This document shows positions 1 to 32,000 of a stretch of 32,000 nucleotides of DNA, piece by piece (positions within the stretch are counted from its first letter, which is position 1; each line of letters starts with the position of its first letter). Under the pieces are notes generated by a model. It ran no database searches. It was not told where the DNA came from and worked only from the letters and a program-made list of their open reading frames with translations. A program made the position numbers and the translations under genes. Source of the stretch: Pseudobacteroides cellulosolvens ATCC 35603 = DSM 2933 (GTDB lineage: Bacteria > Bacillota > Clostridia > Acetivibrionales > DSM-2933); NCBI RefSeq assembly GCF_001262605.1, contig NZ_LGTC01000001.1, forward strand, positions 1,071,192-1,103,191, in the 5' to 3' direction.

Positions 1-1
1 A

Positions 2-178
2 ACCGTCATCCGCGTATTCGCTGAGAATCAGCCTGTAACGTCAATTGTTGAGTCGATTCGCTCACTGCTGAACTCTAAACCCGTTGGAAACGATATTTGG
101 ATAGCCCTTGCGTGGTGTGTTGGTATCATGGTTGTTGCTTACCTATTCGCGATGAAGGTATATCGACGCAGGATATGA
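2..178 (+). CDS. 3' end of a membrane permease gene, probably ABC-2-type transporter permease (5'-partial, runs off the left edge)
   Basis: Frame 2 is open from the window edge to TGA at 176-178. It reads TVIRVFAENQPVTSIVESIRSLLNSKPVGNDIWIALAWCVGIMVVAYLFAMKVYRRRI*, a terminal hydrophobic helix plus basic tail as in ABC-2/DrrB-like permease C-termini. GC is visibly higher than in the next 600 bp. It is absent from the ORF track because it has no start in the window. The family call is from memory of the family only. Confidence 0.4.
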   Translation, partial: TVIRVFAENQPVTSIVESIRSLLNSKPVGNDIWIALAWCVGIMVVAYLFAMKVYRRRI

Positions 179-411
179 AAACACGAGGTAAGGGATGTAC
201 CTAACATCCGTAAAGATCTGTGATATAGTCATAGCAGAAATCTATTACCAATATTTATACAACACAAATAGAATAATAATACTAATAATAATTGTTAATG
301 CAATTTCAAAGAAATCAAATATATCTTTTATAAACTTTTTCTTTGTTAATTTGTTTCTATTAATAAGTTTATTTTTCATATTTAACATCACTTAAGGTAA
401 GCACACCTTTA

Positions 412-735
412 TTACAAATAATATCGAATAAACATCCAATTTGTAAAGAATCCCAATATAGATCCGAAAAAGATGTAAAAAATCCTAGATAGCAATTTGT
501 TTATTTTACTACTAAATTTAAATAAAATATATACAAGAACTAAAGAAAAAACAATATGCATATAAAATGAAAATTCATTTACTATTAAGTGGTCATTTGC
601 AGAATATACACCCATTGGAAACTTTTGAGTAAAGTCCATAAGATTGAAGGCAATATTTATTAATAAGTTAATAATAAATGGGCTTGCATAATACGACAAT
701 TTATATCTGTTTTTAGCTTCAAAACAAAGGAACAT
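412..735 (-). CDS. hypothetical small membrane protein (107 aa, about 3 hydrophobic helices)
   Basis: ORF-track ORF with a GGAGG Shine-Dalgarno 5-6 nt upstream of the ATG at 735 (minus strand cagatGGAGGatatATG). The sequence is hydrophobic. I recognise no family. Confidence 0.45.
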   Translation of the reverse strand: MFLCFEAKNRYKLSYYASPFIINLLINIAFNLMDFTQKFPMGVYSANDHLIVNEFSFYMHIVFSLVLVYILFKFSSKINKLLSRIFYIFFGSILGFFTNWMFIRYYL

Positions 736-761
736 ATATCCTCCATCTGATTACACGAAAT

Positions 762-778
762 CTTTATTTCGTGTAATC
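762..778. repeat. attL: 17-bp core ctttatttcgtgtaatc shared by all three prophage junctions
   Basis: The same 17-mer occurs at 762-778 and 7722-7738. It recurs at 16495-16511 with t instead of c at the first base. Sequence identity between the repeat units starts exactly at this core. Here the core forms the loop and right arm of a 13-bp-arm palindrome (749-761 gattacacgaaat / 766-778 atttcgtgtaatc). Confidence 0.8.
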
Positions 779-858
779 TATTGTAAATCTTTTTACCCCA
801 TACCCCTATTATCTATTAATATTCAAAACAGACTATTTATTTAAAAATAATAACTTTT

Positions 859-1059
859 CTAAACTTTCTTCAAATCATTTAATTTAAGAGTACCTAAAAA
901 CTGAGTTAATCCTTCATCGTCACAAATCTCAATTTCACAATCAACATCACTATAAATTTCAAGAATGGTACCTTTTTGTCCTTTTATAAGACTATGTTCT
1001 GGTATGTCACATAATAATTCTACCACATCAAATTCTTTCATTATTTTCAATGCCCCCAT
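859..1059 (-). CDS. DUF4926-like small protein (66 aa)
   Basis: MKEFDVVELLCDIPEHSLIKGQKGTILEIY..CEIEICDDEGLT..LGTLKLNDLK follows the pattern I associate with DUF4926 proteins. It is the last gene of the phage minus-strand cluster. Confidence 0.55.
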   Translation of the reverse strand: MGALKIMKEFDVVELLCDIPEHSLIKGQKGTILEIYSDVDCEIEICDDEGLTQFLGTLKLNDLKKV

Positions 1060-1095
1060 ATATAAAATTTAATTTTATTTTACACTTCAAATATA

Positions 1096-1362
1096 TTATT
1101 GTAAAAGCTTTTCCAAGCTTTTCTTAATTTTATCAAGTTCTTTCTTATATTTGCAAGTTTCACATTCAAAAAGTCTATCTTTAATACGGCGATTGCTTGA
1201 ATGATCTTCAATAAAGTTTTCACAATATTGTGGTATGTAATGTCGATTATAATTGTTTCTGATGTTAATGCATCTAATACAATGATCTAAACATTCAGCA
1301 CTATTAAGACAATAACCGCATCGACACCAGTAACAATTATATAAAGGTATTTTATAAGGCAT
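1096..1362 (-). CDS. Cys-rich small protein (88 aa, 11 Cys), possible metal-binding; function unknown
   Basis: ORF-track ORF with a clustered Cys pattern (CYWCRCGYC..C..C..C ... C ... CETC) and a Lys-rich helical tail. It is identical in both copies. Confidence 0.5.
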   Translation of the reverse strand: MPYKIPLYNCYWCRCGYCLNSAECLDHCIRCINIRNNYNRHYIPQYCENFIEDHSSNRRIKDRLFECETCKYKKELDKIKKSLEKLLQ

Positions 1363-1485
1363 TTTATATATCCTTTTTGCAATTTTTTAATTATTAAATT
1401 TCATATTTTAGTCGATTTTGGGTACGATCCGAACAGAATCTGCACAAAAACATGAAATTTAGACTATCGTTGACTGCATCACATA

Positions 1486-2667
1486 TTAAGCAACTGCATC
1501 TATTTCAGCCATAATTTTTTGTACCTCTTCGCTAACAGAATCATCAACATATTTATTATCAGCAAAAGTAAAGTCATCAGGAACAATAGAAAATTGCTTG
1601 AGGTTAACAACTGATGTTGTCCATGATATTCCTGATTCAATTAATATCTTTTTATATTTGTAGAATGTAGCTTTTTTATAATTTTGCTTTGTTTGTTCTT
1701 CTCCAAACTGTACCATTTGTGTCCACATTGAATATAAACTATTAGATAATCTTGTATCAAATAATTCATTTAATTTTTCTAATACTAAGTCACTACGCCT
1801 TACGATATCCATTTGGTCGTCCTCCTTAATTATCTTTTTTAACTCTGAATCTCTGAATGATTCTAAGGTTTTATCATCAATCATATATACAAATACCTTC
1901 TCTGAATCATATAATTCTTTGAGTTTTCTTATTTTTATTGAACATTCAAAACGGATAGTTCTCATTGCTCTTTCTAATATTTTATCAAACTTAATTTTTA
2001 ATAATGCTAGTTTATGACCAATATTATAATCACCATGAACTACAGAACAACTTTTATCTAATTCCCTTTTTATATATTTATCAATTCTCTTCCAGTCATG
2101 TTTTTTAAATTCAGGGCCCTTCCAGTAAAATTTATCAGTACATGTTGAACCAGAAAACATTAATGAAGTATCAAATATTATAGGTTTTCTTCTAGTATAA
2201 TAAGCATTCTTTAAATTTTCCATAATTTTCTTACATATGGAATGATGCTTAAAAACAAATATTTTTGACACATCAATTTTTTCTACTTCCCACCAATGAT
2301 AAGGTGGTAAATTAACATTCATTGCATTTTCTAAAAACTTTATTAAATACTTGACTGATTGTTGTATCTTTGTAGGACCACCGAAACAATTATGATTCAT
2401 CATTAACTTATGTAAACTACATTCAACCTTTATATACCAAGGCACTTTTATTTTTTCAGGTATACCATTTTCATTAATCCAATCGGTATTATCTACTGTT
2501 AACCTTATTCTATAATCATAACTGCCTTCAAGTTCACCAGAAGTAAATTGATATAATATTTCTCCTGTTTCAAAATTTAGACCCTCATAAATATTGCAAA
2601 AAGTTATTATTTTATCTTTAGTAATATCATCTATTTCAGGAGATTTAATAATTATTGTATCGTACAT
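1486..2667 (-). CDS. rolling-circle replication initiation protein, filamentous-phage gene II/X (G2P)-like
   Basis: 393 aa with GGAGG 11 nt upstream. The N-terminus MYDTIIIKSP and the segment ECSLHKLMMNHNCFGG resemble the S-x-x-K-x-x-x-G-H-N-x-F-G signature I recall for phage/plasmid replication protein II/X. Its position next to the Zot-like gene fits. Confidence 0.7.
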   Translation of the reverse strand: MYDTIIIKSPEIDDITKDKIITFCNIYEGLNFETGEILYQFTSGELEGSYDYRIRLTVDNTDWINENGIPEKIKVPWYIKVECSLHKLMMNHNCFGGPTKIQQSVKYLIKFLENAMNVNLPPYHWWEVEKIDVSKIFVFKHHSICKKIMENLKNAYYTRRKPIIFDTSLMFSGSTCTDKFYWKGPEFKKHDWKRIDKYIKRELDKSCSVVHGDYNIGHKLALLKIKFDKILERAMRTIRFECSIKIRKLKELYDSEKVFVYMIDDKTLESFRDSELKKIIKEDDQMDIVRRSDLVLEKLNELFDTRLSNSLYSMWTQMVQFGEEQTKQNYKKATFYKYKKILIESGISWTTSVVNLKQFSIVPDDFTFADNKYVDDSVSEEVQKIMAEIDAVA

Positions 2668-2700
2668 TTTTGTTTAACCTCCATTAAAATTTTTTATTTT

Positions 2701-2851
2701 GTCTATGTACGTAGACTCTCGTCGGGTGTTACATAGACCCGACGTGTTTTTCTCTTCAAACTATCTACTGCTTTTGTAGGGGTTTTTCTTAAAGTCTGTA
2801 GCGAATGGGTACCCCCTCCACACAGTGGAGCCTCCCCCATTCACTACAGAC
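2701..2851. other. hairpin-rich intergenic region between the Zot-like and Rep genes; candidate origin or packaging signal
   Basis: gtctatgta (2701-2709) pairs with tacatagac (2730-2738). cgtcggg (2720-2726) pairs with cccgacg (2738-2744), so the two helices interleave. A 58-nt hairpin spans 2794-2851, with 16-nt arms gtctgtagcgaatggg / cccattcactacagac (one mismatch) and an inner ctcca/tggag stem. The region is more GC-rich than its surroundings. Confidence 0.5.
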
Positions 2852-3545
2852 TAAAATCCAAAGACCTGTCAAAAGCTGAATAGCTATCATAAAGATTAGA
2901 ATACATTTTTTTGAATGTAAAAAATTGTATTCCACACTTTTCATTTACACCATACCAATAGGTAACAACGACAAATGCCTTAAGCTGTAAAAGTGATATT
3001 ATCATTCCTACAGTTCCAAAATTGTTAATTTTACGGTGCTTACAGTTATACTCAATAAATGCCCTAATCTGTCTATCAATAAGCCTATCATTCTGAGCAA
3101 TTAATATAACGTTATATCCAAGATGCCTATGCAACTGAAAAAACTTTATCCAGTTTGGGCGGTCTTTTCTGGAATATTCCCTGGGATTAAATATTACAGG
3201 ACATTCATCAATAATTAAAAGTGTCTGCCCTTCCCTACCCTTTTTATGATTATGTTTAGCAAAACATACAAGCAAAGTAGGATTAAGCTTAGAATTATCT
3301 ATGTAAAGGAATTTTCCTATTTTATACTCTAACTTGCCCTGAAGCTTTTCTTTTACCTTTTCTTCTTTCTTAAATAGTCTTGCAATTTTTAATATAATAT
3401 TCTTTATAGGCTTAAATTTAACTATTTCAAGATTAATAGGAAAATTAGATATTACATTATGTCCACGTCTTAATTTGAACATTATATCCCTTGCAACATT
3501 AAGACTTTTCCCACTTCCTGGTGTTCCTGAATTAAGATAAATCAT
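2844..3545 (-). CDS. Zot-like P-loop assembly ATPase (pI analogue), 233-aa form
   Basis: Walker A GTPGSGKS near the N-terminus and Walker B LLIIDECP, in the position of gene I in inovirus synteny. The stop codon lies in the right arm of the 2794-2851 hairpin. The C-terminal tail is hydrophilic, unlike the copy-2 form. Confidence 0.8.
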   Translation of the reverse strand: MIYLNSGTPGSGKSLNVARDIMFKLRRGHNVISNFPINLEIVKFKPIKNIILKIARLFKKEEKVKEKLQGKLEYKIGKFLYIDNSKLNPTLLVCFAKHNHKKGREGQTLLIIDECPVIFNPREYSRKDRPNWIKFFQLHRHLGYNVILIAQNDRLIDRQIRAFIEYNCKHRKINNFGTVGMIISLLQLKAFVVVTYWYGVNEKCGIQFFTFKKMYSNLYDSYSAFDRSLDFSL

Positions 3546-3558
3546 ATTTTAACACCCC

Positions 3559-3819
3559 TTATTTAATCATTCTTGCCCATCTCAAAATGAGCTGATAAGT
3601 ATAATAGACAGCCACTACAATTAACCATGCTTCTAATATGCTAATCATTTGGGCTATAGGTAACACCCAATTTAGTCCACCAAGAAATGAATTTACATCG
3701 GCATTATTTACAGTGTGAAATGGTGAATCAGGCAAAAGATTTATAATCCTTGCAACTAATTCAATTAACTTTTGTGTAATGCCTCCAAAAATATCACCAA
3801 ATATATCCATATTAATCAC
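3559..3819 (-). CDS. small membrane protein, pVI-like minor coat candidate (86 aa)
   Basis: Its size, hydrophobic segments and position between the pIII-like and Zot-like genes fit pVI. The annotated start at 3819 is GTG, and the ATG at 3810 is an alternative. It overlaps the upstream gene by 8 nt. Confidence 0.5.
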   Translation of the reverse strand: MINMDIFGDIFGGITQKLIELVARIINLLPDSPFHTVNNADVNSFLGGLNWVLPIAQMISILEAWLIVVAVYYTYQLILRWARMIK

Positions 3820-5122
3820 CTATAAACCTTCTTGAATTAATAATTAAAATAAAAGTGAAAATTAAAAGAGTTCCCCACCTTACAATTTTTGCCCATGCTT
3901 CAAACTGTGAAAAGTCTATAGTAAATTTACCTCCGCCCTTAAAAACAGAGTTTGAAAGGTCAATTTCCCATACGGGTGCTTTTGGTGTTGATTTTAATGC
4001 AACTACTGAATTATAAATGTCATATGGTATACAAAATGGAAACTTTCTTTTCATGAAATCACTTGGAATTGTTGGTGTATCTGTTCCCCATGTATTTGTT
4101 TCATTTGGGTCTGTCCATTCAAGCAAAACAAACTTTTTTGTAAATACAATTTTTCCAGTTGCATCCTTTATTTCAACTATGTTTTGTCCAATTTTATAAG
4201 GATTATTATATTTACCTTGCTCAACATTATAAAAATGATCATCGTAATAAGTTATTTGTTGATTTATAGGACAATCATTATATTTAACACCATTAACATA
4301 TATAGAATGCAATTGTTTGTTATATGTACCAGTACGTAAAACATACCATGTTGGAGCATATTGATATGTCTTTTCATTGTCAAATCCTATTATGTCTATT
4401 TTATTTGCATTAGTTTGCACTATTTCGAATTGTACTTCTGCTAATATTTCTCCAAATCCCGGTTCTCCTGGTGCAAGTCCTGTATTTTCTATGGTTATGC
4501 GATTTATACCTGGTACATATGGAATAATTTTTCCGGGAACATAAAAACCACTTAATGATTCGGTTAAATCCCATATATAAGTCATATTCATTTCCCAATT
4601 ACCATTTTTATCTTTTCCATATAAAATTACATCATAAGAAGAACCGTTGGTATCTGTAATTATTTGTATATTTGGATTTTCATCTATATATTTTTTTGAA
4701 CCTATAGGACTAATAAATTCAAATGTTGGTATATGTTCGTTACTTATTTTGTGTATTGTGCCATCATCATATACTACATCATAATTAGTATATACAAATG
4801 TTTGCCACGTGCCACCATGATAAAAATTTGCTGTTTGAAACCATTGTGAAATTTGCCCATTGTACAATTCAACTTCTATATAATTTCCTGAATTCTGTTT
4901 CCATAGTTGTTCAGTTTTATTATTCATTATTAACTTATCTTGCGAGTATATTGTTGTAGATACTAATTTACCATTATTTATATGTTCAATTACTGTTATA
5001 TAAGGATAGTCAATTGCATTATATTGCGTTAATGTTGTTGGTGATATTGTGTATGCAAAACAATTTATATAAAATCCTAAAGAAACAACTAATAAAATCA
5101 TAACATATAGTATTTTTTTCAT
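3812..5122 (-). CDS. pIII-like adsorption/minor coat protein candidate (436 aa)
   Basis: It has an N-terminal signal peptide (MKKILYVMILLVVSLGFYINCFA) and a C-terminal membrane anchor (WGTLLIFTFILIINSRRF). It lies immediately after the major coat gene, as gene III does. No sequence family is recognised. Confidence 0.55.
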   Translation of the reverse strand: MKKILYVMILLVVSLGFYINCFAYTISPTTLTQYNAIDYPYITVIEHINNGKLVSTTIYSQDKLIMNNKTEQLWKQNSGNYIEVELYNGQISQWFQTANFYHGGTWQTFVYTNYDVVYDDGTIHKISNEHIPTFEFISPIGSKKYIDENPNIQIITDTNGSSYDVILYGKDKNGNWEMNMTYIWDLTESLSGFYVPGKIIPYVPGINRITIENTGLAPGEPGFGEILAEVQFEIVQTNANKIDIIGFDNEKTYQYAPTWYVLRTGTYNKQLHSIYVNGVKYNDCPINQQITYYDDHFYNVEQGKYNNPYKIGQNIVEIKDATGKIVFTKKFVLLEWTDPNETNTWGTDTPTIPSDFMKRKFPFCIPYDIYNSVVALKSTPKAPVWEIDLSNSVFKGGGKFTIDFSQFEAWAKIVRWGTLLIFTFILIINSRRFIGD

Positions 5123-5139
5123 AACCTCACCGTCCCTTC

Positions 5140-5166
5140 AAAAAAAGGGACAGCCGAAGCCATCCC
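5140..5166 (-). terminator. intrinsic terminator after the major coat gene
   Basis: The minus strand reads GGGAUGGC-UUCG-GCUGUCCC (8-bp stem including two G-U pairs, UUCG tetraloop) followed by U7. It lies between the coat and pIII-like genes, as in Ff phages. The copy-2 equivalent is at 12100-12126. Confidence 0.6.
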
Positions 5167-5183
5167 CATTCCCTTTGGCAAAA

Positions 5184-5432
5184 TTATTTTGCCAGGCTTG
5201 CAAAAAACCTTTTGCCATACTTCCAAACCAAAAATGCACCAAATACAGCCAAACCATATGGAGCAACTTTGGCAAGACCTGCTAATACATCCGATTTGAT
5301 AGCAGTAAAATCAGTATCCATAGCAGTTGCTGTTCCTTCATCAAGTGCAGCAAATGACTGTATTGATACCATTGCAACTGCTAAACAAGTAAAAATAACT
5401 GATAAAAGTTTCTTTTTGTTTAATCTTTTCAT
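5184..5432 (-). CDS. major coat protein precursor (pVIII-like, 82 aa)
   Basis: It has a signal peptide ending SFA, an acidic mature N-terminus (ALDEGTATAMDTD), a hydrophobic core (GLAKVAPYGLAVFGAFLVW) and a basic C-terminus (KYGKRFFASLAK). This is the canonical inovirus coat layout. GGAGGG sits upstream. Confidence 0.8.
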   Translation of the reverse strand: MKRLNKKKLLSVIFTCLAVAMVSIQSFAALDEGTATAMDTDFTAIKSDVLAGLAKVAPYGLAVFGAFLVWKYGKRFFASLAK

Positions 5433-5461
5433 AAAAGACCCTCCTTAAATATGTAATTAGA

Positions 5462-5569
5462 TTATCTAAACAGTCTTAAACAGACCGTAAAGCCAAAACT
5501 TAAAAGAAATGCACTACCTGTAATTACTAAACCCCATTTCAAACCCATAAACACTAAACTAAAATCCAT
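5462..5569 (-). CDS. 35-aa hydrophobic protein, pVII/pIX-like minor coat candidate (not in ORF track)
   Basis: The minus strand reads AGGTGGTGctgatATG, then MDFSLVFMGLKWGLVITGSAFLLSFGFTVCLRLFR*. The RBS overlaps the stop of the upstream ORF. Size and position match gene VII/IX. Confidence 0.45.
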   Translation of the reverse strand: MDFSLVFMGLKWGLVITGSAFLLSFGFTVCLRLFR

Positions 5570-5580
5570 ATCAGCACCAC

Positions 5581-5736
5581 CTAAGAATTACGATTAAAGC
5601 ATGATACAAATACCAAAACAACAACTGTTGCAATAAAGAAACCAAAAAATATATTAATTAAAGATATTGCATCGTTTACTGCTTTTAATGTCTGATATTC
5701 GTAATATGTACCATAAACCGCTTCATAAACTGCCAT
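5581..5736 (-). CDS. 51-aa small membrane protein, minor coat candidate
   Basis: I trimmed the 76-aa track ORF to the internal ATG at 5736 (MAVYEAVYGTYYEYQ...). That ATG starts 4 nt after the stop of the upstream gene and has AGAGG upstream. The longer form would overlap the ssDNA-binding candidate by 71 nt. Confidence 0.4.
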   Translation of the reverse strand: MAVYEAVYGTYYEYQTLKAVNDAISLINIFFGFFIATVVVLVFVSCFNRNS

Positions 5737-5740
5737 GACA

Positions 5741-6052
5741 CTATACCTCTGAAAGTAATTCAAGTGAATCCAGTTTAACCTGGAGTTTACCTTTAACATT
5801 CTTAAATGCAAAGGTCATTGTGTAAAATGCTGGCACAACTGTAACTGAGCCGATTTTTTCAGTTGGAAGACTTTCTTTAACAACCTTTGTTCCTAAAGTG
5901 CCATCTTCATTTAATAAAGGTTTAAGAGAATCTACCGGAATATACTCAATTGTATTCCCTTCCCTTACTTCCCCTGTTCTTTCATCAACCATTGACCACT
6001 TGTTAGGATTGGCGAACGTTACAAGTCCGATTACTTTATTTTCCATGCTCAT
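5741..6052 (-). CDS. ssDNA-binding protein candidate (pV analogue, 103 aa)
   Basis: The call rests on size and position upstream of the coat module, and on a beta-rich composition. No motif is recognised. Confidence 0.4.
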   Translation of the reverse strand: MSMENKVIGLVTFANPNKWSMVDERTGEVREGNTIEYIPVDSLKPLLNEDGTLGTKVVKESLPTEKIGSVTVVPAFYTMTFAFKNVKGKLQVKLDSLELLSEV

Positions 6053-6168
6053 TCCTCCTCATCATCTTTATAATTACATTGTGTACAATGCCAAAATGCG
6101 TCTTCATAAATTCCCATTGCGTTACATCCGATGTCAACCATTTCTGCCCCACAGTTAGGACAATTCAT
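6049..6168 (-). CDS. 39-aa zinc-ribbon protein
   Basis: I trimmed the 61-aa track ORF to the ATG at 6168, which is preceded by GGAGGGGG. The protein MNCPNCGAEM...HCTQCNYKDDEEE has two CxxC pairs. Its stop overlaps the next start (ATGA). Confidence 0.5.
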   Translation of the reverse strand: MNCPNCGAEMVDIGCNAMGIYEDAFWHCTQCNYKDDEEE

Positions 6169-6212
6169 AACAACCCCCTCCACATCGAACAATCGTTCTA
6201 ATATTATTGTAC

Positions 6213-6271
6213 TACTTGTGTAACCTATTAGCAAAACAGTTATTCCTACTTCTGTAACCTATTAGTAAAAC
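6213..6271. repeat. two 25-bp direct repeats (23/25 identical, 34-bp period); candidate operator or iteron
   Basis: The repeats are tacttgtgtaacctattagcaaaac (6213-6237) and tacttctgtaacctattagtaaaac (6247-6271). They lie between the predicted minus-strand promoter and the first structural-operon gene. The copy-2 equivalents span 14988-15046. Confidence 0.6.
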
Positions 6272-6325
6272 GAAAATATTTTTAAAAATCATATAACTGA
6301 CAACATCAAACGTATTACACTTTTA

Positions 6326-6355
6326 ATTATATATCTGTATAACATTCAATGTCAA
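6326..6355 (-). promoter_or_regulatory. sigma-A-like promoter for the phage minus-strand operon
   Basis: The minus strand reads TTGACA (6350-6355), an 18-nt spacer, then TATAAT (6326-6331). The copy-2 equivalent is at 15101-15130. Confidence 0.5.
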
Positions 6356-6364
6356 TAGTATGAT

Positions 6365-6393
6365 ATATTATATCTTAGGCAATATGTTATAAT
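6365..6393 (+). promoter_or_regulatory. divergent promoter for the RHH regulator gene (extended -10)
   Basis: TGtTATAAT lies at 6385-6393 with a weak -35. It is back-to-back with the minus-strand promoter. The copy-2 equivalent is at 15140-15168. Confidence 0.35.
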
Positions 6394-6426
6394 ACTTTTA
6401 AAATATACTTAGAAAGGATGTTTTTA

Positions 6427-6603
6427 ATGGCAAAAGATATTTTCACACTAAGAATTACACCTGAAATTTTGAATAAAATTAAAGCTATAGCAGGAATAGA
6501 AAAAAGAACAACAGCAACACAAATAGAGTATGCATTAGAAATATATATAAAAGACTATGAAAAATTACATGGTAAAGTTGAAGTAAAAGATAATGATGAA
6601 TAA
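6427..6603 (+). CDS. ribbon-helix-helix (CopG/Arc/MetJ-like) transcriptional regulator, 58 aa
   Basis: FTLRITPEILNKIKAIAGIEKRTTATQIEYALEIYI fits a strand-helix-helix pattern. I moved the start to the ATG at 6427, about 10 nt after AAAGGA, because the track start at 6418 is too close to the RBS. The gene is divergent from the structural operon. Confidence 0.55.
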   Translation: MAKDIFTLRITPEILNKIKAIAGIEKRTTATQIEYALEIYIKDYEKLHGKVEVKDNDE

Positions 6604-6613
6604 AAGGTGAATT

Positions 6614-6949
6614 ATGCAAAATAAAAGCTTAATTAAACATAAAAAAGAAATTTTATTATATTATAAATTATTGTCTATTTTATCTATAATATGTCTTGGT
6701 ATCATATTTCCTTTTATATTTAGCTTTTTGCATAAAGCAGATTTAATATCTCCATATATTATTAACATACCATTAAAATATTTTTATATATTTTATAGTG
6801 TTTTAGGAATGGTTGTAGGGTTTACAATTAGCTATATTAAAATATTAAAACTAAAGTTGTTTTTAGAAAGTTGTTTACGTATAGAAAAAATTGAAGAAGA
6901 TATATCAAAAATATTATATGAAAAGAATGATATTTATCAATCTTCCTAA
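6614..6949 (+). CDS. small membrane protein (111 aa, 2 TM plus helical tail); function unknown
   Basis: ORF-track ORF, 10 nt after the RHH gene and preceded by AAGGTG. It is hydrophobic and identical in both copies. Confidence 0.5.
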   Translation: MQNKSLIKHKKEILLYYKLLSILSIICLGIIFPFIFSFLHKADLISPYIINIPLKYFYIFYSVLGMVVGFTISYIKILKLKLFLESCLRIEKIEEDISKILYEKNDIYQSS

Positions 6950-15201: not shown

Positions 15202-15378
15202 ATGGCAAAAGATATTTTCACACTAAGAATTACACCTGAAATTTTGAATAAAATTAAAGCTATAGCAGGAATAGAAAAAAGAACAACAGCAACACAAATA
15301 GAGTATGCATTAGAAATATATATAAAAGACTATGAAAAATTACATGGTAAAGTTGAAGTAAAAGATAATGATGAATAA
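15202..15378 (+). CDS. RHH transcriptional regulator (copy 2)
   Basis: Same as 6427-6603. Confidence 0.55.
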   Translation: MAKDIFTLRITPEILNKIKAIAGIEKRTTATQIEYALEIYIKDYEKLHGKVEVKDNDE

Positions 15379-15388
15379 AAGGTGAATT

Positions 15389-15724
15389 ATGCAAAATAAA
15401 AGCTTAATTAAACATAAAAAAGAAATTTTATTATATTATAAATTATTGTCTATTTTATCTATAATATGTCTTGGTATCATATTTCCTTTTATATTTAGCT
15501 TTTTGCATAAAGCAGATTTAATATCTCCATATATTATTAACATACCATTAAAATATTTTTATATATTTTATAGTGTTTTAGGAATGGTTGTAGGGTTTAC
15601 AATTAGCTATATTAAAATATTAAAACTAAAGTTGTTTTTAGAAAGTTGTTTACGTATAGAAAAAATTGAAGAAGATATATCAAAAATATTATATGAAAAG
15701 AATGATATTTATCAATCTTCCTAA
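15389..15724 (+). CDS. small membrane protein (copy 2)
   Basis: Same as 6614-6949. Confidence 0.5.
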   Translation: MQNKSLIKHKKEILLYYKLLSILSIICLGIIFPFIFSFLHKADLISPYIINIPLKYFYIFYSVLGMVVGFTISYIKILKLKLFLESCLRIEKIEEDISKILYEKNDIYQSS

Positions 15725-16240
15725 TAAATAGCCCTAAAATGGGCTTTATTTTATGTCGAAAATGCGTAAGGGTGAAGAATGAAGAATTCACTGGATTATC
15801 GAAATTTGGGTAGTTTTCCCGCAAAAATTCGCCTTAAATCGTAATATCTTACCGCCCTTTACGTGCCTGTCAAAATTTATTCTGGGAACCCCGAAGTAAT
15901 TAGTTCCTAATTGTCTATACCTGCCCGCGTTCGAACTCTCACCCCAAGAAAGTACAGAGATATTTTATAATGCAGTGTCGGGGTTCAACAAGCTTTAAGA
16001 GTGCATTAGGTCACTCGTTGAAGTAATGCTAATTTGTTTGAACTCACCCCCGCCCCTTGAAGGGGAGGCAATTACCTTTCATTCTTGGCTTTTGATTTTA
16101 CCTCCCCTTTTTGTCAAGGGATGACGGCATAAGTAGTAATAATAACGGGTCGCTCAACTTATACGTCATTAACCCTTGACATGGTCATCCTATTGGGTCG
16201 GCGGTCTTCGAAGCCAACAAGAATGAAAGGATGATGAATT
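15725..16240. other. structured ORF-free intergenic region (copy 2)
   Basis: It equals 6950-7467 apart from two single-C deletions in C-runs. Confidence 0.55.
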
Positions 16241-16453
16241 ATGAATATCGAATTTAATGGAAAATCAATTGCAAATTACAAACTTGAAGTTAGCCAAATA
16301 GAACTTTGGGAAATCAAGAACGCAATCAAAAGAAAATTGAAAAAAGAAAGAGAATTTATTGATGAGATGTACACTGAAAATCAAGATGAAGAATTTGAGA
16401 AATCAAACAGAACATTAATACTTATGCTTGAATCTATCGAAAAAATAATATAA
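16241..16453 (+). CDS. hypothetical 70-aa protein (copy 2)
   Basis: Same as 7468-7680. Confidence 0.5.
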   Translation: MNIEFNGKSIANYKLEVSQIELWEIKNAIKRKLKKEREFIDEMYTENQDEEFEKSNRTLILMLESIEKII

Positions 16454-16475
16454 GCCGGAGAAATCCGGCTTTTTT
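16454..16475 (+). terminator. intrinsic terminator (copy 2)
   Basis: gccgga-gaaa-tccggc followed by T6. Confidence 0.75.
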
Positions 16476-16494
16476 CCATTTCAAAAAACATTCT

Positions 16495-16511
16495 TTTTAT
16501 TTCGTGTAATC
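16495..16511. repeat. attR core (ttttatttcgtgtaatc)
   Basis: This is the third copy of the junction core. It is followed by agat (16512-16515), which completes the palindrome arm begun at 745. Confidence 0.8.
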
Positions 16512-16627
16512 AGATATTAATCTTTTCCCTTATATCCTATTATAAATAAATAAATTATCTATACATAGTTAACTCAAATCATCTCTATACATTAATATTA
16601 TAAAAAAACTCAATAAACATGAAACCA

Positions 16628-17043
16628 TTATCTTCTTTGTATATTTATCATCTTTAAATGCAAAAAATCATCATCAATATTATGTGATGAGTAATTTCTC
16701 ATTACATAAGTTACAAGCAAACATATAGTTTGTTTTTTATAAATATCTATTGTGGATTCTTGCAATTCAATAAGGTTTTTTAGTACTAAAATACTATTAT
16801 CTCTAGCATTAGTTTTAAACTCTTTTGTAAATAATTGATTATAAGACTCTTTAATAATCTTGAGTACTCATATGCAATATTCATTATTAATTCATAATGA
16901 GATAATATTTTTTCCTCAAGCATTTCATTCATAAGCATATCAATCTCATTATAATAGTTATATTTTTCTATTCTTGTTCCAATATAATTATCTGCATCAA
17001 AAATTTTATTATTTGTATCTCTTTCAATAAATAAACATATCAT
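16628..17043 (-). pseudogene. possible frameshifted small gene (85-aa ORF plus an overlapping ORF of about 80 codons in another frame)
   Basis: The track ORF 16786-17043 ends in IIVF*. A second frame is open from about 16875 to the stop at 16628 and reads ...IIKESYNQLFTKEFKTNARDNSILVLKNLIELQESTIDIYKKQ.... Together they would form a helical protein of about 140-150 aa. The region is very AT-rich, so chance ORFs are likely. Confidence 0.25.
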
Positions 17044-17152
17044 TTTACTTTAACCTCTTTTTTAATCAAATTATCCTACCTTTACTAAATAACGTATATA
17101 AACTATTATAATATATTTTTTTATATTAAAAAGACAAATTCTTTGCATAAAT

Positions 17153-17173
17153 AAAAAAGCCTAAAATTAGGCT
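17153..17173 (-). terminator. intrinsic terminator of the carbamoyltransferase operon
   Basis: The minus strand has agcct-aatttt-aggct followed by a T-run, 35 nt after the stop at 17208. Confidence 0.5.
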
Positions 17174-17207
17174 TTATGTATAACACAAAATTATAATTAT
17201 TAAAAAA

Positions 17208-18572
17208 TCAATTCAATATCATTTTTGCCATCTCATCAGAAACTATCTTATTTCCTTTGCTGTTTATATGGCATGCATCTATAAATATATTATCCTTTTT
17301 ATTCAAAAATAGCTCTGACCAGTCAAAAGCTGCAACATTCTGCTTTTTTAAACTTTCTATTGAATTTCTAAGTGCAGCATAGCCTTCATCACAAGCTAAA
17401 AAGATTTTAGGCATGTACTTCTTTGCCCAATTGTGCACTCTTTTTGCATCCTCATAACTATCAGGATAATTCCCATAGACTCCTACAGGTTGGACAATAC
17501 AATAATACTTAAAGCCGTACTGAACCGAAAGATTGTACATTTTTAGATTGTTGTCGGTAAATACTTCGCCTGTTTTTACAGCCAGCTTTTTGACCTTGGA
17601 AATATCGTTCATATGCTCTGATACAGACCTTATATTATCGCTATTTTTATCAGATTCAAGCCTAATGCGTTTGTATATATTGCTTGGTACTACTTTTGAT
17701 ATAAACTCTTTAACTTTGTTACGGCTTTCGTAATCGAACATTACACCTTCAGGCTCATTGAAGTAAATTCCGTTAACAATATCGTTATAAGCATGATAAC
17801 CAATTACTATATCTGGCTTTAACCCTGCTTTCAGCTCAAACTCGAGCCTTTCAAGTTCCTGGCTCGAATTTGCCGAGTCTACCCCTGCATTAATTACAAA
17901 ATACTTGTTTTTTCCTGAAGAATTCAGAATTTCGGAAAGCTGGCTGCTTATGGTAAGATTATCCGGGACATCATTACAATACATTGTGGAGCCGCCCAAC
18001 ATTAGCACCTTTATAACATCATTGTCATCATAGTTGTATTTGTTTATGGTTCTACGTACAACATTTTTTGATCCAAAAGCTGCCGGTTCGGCATTTATGT
18101 ACTTTCCGTAAAACTCCTTTTTAAATATAAGCCTTGTTCCTTCAGGTGTATTCCACTCTCCGGGCTTCATTGCTGCATATTTTTCCAATAAAAACTCATG
18201 AGAGTAAAATGGTTCAGTTTCATAGGCTGCTTTAGCAGCTATCTCAAGTTCTGACTCCCAAGGTTTTATTGGATTAATGTACCCATAGATTACATCTACC
18301 AAAAAGAAAAGTATATATGACACCAGTACGATAATTACTGTTGTCTTAATATAATACATAATCTTTTTGTAATGCTTTTCTATTTTTCCCTTAAATATAA
18401 TCATCAATAACCCTAAAAAGAACAGGAATATATCAAAACCCCAAATAGCATATCTTCCTGAAGAATCTCCGATTATTCCATCTGATGTAAACAGCCTTGC
18501 AATGGTATATTCATTTACTAACAGTACTGAAATCAGGAATATAATTCCTACTAACTTTATATGTTTCTTCAT
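17208..18572 (-). CDS. membrane-anchored SGNH/GDSL-like hydrolase or acyltransferase (454 aa)
   Basis: I trimmed the 501-aa track ORF to the ATG at 18572, preceded by AAGGAG. The extra N-terminus of the track ORF merely overlaps the DUF5989 gene in another frame. The protein has N-terminal TM helices. Its motifs are VLMLGGSTMY (block I-like), AYNDIVNG (block III-like) and IDACHINSKGN (DxxH block V). Confidence 0.55.
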   Translation of the reverse strand: MKKHIKLVGIIFLISVLLVNEYTIARLFTSDGIIGDSSGRYAIWGFDIFLFFLGLLMIIFKGKIEKHYKKIMYYIKTTVIIVLVSYILFFLVDVIYGYINPIKPWESELEIAAKAAYETEPFYSHEFLLEKYAAMKPGEWNTPEGTRLIFKKEFYGKYINAEPAAFGSKNVVRRTINKYNYDDNDVIKVLMLGGSTMYCNDVPDNLTISSQLSEILNSSGKNKYFVINAGVDSANSSQELERLEFELKAGLKPDIVIGYHAYNDIVNGIYFNEPEGVMFDYESRNKVKEFISKVVPSNIYKRIRLESDKNSDNIRSVSEHMNDISKVKKLAVKTGEVFTDNNLKMYNLSVQYGFKYYCIVQPVGVYGNYPDSYEDAKRVHNWAKKYMPKIFLACDEGYAALRNSIESLKKQNVAAFDWSELFLNKKDNIFIDACHINSKGNKIVSDEMAKMILN

Positions 18573-18583
18573 TGTTTTTCTCC

Positions 18584-18736
18584 TTAAAACAGTGAATATA
18601 TAAATGGTGCAAGAGCAGAACCTGGAACAACAACTACAAGTACACCTATGACTAAAAGTACAATTATTATAGGCATTAGCCAGAATTTCTTTCTTACTTT
18701 CATAAAGCCCCATAAATCTTTAAGCAAGTCCAACAT
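18584..18736 (-). CDS. DUF5989-like 50-aa membrane protein (not in ORF track)
   Basis: My translation is MLDLLKDLWGFMKVRKKFWLMPIIIVLLVIGVLVVVVPGSALAPFIYSLF*. This matches the DUF5989 pattern I recall (...LW.F.KVRKKFWL.PII..LL..G.L......S...PFIY.LF). Its ATG overlaps the SxtJ stop (TAATG). Its stop overlaps the RBS of the next gene. Confidence 0.6.
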   Translation of the reverse strand: MLDLLKDLWGFMKVRKKFWLMPIIIVLLVIGVLVVVVPGSALAPFIYSLF

Positions 18737-19155
18737 TAAAAAGGCACCTCCATTCTTTCAACAGGTATTTGGTTACTTTTCTTACGATATGTATTTGCCG
18801 TAGCATCAAATTTATCATCTAAAGGCCTGTATCCAAATAGTTTCATAACAATTCCTATCGGTGTGATAACAATAAAAAACACTACAATAAGAAGTATTGT
18901 TGTGTTTATACGGCCTAAAAACATACCTATCTTCATCCACACTTTATAGAAATTTTTAAGGGTGGATGGCATAATTAATGCCCACATAAATAATATAGCT
19001 GCTACTATCCAAGGCCATATTCCATAAGGCTTATGTCTTAAAAATGGAATTAGTAAGCCAAATAGTAAACCTATTGCAATACTTAAGGTGAAACCAAACC
19101 GTCTTAATTCCTTTAAATCCATACCTTTGTTATCTATATCTTTATTAGATTGCAT
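18736..19155 (-). CDS. SxtJ-family-like small membrane protein (139 aa)
   Basis: It has about four hydrophobic helices and sits between a carbamoyltransferase gene and a DUF5989 gene. That is the arrangement I recall for SxtJ-family genes. Confidence 0.5.
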   Translation of the reverse strand: MQSNKDIDNKGMDLKELRRFGFTLSIAIGLLFGLLIPFLRHKPYGIWPWIVAAILFMWALIMPSTLKNFYKVWMKIGMFLGRINTTILLIVVFFIVITPIGIVMKLFGYRPLDDKFDATANTYRKKSNQIPVERMEVPF

Positions 19156-19166
19156 TTTAAATCCCC

Positions 19167-21008
19167 CTAATCCAGCTCAAATTCAGTTTTCCATGATTCA
19201 TCTTTTTGAACCTTTGGCTGATCATTTTTGGCCAATATAAAATTTTCAAGTACAAGATAATCCATATCGGTACGCATAAAGCAGCGGTATGCATCCTCAG
19301 CAGTACAAACTATAGGTTCTCCACGGACATTGAAGGAAGTGTTCACAATAACGCTGCAACCGGATAACTTCCCAAACTCTTTAATAAGTCTATAATATCT
19401 TGGATTTGTTTCTTCATGAACTGTTTGTACCCTGGCAGAATAATCAACATGTGTAACGGCGGGGATTGAAGAACGTGCAACATTGAGTTTTTCAATACCA
19501 AAAAGCTCATCCTGCTCTTTAGTCATGTTAACCCGTATGTCTTGTACAACCGGAGCTACCAGAAGCATGTATGGGCTTTCATGATCCAGCTGAAAATAGT
19601 CTCCTGCTTTTTCATGAAGAACAGAAGGTGCAAATGGCCTGAAGGATTCACGATACTTTATTTTAAGGTTCATTACAGATTGCATTTTTGAGTTTCTGGG
19701 ATCGCCTATAATAGAACGGCCACCAAGAGCCCTCGGACCAAATTCCATACGCCCTTGAAACCAACCTATGACCTTGCCTTCCACAAGTATTTTTGCCAGA
19801 TTTGCATACAATTCGTCATCATTGAGATTCTTGTATTTAGCTTTTACAGAATCCAAGTAATCTTTTATACTCTCTGGTTTTTGTGAAGGACCTAAATATG
19901 AACCTTTCATGCTATCGCCTTTAGCAGAATTTCGTGGCTGCTTTAAGTATTGATGCCATACTGAAAGGGCAGCTCCCAGTGCCCCGCCCGAGTCTCCAGA
20001 TGCAGGCTGTATCCATATATCTTTGAAAATACCTTCACTTAATACTCGTCCGTTTGCAACACAGTTAAGTGCAACTCCGCCTGCTAAACATAGGTTCTCT
20101 GCTCCTGTTTCTTTTTTTATTGTGCGGGAAAGCCTTAATATGATTTCTTCTGTAACTTGCTGTATAGAGCGAGCTATGTCCATTTCACGCTGTGTAATAA
20201 CTGATTCAGACTTTCTTGGAGGTCCGCCAAAAAGTTTGTGAAATTCATTGCTTGTCATTGTAAGACCTGTAGTATAGTTGAAGTACTTCATATTTAATCT
20301 AAAAGTACCATCGTCTTTAAGATCAATTATATTATCAAGAATCAAATCAACATAGGTTGGGTTACCGTAAGGAGCTAGTCCCATTAATTTATATTCTCCG
20401 GAATTTACTTTAAAGCCGGTATAGTATGTAAAGGCAGAATATAAAAGACCTAATGAGTGTGGGAAATCCATTTGCCAAAGAGGAGTCAAACTATTATCTT
20501 CACCCATCCATACAGATGTTGTAGCCCATTCCCCAACACCATCAACACATAAAACAGCAGCTTTTTTAAATGGGCTTGGATAAAATGCAGATGCTGCATG
20601 GGACATGTGATGCTCGGTAAAGAGCAGCTGCGGGAGCTCATTAACCTTGCAATTACCTAAAGAAGCCAGCTCTGTTTTTAAGAGTTTTTTAAGGAACAAC
20701 TTTTCCTTAAGCCATATCGGCATTGATTTAATATAGGAAGCAAATCCTCGAGGAGAGCATGATATATATGTCTCAAGTAATCTTTCAAACTTTAATAAAG
20801 GCTTTTCGTAATAAACTATCTTATCTACATCACGAATACTTATTTTTGCTTCGGACAGACAATAATTTACAGCGTTTACCGGGAACCTTTCATCTTGCTT
20901 TTTCCTTGTAAATCTTTCTTCCTGGGCTGCCGCTATTATTACGCCATCAACTAATAGTGCAGCGGCACTATCATGATAATATGCGGATATCCCAAGTATT
21001 TTTTCCAT
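19167..21008 (-). CDS. carbamoyltransferase (NodU/CmcH family), 613 aa
   Basis: The N-terminus ILGISAYYHDSAAALLVDGVIIAAAQEERFTRKK, plus GGVALNC, the ...SFN..GEPIV... C-terminal domain and the length are typical of the family. Confidence 0.85.
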   Translation of the reverse strand: MEKILGISAYYHDSAAALLVDGVIIAAAQEERFTRKKQDERFPVNAVNYCLSEAKISIRDVDKIVYYEKPLLKFERLLETYISCSPRGFASYIKSMPIWLKEKLFLKKLLKTELASLGNCKVNELPQLLFTEHHMSHAASAFYPSPFKKAAVLCVDGVGEWATTSVWMGEDNSLTPLWQMDFPHSLGLLYSAFTYYTGFKVNSGEYKLMGLAPYGNPTYVDLILDNIIDLKDDGTFRLNMKYFNYTTGLTMTSNEFHKLFGGPPRKSESVITQREMDIARSIQQVTEEIILRLSRTIKKETGAENLCLAGGVALNCVANGRVLSEGIFKDIWIQPASGDSGGALGAALSVWHQYLKQPRNSAKGDSMKGSYLGPSQKPESIKDYLDSVKAKYKNLNDDELYANLAKILVEGKVIGWFQGRMEFGPRALGGRSIIGDPRNSKMQSVMNLKIKYRESFRPFAPSVLHEKAGDYFQLDHESPYMLLVAPVVQDIRVNMTKEQDELFGIEKLNVARSSIPAVTHVDYSARVQTVHEETNPRYYRLIKEFGKLSGCSVIVNTSFNVRGEPIVCTAEDAYRCFMRTDMDYLVLENFILAKNDQPKVQKDESWKTEFELD

Positions 21009-21138
21009 CCTAACACCTCCCCCATATAATTAAAAAAATAAATTTGTATTTGATTACTTCTAAAAAATATATATATAAAATTATATGTTAATTTTGTATC
21101 ATAGACAATAAAAAAATTAAAAACACCCTAATTTAGAC

Positions 21139-21171
21139 AAAAAAAGTGGAGAGAATTTTCATCCTCTCCAC
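21139..21171 (-). terminator. intrinsic terminator of the chemoreceptor gene
   Basis: The minus strand has an 8-bp stem gtggagag/ctctccac followed by T7. Confidence 0.7.
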
Positions 21172-21190
21172 TTATGTTGAATATTATCCA

Positions 21191-24100
21191 TTAATATTTC
21201 CCAAATTCATTATTACTTAAAGAAATCTTCTTTATACCTGAAGCTCCACCTATTGCAGATGGCTTTTTATTTGTAGACATATTCTCAATCATTTTCAACA
21301 CTTCAGGATTAAGATCATTACTGCTATCAGTTTTCTTAAGATTAAATTTATTTACCATTTCCTTGAGGACTTCTGCCTGACTGGAAAGCTCTTCACTTGC
21401 AGCTGCACTTTCTTCTGACGTAGCAGAGTTTGTTTGAGTAACTTGTGATACCTGCATTATACCTTGATTAACCTGTGCAATACCTGAGGCCTGCTCATTA
21501 GAAGCAGAAGCAATATCTCCTACCAGGTTTGCAGCTTTTGCTACACCGTCAACTATTTTATTGAGGGCTTCTGCTGTATCATTAGCAATCCTGGTTCCAC
21601 CCTCAACCTTCTTAATAGAACCTTCAATAAGCACCGTTGTTTCTTTAGCAGCATTAGCAGACCTTGCAGCGAGATTTCTTACTTCCTCTGCTACCACTGC
21701 AAAACCCTTGCCGTGCTGTCCTGCTCTTGCAGCTTCTACAGCAGCATTAAGTGCGAGTATGTTTGTTTGGAATGCGATTTCATCAATGACTTTTATAATC
21801 TTTGAAATGTTTGCTGAAGATTCATTAATATCACCCATTGCCTTTAACATTCCAGCCATTTGTTCATTTCCTTTGACTGCATCCTGTTTAGCCGATAGAG
21901 CCAATTCATTCGCCTGATTTGCATTAACGGCATTCTGCTTGGTTTGAGAAGCAATTTCATCCATTGAAGCTGTTAATTCTTCAATTGAACTGGCTTGTTC
22001 CGTAGATCCCTGTGATAAAGCCTGTGCAGAATCAGATATCTGTCTGGAGCCTGAAGCCACCTGTATAGCAGCAATGTTTATATCATTTAAAACATCATTA
22101 AAGGATTTTAATGTGAAATTAAGATCATTTTTTATTTTAGCATATTCGCCTTTATAATCGCCGGTCATGCTAACTGTAAGATTACCTTTAGCCATTTCCT
22201 GCATGACAGATGTAGCCTCTTGTATTGGTTCGGCAAAAGCTTCCATTGTCTTATTCATACCCTCAATGATTTCTTTATACCCACCTTTAAATTTACTCTC
22301 ATTCCCTCTTACATCCAATTCACCATCTATTGCAGCTTTGGCAAGAATACCTGCCTCGCTTACCAAATCACGTATTGATCTCATGGCTTCGATACAGGCA
22401 GGCATAATCTTATCATTTTCGGATCTTTTTCCTATCTTTTCAAAATCTTCCAACTTGCTTGAATCACCTTTACCAACGCGTTCAAAAGCATCCTGTATAC
22501 TTATTAATCTGGTATGGACTTGATTTATAGCTTCTGCAAACTCTTTAAATGTACCTTTATATTGGCCGGTCATTTGTGTAGTAAAATCATTGACAGAAAT
22601 CTTTTCAAGTACTTTCTTTGCTTCTGTTAAAGGTATTTCTATTGCATCAATGGTATCGTTTACACCTTTAACGATTGTTGCATATCCACCCTTTAGCTTA
22701 TTAACATCGCTTCGAACAGAAATTTTACCCTCCGTGGCAGCTTTTGCAAGCATAGTCGTCTCATCAATAAGTGTATAAAGTGAGGCCCTTACTTTATTAA
22801 GGTTATCAATTAATACCCTGAAATCACCCTTATACTTATTTTCTATTATTTCCAACTCTTCACCTTTTGACATTTTTTCTATGTACCCTGCTGCAAAATT
22901 TAGTGGTTCCATGACAGCATCAAGCGTATTATTAATGCCCTCGACGATTTTTCTATACTCCCCATTGTGCTGCGAAGCATTTGCTCTTGATTCAAGATTG
23001 CCGTTAATTGCAGAAGATACAAGAGTTTCTGCATCACTGATCATTAGGTTAAGTGCTGATTTAACTTTAGTGAGACTATTATTGATCTTTACAAAGTTTT
23101 CTCTGGCTTCTTTGGTAAATTGGTCTGCTTCTTTTACACTAAGATCCATATCCAGTCTTCCTTCAGCCAGCATATCTAAATTTGCAGCAAGACGTTCAAC
23201 TTCTTCTTTTGTGTAGGAATTTACTTTAAGAATTGATGTTAGGTCGGTAACAACCTCAACAAACCCAATACTTTCACCCTTCCTATTTCTAAGATATGAA
23301 GTGTCCTGTTTGCAGCTCATTCCGCACCAGTCAAAATAGCTTTCGGCTTTACCCTTTAAAAGTTGCTTTATACCACAGTTTTGCGTATTACAAATATTGG
23401 CTCCAGCATTACTGCATTGTCTGCCATATCCATCCTTTCGTTCCCTCACTACGCCCTGTTCAATCATCAATTTCTCAAAGGATTTATTCATATAAGTCCA
23501 GTTCATATCATTATCAGTTACATGTATTGGGAAAGGCACTGCATCAATAATCGCCTCATACCATGCATTCCTATCGTTTACCGTATCCAATGTCTGGTTT
23601 ACACCTTCTACTATCTTCCTGTATTGCCCATCATGTTTTTGAGCATCCGCTCTTACTGAAAACTTACCTGCAATTGCTGAATCGGAAAGCATGGATACAT
23701 CTCCAATCAGCTTTCCTATTGCTTCCTTTGTTTTCTCCAAGGAGTTGTTTATTTTTATAAAGTCCTCTCTTGCTTCTTCTGTAAATTGGTTGCTTTCAGC
23801 TACTTGCATATTCAGATTGAGATCGCCTTTTGAAAGTAAATCAAGGTTAGATGCCAAACGATCTACTTCTTTTTTTGTGTATTCATTAACACTTAATATG
23901 GAAGACAAGTCAGTTACTACTTCAACATATCCTACTACCTCTCCTTTTGCATTTCTTAAATGTGAAGTATCTTGTTTGCAATTCATACCGCACCAATCAA
24001 AATAGCTTTCCGGAACCCCTTTTTGAAGTTGCTTGATACCACATTTCTGAGTATTGCAAATATTAGCCCCAGCATGGCTGCAAGCTTTTCCATATCCAGA

Positions 24101-24379
24101 CCTGCGGTTTTTAATTACACCCTGTTCAATCATTAATTTTTCAAAGGCTTTATTCATGTAAGTCCAGTTCATATCTCCATCAGTAACATGAATAGGAAAA
24201 GGAACAGCGTCGATAATTTCTTCATACCAGGCCATTCTTTCTGCAATTTTTTTTAGCAGCGATATTATTCCTTCCGAATCTTTTGAATCTGATTCAATAG
24301 TAATGTTTGTCTCACCAGCAGCTATTTTTTCAGCCATTACCACAATCTTATTAAATGCTTTATCGCTAAACCATTTCAT
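21191..24379 (-). CDS. soluble methyl-accepting chemotaxis protein with duplicated Cys-rich PAS-like sensor modules and a poly-HAMP-like region (1062 aa)
   Basis: The C-terminal MCP signalling domain reads ...[41 protein letters not shown].... There is no N-terminal TM helix. A 222-aa module (aa 50-271 and 272-493) is duplicated. Confidence 0.9.
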
Positions 24380-24488
24380 AACTCGCTCTCCTTTTTATAA
24401 GTTTTATAAAGTAAAACATTCTGGGCTATATATTTATCGGACATTATGTAAACAATATTAATAATTAGCATCTGATTATCCAAGCAAC

Positions 24489-24517
24489 AAAAAAATGAGA
24501 GGATTTGATCCCCTCAT
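24489..24517 (-). terminator. intrinsic terminator after the 90-aa gene
   Basis: The minus strand has tgagggg-atcaaat-cctctca (7 bp, one G-U pair) followed by T7. Confidence 0.6.
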
Positions 24518-24568
24518 TTATATTGAAAAATAGAATATTATGTAAGAGCATTGATAATTTTCATACCT

Positions 24569-24841
24569 TTAACCGCATAACCTGCAGGTGCCAAAAGAAA
24601 CACATGCCTTTAACTGCTCGCATATATATTTATACTCGCTTATACTGATACCATACTTGTCAAGTATCTGCTGTGTAGGCATAGCGGGTTTAAATGCCAT
24701 GTTGCCGCACATATTAGGTCTGCGTTTATCAGGTGAGATATCATACTTATCGCCAAAATCCTTATAATTTGCCTTAATACCGTTAATTTTAAACATTTTA
24801 GTCTCGCATATTGTGCTGTATACGTCTAATTCCAATTTCAT
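24569..24841 (-). CDS. hypothetical 90-aa protein with a C-terminal CxxC
   Basis: ORF-track ORF with GGAGTGG upstream and its own terminator. The protein ends ...CVSFGTCRLCG. I recognise no family. Confidence 0.5.
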   Translation of the reverse strand: MKLELDVYSTICETKMFKINGIKANYKDFGDKYDISPDKRRPNMCGNMAFKPAMPTQQILDKYGISISEYKYICEQLKACVSFGTCRLCG

Positions 24842-25027
24842 TTAAAACCACTCCTTCTATAGACATTTTCATTATTCATAAGGTTAAAATTTTGTTAATT
24901 GTTTGACAATTTAATTTTACTGCAATCAAAACTACCCAACAATTATAATTTTTCAGCCTGTCAAATGGTCTTTTCAGCTACCTGATTGTTAGATACGGTA
25001 TAGAGATTCGTGGTTTTAATCTCCATT

Positions 25028-25072
25028 AAAAAACGCAAAATACCCCCATGAAGATTAATCCTCATGAGGGTA
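25028..25072 (-). terminator. intrinsic terminator downstream of the TnpB-like gene
   Basis: The minus strand has taccctcatga-ggattaatc-tcatgggggta (11-bp stem with one G-U pair) followed by ttttgcgtttttt. Confidence 0.7.
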
Positions 25073-25204
25073 TTGCTAGATAGCTGCTCTTTCACATCAA
25101 AACGTTCTTGTATTGATGTCTTACTCGGTAAGATTTCCATTTAATTATGGAAGTGGTGCGGCAGCAAAAGCACATATTGGTCAGTAATATTAATTTATTA
25201 TATA
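25073..25204 (-). ncRNA. candidate structured RNA (omega/guide-RNA-like) between the TnpB-like stop and the terminator
   Basis: A closing helix pairs 25083-25087 with 25161-25165 (gctgc/gcagc). It encloses three 6-bp hairpins: 25135-25152 (ttccat/atggaa), 25119-25133 (tcttac/gtaaga) and 25095-25118 (catcaa/ttgatg). There is no ORF. The position matches where TnpB-family guide-RNA scaffolds lie. The ends are not defined. Confidence 0.3.
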
Positions 25205-26689
25205 TTAAATATACTCTATCAAATCCATGAAATTTTCAACGCTTTCTAATTTCCTTATAAGGCTTATTCTGGCAGAATGAGCTTTTTTATCTTGAGTCTT
25301 AACTATAAGTTTCGTATCTTCAATTATCTTTTGGATTTCATTCTTAAGCCGCAATAGTTGGTCCTCTTTGTAACTTGTAAAACAATCCAGACCAAGGATT
25401 TTATTGGAAAATACTACTCCACTGTCAACTCTCTTTATATTGATTTTAATTTTTGAAGTATTGTAATCAATAAGCTTTCTTGCTAGATTAAGGCTTCCCA
25501 GCTTGTCTATATCCATTGTGGTTCCACAGCTTGAGCATATTAGCAAATCCTTGTTGAACCTGTTCTTTTTGGAATTCCGCCCACAACTGCAGCATGTATA
25601 ATAAATACCTATAGGGCTTACCTTAATAGGCTTGGGAAGTCCTTTCCATTGAAGCTTGTACTCTAGAAGGCTTACCATTCGGTTATAGTCCTTCCTCTTA
25701 AATCGAGGCAGGTATTGATCCAGATCATTATCACTCCACCCCAACCCATCTCCTCTTTGTGAAAGGTTTTGAACTATTATCTGTGCTTTATGAGAAATGG
25801 CTATATCGGTAATTATATTAGCTGCTTTATGCAGCTTATTTAAAGGTATTCCTGATGAATCATCATTTTTTTCCAGAGTATCAATCTCACCGGATATTAT
25901 TATTTCCCCGTGAGAATTCACAACAGTATAATGAAGGTTGCTTTTTAGCCCTCTGCTAACACCCATATACGCCATAGTGCTTATGCTCTTTGACTCACCC
26001 GCTTCTATTGATATGGCCAGATAATATTCATTATCCCTTACTAAAAGTCTCGCAGTCTTGAAACACTCGGGTGCTTTAGACGCCTCCTTTATAATCCTCT
26101 CCTGCCATTTACCGAAAGAAAGCGGTACAATAATATGAGTTTCCTTCCTTCTCTTTCTTTCCAGCATCTTATTGTCTTTATGAACATGAACCAGGCCTTC
26201 CCTTATATTAGCCTCCGCCGCTGTCCTTGCATTAGGACCGTTAAGCAGATAAAGTTTAACATAATACCTGTCCTTTTCCTTGTCATAAAGCAGGCAGTAA
26301 CCTCTTTTGGTATCGTACCTGCAAAAATAAATAGGACGGAAATAACTGAAGGCTGCTTCTTTATTCACATTTTCCTGGCATACGCTTCCAGTTCTCAAAC
26401 AGTCGGCCATGGCATATGCAAATTCAAGTCTCAAAGAATCTTTAAACGGCTGTACATCGAATTTGTTCAGCTCCTGACTTAAGTTGCTGTCAATCCATTT
26501 TGAAAGTGCCAGTATATTATATTGACCGGCCTTCACTTTAAACCTTTGTTCAAGTTCAGGTAAGCAGTTGCCTGCTTTGTTTATGAGAAATTCAAAGGCC
26601 TTGTTATAGCCAAGTAAAGCATCATTAATAATTTGCTGCTTTGCTTTACTTGGCTTATGAAGTTTTAAAACAATTGTCCTCATCCCCAT
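25205..26689 (-). CDS. TnpB/Cas12f-like RNA-guided-nuclease homologue with substituted RuvC catalytic residues (494 aa)
   Basis: The N-terminus RTIVLKLHKPSKAKQQIINDAL...YNKAF resembles the typical TnpB opening. IIVPLSFGKWQ resembles the wedge-strand motif. The RuvC-I position reads MGVSRGL (S245 where GxDxG is expected). The RuvC-II position reads IIVQNLS (Q307 where E is expected). The zinc finger C366-x2-C369...C385-x2-C388 is intact. RuvC-III reads MDIDKLGSLNLAR, so the Asp is retained. Confidence 0.7.
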   Translation of the reverse strand: MGMRTIVLKLHKPSKAKQQIINDALLGYNKAFEFLINKAGNCLPELEQRFKVKAGQYNILALSKWIDSNLSQELNKFDVQPFKDSLRLEFAYAMADCLRTGSVCQENVNKEAAFSYFRPIYFCRYDTKRGYCLLYDKEKDRYYVKLYLLNGPNARTAAEANIREGLVHVHKDNKMLERKRRKETHIIVPLSFGKWQERIIKEASKAPECFKTARLLVRDNEYYLAISIEAGESKSISTMAYMGVSRGLKSNLHYTVVNSHGEIIISGEIDTLEKNDDSSGIPLNKLHKAANIITDIAISHKAQIIVQNLSQRGDGLGWSDNDLDQYLPRFKRKDYNRMVSLLEYKLQWKGLPKPIKVSPIGIYYTCCSCGRNSKKNRFNKDLLICSSCGTTMDIDKLGSLNLARKLIDYNTSKIKINIKRVDSGVVFSNKILGLDCFTSYKEDQLLRLKNEIQKIIEDTKLIVKTQDKKAHSARISLIRKLESVENFMDLIEYI

Positions 26690-26721
26690 AGGTCAAGACC
26701 CTTTCACTTCACACAATTTCC

Positions 26722-29334
26722 TTATTTTCCGCCGTTATAAGCGGTTAGGTATATCTTTTCCAACTCAGACACCAATGGGAGTCTTGGGTTAGCAGTTGTA
26801 CACTGATCTTCAAATGCCTTATCTGCAAGCTCAGCAACCTTGGCATTGAACTTTTTGCTGTCAACCTTGCATTCTGCTATTGTGGAAGGCATATTAAGCT
26901 CTTTCATAAGATCCTTGATGGCTTTTATCAAGCTTTTTACCCCTTCCTCATTGGTTGATGCAGGAAGTCCCAGTGCTTTTGCTATTTCAGCATATTTTTT
27001 GTCTGCAATGAATGTTTCATATTTAGGGAAAGACACAAACTTAGTAGGCTTTTGTGCATTGTACTCTATAACATAAGGTAGAAGTACTGCATTTGCCCTT
27101 CCGTGAGGTATATGGAATTCTCCACCCAGTTTGTGAGCAAGGCTGTGGTTTATTCCCAGGAATGCATTTGTAAATGCCATACCTGCTATACATGAAGCGT
27201 TATGCATTTTTTCTCTTGCCAACGCATCATTGCCATTCTTGTAGGCCCTTGGCAAGTATTCGAACACCAACTGAATAGCCTTTATTGCCAAGCCGTCAGT
27301 AAAATCGGATGCCAGGATGGATACATAGGCTTCAATAGCGTGGGTAAGAACATCCATACCTGTGTCGGCAGTTACTGAAGGCGGTACAGACATTACGTAA
27401 TCAGCATCTATTATTGCAACATCAGGAGTCAATTCATAATCCGCCAGAGGATATTTCACATTTCTTTCTTTATCGGTAATAACCGCAAAGGATGTAACCT
27501 CTGAACCTGTACCCGAAGTGGTGGGAATTGCTACCATCTTTGACTTTTTGCCCAGTTTAGGGAACTTGTAAACTCTCTTTCTTATGTCCATAAACTTAAG
27601 CCTTAATGAATTAAAGTCAGTTTCAGGATGCTCATAGAAAAGCCACATTCCTTTAGCCGCATCCATGGCCGATCCGCCGCCTAAAGCTATTATAACATCT
27701 GGCTGAAACTTGTTCATAAGCTCGCAGCCCTTCATAACAGTCTCAACAGATGGGTCCGGTTCAACATCTGAGAATATCTCACAGTGAACATACTGCTGTC
27801 TTTTTCTAAGGTAGTAAAGAATTTTATCTACATATCCAAGCTTAACCATATATGGGTCGGTTACTATAAATGCTTTTGATATATTAGGCATCTTCTCTAG
27901 GTACTGAGTTGAGCCAAATTCAAAGTATATTTTTTCAGGTATCTTAAACCATTGCATATTCACTCTTCTCCTTGACACTCTTTTTTTGTTGATAAGATTT
28001 GCTGCAGAAACATTCTGAGTTGTTGAATTTTTTCCGTATGTTCCGCATCCTAATGTAAGAGATGGAGTGTTTGTATTGTAAATATCACCGATAGCACCAT
28101 GTGTTGAAGGTGAATTGACTATTAACCTTCCCGATTTTAGCCTCTTTGAAAACTCCTCGATTATTTTCTCGTCGTTGGAGTGTATGACGGATGAGTGTCC
28201 CAAACCTCCGAATTCAACCATCTGTTCAGCTTTCCTTATTCCTTCCTCAGAAGAATCCACAATATAGTATGCAAGGATTGGGCTGAGCTTTTCCCTTGAA
28301 AGAGGGTACTCCGGACCTACATCTTCCTGCTTTGCTATTAGAATTTTTGTATTTTCAGGCACATTTAAACCTGCCATATTTGCTATGGTATAAGCAGATT
28401 GTCCTACAACATTTGGATTCATGGCACACTTTACTTCATCTATGGCCAGCTTTGCCAACTTTTTAGTTTCATCTTCATTTAAGAAATAGCATGAATTGTC
28501 CTTCATAAATTTTTCAAACTCCGCAGAAACCTCACGATCTACGATAACAGCCTGTTCAGATGCACAGATCATCCCGTTGTCGAAGGTCTTTGACAATATA
28601 AGGTCTGTTGCAGCTCTCTTTATATTGGCAGTTTTTTCAATATAACACGGTACATTACCCGGTCCAACACCAAGGGCAGGTTTGCCTGTGCTGTATGCTG
28701 CCTGAACCATTCCTGCTCCTCCGGTTGCAAGTATCAGAGATACACCGCTGTGGTTCATAAGAAGTTGAGTCGCTTCAATTGAGGGTTTTTCTACCCAAAG
28801 TATGCAGTCTTCAGGAGCACCTGCTTCTATAGCAGCGTCCCTCAATACCCTTGCAGCTTCAGCACTGCATTTTTGTGCAGATGGATGGAATGCAAATATA
28901 ATGGGGTTCCTTGCCTTAATTGCTATTATTGCTTTAAACATGGTTGTGGATGTAGGATTTGTGACAGGTGTTACAGCAGCTATTACGCCTACCGGTTCCG
29001 CTACTTCAAAGAAATCTTCATTTTCATTATCGTTTATTATTCCAACAGTTTTCTCGTACTTGATGCTATGGTAAATGTACTCTGTAGAAAATAAATTTTT
29101 TGTGATTTTGTCTTCATAAACACCCCTGCCTGTTTCCTCAACAGCCATTTTAGCAAGTCGCATGTGGTCATCTATTCCGCTTAATGCCATAGCTTTAACG
29201 ATGGCATCGATCTTTTCCTGATCGTATGTCATGAATTTTTCCAATGCTTTTTGTGCCCTTGAAACAAGTTCACCTATTTCCTTATTAACATTAACCTGCT
29301 CATTAACTTGATTGTTTTTAATTTTTTCTGTCAT
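26722..29334 (-). CDS. adhE: bifunctional acetaldehyde-CoA/alcohol dehydrogenase
   Basis: About 870 aa, with an N-terminal aldehyde dehydrogenase domain and a C-terminal iron-type alcohol dehydrogenase domain (GGGSAMDAAK, HxxxH region). I placed the start at the ATG at 29334, 8 nt after AGAGGAG. The track's GTG at 29343 abuts the RBS. Confidence 0.95.
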   Translation of the reverse strand: MTEKIKNNQVNEQVNVNKEIGELVSRAQKALEKFMTYDQEKIDAIVKAMALSGIDDHMRLAKMAVEETGRGVYEDKITKNLFSTEYIYHSIKYEKTVGIINDNENEDFFEVAEPVGVIAAVTPVTNPTSTTMFKAIIAIKARNPIIFAFHPSAQKCSAEAARVLRDAAIEAGAPEDCILWVEKPSIEATQLLMNHSGVSLILATGGAGMVQAAYSTGKPALGVGPGNVPCYIEKTANIKRAATDLILSKTFDNGMICASEQAVIVDREVSAEFEKFMKDNSCYFLNEDETKKLAKLAIDEVKCAMNPNVVGQSAYTIANMAGLNVPENTKILIAKQEDVGPEYPLSREKLSPILAYYIVDSSEEGIRKAEQMVEFGGLGHSSVIHSNDEKIIEEFSKRLKSGRLIVNSPSTHGAIGDIYNTNTPSLTLGCGTYGKNSTTQNVSAANLINKKRVSRRRVNMQWFKIPEKIYFEFGSTQYLEKMPNISKAFIVTDPYMVKLGYVDKILYYLRKRQQYVHCEIFSDVEPDPSVETVMKGCELMNKFQPDVIIALGGGSAMDAAKGMWLFYEHPETDFNSLRLKFMDIRKRVYKFPKLGKKSKMVAIPTTSGTGSEVTSFAVITDKERNVKYPLADYELTPDVAIIDADYVMSVPPSVTADTGMDVLTHAIEAYVSILASDFTDGLAIKAIQLVFEYLPRAYKNGNDALAREKMHNASCIAGMAFTNAFLGINHSLAHKLGGEFHIPHGRANAVLLPYVIEYNAQKPTKFVSFPKYETFIADKKYAEIAKALGLPASTNEEGVKSLIKAIKDLMKELNMPSTIAECKVDSKKFNAKVAELADKAFEDQCTTANPRLPLVSELEKIYLTAYNGGK

Positions 29335-29372
29335 AATGATCACTCCTCTAATCTCTTTATCTTTTTGTCACT

Positions 29373-29390
29373 TTGTTAATTATTTAACAC
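29373..29390. promoter_or_regulatory. putative Rex (redox-sensing repressor) operator upstream of adhE
   Basis: TTGTTAAttatTTAACAc matches 17 of 18 positions of the clostridial Rex consensus TTGTTAAnnnnTTAACAA. It lies 39-56 nt upstream of the adhE start. Confidence 0.55.
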
Positions 29391-29430
29391 TCTATTTTAA
29401 AAAATCACATGGTGATTTTGTACCTTTATG

Positions 29431-30603
29431 TTAATGGTACTCCAAGGTAACTTGTTTACCCAGTTTCCTCAAATATATCACTATCTCTTCTACAAGTTTC
29501 AGCTTAAGGCTTAAATTAAAAGGAAATTCAGGGTTCTGATGTGCCGGATTCATGGCACGCCCTACTATAAAATGAATATTTGTGCTCTCCTCCAGAAGAA
29601 TTTTTGCTAGTCTCGATGCTCCATCCTTTTTATTTAGGTTTAGAAAATCCTTCATGGTGCTTTCGGATGAATCACAGGCTTTTATATAATCAAGAGTCTT
29701 CCTTAATGTAAGTACACCTTCAGTAGCAAGATCAATTCCATCTATATCAGCTGTTGGTGGTACACTGGGATTGTAGTAGTCAAAGTTTGTCTTTATTTCT
29801 TTTTTTAGAACCCTTGCCACTATTTGCGAGGTAGTACCGCCGCAAACTACCTTTTTTCCTTCCAATGCAGTAAAATCATATATGATCTCTCTATCTTCCT
29901 GTGAATCTATTGGTGGCCCCACCATTACGTTGAGCCTAACGGGCTTTCGTATATTGACGGTTACCACAGTTGTATCGTCACCGGGCTCCTGGGCATACAG
30001 GTTGTCACACACCGAAAGCAGCAGCTTTGTAATTGCTTTTGCAGAAATATCGTTTTTATATGTCCTTTGAATGTACTCTGAAACATTGTTCCACTGCCAT
30101 CCAAGGTTCAAGGTTTGACCGATTCCGGCATGTATTACTCCATCACTTACTATAATAAACATGTCATCAGGAGTTACCGTAAACCTGGCTTCCTTGATTT
30201 TCTTACCGCTAATTAACCTTATTGTTGTTTCTATGTTAAAAGGTTTCCCTTTTCTTAGCCTGAACACAGATGGATTATCGAATTCAACCAGATACCCTTC
30301 ACCGGAGTTGAAAACCTGAAGTATTGAAAAGGTGGAATACGCAATTCCTCTTTCCCGGCAAACCGGCAGTGTATTTGCAATTGTTTCAACTGCTTCATCG
30401 ATACTTGAACCGTTTGCCATAATTGTTCCAATAATTTTGGCAGTAAGGGTAGCAAGGATATTTGCCTTAACCCCGCTCCCAAGCCCATCTGCAAGCACTA
30501 CTACAACGGAATTTTCATCTCTTATGATCTCAACCTTATCTCCGCACAGTTCCTCATTATGCTTGTTAAGGCTTTCAAAACTTGTATCTATATATAAGCT
30601 CAC
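29431..30603 (-). CDS. SpoIIE/PP2C-family serine phosphatase (HfsC-like), 390 aa
   Basis: CGDKVEII...VVVLADGLGSGVKANILATL and ...FIIVSDGVIHAG.. are PP2C/SpoIIE motifs. The gene overlaps the upstream gene by 4 nt. Confidence 0.8.
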   Translation of the reverse strand: MSLYIDTSFESLNKHNEELCGDKVEIIRDENSVVVVLADGLGSGVKANILATLTAKIIGTIMANGSSIDEAVETIANTLPVCRERGIAYSTFSILQVFNSGEGYLVEFDNPSVFRLRKGKPFNIETTIRLISGKKIKEARFTVTPDDMFIIVSDGVIHAGIGQTLNLGWQWNNVSEYIQRTYKNDISAKAITKLLLSVCDNLYAQEPGDDTTVVTVNIRKPVRLNVMVGPPIDSQEDREIIYDFTALEGKKVVCGGTTSQIVARVLKKEIKTNFDYYNPSVPPTADIDGIDLATEGVLTLRKTLDYIKACDSSESTMKDFLNLNKKDGASRLAKILLEESTNIHFIVGRAMNPAHQNPEFPFNLSLKLKLVEEIVIYLRKLGKQVTLEYH

Positions 30604-32000
30604 TTAACATCACCCATTTCCGACATGATCGACTTTTTGAGCTTGGTTAGTGCAACCTTCGTTTCAGCTGTTGTTTCTCCTAAGAGGCTGGCAATCTCTT
30701 GTGCAACTCTCATTTGCTTTTCTATTACCTTTTGTGCAAGCTCCACATTCTCTTCACGGATTTTATGCATCTTTTGTATTTGTCTTTCCTCATCCGTTAT
30801 ATCCTTTATAACTACAACTACTATGTTTTGGTCGGGTACGTAAATTATGGACTGAGTGACAGTCATGTCGTACTTTTCATAATAGTATTTTTCATCATAT
30901 ATATTTTTCTTACTGTCAATAACAAACTGGAAATCTCCGCATTCCAATACCTCAAAAATACTTTTACCTTCAAGGGATGATTTATTTAGTCCAAATATCT
31001 TCTGAGCCGAGTAATTGGCTTCCTGTATGCACAGCTTCTCATTAAGGGCAAAAATAGCATTTGGTGTAGTGTTAATAATTAGGTTGGACATGGACTCGGC
31101 TCTTTCTCTCATATATGGCAAACACATATGGAGTTGGGCTCTGTTGTTATAAACGGCAATTGCTTTGTCCCTGCAGCTTGAATAACCGCATGCCCCGCAA
31201 TTTAATTCCTTATCCGCTGTAAACTTCCCTATACTGTTCAATATACCTTGTATAGCCGACTCTGAGGGTACTGCACCTTTCTTTTGCATGTCAAAGAAAT
31301 TTCTTTTTAAATCAACCTTCGAATCTCTCGTACTTACAAGTTTTTCTTCTTTTAATCCACGTTTTAAATAGGTTAGCAACCTTCTTCTTGCCTCTAAAAA
31401 TCCACCCTTTATATGCTTCATGCATGGACCGCCAATGCATCCGCCTGAACAGCTGTTCATTTCAATAAAGTAATTTTCAAGGCCGTCATTTTTTATAGAA
31501 TCCAGTATCTTTATGCATCTTTCTACTCCATCCACACTGAGACACTGGTAATTTTTATTGTTTCTGCTTTCAAGCGTTTTAATAATTCCTCCGGGAACTG
31601 GATAAATTCTTGCTCTAAGCTCCCTTACTCCCTTTATTTCATCAGTTAAATCGATATCATCGGTAATACCTTCCTCTAAAAGCCATGCATCCAATTCTTC
31701 AAATGTTATTGCTGCATCTATTACTCCTCTGGTTTGAAGATCATTACACTCATCCTTTTTAGAAAGGCATGGTCCAATAAATACTACCTTTATCCTCGGC
31801 CCATACATTTCACGAAGCATCTTTCCATGGGCTATCATTGGAGATACAACTGGAGCCAACTGGTCTACCAGCTCAGGATAATATTTTTGAACAAGCAGTG
31901 TAATTGATGGACAGGCAGAAGTTATAATATTTTTCATCTTCTTTTCTTTGATCAATTGATCATACTTCTTGGAAACCTGTGCAGCACCTACCGCTGTTTC
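30600..32000 (-). CDS. sensory [FeFe]-hydrogenase-like protein with C-terminal Cys motif and PAS domain (HydS/HfsB-like); 5'-partial
   Basis: H-cluster-domain motifs TSACPS and FIGPCLSKKDE are present. The C-terminal part carries CGACGYSSC and a PAS-like region. The frame stays open from the track start (a TTG at 31955) to the window edge (...ETAVGAAQVSKKYDQLIKEKK...), so the gene starts beyond 32000. Confidence 0.75.
   Translation of the reverse strand, partial: ETAVGAAQVSKKYDQLIKEKKMKNIITSACPSITLLVQKYYPELVDQLAPVVSPMIAHGKMLREMYGPRIKVVFIGPCLSKKDECNDLQTRGVIDAAITFEELDAWLLEEGITDDIDLTDEIKGVRELRARIYPVPGGIIKTLESRNNKNYQCLSVDGVERCIKILDSIKNDGLENYFIEMNSCSGGCIGGPCMKHIKGGFLEARRRLLTYLKRGLKEEKLVSTRDSKVDLKRNFFDMQKKGAVPSESAIQGILNSIGKFTADKELNCGACGYSSCRDKAIAVYNNRAQLHMCLPYMRERAESMSNLIINTTPNAIFALNEKLCIQEANYSAQKIFGLNKSSLEGKSIFEVLECGDFQFVIDSKKNIYDEKYYYEKYDMTVTQSIIYVPDQNIVVVVIKDITDEERQIQKMHKIREENVELAQKVIEKQMRVAQEIASLLGETTAETKVALTKLKKSIMSEMGDVK

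Follow-up and report, generated by a model that had tools for sequence, protein, structure and literature searches.

The filamentous prophage of Pseudobacteroides cellulosolvens ATCC 35603 = DSM 2933 interrupts a palindrome that is most likely the chromosomal dif-type site of an Xer-family system, and the phage, an inovirus whose attP is a partial dif, would be integrated there through a host recombinase. Judged from sequence comparisons across species, Pseudobacteroides, Acetivibrio, Ruminiclostridium, and Clostridia related to them most likely rely on dif-type sites of this kind. The switch in GC skew, the convergence of genes, the linked and conserved recombinase, and the co-variation of the two arms that we describe below are together the signature of a dif site with a linked recombinase. 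Since the phage encodes no integrase and carries a half-copy of the site, the host Xer recombinase probably inserts it. [quoted passage not shown] Throughout, the window denotes the whole stretch of 32,000 nucleotides of P. cellulosolvens DNA that was analyzed; its features are listed in Table 1.

Junctions of the prophage and the reconstructed palindrome

Direct reading of the three junctions together with a script gave CCTCC ATCTGATTACACGAAAT CTTT ATTTCGTGTAATC TATTG for attL (735-800), AAAAAACATTCT CTTT ATTTCGTGTAATC for the tandem junction, which retains attP (7710-7738), and AAAAAACATTCT TTTT ATTTCGTGTAATC AGAT for attR (16483-16515). The core CTTTATTTCGTGTAATC, which the first-pass annotation of this DNA had placed at all three junctions, is indeed found there, as exact copies at 762-778 and 7722-7738 and with T as its first base at 16495-16511. 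Within the window, the 16-mer of the core occurs only at these junctions and in the inverted arm. When the host flanks were joined (745-778 plus 16512-16515), we obtained ATCTGATTACACGAAAT-CTTT-ATTTCGTGTAATCAGAT, a perfect 17 + 4 + 17 palindrome in which 17 of 17 arm positions are complementary and pairing ends at position 18. By itself attL has arms of 13 bp, in agreement with the annotation. As single-stranded DNA, the reconstructed site folds with -16.6 kcal/mol (z = -10.5 versus shuffles). The DNA to the right of attR (16512-16560) resembles that at 779-825 and might be a remnant of an earlier phage end, although 25 of 500 shuffles reached an equally good score.

In the frame oriented by xer, which corresponds to the - strand of the window, the host site can be written as Lh-AAA(A/G)-Rh-purine flank and attP as Lp(ATTACACGAAAT)-AAAG-Dp(AGAATGTTTTTT). 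The degenerate arm Dp matches the arm consensus at 5 of 12 positions, and attP has no recognizable second arm. Written in the same way, the array is Lh-AAAA-Dp (copy 2) Lp-AAAG-Dp (copy 1) Lp-AAAG-Rh-flank, and from this order of arms and centers it follows that the phage contributes the xer-distal arm together with the center.

Table 1. Features of the window, in window coordinates
Feature	Position	Strand	Remarks
107-aa hydrophobic ORF, Bccel_0941	412-735	-	no family; many relatives have the xer gene at this position
Purine-rich flank	736-749	-	CAGATGGAGGATAT on the - strand; counterpart of the TGGGAGKAGG flank on the xer side elsewhere
attL, regenerated complete dif-like site	745-778		host arm 745-761, center CTTT 762-765, phage-derived arm 766-778
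attL host arm, conserved 12-bp part	750-761		
Inovirus prophage copy 1	762-7721	-	6960 bp
DUF4926 protein, copy 1	859-1059	-	
p88, 88-aa Cys-rich protein	1096-1362; second copy 8057-8323	-	beside the attP consensus arm, transcribed towards it
G2P-type (G2P/Phage_CRI) rolling-circle Rep, copy 1	1486-2667	-	
Zot/pI morphogenesis ATPase, copy 1	2844-3545	-	
pIII-like protein, copy 1	3812-5122	-	436 aa
Major coat protein, copy 1	5184-5432	-	82 aa
Putative ssDNA-binding protein, copy 1	5741-6052	-	103 aa; assigned from position alone, no family match
Arc-like repressor, copy 1	6418-6603	+	
attP kept at the tandem junction	7710-7738		degenerate arm AAAAAACATTCT 7710-7721, center CTTT 7722-7725, consensus arm ATTTCGTGTAATC 7726-7738
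Inovirus prophage copy 2	7722-16494	-	8773 bp; gene set of copy 1 plus the IS110 insertion
IS110-family insertion sequence	12405-14215	-	1811 bp, CTCC at both junctions; transposase 12814-14094
attR, hybrid site	16483-16515		phage degenerate arm 16483-16494, center TTTT 16495-16498, host arm ATTTCGTGTAATCAGAT 16499-16515

A tandem inovirus array and its IS110 insertion

The element is an inovirus, and the insert consists of two direct tandem copies of it. The two repeat units are 99.9% identical besides the IS110 insertion in the second. Among GenBank phages we found no relative at the DNA level, the best match of the Rep protein being 32% identical and belonging to a Lentisphaerae filamentous phage; in IMG/VR, the pattern method did not find a relative of the phage Rep.

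That the phage encodes no integrase had been read from the open reading frames, and our scans with Pfam and PHROGs agree: the IS110 gene aside, no ORF of the phage unit matched an integrase, serine recombinase, or transposase family. These scans took in unit ORFs of at least 60 aa, leaving out those embedded antisense in larger genes. The annotation, which had named a missed recombinase gene in the unit as grounds for refutation, had overlooked the IS110-family transposase. This gene belongs to a secondary insertion that has boundaries of its own and is found in one copy only. Since copy 1 and related phages lack it, the idea of integration without a phage integrase still stands.

Could the IS110-family (DEDD) transposase of copy 2 itself have integrated the phage? 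Filamentous phages of Neisseria rely on a Piv/IS110-like recombinase that targets palindromic repeats, IS110 enzymes are site-specific, and one of their family lies within the array. We give this possibility hardly any credence. The element has its own CTCC-bounded ends and is inserted shortly before the ribosome-binding site of the coat gene in copy 2, at a distance of 4.6 kb from the att junctions, and it is missing from copy 1, from both copies of the related prophage at locus L115, and from the free phage genome L026 (both described below). Because of this absence from copy 1 and related phages, we conclude that the transposase is not the integration enzyme. A prophage of the Neisseria type would carry the recombinase gene in every copy.

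Conservation of the palindrome in other Clostridia

We scanned a 596-Gb collection covering 185,579 species, with one genome per species, for exact matches to TTACACGAAATNNNNATTTCGTGTAA. By our own estimate, about 0.07 matches would be expected by chance over the whole collection. The scan yielded 22 stretches, each from another assembly, of Acetivibrio, Ruminiclostridium (including R. sufflavum DSM 19573), Oscillospiraceae, and unclassified Clostridia. The 12-bp arms ATTACACGAAAT-N4-ATTTCGTGTAAT are thus present in exactly one copy in each of 22 other species' genomes. One copy per chromosome is expected of a dif site, and it was found in 22 of 22 assemblies; for the host itself, the count covers the window. 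P. cellulosolvens was not returned by the pattern scan, even though attL fits the pattern, and we assume that its record is absent from the scanned genome collection or masked in it. In viral contigs, the palindrome gave no match.

An empty site in relatives lacking the prophage had been proposed as a check on the reconstruction. Exact-protein look-ups with both flanking genes returned lysogens only (L001, L002, and L003) and thus did not yield an empty site from P. cellulosolvens itself; the uninterrupted palindrome does exist in the 22 other species. For instance, the uninterrupted site at L023 has a phage-distal arm with the same ATCTG extension. The three other records of the species are probably the same strain. 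The 501-aa ORF had no record as called in the exact-protein look-up.

Across 32 non-redundant sites, two invariant inverted arms of 12-13 bp (17 bp in the window) enclose a 4-nt, A/T-rich, variable center, as in dif. In variant sites, the two-fold symmetry is kept, as in the pairs ATTCAACGAAAT/ATTTCGTTGAAT (center AATA), AGATCGTTAAAT/ATTTAGCGATCT, and TAGTCACAAAAT/ATTTTGTGACTA. Even loci whose recombinase orthologues are only 53-59% identical (L046, L047, and L073) have 12-4-12 sites that are divergent yet palindromic and keep the inner motif AAAT-N4-ATTT. Arms that are identical and change together point to a single binding specificity, as would result from one protein species bound to both. 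When the 32 sites were oriented solely by their A-rich center, the right flank read T-G-G-R-R-G-K-A-G-G with nearly no pyrimidines, and the left flank was A/T and unconserved. A linked xer gene always lies on the side of the purine flank, with the site behind its direction of transcription.

In the window, the purine flank reads CAGATGGAGG on the - strand. It is this flank that the first-pass annotation took for the GGAGG of the 412-735 gene, which led it to call the palindrome an operator-like site. The spacing between the flank and the ATG of the 107-aa ORF does suit a Shine-Dalgarno sequence, and the flank may act as the ribosome-binding site of this ORF. The operator idea is not supported in this form, since the GGAGG is part of a purine flank that is conserved elsewhere, mostly with no ORF start next to it. 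We likewise dropped the Shine-Dalgarno sequence of the gene as the main reason for the position of the site, since conservation of the flank extends to species that have no ORF after it.

Position relative to the replication terminus

GC skew to the left of the site was positive in 21 of 22 loci, and to its right it was negative in 16 of the 17 loci with at least 900 bp there. The plus-to-minus pattern, a terminus signature, is independent of the orientation of the locus. Metagenome loci with 10-kb flanks have the same switch (L027, +0.12/-0.07; L041, +0.15/-0.12; L073, +0.18/-0.20), and it was not seen in 15 control loci that carry distant recombinase homologues and no palindrome. Genes converge on the site as well: among ORFs of at least 150 aa from 34 non-redundant loci, the + strand holds 80% of the coding bases leftward of the site and the - strand 70% rightward of it. 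The site of the complete A. clariflavus genome, ATTACGCGAAAT AAAA ATTTCGTGTAAT, is at ~2.057 of 4.898 Mb. In the relatives, then, the site is found where dif sites lie, at the replication terminus with its switch in skew sign, and the comparison with dif and the skew terminus that the annotation had suggested came out positive there, in skew and in gene convergence alike. In the window, the signature shows on the right side only: the skew is -0.16 over 15 kb rightward and ~0 over the 6.3 kb of host DNA leftward, where gene orientation is mixed. A search that tolerated up to 6 mismatches found no dif of the B. subtilis type in the 1.23 Mb of DNA retrieved.

A tyrosine recombinase linked to the site in relatives

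In 9 of the 22 genomes, the start of a tyrosine recombinase gene lies ~30-120 bp from the site, the proteins of different species being 65-76% identical, and in 2 further genomes the gene is 2-4 kb away. We also ran the reverse test from the recombinase, for which 80 metagenome loci were fetched and an identity of at least 69% defined a close orthologue. The palindrome was present at 16 of the 18 close metagenomic orthologues with upstream DNA, in 10 of these 16 within ~160 bp upstream of the gene. A site linked to its recombinase gene, as in single-recombinase modules, is hence the arrangement in 9 of 22 genomes and at most close metagenomic orthologues; in the window the two are unlinked. 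R. sufflavum and the L004 MAG have xer and site on separate contigs, and so the unlinked arrangement of the window does occur in genomes that have xer. In relatives, the cognate Xer gene is either beside the site or elsewhere in the genome. An xer orthologue of P. cellulosolvens was absent from the window, and no Pseudobacteroides was among the best 120 matches of either of two homologue searches. One candidate host xer gene was dropped since it belongs to another MAG.

Against the NCBIfam models, the recombinase scored 220 bits for XerC (cut-off 335), 203 for XerD (330), 198 for XerA (220), and 155 for XerS (267). Judged by these scores, it is an Xer-family protein that falls outside the XerS, XerC, XerD, and XerA equivalog families. 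Its closest solved structures are XerD and XerA, and its NCBI name is XerC.

The linkage also bears on a reading of the palindrome as mainly cis-regulatory, that is, as an operator or RNA hairpin of the adjacent gene (xer in relatives, the 107-aa ORF here), with another host recombinase inserting the phage. Such a role would suit the stable hairpin that the palindrome forms, the distance of 30-160 bp by which the site precedes a gene in many genomes, where it could be the operator of the recombinase gene, and the window, in which the site directly precedes GGAGG-N6-ATG. We regard it as unlikely. The site is fully conserved where it is unlinked from xer, i.e. in R. sufflavum, the L004 MAG, and the window, and most sites have no ORF starting alongside. 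An operator would be expected neither at a GC-skew switch and gene-convergence point nor as the repeated landing place of different elements with junctions within the 4-nt center. As for an RNA hairpin, no Rfam family matched the palindrome region, with nothing near threshold. A site with a dual role, dif and autoregulatory, is possible.

Independent elements at the same site

Locus L115, a metagenome scaffold of a related host with the same right-flank genes (carbamoyltransferase, SxtJ, DUF5989, and a 454-aa protein), carries a related inovirus in tandem at the same site. Its p88 is 86% identical to that of the window phage, and the prophage has the same dif/hybrid layout. The xer-side junction of L115 consists of the phage arm ATTAAACGAAAT, AAAA, and the host arm ATTTCGTGTAATCAGATGGAGG. 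Since arm position 5 has the phage-type A, the arm concerned is of phage origin and the other of host origin, which places the exchange between arm position 5 and the other arm. The distal junction of L115 already resembles an older phage end.

A free phage genome has a comparable site. In L026, a 6.2-kb IMG/VR inovirus contig with the same gene set, ATTGAACGAAAT AAAA ATTCCGCTGAAG follows directly after the p88 homologue, giving a site with one good arm in the same position as in the window phage. Two further loci carry relatives of p88 at the site. At L021 there is a small Rep element of another kind, which has a p88 homologue, and a second site, degenerate, is 82 bp away from the palindrome. 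At L116 a p88 homologue stands as an orphan, and its stop codon falls inside the center of the site.

These elements weigh on the notion that a RecA-dependent homologous crossover took place through the 16-17-bp identical stretch common to phage and host, the palindrome being incidental. We consider this very improbable: RecA would have had very little to work on in 16 bp, the identical stretch is exactly one arm and the center of a conserved recombination-type site, and in different hosts this site has also been used by the independent lysogen L115 and by the other elements.

Model of integration

We propose that attP is a partial dif mimic made up of an xer-distal arm, a center, and a degenerate second arm, and that the host recombinase, acting as an Xer enzyme, exchanges strands within the center of the site. 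The exchange would leave attL as a complete and functional dif with 13-bp arms, rebuilt from host arm, center, and phage arm, and attR as a defective hybrid of degenerate phage arm, center, and host arm. Chromosome dimer resolution could then continue at attL. Since a good site is rebuilt beside the host xer-side flank, a further phage copy can enter at attL. Successive integration would produce the tandem array, in which the copy at 762-7721 would be the newer one at attL and the IS110-hit copy beyond it the older; alternatively, a dimeric replicative form may have integrated in one event. The poor attR would make excision of the whole array inefficient, and progeny would arise from rolling-circle replication across the tandem copies, as with CTXphi. 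In CTXphi, tandem arrays are required for progeny when excision is inefficient. One recombinase is presumably sufficient for the system. Because attP has no recognizable second arm, synapsis needs either weak binding or a helper.

The centers bear on where the exchange may have taken place. The center is CTTT at attL and at the internal junction and TTTT at attR; in uninterrupted relatives it is TTTT (L023) or CTTT (L013, L014, and L025). If the native center was TTTT, the variable base would have moved with the distal arm at both junctions, and the strands would have been joined at the xer-proximal border. Joining at this border would be expected if a single strand exchange was resolved by replication, and equally if the reaction went to completion and the heteroduplex center then segregated, and a native TTTT would exclude exchange solely at the distal border. 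If the native center was CTTT, the T at attR would be a later mutation. The proposal that the crossover lies at the left edge of the core, drawn from this C/T difference, is compatible with these data and with the TTTT of L023; the CTTT of the other relatives leaves room for a point mutation.

Two mechanisms had been offered for integration, a host Xer-like recombinase and a Rep or single-strand hairpin route, and the evidence favors the first. In the second, the G2P-family Rep of the phage or a single-stranded hairpin pathway like that of CTXphi or IS200/IS605 would recognize the palindrome as a cruciform or hairpin. The target is a perfect hairpin-former, the phage has both a G2P-type Rep and a single-stranded life stage, and CTXphi sets a precedent for the use of folded single-stranded DNA. 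When we folded both strands of the attP region (7540-7800), the consensus arm did not pair with any second arm, so that the single-stranded attP forms no forked hairpin with both arms as it does in CTXphi. The sole stem near attP is weak (18 nt, 83% match, z about -2) and leaves the arm single-stranded, and a 46-nt attP had no structure. Moreover, an arm and center shared at the junctions are the outcome of a tyrosine recombinase, and a phage Rep would leave the conservation of the site, its terminus position, and its linkage to xer unexplained. We know of no precedent for G2P-mediated chromosomal integration and consider this route quite improbable.

Comparison with known Xer systems

The proposed integration by host Xer at dif has a phage parallel in CTXphi of Vibrio cholerae, likewise an integrase-less inovirus found at dif in tandem arrays. 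CTXphi differs in that it integrates as folded single-stranded DNA mimicking both arms, a fold that the attP region here does not adopt. IMEX of the TLCphi type and the gonococcal genetic island have, like our phage, one good arm plus center and a degenerate second arm, and rebuild a usable dif on one side; unlike it, they exploit the two-protein XerC/XerD system of proteobacteria (PMC5357621; PMC6744903). TLCphi also brings an activation factor, XafT (DUF3653) (PMC5357621; PMC6744903). No XafT homologue was seen here, and the Cys-rich p88 is unrelated to XafT.

On the side of the host, the system would work by analogy like the gene-linked single-recombinase modules XerS/difSL, XerH/difH, and XerL/dif, with a protein that lies outside those families. 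XerS/difSL of streptococci and lactococci is also a Firmicutes system in which inverted arms enclose a short center, with a single copy at a skew switch, and the site lies immediately upstream of a dedicated tyrosine recombinase gene, as in many relatives here (Le Bourgeois 2007, PMC1914069). The protein described here differs from XerS in its score against the XerS model (155 bits, cut-off 267) and in its length (320-345 aa versus 356). The site differs from difSL in its perfectly symmetrical arms, its 4-nt A-tract center, and its conserved purine flank, and linkage to xer has been lost in several species, P. cellulosolvens included. XerH/difH of Helicobacter and Campylobacter is a single-recombinase module that, like the system in relatives here, has a palindromic site near its gene (PMC3325230, PMC5241119); sequence similarity to XerH is weak (67 bits to chain 5jjv), and both host phylum and site sequence are different. 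In Legionella, a dif-mimic element beside the terminus, LME-1, likewise exposed an unrecognized dif/Xer system, XerL/dif, in which XerL was experimentally proven necessary and sufficient (Nicholson 2022, PMC9765430). LME-1 is not an inovirus, and the system described here is known from sequence alone.

Dimer-resolution sites are poorly defined in Clostridia. A large dif survey of 2011 included few Clostridium genomes, and the skew switch is a long way from some of the sites that it predicted. Direct repeats at the ends of inoviruses have been noted in papers on Clostridia and Enterocloster, which make no link to dif. In the full-text literature, we found no paper in which the site sequence appears in a context of relevance, no account of a dif of this type, and none on Xer-exploiting elements in Clostridia or on the use of Xer by clostridial inoviruses. 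If confirmed, the site would be a precise terminus marker for industrially important cellulolytic bacteria and a marker-less, recombinase-free integration site for genetic tools, for which a ~30-bp plasmid insert should suffice. The phage would, if confirmed, be the first worked example of Gram-positive filamentous phage lysogeny without an integrase.

p88 as a candidate accessory factor

With symmetric arms, a homomeric Xer system needs something that imposes directionality and the order of strand exchange, and the polar center and purine flank would make this question testable. We tentatively extend the proposal in this direction, as a possibility that we consider less likely than not. The dif/Xer system of Acetivibrionales-type Clostridia would be an undescribed one with symmetric arms and a polar A-tract center whose orientation is fixed relative to the purine flank and xer. 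Gram-positive inoviruses would exploit it with half-sites, and p88 would serve as an Xer loading, activation, or directionality factor, analogous to XafT. On grounds of synteny, p88 is speculatively a candidate accessory factor. Its AlphaFold2 model has a mean pLDDT of 62 and a pTM of 0.42, a quality too low to compare folds. The p88 gene is directly upstream of the consensus arm, and in five of five cases a p88-type gene is transcribed towards that arm.

A Cys-rich protein family encoded next to the attachment site

A word search for homologues of the 88-aa Cys-rich protein of the window prophage (p88) returned few. The family comprises Cys-rich proteins of 82-108 aa with the invariant motifs IPLYNCYWCRCG...C..C and matches no Pfam or PHROG family. 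Its carriers are three inoviruses, one different Rep element, and one orphan gene that overlaps a chromosomal site. The gene always lies directly upstream of the att site's consensus arm and points at it.

Features of the window and of related loci
Feature	Locus	Coordinates	Strand	Remark
p88-family gene	window	1096-1362 and 8057-8323		
p88-family gene	L115, related tandem lysogen	10001-10270 and 17139-17408		
p88-family gene	L026, free inovirus contig	4527-4853		
p88-family gene	L021, other Rep element at site	1742-1990		
p88-family gene	L116, orphan gene	10001-10267		
Purine-rich flank	window	736-749	-	adjoins palindrome
Distal (outermost) junction region	L115	3019-3300		
IS110-family insertion sequence	window	12405-14215		DEDD transposase 12814-14094, - strand

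Asymmetry and duplication of the site

A conserved purine-rich flank with the consensus TGGGAGKAGG occurs on one side only of the otherwise symmetric site in the window and in the loci L004-L047, L107, L111, and L116. In every case this is the side of the xer gene, and the polarity of the flank relative to the A-rich centre is fixed. The flank opposes the local GC skew. It may extend the binding site, act as a signal that stops or orients a translocase, or serve as a promoter element.

L021 (1975-2100) contains a perfect and a degenerate dif-like site at a distance of 82 bp, each followed by a nearly identical 16-nt flank. In the A-rich-centre orientation (reverse complement of L021 1990-2017), the degenerate site reads CTTCAACGACAT CAAA GTTTCGTGTAAT. 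Next to the pair lies a small element that encodes a 339-aa Rep-like protein. The arm that the element carries appears to be the xer-proximal one, a polarity opposite to that of the window phage.

History of the tandem prophages

Ahead of the distal junction of L115 stands GGGGTAAAAAGTATTACACTTG, which is very similar to the phage end GGGGTAAAAAGATTTACAGTAG and bears the phage-type arm ATTAAACGAAAT. These features suggest that an earlier, third integration left a remnant here. The window counterpart of this DNA (16512-16560) bears a weak likeness to the phage end, equaled by 25 of 500 shuffles.

The IS110-family insertion is found only in the second prophage copy of the window; CTCC stands at both of its junctions, and the coat-gene ribosome-binding site lies directly downstream. 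The insertion marks copy 2 as probably the older or inactive copy. In copy 1 (2789-3545 region) the Zot/pI ORF encodes 233 aa, and the next ORF, of 51 aa, overlaps it. In copy 2 (9750-10505 region) it encodes 251 aa, compared with 272-278 aa in related phages. A frameshift near the 3′ end of this gene may be present in one prophage copy or in both.

Other genes in the window

In a 1062-aa methyl-accepting-chemotaxis-like ORF (21191-24379), a sensor module is duplicated as an internal 666-bp direct repeat (23079-24044; 68% identity). A 494-aa ORF (25205-26689, - strand), some 9 kb away from the prophage, encodes a Cas12f1-like TNB domain of the TnpB type (IS605/IS607 family); it has no connection with the dif/prophage finding.

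Follow-up and report, generated by a model that had tools for sequence, protein, structure and literature searches.

A tandem inovirus prophage without an integrase in Pseudobacteroides cellulosolvens, probably integrated at a dif-like palindrome by a host Xer recombinase

How filamentous phages (inoviruses) that encode no integrase lysogenise Gram-positive Clostridia is a question left by the large inovirus surveys. It is raised in concrete form by a window of 32,000 nucleotides from the chromosome of Pseudobacteroides cellulosolvens (the whole stretch analysed; all positions below are counted from its first letter), which contains at 779-16511 two head-to-tail copies of an integrase-less filamentous prophage. 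Our answer, which we consider probable, is that this 6.96-kb inovirus sits in two copies in a dif-like palindrome and, without a recombinase of its own, was integrated by a host Xer enzyme through a half-site attP. By analogy with the cholera-toxin phage, which does the same, it most likely borrows the host Xer recombinase.

Unit 1 of the array (779..7738, minus strand, 6,960 bp; GC content 0.30 against 0.36 in the flanks) is an apparently intact copy and adjoins the reconstituted candidate dif. Its genes lie on the minus strand unless stated otherwise. The rolling-circle replication initiator, a G2P-like Rep of 393 aa (1486..2667; 8447-9628 in unit 2), matched PF05144 (Phage_CRI/G2P) above the cut-off (3.7e-8) and PHROG 702 (2e-24), PF05155 giving a weak match below its cut-off; 108 Rep homologues were found. 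The Zot/pI assembly ATPase of 233 aa (2844..3545) was aligned over the full PF05707 profile (8e-22) and displays the Walker A motif GTPGSGKS and the Walker B motif LLIIDE. These profile matches bear out the Zot and G2P assignments put forward by an earlier, sequence-only reading of this DNA. In unit 2 the Zot gene (9750-10505) encodes a 251-aa frameshift variant, the difference in length resulting from a 1-nt A5/A6 homopolymer indel at 2919/9879. The C-terminus agrees with that of a homologue in the unit 1 frame only, and by this comparison the 233-aa version is the native frame. The major coat protein of 82 aa (5184..5432; 12144-12392 in unit 2) matched PHROG 1646 (1e-4) and presents signal, acidic, hydrophobic and basic segments in that order.

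The sequence-only reading had described a full morphogenesis synteny. Profile matches uphold it for Zot, Rep and the coat protein, whereas the other components are candidates placed by position and composition only, their ORFs giving no family match in the Pfam and PHROG searches. They comprise a pVI-like small membrane protein of 86 aa (3559..3819; 10519-10779 in unit 2), proposed from position and hydrophobicity; a pIII-like adsorption protein candidate of 436 aa (3812..5122; 10772-12082) with an N-terminal signal peptide and a C-terminal anchor; two tiny hydrophobic ORFs, minor coat candidates of 35 aa and about 50 aa (5462..5811, the latter within 5581-5811; 14237-14586 in unit 2); and a candidate ssDNA-binding protein of 103 aa (5741..6052; 14516-14827), placed by position, whose N-terminus is similar, by eye, to that of the ORF following the intergenic region in the related contigs L035-L037. 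Two ORFs of 61 and 111 aa on the plus strand (6418..6949; 15193-15724 in unit 2), likewise with no family match, run divergently from the morphogenesis genes and may, from their orientation, form a regulatory or immunity module. The non-coding region at 6950..7467 (minus strand; 15725-16240 in unit 2) may serve as a replication origin or a packaging signal. It is among the best-conserved segments, with 83% identity to the L026 phage against 77% for the Rep region, and is structured as ssDNA (fold z-score -3.6). A DUF4926 accessory ORF of 66 aa (859..1059; 7819-8019; PF16277, 4e-16) was not found in the related phages.

No secretin was found in the array, as had been stated earlier. The phage ORFs gave no integrase or transposase family match in the Pfam and PHROG searches, and no other structural family was matched among the phage ORFs of the 6,960-bp unit. 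With a Zot/pI ATPase, a gene II/X-type Rep, a small coat protein and a genome within the 5-15 kb range devoid of capsid, terminase and lysis genes, the phage is an inovirus. It has no DNA match in 50,697 phage records, and among deposited phages no Rep exceeds 32% identity to its own, Lentisphaerae phage WC36-1 coming closest.

Unit 2 (7739..16511, minus strand, 8,773 bp) corresponds to unit 1 plus an IS110 insertion. Identity between the units is 99.9% over 6.96 kb: 99.89% between 761-5451 and 7721-12411, and 99.83% between 5441-7738 and 14216-16511. The earlier description of two collinear 6.96-kb units thus holds for the coordinates and the head-to-tail repeat but not for collinearity, unit 2 being interrupted by 1,815 bp. 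Nine differences separate the units. Several are homopolymer indels, and since the Illumina draft of P. cellulosolvens is a mosaic of the alleles of both units, some of the nine may be long-read errors. Such indels would also suit an assembler that had merged a single prophage with its circular replicative form, or with population heterogeneity, into an apparent array, as would the metagenomic relatives of the phage, whose tandem copies are 100% identical, one being a scaffold with an N gap, and could be assembler loops from a coexisting circular form. For P. cellulosolvens we hold an artefact of this kind to be very unlikely. The units differ by the 1.8-kb IS and by substitutions at 5311, 5613 and 7722, and both are part of a single contiguous sequence that has different host DNA on either side. 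Moreover, a contig of the independent Illumina draft stops precisely at the IS junction (5444/12404). At this point the sequences with and without the IS part ways, which requires that assembly to have contained both. The array is genuine.

The insertion itself (about 12405..14219, minus strand, 1,815 bp) is an IS110-family element, inserted immediately upstream of the coat-gene ribosome-binding site and carrying at its right end an 18-nt tandem duplication, AAGATTATTGAGGGAGGG. Its ORF (12814-14094, minus strand, 426 aa) encodes a DEDD transposase (PF01548, 3e-26; PF02371, 1e-24; PHROG 2199, 9e-63). The claim that no recombinase of any kind is present was thus literally wrong, although this IS is no phage integrase. 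Filamentous prophages of Neisseria (Nf/MDA type) are thought to integrate via an IS110-family transposase, and the enzyme found here is encoded within the prophage in the same orientation as the phage genes. That it integrated the present phage is nevertheless hardly credible: it occurs in only one of the two units, as a discrete IS with clean boundaries against unit 1; the ends of the IS (GGAGCATTCC...GAGGGAG) bear no relation to the att core; the IS is absent from all four related phages (4/4); and identical copies of 1,801 nt, with other flanks, are found on two other contigs of the host draft. The element is a separate multicopy host IS, and integration of the Nf/MDA type is effectively refuted.

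The attachment sites point elsewhere. A 17-nt att core, (C/T)TTTATTTCGTGTAATC, occurs three times, at 762-778, 7722-7738 and 16495-16511. At attL (749..778) it belongs to a full palindrome, GATTACACGAAAT-CTTT-ATTTCGTGTAATC, a candidate reconstituted dif made of a host left arm and of a spacer and right arm common to the phage. The internal attP core (7722..7738) reads CTTTATTTCGTGTAATC and is preceded by a degenerate arm, AAAAAACATTCT; here the phage end is joined to the phage start, at 7738/7739. At attR (core TTTTATTTCGTGTAATC, 16495..16511), the degenerate arm, spacer and good arm of the phage are followed by host DNA. The reconstructed attB is a dif-like 13+4+13 palindrome, (G)ATTACRCGAAAT-N4-ATTTCGYGTAAT(C), of which attP mimics spacer and one arm (17/17 nt in common), and attL carries both arms. 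The sequence-only reading was right that the internal junction regenerates attP, and its overall proposal, a Clostridia-like genome carrying head-to-tail copies of an inovirus prophage that lacks an integrase, agrees with profile matches, synteny and junction sequences; it missed the IS110 insertion, the homopolymer origin of the Zot length difference and the dif-like identity of the palindrome. A second, inverted dif-like arm was found nowhere in the phage, every other arm match having 2 mismatches and none lying near attP. With one dif-like arm per unit, a folded single-strand attP of the CTXphi type was rejected. Tyrosine recombinases normally need two binding sites, and an attP with just one recognisable arm counts against the Xer reading.

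The window contains no xer gene, and the identity of the palindrome was addressed in other genomes. The pattern TTACACGAAAT-N4-ATTTCGTGTAA had 22 matches in 596 Gb scanned, one in each of 22 other Clostridia genomes (P. cellulosolvens itself is outside this single-copy count), against a chance expectation that we estimate at about 0.1 for 22 fixed bases. In these relatives the palindrome is non-coding and its neighbouring genes differ from one genome to another. In 10 of the 22 loci a Xer-family gene (~330 aa) starts 75-140 nt from it. This gene, 75-100% conserved across the clade, scores 227 bits with XerC, 211 with XerD and 197 with XerA, all below the equivalog cut-offs, and its best PDB matches are XerD and XerA. 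In the same ten genomes the palindrome, lying upstream of xer, could partly be a regulatory operator. GC skew switches from positive to negative at the palindrome in 13 of 16 testable loci (binomial p = 4e-6), including loci where xer is unlinked (L006, L008, L016, L018, L021 and L023), and likewise in A. clariflavus and in L061 (+0.20 to -0.09). Around the array itself the left flank is mixed (about +0.01 over 8 kb) and the right flank negative (-0.16), so that the terminus position is shown for the relatives and not cleanly for P. cellulosolvens. On these grounds the palindrome looks like the previously undescribed chromosome-dimer-resolution (dif) site of the clade, and an att site that is a dif-like palindrome at the replication terminus would account for the missing integrase.

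Four related phage lineages (L026, L028/L029, L031/L032 and L035), with Rep proteins 53-74% identical, share the attP design of a degenerate arm, a spacer and one good arm. The L026 phage (Rep 74% identical) has the same host neighbourhood as the P. cellulosolvens phage. In the first three lineages the phage is integrated and attL contains a full palindrome; L035 was found as a free attP only. The attP arms follow the variants of the host site (GTG, GTT, GCG). Where both flanks suffice, the integrated relatives lie at skew switches (L028, +0.17/-0.13; L031, +0.15/-0.19), the second flank of L026 being only 759 nt long. Each of the three has an internal attP junction, in two cases as an assembled tandem and in one on the scaffold with the N gap. 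The lack of a recombinase in the P. cellulosolvens phage, and an attP mimicking dif with a full palindrome at attL both there and in these three prophages, are features of a Xer-exploiting element (IMEX). The best reading is a Gram-positive IMEX that resembles TLCphi and VGJphi rather than CTXphi.

One further gene bears on this reading. A Cys-rich protein of 88 aa (1096..1362, minus strand; 8057-8323 in unit 2) is encoded between Rep and attP, and its ORF occurs in all five dif-targeting lineages (5/5) and went undetected in those related contigs that lack a dif-like attP; in L061 a solitary homologue abuts a dif-like site at the skew flip. It is a candidate integration accessory factor, with a structure model of low confidence (pLDDT 62). 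The same co-occurrence could speak for a phage that integrates by its own means, without host Xer, either through this protein or through an HUH Rep nicking a hairpin of the single-stranded palindrome, which would then be merely a hairpin, an operator or a terminator. The single good arm in attP fits such a scheme, and the palindrome can form a hairpin of 13-17 bp; in the window it immediately precedes a ribosome-binding site and the beginning of a 107-aa ORF, and the ten loci with xer downstream allow an operator. However, an operator or terminator would not predict a single-copy site at the skew switch even where xer is unlinked, and the genes flanking the palindrome vary among genomes. An 88-aa zinc-type protein is also too small for a known recombinase, and arm-plus-spacer mimicry with regeneration of a full site is what IMEX att sites show, including the truncated 22-nt site of LME-1 (PMC9765430; PMC5357621). 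We therefore regard integration by a phage function as unlikely, and favour integration by host Xer.

Under host Xer integration, a Xer-family tyrosine recombinase whose normal role would be chromosome-dimer resolution at the palindrome would recombine attP with it, so that attL would contain a complete palindrome (functional dif) and attR a half-site resembling attP. With dif restored, a further round of integration, by a second genome or by a dimeric replicative form, could build the array. Progeny DNA could be released by Xer, excising the stretch from attL to the internal attP, or be made by Rep-driven rolling-circle replication from one origin to the next. Unit 2 would later have gained the host IS110 just upstream of its coat gene and may also carry the Zot frameshift, which makes unit 1 likely to be the functional copy.

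A wider proposal, which we advance tentatively as a possibility with slightly less than even prospects, is that the array marks both an undescribed dimer-resolution system and a first family of Gram-positive filamentous phages exploiting Xer with a half-site attP and possibly a Cys-rich accessory protein. The clade would comprise cellulolytic Clostridia (Acetivibrio, Ruminiclostridium, Pseudobacteroides and relatives), with a symmetric 13+4+13 dif and a single Xer often encoded beside it. If true, this would explain the lysogeny of Gram-positive Clostridia by integrase-less inoviruses. It would also supply a concrete, testable dif/Xer candidate in a clade where sequence-based dif prediction is weak: the prediction of Kono et al. 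(2011) failed for, or fell far from the skew shift in, several Clostridium genomes (PMC3025954 and supplement). The palindrome and the neighbouring xer gene are direct targets for binding, plasmid-integration and excision assays, and the half-site attP could be turned into an uncomplicated integration tool for hard-to-engineer cellulolytic Clostridia.

Among Gram-positive inoviruses, those of Enterocloster (PMC10061712) and the catalogue of Roux et al. 2019 (PMC6813254) include Clostridia prophages of 6.5-8.5 kb with Zot/pI, flanked by direct repeats like the present one. Tandem cases carrying two pI genes had been noticed as well, 800 of which Roux et al. put aside (PMC6813254). In both studies the integration of integrase-less prophages was not analysed and att sites were not linked to dif/Xer.

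The sequence-only reading had likened the array to CTXphi of Vibrio cholerae, an integrase-less phage forming tandem arrays at dif, in which rolling-circle replication running through adjacent copies can yield virion DNA (PMC4439123, PMC4246890). The likeness stands for a filamentous phage in an integrase-less tandem array with attP at the junction. It fails for attP itself, which in CTXphi is a single-strand hairpin folded from two inverted dif-like sites, and integration is not necessarily irreversible here. Xer could also excise a double-stranded half-site attP of the kind seen in TLCphi, VGJphi or LME-1, so that virion production may not require a tandem array.

Closer parallels are TLCphi, VGJphi and the gonococcal genetic island of Vibrio and Neisseria, double-stranded IMEX without integrase whose attP has a central region, one well-conserved and one divergent arm, and which regenerate a functional dif permitting successive integrations and arrays (PMC5357621, PMC4246890). 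The P. cellulosolvens phage shares with them the missing integrase, the attP with one good arm and the full site rebuilt on integration. It differs from them in its Gram-positive clostridial host and in a perfectly symmetric 13+4+13 target, unlike the 28-bp XerC/XerD dif and probably served by one Xer, encoded beside the site in many genomes. A XafT-like (DUF3653) activator was not detected in it, the sole accessory candidate being the conserved Cys-rich protein.

Finally, LME-1 of Legionella mimics, in truncated form, a long uninterrupted palindrome, and its att site revealed an unrecognised dif, the XerL/dif site, which is single-copy, AT-rich and non-coding, has varying neighbours and lies at the GC-skew inflection (PMC9765430). 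The present element with its truncated mimic, and an AT-rich site that in the relatives is single-copy, non-coding, variably flanked and placed at the skew switch, match that description, and here too it was the att site that brought a candidate dif to light. LME-1 is no filamentous phage, and the Legionella system has been validated experimentally whereas the present one is known from sequence. XerL is encoded far from its dif; here about half of the genomes have xer next to the site, an arrangement shared with XerS/difSL and XerH/difH.

Self-comparison of the window revealed a single long direct repeat, which pairs 761-5451 with 7721-12411 (99.89% identical) and 5441-7738 with 14216-16511 (99.83%). 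A 17-nt core, (C/T)TTTATTTCGTGTAATC, was found at the left (762-778), internal (7722-7738) and right (16495-16511) junctions of the array, called below attL, internal attP and attR, and at the internal junction the end of the phage is fused to its start. On the strength of the repeat and of the core at the three junctions, the head-to-tail prophage array proposed by the sequence-only reading is real, and the coordinates given for it are correct. Unit 1 spans 779-7738 (6,960 bp) and unit 2 spans 7739-16511 (8,773 bp). The description of two collinear 6.96-kb units was thus inaccurate, the surplus of unit 2 being a discrete insertion of 1,815 bp at about 12405-14219.

This insertion encodes a 426-aa DEDD transposase of the IS110 family (PF01548, 3e-26; PF02371, 1e-24), so that the array cannot be said to lack a recombinase of any kind. 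We ruled out this transposase as the phage integrase. Identical 1,801-nt copies of the IS are present with other flanks on two further contigs of the host draft genome, its ends (GGAGCATTCC...GAGGGAG) show no relation to the att core, and it is absent from all of the related phages. It is therefore a multicopy host IS, which in unit 2 sits just upstream of the ribosome-binding site of the coat gene. At its right junction is an 18-nt tandem duplication (AAGATTATTGAGGGAGGG) that the other genomic copies do not have and through which two GGAGGG motifs precede the coat gene. In an IS1111-like layout, the longer non-coding end lies 3' of the transposase; it has no Rfam match. Permissive RNA-family searches with the IS and with the non-coding stretch of the phage yielded only one weak match at chance level, and the window contains neither a tRNA gene nor an Rfam family at gathering score.

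Nine positions distinguish unit 1 from unit 2, four of which are single-base homopolymer indels (window 1063/8024, 2919/9879, 7043 and 7273). Contig L001, from an Illumina draft of this species, is a mosaic of the unit alleles, with the unit 2 allele at 1063 and 5311 and the unit 1 allele at 2919, so that some of the differences between units may be long-read errors. The pattern points either to errors in the long-assembly consensus or to alleles of the two units collapsed together in the draft. L001 terminates exactly at 5444/12404, the point where the IS-bearing and IS-free versions diverge; both versions are thus necessarily present in the draft assembly.

The main phage ORFs are all on the minus strand. 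The 233-aa protein matches the entire Pfam profile of Zot (8e-22), with readable Walker A and B motifs, and the 393-aa protein matches Phage_CRI/G2P above cut-off (3.7e-8) and PHROG 702 (2e-24), in agreement with the families first proposed for them. The 251-aa Zot of unit 2 arises from an A5/A6 indel, the native frame being that of 233 aa according to the alignment with a homologue. The 82-aa protein has a major-coat PHROG match (1e-4) and a signal, acidic, hydrophobic, basic layout. The full inovirus gene set announced by the sequence-only reading is thereby established by profile for Zot, Rep and coat; the pIII-like, pVI-like, ssDNA-binding and tiny hydrophobic ORFs had no match in family searches, and their assignments are those of candidates, based on position and composition. 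The same searches detected no phage recombinase in any phage ORF and no secretin either, as had been expected. The non-coding 518-nt stretch at 6950-7467 is 83% identical to the nearest relative, versus 77% for the Rep region, and folds well as ssDNA (z = -3.6), which fits a candidate origin or packaging region. The host is Pseudobacteroides cellulosolvens, to which NCBI assigns an identical Rep. The phage unit DNA matched none of 50,697 phage records and the closest deposited phage Rep is 32% identical. Scanning with Rep returned nothing or a single locus from IMG/VR, and mostly short contigs from metagenomes.

The empty host site attB was rebuilt by joining the host sides of attL and attR. 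The result, cATCTGATTACACGAAAT-CTTT-ATTTCGTGTAATCAGATa, is a near-perfect palindrome, whose full-site pattern can also be written ATTACRCGAAAT-N4-ATTTCGYGTAAT. Scanning one genome per species with the pattern TTACACGAAAT-N4-ATTTCGTGTAA retrieved 22 genomes, all Clostridia (Acetivibrio, Ruminiclostridium, Oscillospiraceae and unnamed Bacillota, P. cellulosolvens not being among the genomes returned), with exactly one site each, where we estimate about 0.1 matches by chance. At 10 of the 22 loci, a gene of roughly 330 aa points away from the palindrome, its start lying at a distance of 75-140 nt. Its product is a tyrosine recombinase of the Xer family (XerC 227 bits, XerD 211, XerA 197, all under the equivalog cut-offs), annotated as XerC or XerD, 75-100% identical across the clade and with XerD and XerA as its best relatives of solved structure. 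Linkage between a dif site and its xer gene is likewise the rule for XerS/difSL and XerH/difH (PMC1914069, PMC3325230). Moreover, of the 16 loci with at least 900 bp on either side, 13 show a positive-to-negative switch of GC skew at the palindrome (binomial p = 4e-6), loci without an adjacent xer included. A variant palindrome in A. clariflavus, 2 kb away from xer, also coincides with a skew switch. We judged the palindrome by the same criteria as the Legionella dif, which was recognised from the att site of the element LME-1 as ~30 bp, AT-rich, palindromic, single-copy and non-coding, with varying neighbours and a skew inflection (PMC9765430).

The window itself holds no xer gene, and its two flanks differ in skew: the right flank has -0.16, while the 8 kb on the left are mixed and come to about +0.01, perhaps as the result of a local rearrangement. 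The first spacer position is C in attL and attP and T in attR, and the closest empty-looking site, at locus L023, has a TTTT spacer. If the host originally carried T, this C/T difference would be consistent with a crossover at the left edge of the spacer, a single SNP being too little for a conclusion. Homology to difH was considered by eye using the printed sequences (PMC3325230) and is not claimed, the GAAA/TTTC inner half-sites being common to both but with a spacing of 6 versus 8.

Around the symmetric palindrome, a G-rich motif (TTGGGAGG-like) is kept on one side only in most genomes, and every adjacent xer gene is located on the motif side. This motif may give the site its asymmetry or serve as the ribosome-binding site of a tiny ORF. 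In the window, a hydrophobic low-GC ORF of 107 aa (412-735, minus strand) starts 14 nt from the palindrome and takes its ribosome-binding site from the G-rich flank; it matches no family and could be host DNA or the remnant of an older element at the palindrome. In the host flank beyond attR are a 1,062-aa methyl-accepting chemotaxis protein (21191-24379, minus strand), whose gene contains a direct repeat of 666 nt (23079-23378 versus 23745-24044, 68% identical) corresponding to repeated HAMP_2 domains, and a 494-aa ORF (25205-26689, minus strand) with a Cas12f1-like/TnpB TNB zinc-finger domain (PF07282, 4e-8), probably a TnpB-type transposon-associated nuclease.

Rep homologues 53-74% identical led to four further phage lineages: L026, in a related organism with the same host neighbourhood (carbamoyltransferase/SxtJ); L028 and L029, which are one site in two samples; L031 and L032, whose host is syntenic with A. 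clariflavus; and L035, a contig with a free attP. A cluster of carbamoyltransferase, SxtJ and DUF5989 genes adjoins both attR in the window (16786-21008) and the prophage in L026 (168-4400), and the dif-proximal neighbourhood is thus conserved in two related hosts carrying different phages (Rep 74% identical). In the three integrated lineages, attL holds the full palindrome and attR runs from a degenerate arm through the spacer to a single good arm, a design shared by the internal attP of the relatives and the free attP of L035. The phage arm tracks the host variant: ATTTCGTGTAAT in the P. cellulosolvens phage, ATTTCGTTTAAT in L026, and ATTTCGCGTAAT in L029 and L031. No recombinase gene is encoded by the related phages. 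The two integrated relatives whose flanks are long enough on either side lie precisely where the skew switches (L028 +0.17/-0.13, L031 +0.15/-0.19); the second flank of L026 is short, at 759 nt. The phage genes of L028/L029 and L031/L032 face the regenerated full site, and the strand they occupy agrees in GC skew with the adjacent flank, an arrangement also seen with the right flank of the window. L026 and L031 were assembled as two copies, and in the L029 scaffold a gap comes after the attP junction. Because the copies of the relatives are 100% identical, coexistence of the attP junction with attL and attR is proven, an array not strictly so. The metagenome contigs L034 and L036-L038, with Rep 58-60% identical to that of the window, have a GC-rich structured intergenic region after Rep; neither a dif-like arm nor a Cys-rich ORF was detected in their available sequence, and these phages may be strictly episomal or may integrate at another att site.

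All five dif-targeting lineages have a Cys-rich ORF of 88 aa between Rep and attP, which was not detected in equally related contigs without a dif-like attP. Its product is a candidate accessory factor; its AlphaFold model (pLDDT 62) is of too low confidence for a fold search. At another locus (L061, 10001-10281), a lone homologue abuts a full palindrome where the skew flips sharply from +0.20 to -0.09, the other phage genes being absent. Its neighbours are heme-biosynthesis genes, which also adjoin the site in A. clariflavus. This homologue may be what is left of a prophage, or a gene that has become domesticated.

The most economical reading of these sequences is that the phage is an integrative element exploiting Xer (IMEX). 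A host recombinase acting at the palindrome would recombine it with the phage half-site, rebuilding a complete site at attL and leaving an attP-like site at attR; with the complete site restored, dimer resolution would be preserved and further integrations would be possible. Two routes to progeny genomes are conceivable: Xer could excise the DNA between attL and the internal attP, or Rep could drive replication from the origin of one copy to that of the next. With an origin in 6950-7467, the Rep route would deliver mostly unit 2 DNA together with its IS.

Earlier work has separately described inoviruses in Clostridia, inovirus prophages in tandem and the exploitation of Xer (PMC6813254, PMC10061712, PMC5357621), and published dif predictions for Clostridia are weak (PMC3025954). 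Our literature search, of incomplete coverage and therefore giving absence of evidence only, returned no IMEX in Gram-positive bacteria, no description of the palindrome as dif and no relevant paper in which the motif is printed. Greater novelty attaches to the candidate dif/Xer system that the phage att site brings to light. As to that att site, the comparison with CTXphi made earlier holds only in part: the attP of CTXphi is a folded two-site structure, and a second dif-like arm able to form such a hairpin was looked for in the phage and not found. With one good arm, the central region and one divergent arm, attP instead resembles those of TLCphi and the gonococcal island and the truncated site of LME-1 (PMC5357621, PMC9765430).

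Follow-up and report, generated by a model that had tools for sequence, protein, structure and literature searches.

A conserved pseudoknotted RNA encoded behind a nuclease-dead TnpB/Cas12f-like gene in the hydrogen-sensor operons of Clostridia: a very likely dedicated partner RNA with a candidate fixed mini-guide

The closest described relatives of the locus considered here are the TnpB-family proteins and the RNAs that accompany them. The omega-RNA (reRNA) of the ISDra2 TnpB consists of a 116-nt scaffold with a triplex, a pseudoknot, and stems 1–2, to which a 16-nt guide is added from the flanking DNA, and the TldR guide RNAs (Wiegand et al., 10.1101/2023.11.30.569447; Xiao et al., 10.64898/2026.09.22.753285) serve TnpB-family proteins that are RuvC-inactivated and not part of a transposon. 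The clades set out in the TldR discovery paper include oppF-, fliC-, and Clostridial flagellin/csrA-associated ones, and in its main text there is no mention of a hydrogenase or a phosphatase (10.1101/2023.11.30.569447). A separate body of work concerns the HydS/HfsB modules, namely those of Ruminococcus albus HydS and Thermoanaerobacterium hfsABCD, for which a regulatory link to the expression of hydrogenase and adhE has been reported, termed a "regulatory linkage" in PMC5707799, with the output regulator not being named (PMC5707799, PMC11837493). Searching the literature for TnpB in combination with hydrogenase, HydS, or PP2C, we found no relevant report. Here we describe an RNA and a TnpB-like protein, hereafter TnpBL, that are encoded next to each other in such a hydrogen-sensor operon of Pseudobacteroides cellulosolvens ATCC 35603 = DSM 2933. 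Positions refer to the window, by which we mean the whole stretch of 32,000 nucleotides that was analyzed (positions 1,071,192 to 1,103,191 of contig NZ_LGTC01000001.1).

The TnpBL gene (25205..26689, minus strand) encodes a 494-aa protein, the presumed protein partner of the RNA. Its Pfam match is to the Cas12f1-like TNB domain (4e-8), with the matches to TnpB remaining below threshold, and a profile made from 36 homologues aligns with solved structures of TnpB and Cas12f over their RuvC/zinc-ribbon half; for the N-terminal half, a sequence search of the PDB gave no match. When the AlphaFold2 model (pLDDT 84.6) was compared with known structures by Foldseek, the matches extended over its whole length and were headed by AsCas12f (7wju, E 4e-16), followed by TnpB (8h1j/8iaz) and dCas12f (9n9c), the latter being one of two dCas12f structures, 9n9c and 9n9m, among the fold matches. 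In the 36 homologues the RuvC-I position is occupied by S, C, A, or G (GVSRGL) and that of RuvC-II mostly by Q (IVQNL), while the acidic residue of RuvC-III (D/E) and the CxxC..CxxC motif are kept. As judged from sequence and predicted structure, TnpBL thus has a TnpB/Cas12f fold with a degenerate RuvC DED triad, two of the three residues of which have been lost family-wide, and is a nuclease-dead, domesticated TnpB/Cas12f-like protein. It is single-copy in the 6.88-Mb genome, and the family to which it belongs comprises at least 268 protein clusters, all of them from Clostridia-type genomes and nearly all on one to three contigs.

The genes around TnpBL form a recurrent module, the typical order of which is NuoE-like HydC, NuoF-like HydB, HydA, in some cases a 93-aa Cys protein (Cys93), an 83-aa thioredoxin-like [2Fe-2S] ferredoxin (Fd83), HydS, PP2C, optionally adhE, TnpBL, and finally the RNA. 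The succession Fd83-HydS-PP2C-(adhE)-TnpBL-RNA is found in about 70 of the 77 loci, with adhE being inserted before TnpBL in 13, including this window, where it occupies 26722-29343 between HydS/PP2C and TnpBL. The HydS-type sensory [FeFe]-hydrogenase, which is cut by the window end, and the SpoIIE/PP2C phosphatase cover 29431..32000 on the minus strand and were identified through Pfam (Fe_hyd_lg_C, FeS, and PAS for the former; SpoIIE for the latter). HydS, PP2C, and TnpBL overlap or are only a few bases apart and therefore constitute an operon. TnpBL, as its last gene, is in stable, non-transposon association with specific host genes. No other conserved DNA-binding protein was seen in the module across the neighborhoods of the 77 loci. 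On the other side of the RNA lies Cys90, a 90-aa Cys-rich ORF (24569..24841, minus strand) with no Pfam family, a counterpart of which is found near TnpBL in nine loci.

Directly 3′ of the TnpBL gene, folding of the minus strand of 25020-25210 places a structured RNA scaffold at 25076-25178, followed by a 16-pair terminator hairpin; all features of the RNA given below lie on this strand. The minimum free energy (MFE) of the region is -51.8 kcal/mol, as compared with -33.9 ± 4.0 kcal/mol for 200 dinucleotide shuffles, none of which equalled it (z = -4.5). The scaffold has a 5′ hairpin, P1 (25156..25173), a conserved helix that was absent from the first description of the element and in which GUGC at 25170-25173 pairs with GCAC at 25156-25159. 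Its loop, UUUUGCUGCC, holds the 5′ strand of a pseudoknot, GCUGC (25161..25165), which pairs with GCAGC at 25083-25087. Three hairpins are enclosed: H1 (25135..25152), which is part of the MFE fold and is variable and optional across the family; the central H2 (25119..25133, UCUUAC-CGA-GUAAGA), which is universally conserved; and H3 (25094..25118), which is conserved in position and variable in sequence. They are followed by the near-invariant columns of GAAAG, one variable base, and the pseudoknot 3′ strand GCAGC (25083..25093), then by an unpaired and invariant UAUCUA (25077..25082), which stands where the guide of a TnpB or TldR RNA begins and is a candidate fixed mini-guide, and lastly by an intrinsic terminator (25028..25074), which was also recovered by a terminator scan and consists of the hairpin at 25039-25074 and a U-run reaching to about 25028. 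The initial annotation had read this element as a cloverleaf closed by the helix 25161-25165/25083-25087 around three hairpins, with an 11-bp terminator and U-tract behind it. The helix, the three hairpins, and the terminator are all confirmed, but the stem of the last has 16 pairs (25039-25074), and, since P1 carries GCUGC in its loop, the closing helix is not an acceptor-like stem but the second stem of a pseudoknot; what resembles a cloverleaf is an H-type pseudoknot with inner hairpins. A tRNA/tmRNA scan of the element gave no match.

The same architecture is found throughout the family. Eighty homologous loci were collected around TnpBL homologues and the DNA 3′ of the stop codon was compared, which revealed a common order of a conserved 5′ GUGCUUUUGCUGCCGCAC, an optional hairpin, a CUUAC-CGA-GUAAG hairpin, a variable hairpin, and GAAAG-N-GCAGCUAUCU. 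The scaffold has a median length of 96 nt, with three inner hairpins in 43 members and two in 28; H1 is absent from the Ruminiclostridium group, and the place of H3 is taken by a hairpin of unrelated sequence in all homologues inspected. Pairs were counted for three helices, P1, the pseudoknot (PK), and H2, in 63 distinct homologous sequences, in which the helices are 89.9% paired overall. P1 exhibits both-sided changes in six of seven aligned pairs (e.g., C-G to U-A, n=13; U-A to C-G, n=4), and H2 in five of six, with 95% of its cells being paired. The PK helix GCUGC/GCAGC is paired in 99.7% of cells and shows compensatory changes from G-C to A-U in eight sequences and from C-G to U-A in two. 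The resulting covariation score of 0.347 exceeds that of column shuffles (0.202; 0 of 500 reached the observed value) and of slid registers (at most 0.10), and the helices are thus conserved among homologous loci, as expected from the initial annotation.

The pairing between RNA and gene is strict. In 77 of 81 loci a covariance model returns exactly one match, which adjoins the 3′ end of TnpBL and shares its strand, and within ±10 kb in these 81 loci it finds no match elsewhere; genome-wide searches of P. cellulosolvens return one strong RNA match and one TnpBL protein. A possible second RNA copy at C1:3124537 was rejected, being a weak match (25.6 bits) inside a transketolase ORF. In 150 genomes that evenly sample the class Clostridia, the four strong RNA matches (E <= 3e-16) adjoin the four TnpBL protein matches, and one weak RNA match (E 4e-5) falls in a genome without the protein. 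The RNA starts 0–10 nt past the TnpBL stop codon in many loci, and 26 of the 77 loci have a -10-like box at a distance of 20 nt or less ahead of P1, as compared with 8 and 4 in control windows, which hints at an RNA promoter of its own in at least some lineages. It is therefore very likely that the RNA is a dedicated partner of TnpBL, derived from an omega- or guide-RNA scaffold and ended by its own terminator. The initial proposal of a guide-RNA scaffold accordingly stands as far as size, position, strand, pseudoknot, and one-to-one co-occurrence are concerned, but the variable guide that such a scaffold would be expected to carry was not found.

The 3′ end of the RNA deserves closer attention in this regard. 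The unpaired stretch between the PK 3′ strand and the terminator, UAUCUAGC(A), is about 10 nt long, and its first 5–6 nt, far from being the variable 3′ segment that had been anticipated, are invariant across the family, with the UAUCU core reading TATCT in 65 of 77 members. A hairpin with a T-run is present in 71 of the 77 homologues (median dG in these 71, -22 kcal/mol) and starts a median of 5 nt, mostly 4–6 nt, after UAUCU. In close relatives its arms co-vary, CCCUCAUGA/UCAUGAGGG being replaced by CCCCCAUGA/UCAUGGGGG, and such compensation means that the stem is under selection as a hairpin and is not a guide. Hence, the earlier suggestion of a short guide agrees with the 10 nt or so that are unpaired, whereas that of a guide overlapping the terminator stem is contradicted by the compensatory evolution of the arms. 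Complementarity between the RNA tail and nearby intergenic DNA, a further expectation of the initial annotation, does not exceed that of permuted tails: own tails perform no better within ±3 kb or ±10 kb, the longest match in local intergenic DNA being 7.16 nt for own and 6.94 nt for permuted tails, and the 10-nt guide UAUCU+N5 shows no enrichment there. Genome-wide, 12–16-mers of the tail of the window RNA have no match except for one 14-mer at C1:6528855, which was dismissed as a guide target because it lies inside a histidine-kinase ORF, and a search of the genome for TATCTAGCAA gave no further intergenic copy. A 13-mer tail match at locus L035 was likewise set aside, as it falls in the hydS coding region and within multiple-testing expectation. 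A lineage-variable 3′ guide of at least 9 nt matching a TAM-flanked target was not found. These sequence comparisons indicate that the RNA has no long programmable guide and would carry, at best, the fixed mini-guide UAUCU(A).

A candidate target for this mini-guide is provided by a non-palindromic motif, AAAACC(G/T)TATCTA(A/T)(A/T)AAT, in the promoter regions of the associated operons. The pattern CC[GT]TATCTA has 45 intergenic copies in 40 loci, as compared with 3.6 ± 2.4 and a maximum of 13 for 150 shuffled patterns, and 42 of the 45 copies face a same-strand downstream gene, the start of which is a median of 160 nt away. The genes behind the motif are NuoE (22), Cys90 (5), Cys93 (5), HydS (4), and Fd83 (3). 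In the window, the copy ACCGTATCTAACAAT (24985..24999, minus strand) lies just past the RNA terminator and 157 nt upstream of Cys90, and may comprise a TAM (ACCG) and a target (TATCTA...). Since the motif precedes Cys90 at about -160 in five loci, Cys90 is likely to be a member of the regulon and not the partner of the RNA. The P. cellulosolvens genome contains four intergenic ACCGTATCTA sites: the one 157 nt before Cys90, one 149 nt before hydC of hydABC, a third 278 nt before an unlinked gene for a 1141-aa [FeFe]-hydrogenase/GltD-like fusion, and a fourth at one other place. In other TnpBL carriers, additional unlinked copies of the motif precede a second hydABC, rubrerythrin-FeADH, and FeADH. 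In a small sample of three TnpBL-negative relatives, matches to the strict pattern occur inside ORFs only, and one of the three possesses PP2C-hydABC with neither TnpBL nor the motif. No clear copy of the motif was recovered from Christensenella and most Caproiciproducens, which are the clades that diverge most.

The core of the motif, TATCTA, is identical to the unpaired UAUCUA of the RNA, an identity that spans only 5–6 nt and was noticed post hoc, and ACCK stands 5′ of this core on the guide-identical strand, which is the position of a TAM. Over 11 positions, the RNA segment UAUCUAGCAAU matches the two nearest motif sites at 10 (24985-24999) and 9 positions, respectively. Beyond UAUCU, complementarity is weak, with 1.08 consecutive nt as against 0.90 in permuted controls (p about 0.04), with total matches not being significant, and position +1 of the RNA is often G where the motif DNA has A. 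Lineages with variant cores give a mixed picture: suggestive agreement between RNA and DNA is seen in loci L139 and L140, which combine UAUUU with CCCGTATTTG sites, and in L150, which combines UGUUU with TGTTT as its top match; L125, in which UAUCU is kept and the site reads TATTT, is a counter-example. We also note that the motif could belong to another transcription factor, which counts against reading it as the target of a guide.

Several explanations other than an RNA-guided regulator have to be weighed against these data. It had been suggested that the element might be a leader or riboswitch of the 90-aa gene, upstream of which it indeed lies on the same strand, but this can be discarded as extremely improbable, because the 16-bp terminator and U-run intervene between the two, many downstream neighbors in other loci are on the opposite strand, and no more than a handful of the 77 loci have the 90-aa gene behind the RNA; in addition, an Rfam scan of the element returned no family, either at the gathering threshold or at E <= 10. 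Equally remote is the notion that an IS200/IS605-type element, mobile now or until recently, has its right end and omega-RNA here, the 3′ tail then being flanking DNA. Such an element would indeed encode a homologue of TnpB/Cas12f and, at the 3′ end of the gene, an RNA; however, each genome has a single copy, the operon context stays fixed between families, with proteins 30–80% identical, neither TnpA nor repeated ends were seen, and the RuvC residues have been lost family-wide. An action in cis, in which the RNA would be a 3′ UTR element that ends and stabilizes the operon mRNA, or an autoregulatory protein site on that mRNA, and would govern how the TnpBL/HydS/PP2C transcript is expressed or how stable it is, without acting in trans on DNA, accords with its location at the operon 3′ end, often immediately past the stop codon, and with the fact that the strict -10-like box is confined to 26 of the 77 loci. 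We nevertheless consider it improbable, given that a covarying, pseudoknotted scaffold of ~100 nt exceeds the needs of a terminator, and that TnpB-family proteins bind such RNAs encoded at their 3′ end.

The main contender, although in our estimation the less likely one, is that the RNA is a cofactor without a guide: the remnant of an omega-RNA scaffold, with no role beyond folding or stabilizing TnpBL, or with a terminator hairpin that fills the heteroduplex channel. Any recognition of DNA would be the work of the protein by itself or of another transcription factor. The identity of UAUCUA and TATCTA would then be a coincidence, or UAUCU would belong to the scaffold core, for instance to a triplex with the UUUU and GAAAG runs. 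That UAUCU is as invariant as scaffold positions, that the terminator stem starts about 5 nt after it, that no co-evolving extension of the complementarity is observed, and that TnpB and TldR scaffolds have a triplex beside the pseudoknot all speak in favor of such a cofactor. On the other hand, the chance of encountering a given hexamer within a conserved motif of ~16 nt is well under 1%, and this hexamer sits at the guide position, on the correct strand, and with a conserved TAM-like flank. Furthermore, the module offers no other conserved DNA-binding protein, and the motif is asymmetric, which typical dimeric operators are not.

Our best reading, which we favor by a modest degree and which draws on sequence comparison, is therefore that of a TldR-like ribonucleoprotein (RNP) with a minimal fixed guide. 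We infer that the RNA is expressed and that TnpBL binds it. Its scaffold of ~100 nt would go back to that of a TnpB omega-RNA or a guide RNA. The RNA would be transcribed from a promoter where the ORF ends or else derived from the operon transcript, and would stop at its built-in intrinsic terminator, so as to expose about 10 unpaired nt, of which UAUCU(A) is invariant, with no long programmable guide. The RNP would bind the asymmetric operator AAAACCK|TATCTA|WWAAT, the protein reading ACCK as the TAM and the UAUCUA of the RNA pairing with TATCTA. Copies of this motif stand ~150 nt ahead of several groups of genes: those for hydABC and other [FeFe]-hydrogenases, those for Fe-ADH/rubrerythrin and for small Cys-rich proteins, and the sensor operon. 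The HydS hydrogen sensor and the PP2C phosphatase encoded alongside TnpBL would determine how active the RNP is. That the RNP reads this operator through an ACCK TAM and a UAUCUA mini-guide and controls a hydrogenase regulon downstream of HydS/PP2C is plausible, and we hold it with roughly even confidence. The direction of the regulation, like the signaling link to HydS and PP2C, is a matter of what we infer. A broader proposal is advanced more tentatively, and with somewhat less than even confidence: that the RNP of TnpBL and its RNA may be the long-sought output of HydS in Clostridia, acting on an operator of 11–16 bp that is read in part by protein and in part by RNA, and subjecting hydrogenase, Fe-ADH/rubrerythrin, and small Cys-protein operons to H2/PP2C-dependent switching.

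If this reading is true, TnpBL would represent a new and widespread clade of domesticated TnpB/Cas12f proteins, extending over the at least 268 protein clusters and many families of Clostridia, whose RNA retains no more than a scaffold, a fixed 5–6-nt reader, and a terminator. This would be an end-point of guide degeneration that has not been described for TldR, Cas12k, Cas12m, or dCas12f, namely an RNA-guided transcription factor with a guide frozen as a universal operator reader and a terminator hairpin fused to it. With a motif before hydrogenase genes and a candidate regulator in the sensor operon, the question of the HydS/HfsB-PP2C output becomes directly testable, and the answer has a bearing on the engineering of ethanol and H2 yields in cellulolytic Clostridia.

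Among known systems, the TldR guide RNAs provide the nearest comparison. There, too, the RNA is encoded right after the gene of a RuvC-inactivated partner, and its scaffold, about 97–100 nt long, comprises a pseudoknot and at least two stems; the targets are TAM-flanked and lie in promoter regions of functionally linked genes, which is also what we propose here. The TldR guides are short, 9–11 nt in the oppF clade, but only 5–6 nt of the invariant segment match the candidate target in the present case, and with TnpB and TldR guides measuring 9–16 nt, the candidate hybrid of 5–6 bp would be far shorter than any known one. The association with the Fd-HydS-PP2C hydrogen-sensor operon, hydABC, and adhE is undescribed for TldR, and TnpBL is larger (about 490–540 aa), with a conserved C-terminal extension and a fold closest to Cas12f. 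Moreover, the unpaired 3′ segment, which is lineage-specific in TldR guide RNAs, is family-invariant here and has a terminator fused 4–6 nt after it. With the TnpB omega-RNA, the RNA shares its position relative to the ORF, its strand, a pseudoknot involving the nucleotides that directly precede the guide position, and its stem content, yet it is immobile, begins only past the stop codon, without the overlap with the ORF that the omega-RNA has, and has no flank-derived guide, and TnpBL is without the nuclease residues that TnpB uses for RNA processing and DNA cleavage. Relative to the TldR and omega-RNA kind, the new gene association, a candidate frozen guide of at most 6 nt, the fused terminator, and the larger Cas12f-like protein set the RNA and TnpBL apart. 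The dCas12f-sigmaE RNA-guided transcription systems of Bacteroidetes (PMC13472631) combine a nuclease-dead miniature protein of Cas12f/TnpB fold with a dedicated guide RNA and have been exapted for the transcriptional control of specific operons, as we propose for TnpBL, but the module described here has no sigma factor and no CRISPR-like repeat, and it belongs to another phylum, with other partner genes. Finally, the HydS/HfsB modules (PMC5707799, PMC11837493) resemble the present one in that genes for catalytic hydrogenases and for a phosphatase of the PP2C type adjoin that of a PAS-containing sensory hydrogenase; unlike in the modules as reported, the TnpB-like protein and its RNA are conserved members of the operon here.

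Across positions 26722-32000 of the window (minus strand) and loci L082-L157, the genes of the hydrogen-sensor module follow a conserved order, HydC(NuoE)-HydB(NuoF)-HydA-[Cys93]-Fd83-HydS-PP2C-[adhE]-TnpBL-RNA, in which adhE is interposed between PP2C and TnpBL at 13 loci, the window among them, and no conserved kinase or STAS partner is present. TnpBL-carrying genomes also contain an asymmetric operator-like motif, AAAACCK-TATCTA-WWAAT, which is the proposed target of the TnpBL-RNA pair and which lies about 150 nt 5' of hydABC, of a second [FeFe]-hydrogenase gene, of the sensor operon, and of small Cys-rich genes. Its intergenic copies number 45 in 40 loci, as against about 3.6 with shuffled patterns.

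In the window, one copy occupies 24985-24999 on the minus strand, and further sites in the same genome are found at G000:C1:1108649, 6088336, and 6065778. One of these is located 278 nt 5' of a gene 5 Mb away from the window (L179, G000:C1:6088614-6092039), in whose 1141-aa product a 2Fe-2S domain and a GltD-like NAD(P)H oxidoreductase are fused to an [FeFe]-hydrogenase (Fe_hyd_lg_C and Fe_hyd_SSU). The 90-aa Cys-rich ORF (24569-24841, minus strand), to which no Pfam family could be assigned, adjoins TnpBL in nine loci, either downstream or between adhE and TnpBL; since the motif precedes it by about 160 nt in five loci, this ORF is likely a member of the regulon.

At L097 (3456-3510) the motif appears twice in tandem, the copies 28 nt apart (AAAAACCGTATCTAAATAAT...AAAAACCGTATCAATAAT), 5' of the Fd83-HydS operon. 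In the Ruminiclostridium group (L118, L103, L106, L120, L111, L122, and others), the motif 5' of NuoE is followed at fixed spacing by additional conserved blocks, namely GATTGTA..., TATATAAACATTG, and GATAAAAAAATAACAAT, which probably correspond to the hydABC promoter and a further operator of that operon.

The alignment of the TnpBL family (A1) reveals an invariant QPFKDSL motif in the N-terminal part. Beyond the zinc ribbon, a C-terminal extension some 90 aa long (residues ~405-494 of the window protein) is also conserved; it comprises three strands and helices and terminates in FMDLIEYI. Either element may possibly contact a partner or the TAM.

A relative devoid of both TnpBL and the RNA carries a PP2C gene immediately 5' of a type-A hydABC operon (L171, G063:C55:13257-18071), a locus from which the motif is absent; HydS/PP2C modules thus occur both with and without the TnpBL-RNA pair.

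Follow-up and report, generated by a model that had tools for sequence, protein, structure and literature searches.

The TnpB-like gene of Pseudobacteroides cellulosolvens is a member of the SpoIIE-TnpB clade and is followed directly by a conserved structured RNA. We interpret its product as an immobilised descendant of TnpB/Cas12f-type proteins that would act, bound to RNA and without cleaving, as the output of a module sensing H2 and redox state, an explanation to which we give a somewhat better than even chance. The clade was predicted computationally by Altae-Tran et al. (PNAS 2023, PMC10691335) and comprises RuvC-inactivated, non-mobile TnpB proteins of diverse Clostridia; no experimental study of it was found in the literature. 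An earlier note on this DNA had presented the gene as a novelty, a claim that falls with the 2023 paper, in which both the family and its context are already published, so that this is not a new kind of system. New here are the delineation of the RNA to the nucleotide, including its covariation and its pseudoknot, the observation that this RNA runs straight into a terminator without an obvious guide, the assignment of the hydrogenase partner specifically to the PAS-containing sensory type, next to HydAB, and the Rex-like operators flanking the cluster. Positions (Table 1) refer to the window, i.e., the whole stretch of 32,000 nt that was analysed.

Table 1. Positions of genes, protein sites, RNA elements and operator-like boxes in the window.
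Feature	Position	Strand	Basis or remark
90-aa Cys-rich ORF, no Pfam match	24569..24841	-	travels with the module in 11 loci
Rex-like box preceding the 90-aa Cys-rich ORF	24892-24909		
Intrinsic terminator hairpin (16 bp) and T-run	25025..25074	-	~1-5 nt after the RNA scaffold
Structured non-coding RNA scaffold, omega-RNA-like, ~100 nt, pseudoknotted	25076..25177	-	covariation, covariance model
CDS, 494-aa nuclease-dead TnpB/Cas12f-like protein (SpoIIE-TnpB type)	25205..26689	-	ORF, Pfam, AF2 model, Foldseek
C-terminal extra domain, residues ~410-494, three strands then helices	25208..25462	-	AF2 secondary structure
CxxC...CxxC zinc ribbon (C366, C369, C385, C388) and RuvC-III D395 (25505-25507)	25505..25594	-	
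Q307 at RuvC-II (25769-25771) through to D314 (25748-25750), loop/insert after the RuvC-II strand	25748..25771	-	
Codons S245-R246 at RuvC-I, GVSRGL replacing GVDRGI	25952..25957	-	alignments, homologue columns
adhE, bifunctional aldehyde/alcohol dehydrogenase, likely start ATG 29334	26722..29334	-	Pfam
Rex-operator-like palindrome GTGTTAAATAATTAACAA	29373..29390	.	~40 nt upstream of adhE
SpoIIE/PP2C phosphatase, 390 aa, uncharacterised C-terminal domain	29431..30603	-	Pfam SpoIIE; conserved partner
Sensory [FeFe] hydrogenase HydS/HfsB-like (Fe_hyd_lg_C, FeS and PAS), cut by the window end	30600..32000	-	Pfam

Fold and domain organisation

The open reading frame is present exactly as first described, and its product is 100% identical to a P. 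cellulosolvens database entry. Pfam recognises the TNB zinc-ribbon domain Cas12f1-like_TNB (PF07282) at residues 335-402, with 33.6 bits against a gathering cut-off of 26.3. The NCBIfam model guided_TnpB (NF040570) matches residues 286-405 only, with 40.6 bits, which is below its curated cut-off of 100, and we interpret this as an indication of a divergent member of the TnpB/Cas12f superfamily.

According to the AF2 model (pLDDT 89.2, pTM 0.71), the protein is predicted to have the full-length WED-REC-RuvC fold of this superfamily. The best structural matches found by Foldseek are Cas12f ternary complexes, and the match to AsCas12f (7wju_A; E=1.2e-15, TM 0.51/0.61, 462 columns) covers the full length; ISDra2 and ISFba1 TnpB, Cas12k and Cas12e are also among the matches. 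A profile search likewise leads to PDB chains of TnpB, Cas12f and Cas12e. The proposed wedge motif holds up, as PLSFGKWQ is kept in the homologues and P189, L190, F192 and G193 are invariant.

The C-terminal extra domain (about residues 412-494) is predicted by AF2 to be folded, with a pLDDT that is mostly at least 84. The earlier note had recognised this extension correctly but described it as purely helical, whereas the model combines a beta-sheet with helices. The domain is found too in some active relatives in the alignment (P0206, P0211), and a distinct C-terminal domain has been described for SpoIIE-TnpB proteins (PMC10691335).

The catalytic site

Both of the catalytic substitutions reported for this protein are confirmed against the sequence: S245 is encoded by AGC (25957-25955) within MGVSRGL, and Q307 by CAA (25771-25769) within IIVQNLS. 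Alignment with active relatives places S245 under the Asp of LGVDRGI in RuvC-I and Q307 under the Glu of VVMEDL in RuvC-II, while D395 is retained under the Asp of HADxNAA. The same equivalences, within one residue for RuvC-II, are obtained by aligning the profile with PDB chains of Cas12f, TnpB and Cas12e. Full-length relatives with intact GVDRGI, VVMEDL and HADxNAA motifs exist in the alignment and keep the D/E/D triad.

Conservation was counted by columns in 97 homologues. Position 245 is occupied by S in 57 of them and otherwise by A (19), C (13), T (4), G (3) or V (1), and thus is never acidic. Position 307 is Q in 81 and E in 11, with five single other residues, and position 395 is acidic in all but one sequence (D 57, E 39, H 1). 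Ser and Gln are not always present at the two positions. The four Cys of the zinc finger are invariant, and together with D395 they bear out the intact zinc finger and RuvC-III Asp of the first description. Fold, alignments and homologue columns support a protein of the TnpB/Cas12f type whose canonical RuvC triad is disrupted, and judging from these residues we regard its canonical site as dead.

Two further residues, R246 in RuvC-I and D314 in the insert after RuvC-II, are invariant in the 97 homologues. Members of the SpoIIE-TnpB clade have been described as inactivated at the canonical site, with an Arg in RuvC-I and an Asp in the lid insert that are both conserved (PMC10691335), and D314 probably corresponds to this Asp. 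R246, D314 and the acidic residue at 395 may leave room for a rearranged catalytic centre with nuclease or other activity. Such an alternative centre was raised for the clade in the same paper, which documents functional RuvC rearrangements in other TnpB branches, and the strict conservation of the residues is in its favour. We nevertheless consider a rearranged active enzyme distinctly unlikely, as Arg is not a metal ligand, the RuvC-I position has lost every acidic residue, Gln prevails at RuvC-II, and a stable, single-copy place in an operon together with a sensor and a phosphatase is more in keeping with regulation than with cleavage.

Conservation and lack of mobility

The family consists of 86 clusters at 50% identity (E<=1e-30), with one copy of the gene per genome. 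Full-length conservation to ~30% identity in a fixed operon context extends over several groups of Clostridia, including Ruminiclostridium, Christensenella and Caproiciproducens. No second P. cellulosolvens protein is named among the 120 listed of 268 matches, and the next match is 79% identical. The gene has adhE and the 90-aa ORF as neighbours, and the window holds neither a tnpA neighbour nor IS ends, in agreement with the earlier note; array-like tandem repeats of a CRISPR array are absent anywhere in the window. It is a widely conserved, immobile gene present in single copy.

The names given in databases, e.g., "putative transposase" or "transposase IS605 OrfB", suggest an ordinary mobile IS200/IS605 TnpB or its decaying relic. 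This is refuted by the synteny and the single-copy data, and we hold it to be exceedingly improbable: identical, IS-flanked copies, as a mobile element would leave, did not appear among the matches listed, the protein is conserved at full length in its fixed context, and a companion RNA is conserved with it in 78 of 81 sources. The dead triad in a single-copy, immobile and conserved gene instead makes an exapted, non-cleaving, RNA-associated regulator credible, and the omega-RNA-like scaffold beside the gene strengthens this reading.

Operon context

A synteny survey of 80 genomes of Clostridia places the gene for the SpoIIE/PP2C phosphatase directly upstream in 77 loci and a PAS-containing sensory [FeFe] hydrogenase (HydS/HfsB-like) in 75. 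The gaps between the phosphatase gene and the TnpB-like gene are short, or the genes overlap. HydB-HydA and 2Fe2S ferredoxins are encoded upstream, and in the extended locus L081 the HydS/HfsB-like gene is complete (573 aa). The TnpB-like gene closes a conserved operon of the order 2Fe2S-ferredoxin / HydS / SpoIIE-PP2C / TnpB-like, a context in which the label "orphan" cannot be upheld. No sigma-factor family occurs among the neighbour clusters common to the 80 loci. Both conserved partners, the upstream phosphatase and the sensory hydrogenase, had been overlooked in the earlier note.

The position of adhE (870 aa as called in the extended locus) between the phosphatase gene and the TnpB-like gene is shared by the window and ~13 of the 80 loci, and adhE or Fe-ADH adjoins the module in ~17 of 80, in several subclades. 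Some 66 of the 80 family members have no adhE nearby and yet keep HydS and SpoIIE, and the adhE-linked members are scattered over several subclades of the tree. The low count rules out adhE as a universal partner, the scatter rules it out as a single derived insertion, and adhE loses its role as the defining context of the gene. The gap of 32 nt between the adhE stop and the TnpB-like start stands as first reported, and a terminator scan found no terminator-like site within it. In the P. cellulosolvens lineage, where adhE is interposed directly upstream, the TnpB-like gene is probably read through from adhE. A search with the Rex motif TTGTTANNNNNNTAACAA, taken from PMC5886521, returned 3 matches against 0.52 expected, and Rex-operator-like boxes, putative operators by their motif, flank the cluster.

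An orphan RNA-guided repressor dedicated to adhE and defined by its place after that gene, as the earlier note had it, would be consistent with the terminator-free gap, with the recurrence of adhE at the same place, and with a published regulatory link, namely that deletion of hfsB (a HydS homologue) raises adhE transcripts in Thermoanaerobacterium saccharolyticum (PMC5707799). We consider it very unlikely, given that most members retain HydS and SpoIIE without adhE, that the adhE-linked members do not group in the tree, that adhE has its own Rex-like operator, and that no guide match was seen in the region upstream of adhE in the window or the extended locus L081.

The downstream RNA and the search for a guide

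An RNA scaffold directly downstream of the gene, likewise overlooked before, is defined by strong covariation. The GCUGC of its 5' hairpin loop pairs with a 3' GCAGC and forms a pseudoknot; a CUUAC-CGA-GUAAG hairpin and further, variable hairpins are present as well, together with an invariant 3' block, AGCUAUCU. Pairing reaches 99.5% in P1 and 100% in P3, with 17-30 double compensatory changes per pair, and 0 of 500 shuffles attain the observed score. At the scaffold of the window the covariance model gives 72.6 bits (E=1.6e-18), and in the 78 sources with a match it finds one just 3' of the gene and on the same strand, so that there is one copy per locus. No known RNA family was matched in Rfam at gathering scores. 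An omega-RNA-like RNA had been proposed to be encoded in the adjacent non-coding region of SpoIIE-TnpB genes (PMC10691335).

The terminator hairpin follows the scaffold after a linker with a median of 5 nt across loci, leaving no visible free guide segment between the two, and it occupies the spot where a guide of the TnpB type would lie. The hairpin segment drifts between close relatives, as ordinary terminators do. Guide candidates were taken as the 30-40 nt after the scaffold, at offsets of -5 to +20, and compared by exact 9-10-mers and local alignments with the own locus (76 loci of ~13 kb each), the 32-kb window and the 15-kb extended locus L081. In all three, guides taken from other loci give the same counts of guide-target matches, and the matches have no flanking motif (TAM) in common. 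One candidate target, an 11-nt match in hydA (codons DRAYEALQ) of loci L041 and L044 with a 9-nt counterpart in L039, was judged to be due to chance, since some two matches of this kind would be expected, on a rough estimate, across all loci and offsets, and since the three species are close relatives.

These results raise the alternative that the protein binds RNA and is not guided to DNA: the scaffold would be a structural cofactor or a regulatory RNA ligand, and the protein would act through SpoIIE/HydS contacts or on RNA (e.g., the 3' end of its own operon), without DNA base-pairing. This would account for the missing guide segment and in-locus target, and it is consistent with the loss of the bridge helix and the lid on the active site that are reported for the clade, and with the SpoIIE-TnpB interface predicted by AlphaFold (PMC10691335). 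However, the full-length WED/REC/RuvC fold is kept, with Cas12f ternary complexes as its best structural matches, and targets may lie elsewhere in the genomes, beyond the loci searched. Moreover, the short guide of 9 nt in one characterised TldR also folds into a stem-loop before DNA binding, so that guiding would be compatible with a hairpin in the place of the guide. We rate the alternative as unlikely.

Proposed role and significance

Returning to the RNA-bound regulator that we favour, the TnpB-like protein would bind the pseudoknotted RNA encoded right after its own stop codon, and the resulting RNP may be the non-cleaving output of the hydrogen- and redox-sensing module. In this scheme the PAS-containing sensory hydrogenase would sense H2, and the PP2C phosphatase might bind or dephosphorylate the RNP and so change the extent to which the RNP occupies its targets on nucleic acids. 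These would most likely be promoters of genes for electron sinks, e.g., hydrogenases and alcohol dehydrogenases, through which the RNP could adjust how much H2 is made relative to ethanol. In the P. cellulosolvens lineage, adhE, which has a putative Rex-type operator of its own, has been interposed between the genes for the phosphatase and the TnpB-like protein. The proposal is backed by the independent prediction in PMC10691335, by the hfsB-adhE link (PMC5707799) and by the recurrent adhE/Fe-ADH neighbours; against it stand the lack of a visible free guide, the drifting terminator hairpin and the absence of above-control target matches in the loci. Binding of a DNA heteroduplex could be changed or lost.

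A more specific version is that the RNP is the nucleic-acid-binding output of H2 sensing by [FeFe] hydrogenase in fermentative Clostridia, switched on and off by HydS and PP2C and controlling hydrogenase and alcohol-dehydrogenase genes. Its RNA would be unusual in that the terminator hairpin takes up or encloses the guide position, which would amount to a new guide architecture or else to action without a guide. This version we put forward tentatively, as possible but well short of probable.

Many cellulolytic and gut Clostridia keep the gene for a dead RNA-guided nuclease as the last one of their HydS-phosphatase operon, and its product is a concrete candidate for the missing output of HydS/HfsB H2 signalling. 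Mutations in hfsB serve to increase the ethanol yield of biofuel strains. That adhE or Fe-ADH genes have come to lie beside the module more than once suggests that the process under regulation is redox and ethanol metabolism. If the proposal is true, the TldR repressors and dCas12f-sigmaE activators would be joined by the SpoIIE-TnpB RNP as a third natural type of regulator derived from TnpB, and a phosphatase-gated one. The RNA defined here gives experimenters the exact molecule, and the apparent absence of a free guide poses a specific puzzle.

Comparison with known systems

The TldR proteins (fliC-, csrA- and oppF-associated; Wiegand et al. 2023/2024 and a structural preprint of 2026) are likewise TnpB-derived and immobile, with a deteriorated RuvC and a stable linkage to host genes. 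They carry a scaffold of ~100 nt directly downstream, which the RNA found here resembles in size and architecture (97 nt in TldR, with stems and a pseudoknot). They belong to another lineage, however, while the protein studied here is nearest to Cas12f-like proteins, and they truncate the zinc finger and C-terminus, both of which are retained or expanded here. The partner of TldR is the regulated gene and not a sensor hydrogenase with a phosphatase, and TldR has a guide-target pair and a TAM, for which the locus-level search gave no counterpart.

The dCas12f-sigmaE activators of Bacteroidetes (PMC13472631) and Sigma-TnpB share a nuclease-dead Cas12f-type protein, the loss of CRISPR association and a dedicated protein partner in the control of transcription. 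They differ by their sigma-factor linkage, which has no equivalent among the conserved neighbours here, and the dCas12f-sigmaE proteins have C-terminal truncations, in contrast to the C-terminal extension of the protein studied here, whose partner is a PP2C phosphatase.

The upstream genes are the same as those of the hfs operon (hfsABCD) of Thermoanaerobacterium and of HydS in Ruminococcus albus and Thermotoga, i.e., a small Fe-S protein, a PAS-containing group C-type hydrogenase and a SpoIIE/PP2C phosphatase. A putative Rex site and the genetic link between hfsB and adhE expression in the hfs operon likewise fit the present locus. The published hfs operon has four genes and ends with the catalytic hydrogenase hfsD, with no TnpB-like gene described; the hfsB-adhE link of T. 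saccharolyticum thus does not require the TnpB-like protein.

The closest system remains the SpoIIE-TnpB clade itself (PMC10691335), with which the gene shares the linkage to SpoIIE and hydrogenase, the conserved RuvC-I Arg, the extra C-terminal domain, the adjacent RNA and probably the insert Asp and the active Cas12-like relatives; the clade is described there as sister to an active Cas12 branch (V-U38). Nothing essential differs, and the insertion of adhE is particular to the locus in the window and its relatives.

Fold and catalytic residues

The open reading frame proposed in the earlier note is borne out (494 aa), and the protein database contains a 'zinc ribbon domain-containing protein' of P. 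cellulosolvens with 100% identity to its product. Pfam recognises a Cas12f1-like TNB zinc-ribbon domain (33.6 bits, gathering score 26.3). The match to NCBIfam guided_TnpB covers the C-terminal third only and scores well below the cut-off (40.6 vs 100), and phmmer against the PDB matched TnpB/Cas12f chains over residues 332-412 only. A profile built from 97 family members and aligned with PDB chains places GVSRGL with the GI(D->A)RGE motif of dead Cas12e, IVQNL with MEDL of OsCas12f, and MDIDKLGS with MNADRNAS of a TnpB. S245, Q307 and D395 fall exactly under LGVDRGI, VVMEDL and HADxNAA of still-active, distant full-length relatives. Among the 97 homologues position 245 is S57/A19/C13/T4/G3/V1 and acidic in none, while position 307 is Q81/E11 plus five single other residues. 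The AlphaFold2 model obtained from the family alignment is confident (pLDDT 89.2, pTM 0.71). In the PDB it best matches ternary complexes of full-length Cas12f (AsCas12f: E=1.2e-15, TM 0.51/0.61, 462 columns), with TnpB, Cas12e, Cas12k and dCas12f next. The alignments, column counts and model together confirm the reported disruption of the RuvC triad, with S245 and Q307 read from the correct codons and D395 retained: the protein has a TnpB/Cas12f-type fold and its canonical RuvC site is dead. The reported C-terminal extension is present, but in the model it is a small beta-sheet plus helices rather than purely helical.

R246, D314 and the four zinc-finger cysteines are invariant in the 97 homologues, and position 395 is D57/E39/H1. 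A rearranged catalytic centre with R246, D314 and D/E395 is a rival reading.

Operon context and family

Loci with a gene for a relative were drawn from a genome collection, 80 in all and each from a different species, and their flanks were compared with the proteins of the window. The gene is not the orphan that the earlier note supposed. A 390-aa protein encoded upstream of adhE, a SpoIIE/PP2C phosphatase by Pfam, is found in 77 of the 80 loci. For the 451-aa ORF beyond it (75/80), Pfam gives the large-subunit domain of [FeFe] hydrogenases, then an Fe-S motif and a PAS domain; this is a HydS/HfsB-type sensory hydrogenase whose gene is cut by the window end. ORF clustering across loci gives a near-invariant order of NuoF-like HydB, catalytic HydA, a small 2Fe-2S thioredoxin-like ferredoxin, HydS, SpoIIE and the TnpB-like gene. 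The last two genes lie about 0-45 nt apart or overlap, and the genes downstream vary. The extended P. cellulosolvens locus (L081) confirms the order: HydB, HydA, ferredoxin, 94-aa ORF, ferredoxin, HydS (573 aa), SpoIIE, AdhE (870 aa), TnpB-like protein and 90-aa ORF.

The family comprises 268 proteins with E<=1e-3 in a 90%-identity database and 86 clusters with E<=1e-30 in a 50%-identity database. The gene is single-copy per genome and immobile; an ordinary mobile TnpB is refuted.

We regard as best supported the reading that a non-cleaving ribonucleoprotein would form the output of the HydS-PP2C module, presumably under control of the phosphatase, and would most likely regulate electron-sink genes.

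Pfam SpoIIE covers only residues 30-218 of the phosphatase; its C-terminal domain of about 170 aa is uncharacterised. This domain is absent in the Caproiciproducens/Ethanoligenens group (proteins of 221-247 aa; loci L061, L062, L069-L071, L076, L077, L079), in which the TnpB-like gene and RNA are kept. In the Christensenella group (L056-L066), gene and RNA are followed downstream by a conserved gene set whose products are a hybrid histidine kinase of about 880 aa, an Hpt protein of about 115 aa and a response regulator that carries an HD-type domain, possibly a second signalling link in that clade.

A companion RNA and its 3' end

DNA comparison revealed a non-coding element downstream of the stop codons, conserved even among distant loci and recovered by anchored extraction in 76 of 80 sequences. 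This scaffold consists of a 5' hairpin (GUGC...GCAC) with UUGCUGCC in its loop, then one or two variable hairpins, the conserved CUUAC-CGA-GUAAG hairpin, a further variable hairpin and, at the 3' end, an invariant block, AAAGNGCAGCUAUCU. A pseudoknot arises from pairing of GCUGC in the 5' hairpin loop with the 3' GCAGC; it covaries to GCUAC/GUAGC (12 sequences) and GCUGU/ACAGC (3 sequences), and 17-30 double compensatory changes per pair are seen in the small hairpin. Across a 73-sequence alignment, 89% of the cells are paired (P1 99.5%, P3 100%), against 20-52% with partners slid by 1-3 columns, and the covariation score of 0.374 is reached by 0 of 500 shuffles (0.219 +/- 0.010). The covariance model recognises the scaffold of the window at 72.6 bits (E=1.6e-18) and, in 78 of the 81 sources, finds exactly one strong match, always on the strand of the gene and a short way 3' of it. 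In L080 and L078 the sequence ends within or soon after the gene, so that little or no region is present; in L075 the region is present and the model finds no scaffold match. The fold in the window is far more stable than shuffles (z = -4.8), and no Rfam family matches the region. The TnpB-like protein would bind this RNA.

[quoted passage not shown] In these loci a median of 5 nt separates the invariant AGCUAUCU from the operon's intrinsic terminator, a long hairpin with a T-run; the hairpin arms drift with compensatory changes among close relatives, as in ordinary terminators. Searched in each locus, the window and the extended locus, post-scaffold sequences gave match counts indistinguishable from controls with other loci's sequences, and the matches had no common flanking motif. 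That no guide was found after the scaffold favours a rival in which the protein is an RNA-bound but guide-less adaptor, as does the reported bridge-helix loss (PMC10691335). Guiding may nevertheless occur, since the guide of a characterised TldR is only 9 nt long and folded as a stem-loop before DNA binding, and targets may lie elsewhere in the genomes. RNA-guided DNA binding is a hypothesis for the SpoIIE-TnpB clade.

The adhE junction and Rex-like boxes

As claimed, the 32-nt spacer between adhE and the TnpB-like gene has no terminator-like site in a terminator scan, which makes read-through from adhE plausible. The earlier note envisaged an adhE-dedicated repressor, a rival to an output of the hydrogenase-phosphatase module. 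adhE lies immediately upstream in only about 13 of the 80 loci, scattered over several subclades of a neighbour-joining tree of the TnpB-like proteins. It is thus an addition made repeatedly in particular lineages rather than the partner that defines the module. In four further loci a 389-aa Fe-ADH is encoded ahead of the hydrogenase genes.

Palindromes resembling the Rex operator (TTGTTANNNNNNTAACAA, PMC5886521; <=1 mismatch) occur three times in the window (0.52 expected), the one inside the chemoreceptor gene probably by chance. The ferredoxin-hydS-spoIIE operon of the extended locus is preceded by a perfect sigma-70-type promoter (TTGACA-17-TATAAT) and, after this promoter, by a box that is also perfect. 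From these boxes the whole cluster appears to belong to the NADH-sensing Rex regulon; a further, H2-dependent layer of control may come from the HydS/PP2C/TnpB-like module. The ATG is probably the true adhE start rather than the GTG of the mechanical ORF list, given the ribosome-binding site AGAGGAG and a public gene call of 870 aa. Directly after the SpoIIE stop codon stands a short AT-rich hairpin, AAAATCAC-CAT-GTGATTTT then Ts, which perhaps acts as a weak terminator or attenuator separating the sensor operon from adhE.

Other genes in the window

The Cys-rich 90-aa ORF has no Pfam match and ends in CRLCG; it is conserved beside the TnpB-like gene in 11 loci, usually downstream, and in L010 and L014 between adhE and the TnpB-like gene. 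A very long methyl-accepting chemotaxis protein (1062 aa) is encoded downstream of the cluster; its N-terminal PAS-plus-Cys-rich modules are duplicated and it contains four HAMP_2 repeats. The gene is not conserved among related loci. A filamentous-phage-like (inovirus-type) prophage is present in two tandem copies of about 6.96 kb, 97-100% identical. An IS110-family transposase gene splits the second, changing the copy spacing from 6960 to about 8774.

Coordinates of features (window, except where L081 is named)
Feature	Position	Strand	Remark
TnpB-like gene	25205-26689	-
S245 codon	25957-25955	-
Q307 codon	25771-25769	-
D395 codon	25507-25505	-	by the same codon arithmetic
RNA scaffold	25076-25177	-	directly after stop codon
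Terminator hairpin	25074-25039		plus T-tract
90-aa ORF	24569-24841	-
Chemotaxis protein gene	21191-24379	-
SpoIIE phosphatase gene	29431-30603
AT-rich hairpin	29401-29418	-
Rex-like box	29373-29390		about 40 nt upstream of adhE ATG
Rex-like box	24892-24909		upstream of 90-aa ORF
Rex-like box, L081	about 4070-4090
adhE ATG; GTG	29334; 29343
adhE ribosome-binding site	29348-29342
Prophage	742-16346
Zot-family protein	2844-3545; 9750-10505		one per copy
Replication protein G2P/CRI	1486-2667; 8447-9628		one per copy
IS110-family transposase gene	12814-14094

Comparison with known systems

In Thermoanaerobacterium saccharolyticum, deletion of hfsB, described as a homologue of HydS, raises adhE transcript and ethanol yield, with hfsC and hfsD needed (PMC5707799). 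In the literature the hfs operon has four genes, of which hfsD encodes a hydrogenase, so this hfsB-adhE link needs no TnpB-like protein. The clades of the TldR papers are associated with fliC, csrA and oppF, and the activators of the dCas12f paper with sigmaE; hydrogenases, Clostridial phosphatases and adhE are unmentioned in them.

The earlier interpretation was right in part, but it missed the true context and a prior description: the family was published in 2023 (Altae-Tran et al., PNAS, PMC10691335, section 'SpoIIE-TnpB'). This was the sole relevant paper found on SpoIIE together with TnpB, and no experimental work was found. The section deals with a small clade of inactivated TnpBs that are not mobile, come from diverse Clostridia and adjoin the V-U38 branch of active Cas12s. 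It reports a lid insertion, a lost bridge helix, a C-terminal domain and an interface with the phosphatase predicted by AlphaFold, and names a long non-coding region close by as a possible source of an omega-RNA-like RNA. Every testable feature is present at the locus studied here, whose TnpB-like gene therefore belongs to this computationally predicted kind, a biologically attractive system. New here are the scaffold RNA and its odd 3' end. In size and architecture this scaffold matches the omega-RNAs of TnpB and the guide RNAs of TldRs, one example of the latter having a 97-nt scaffold with stems and a pseudoknot.
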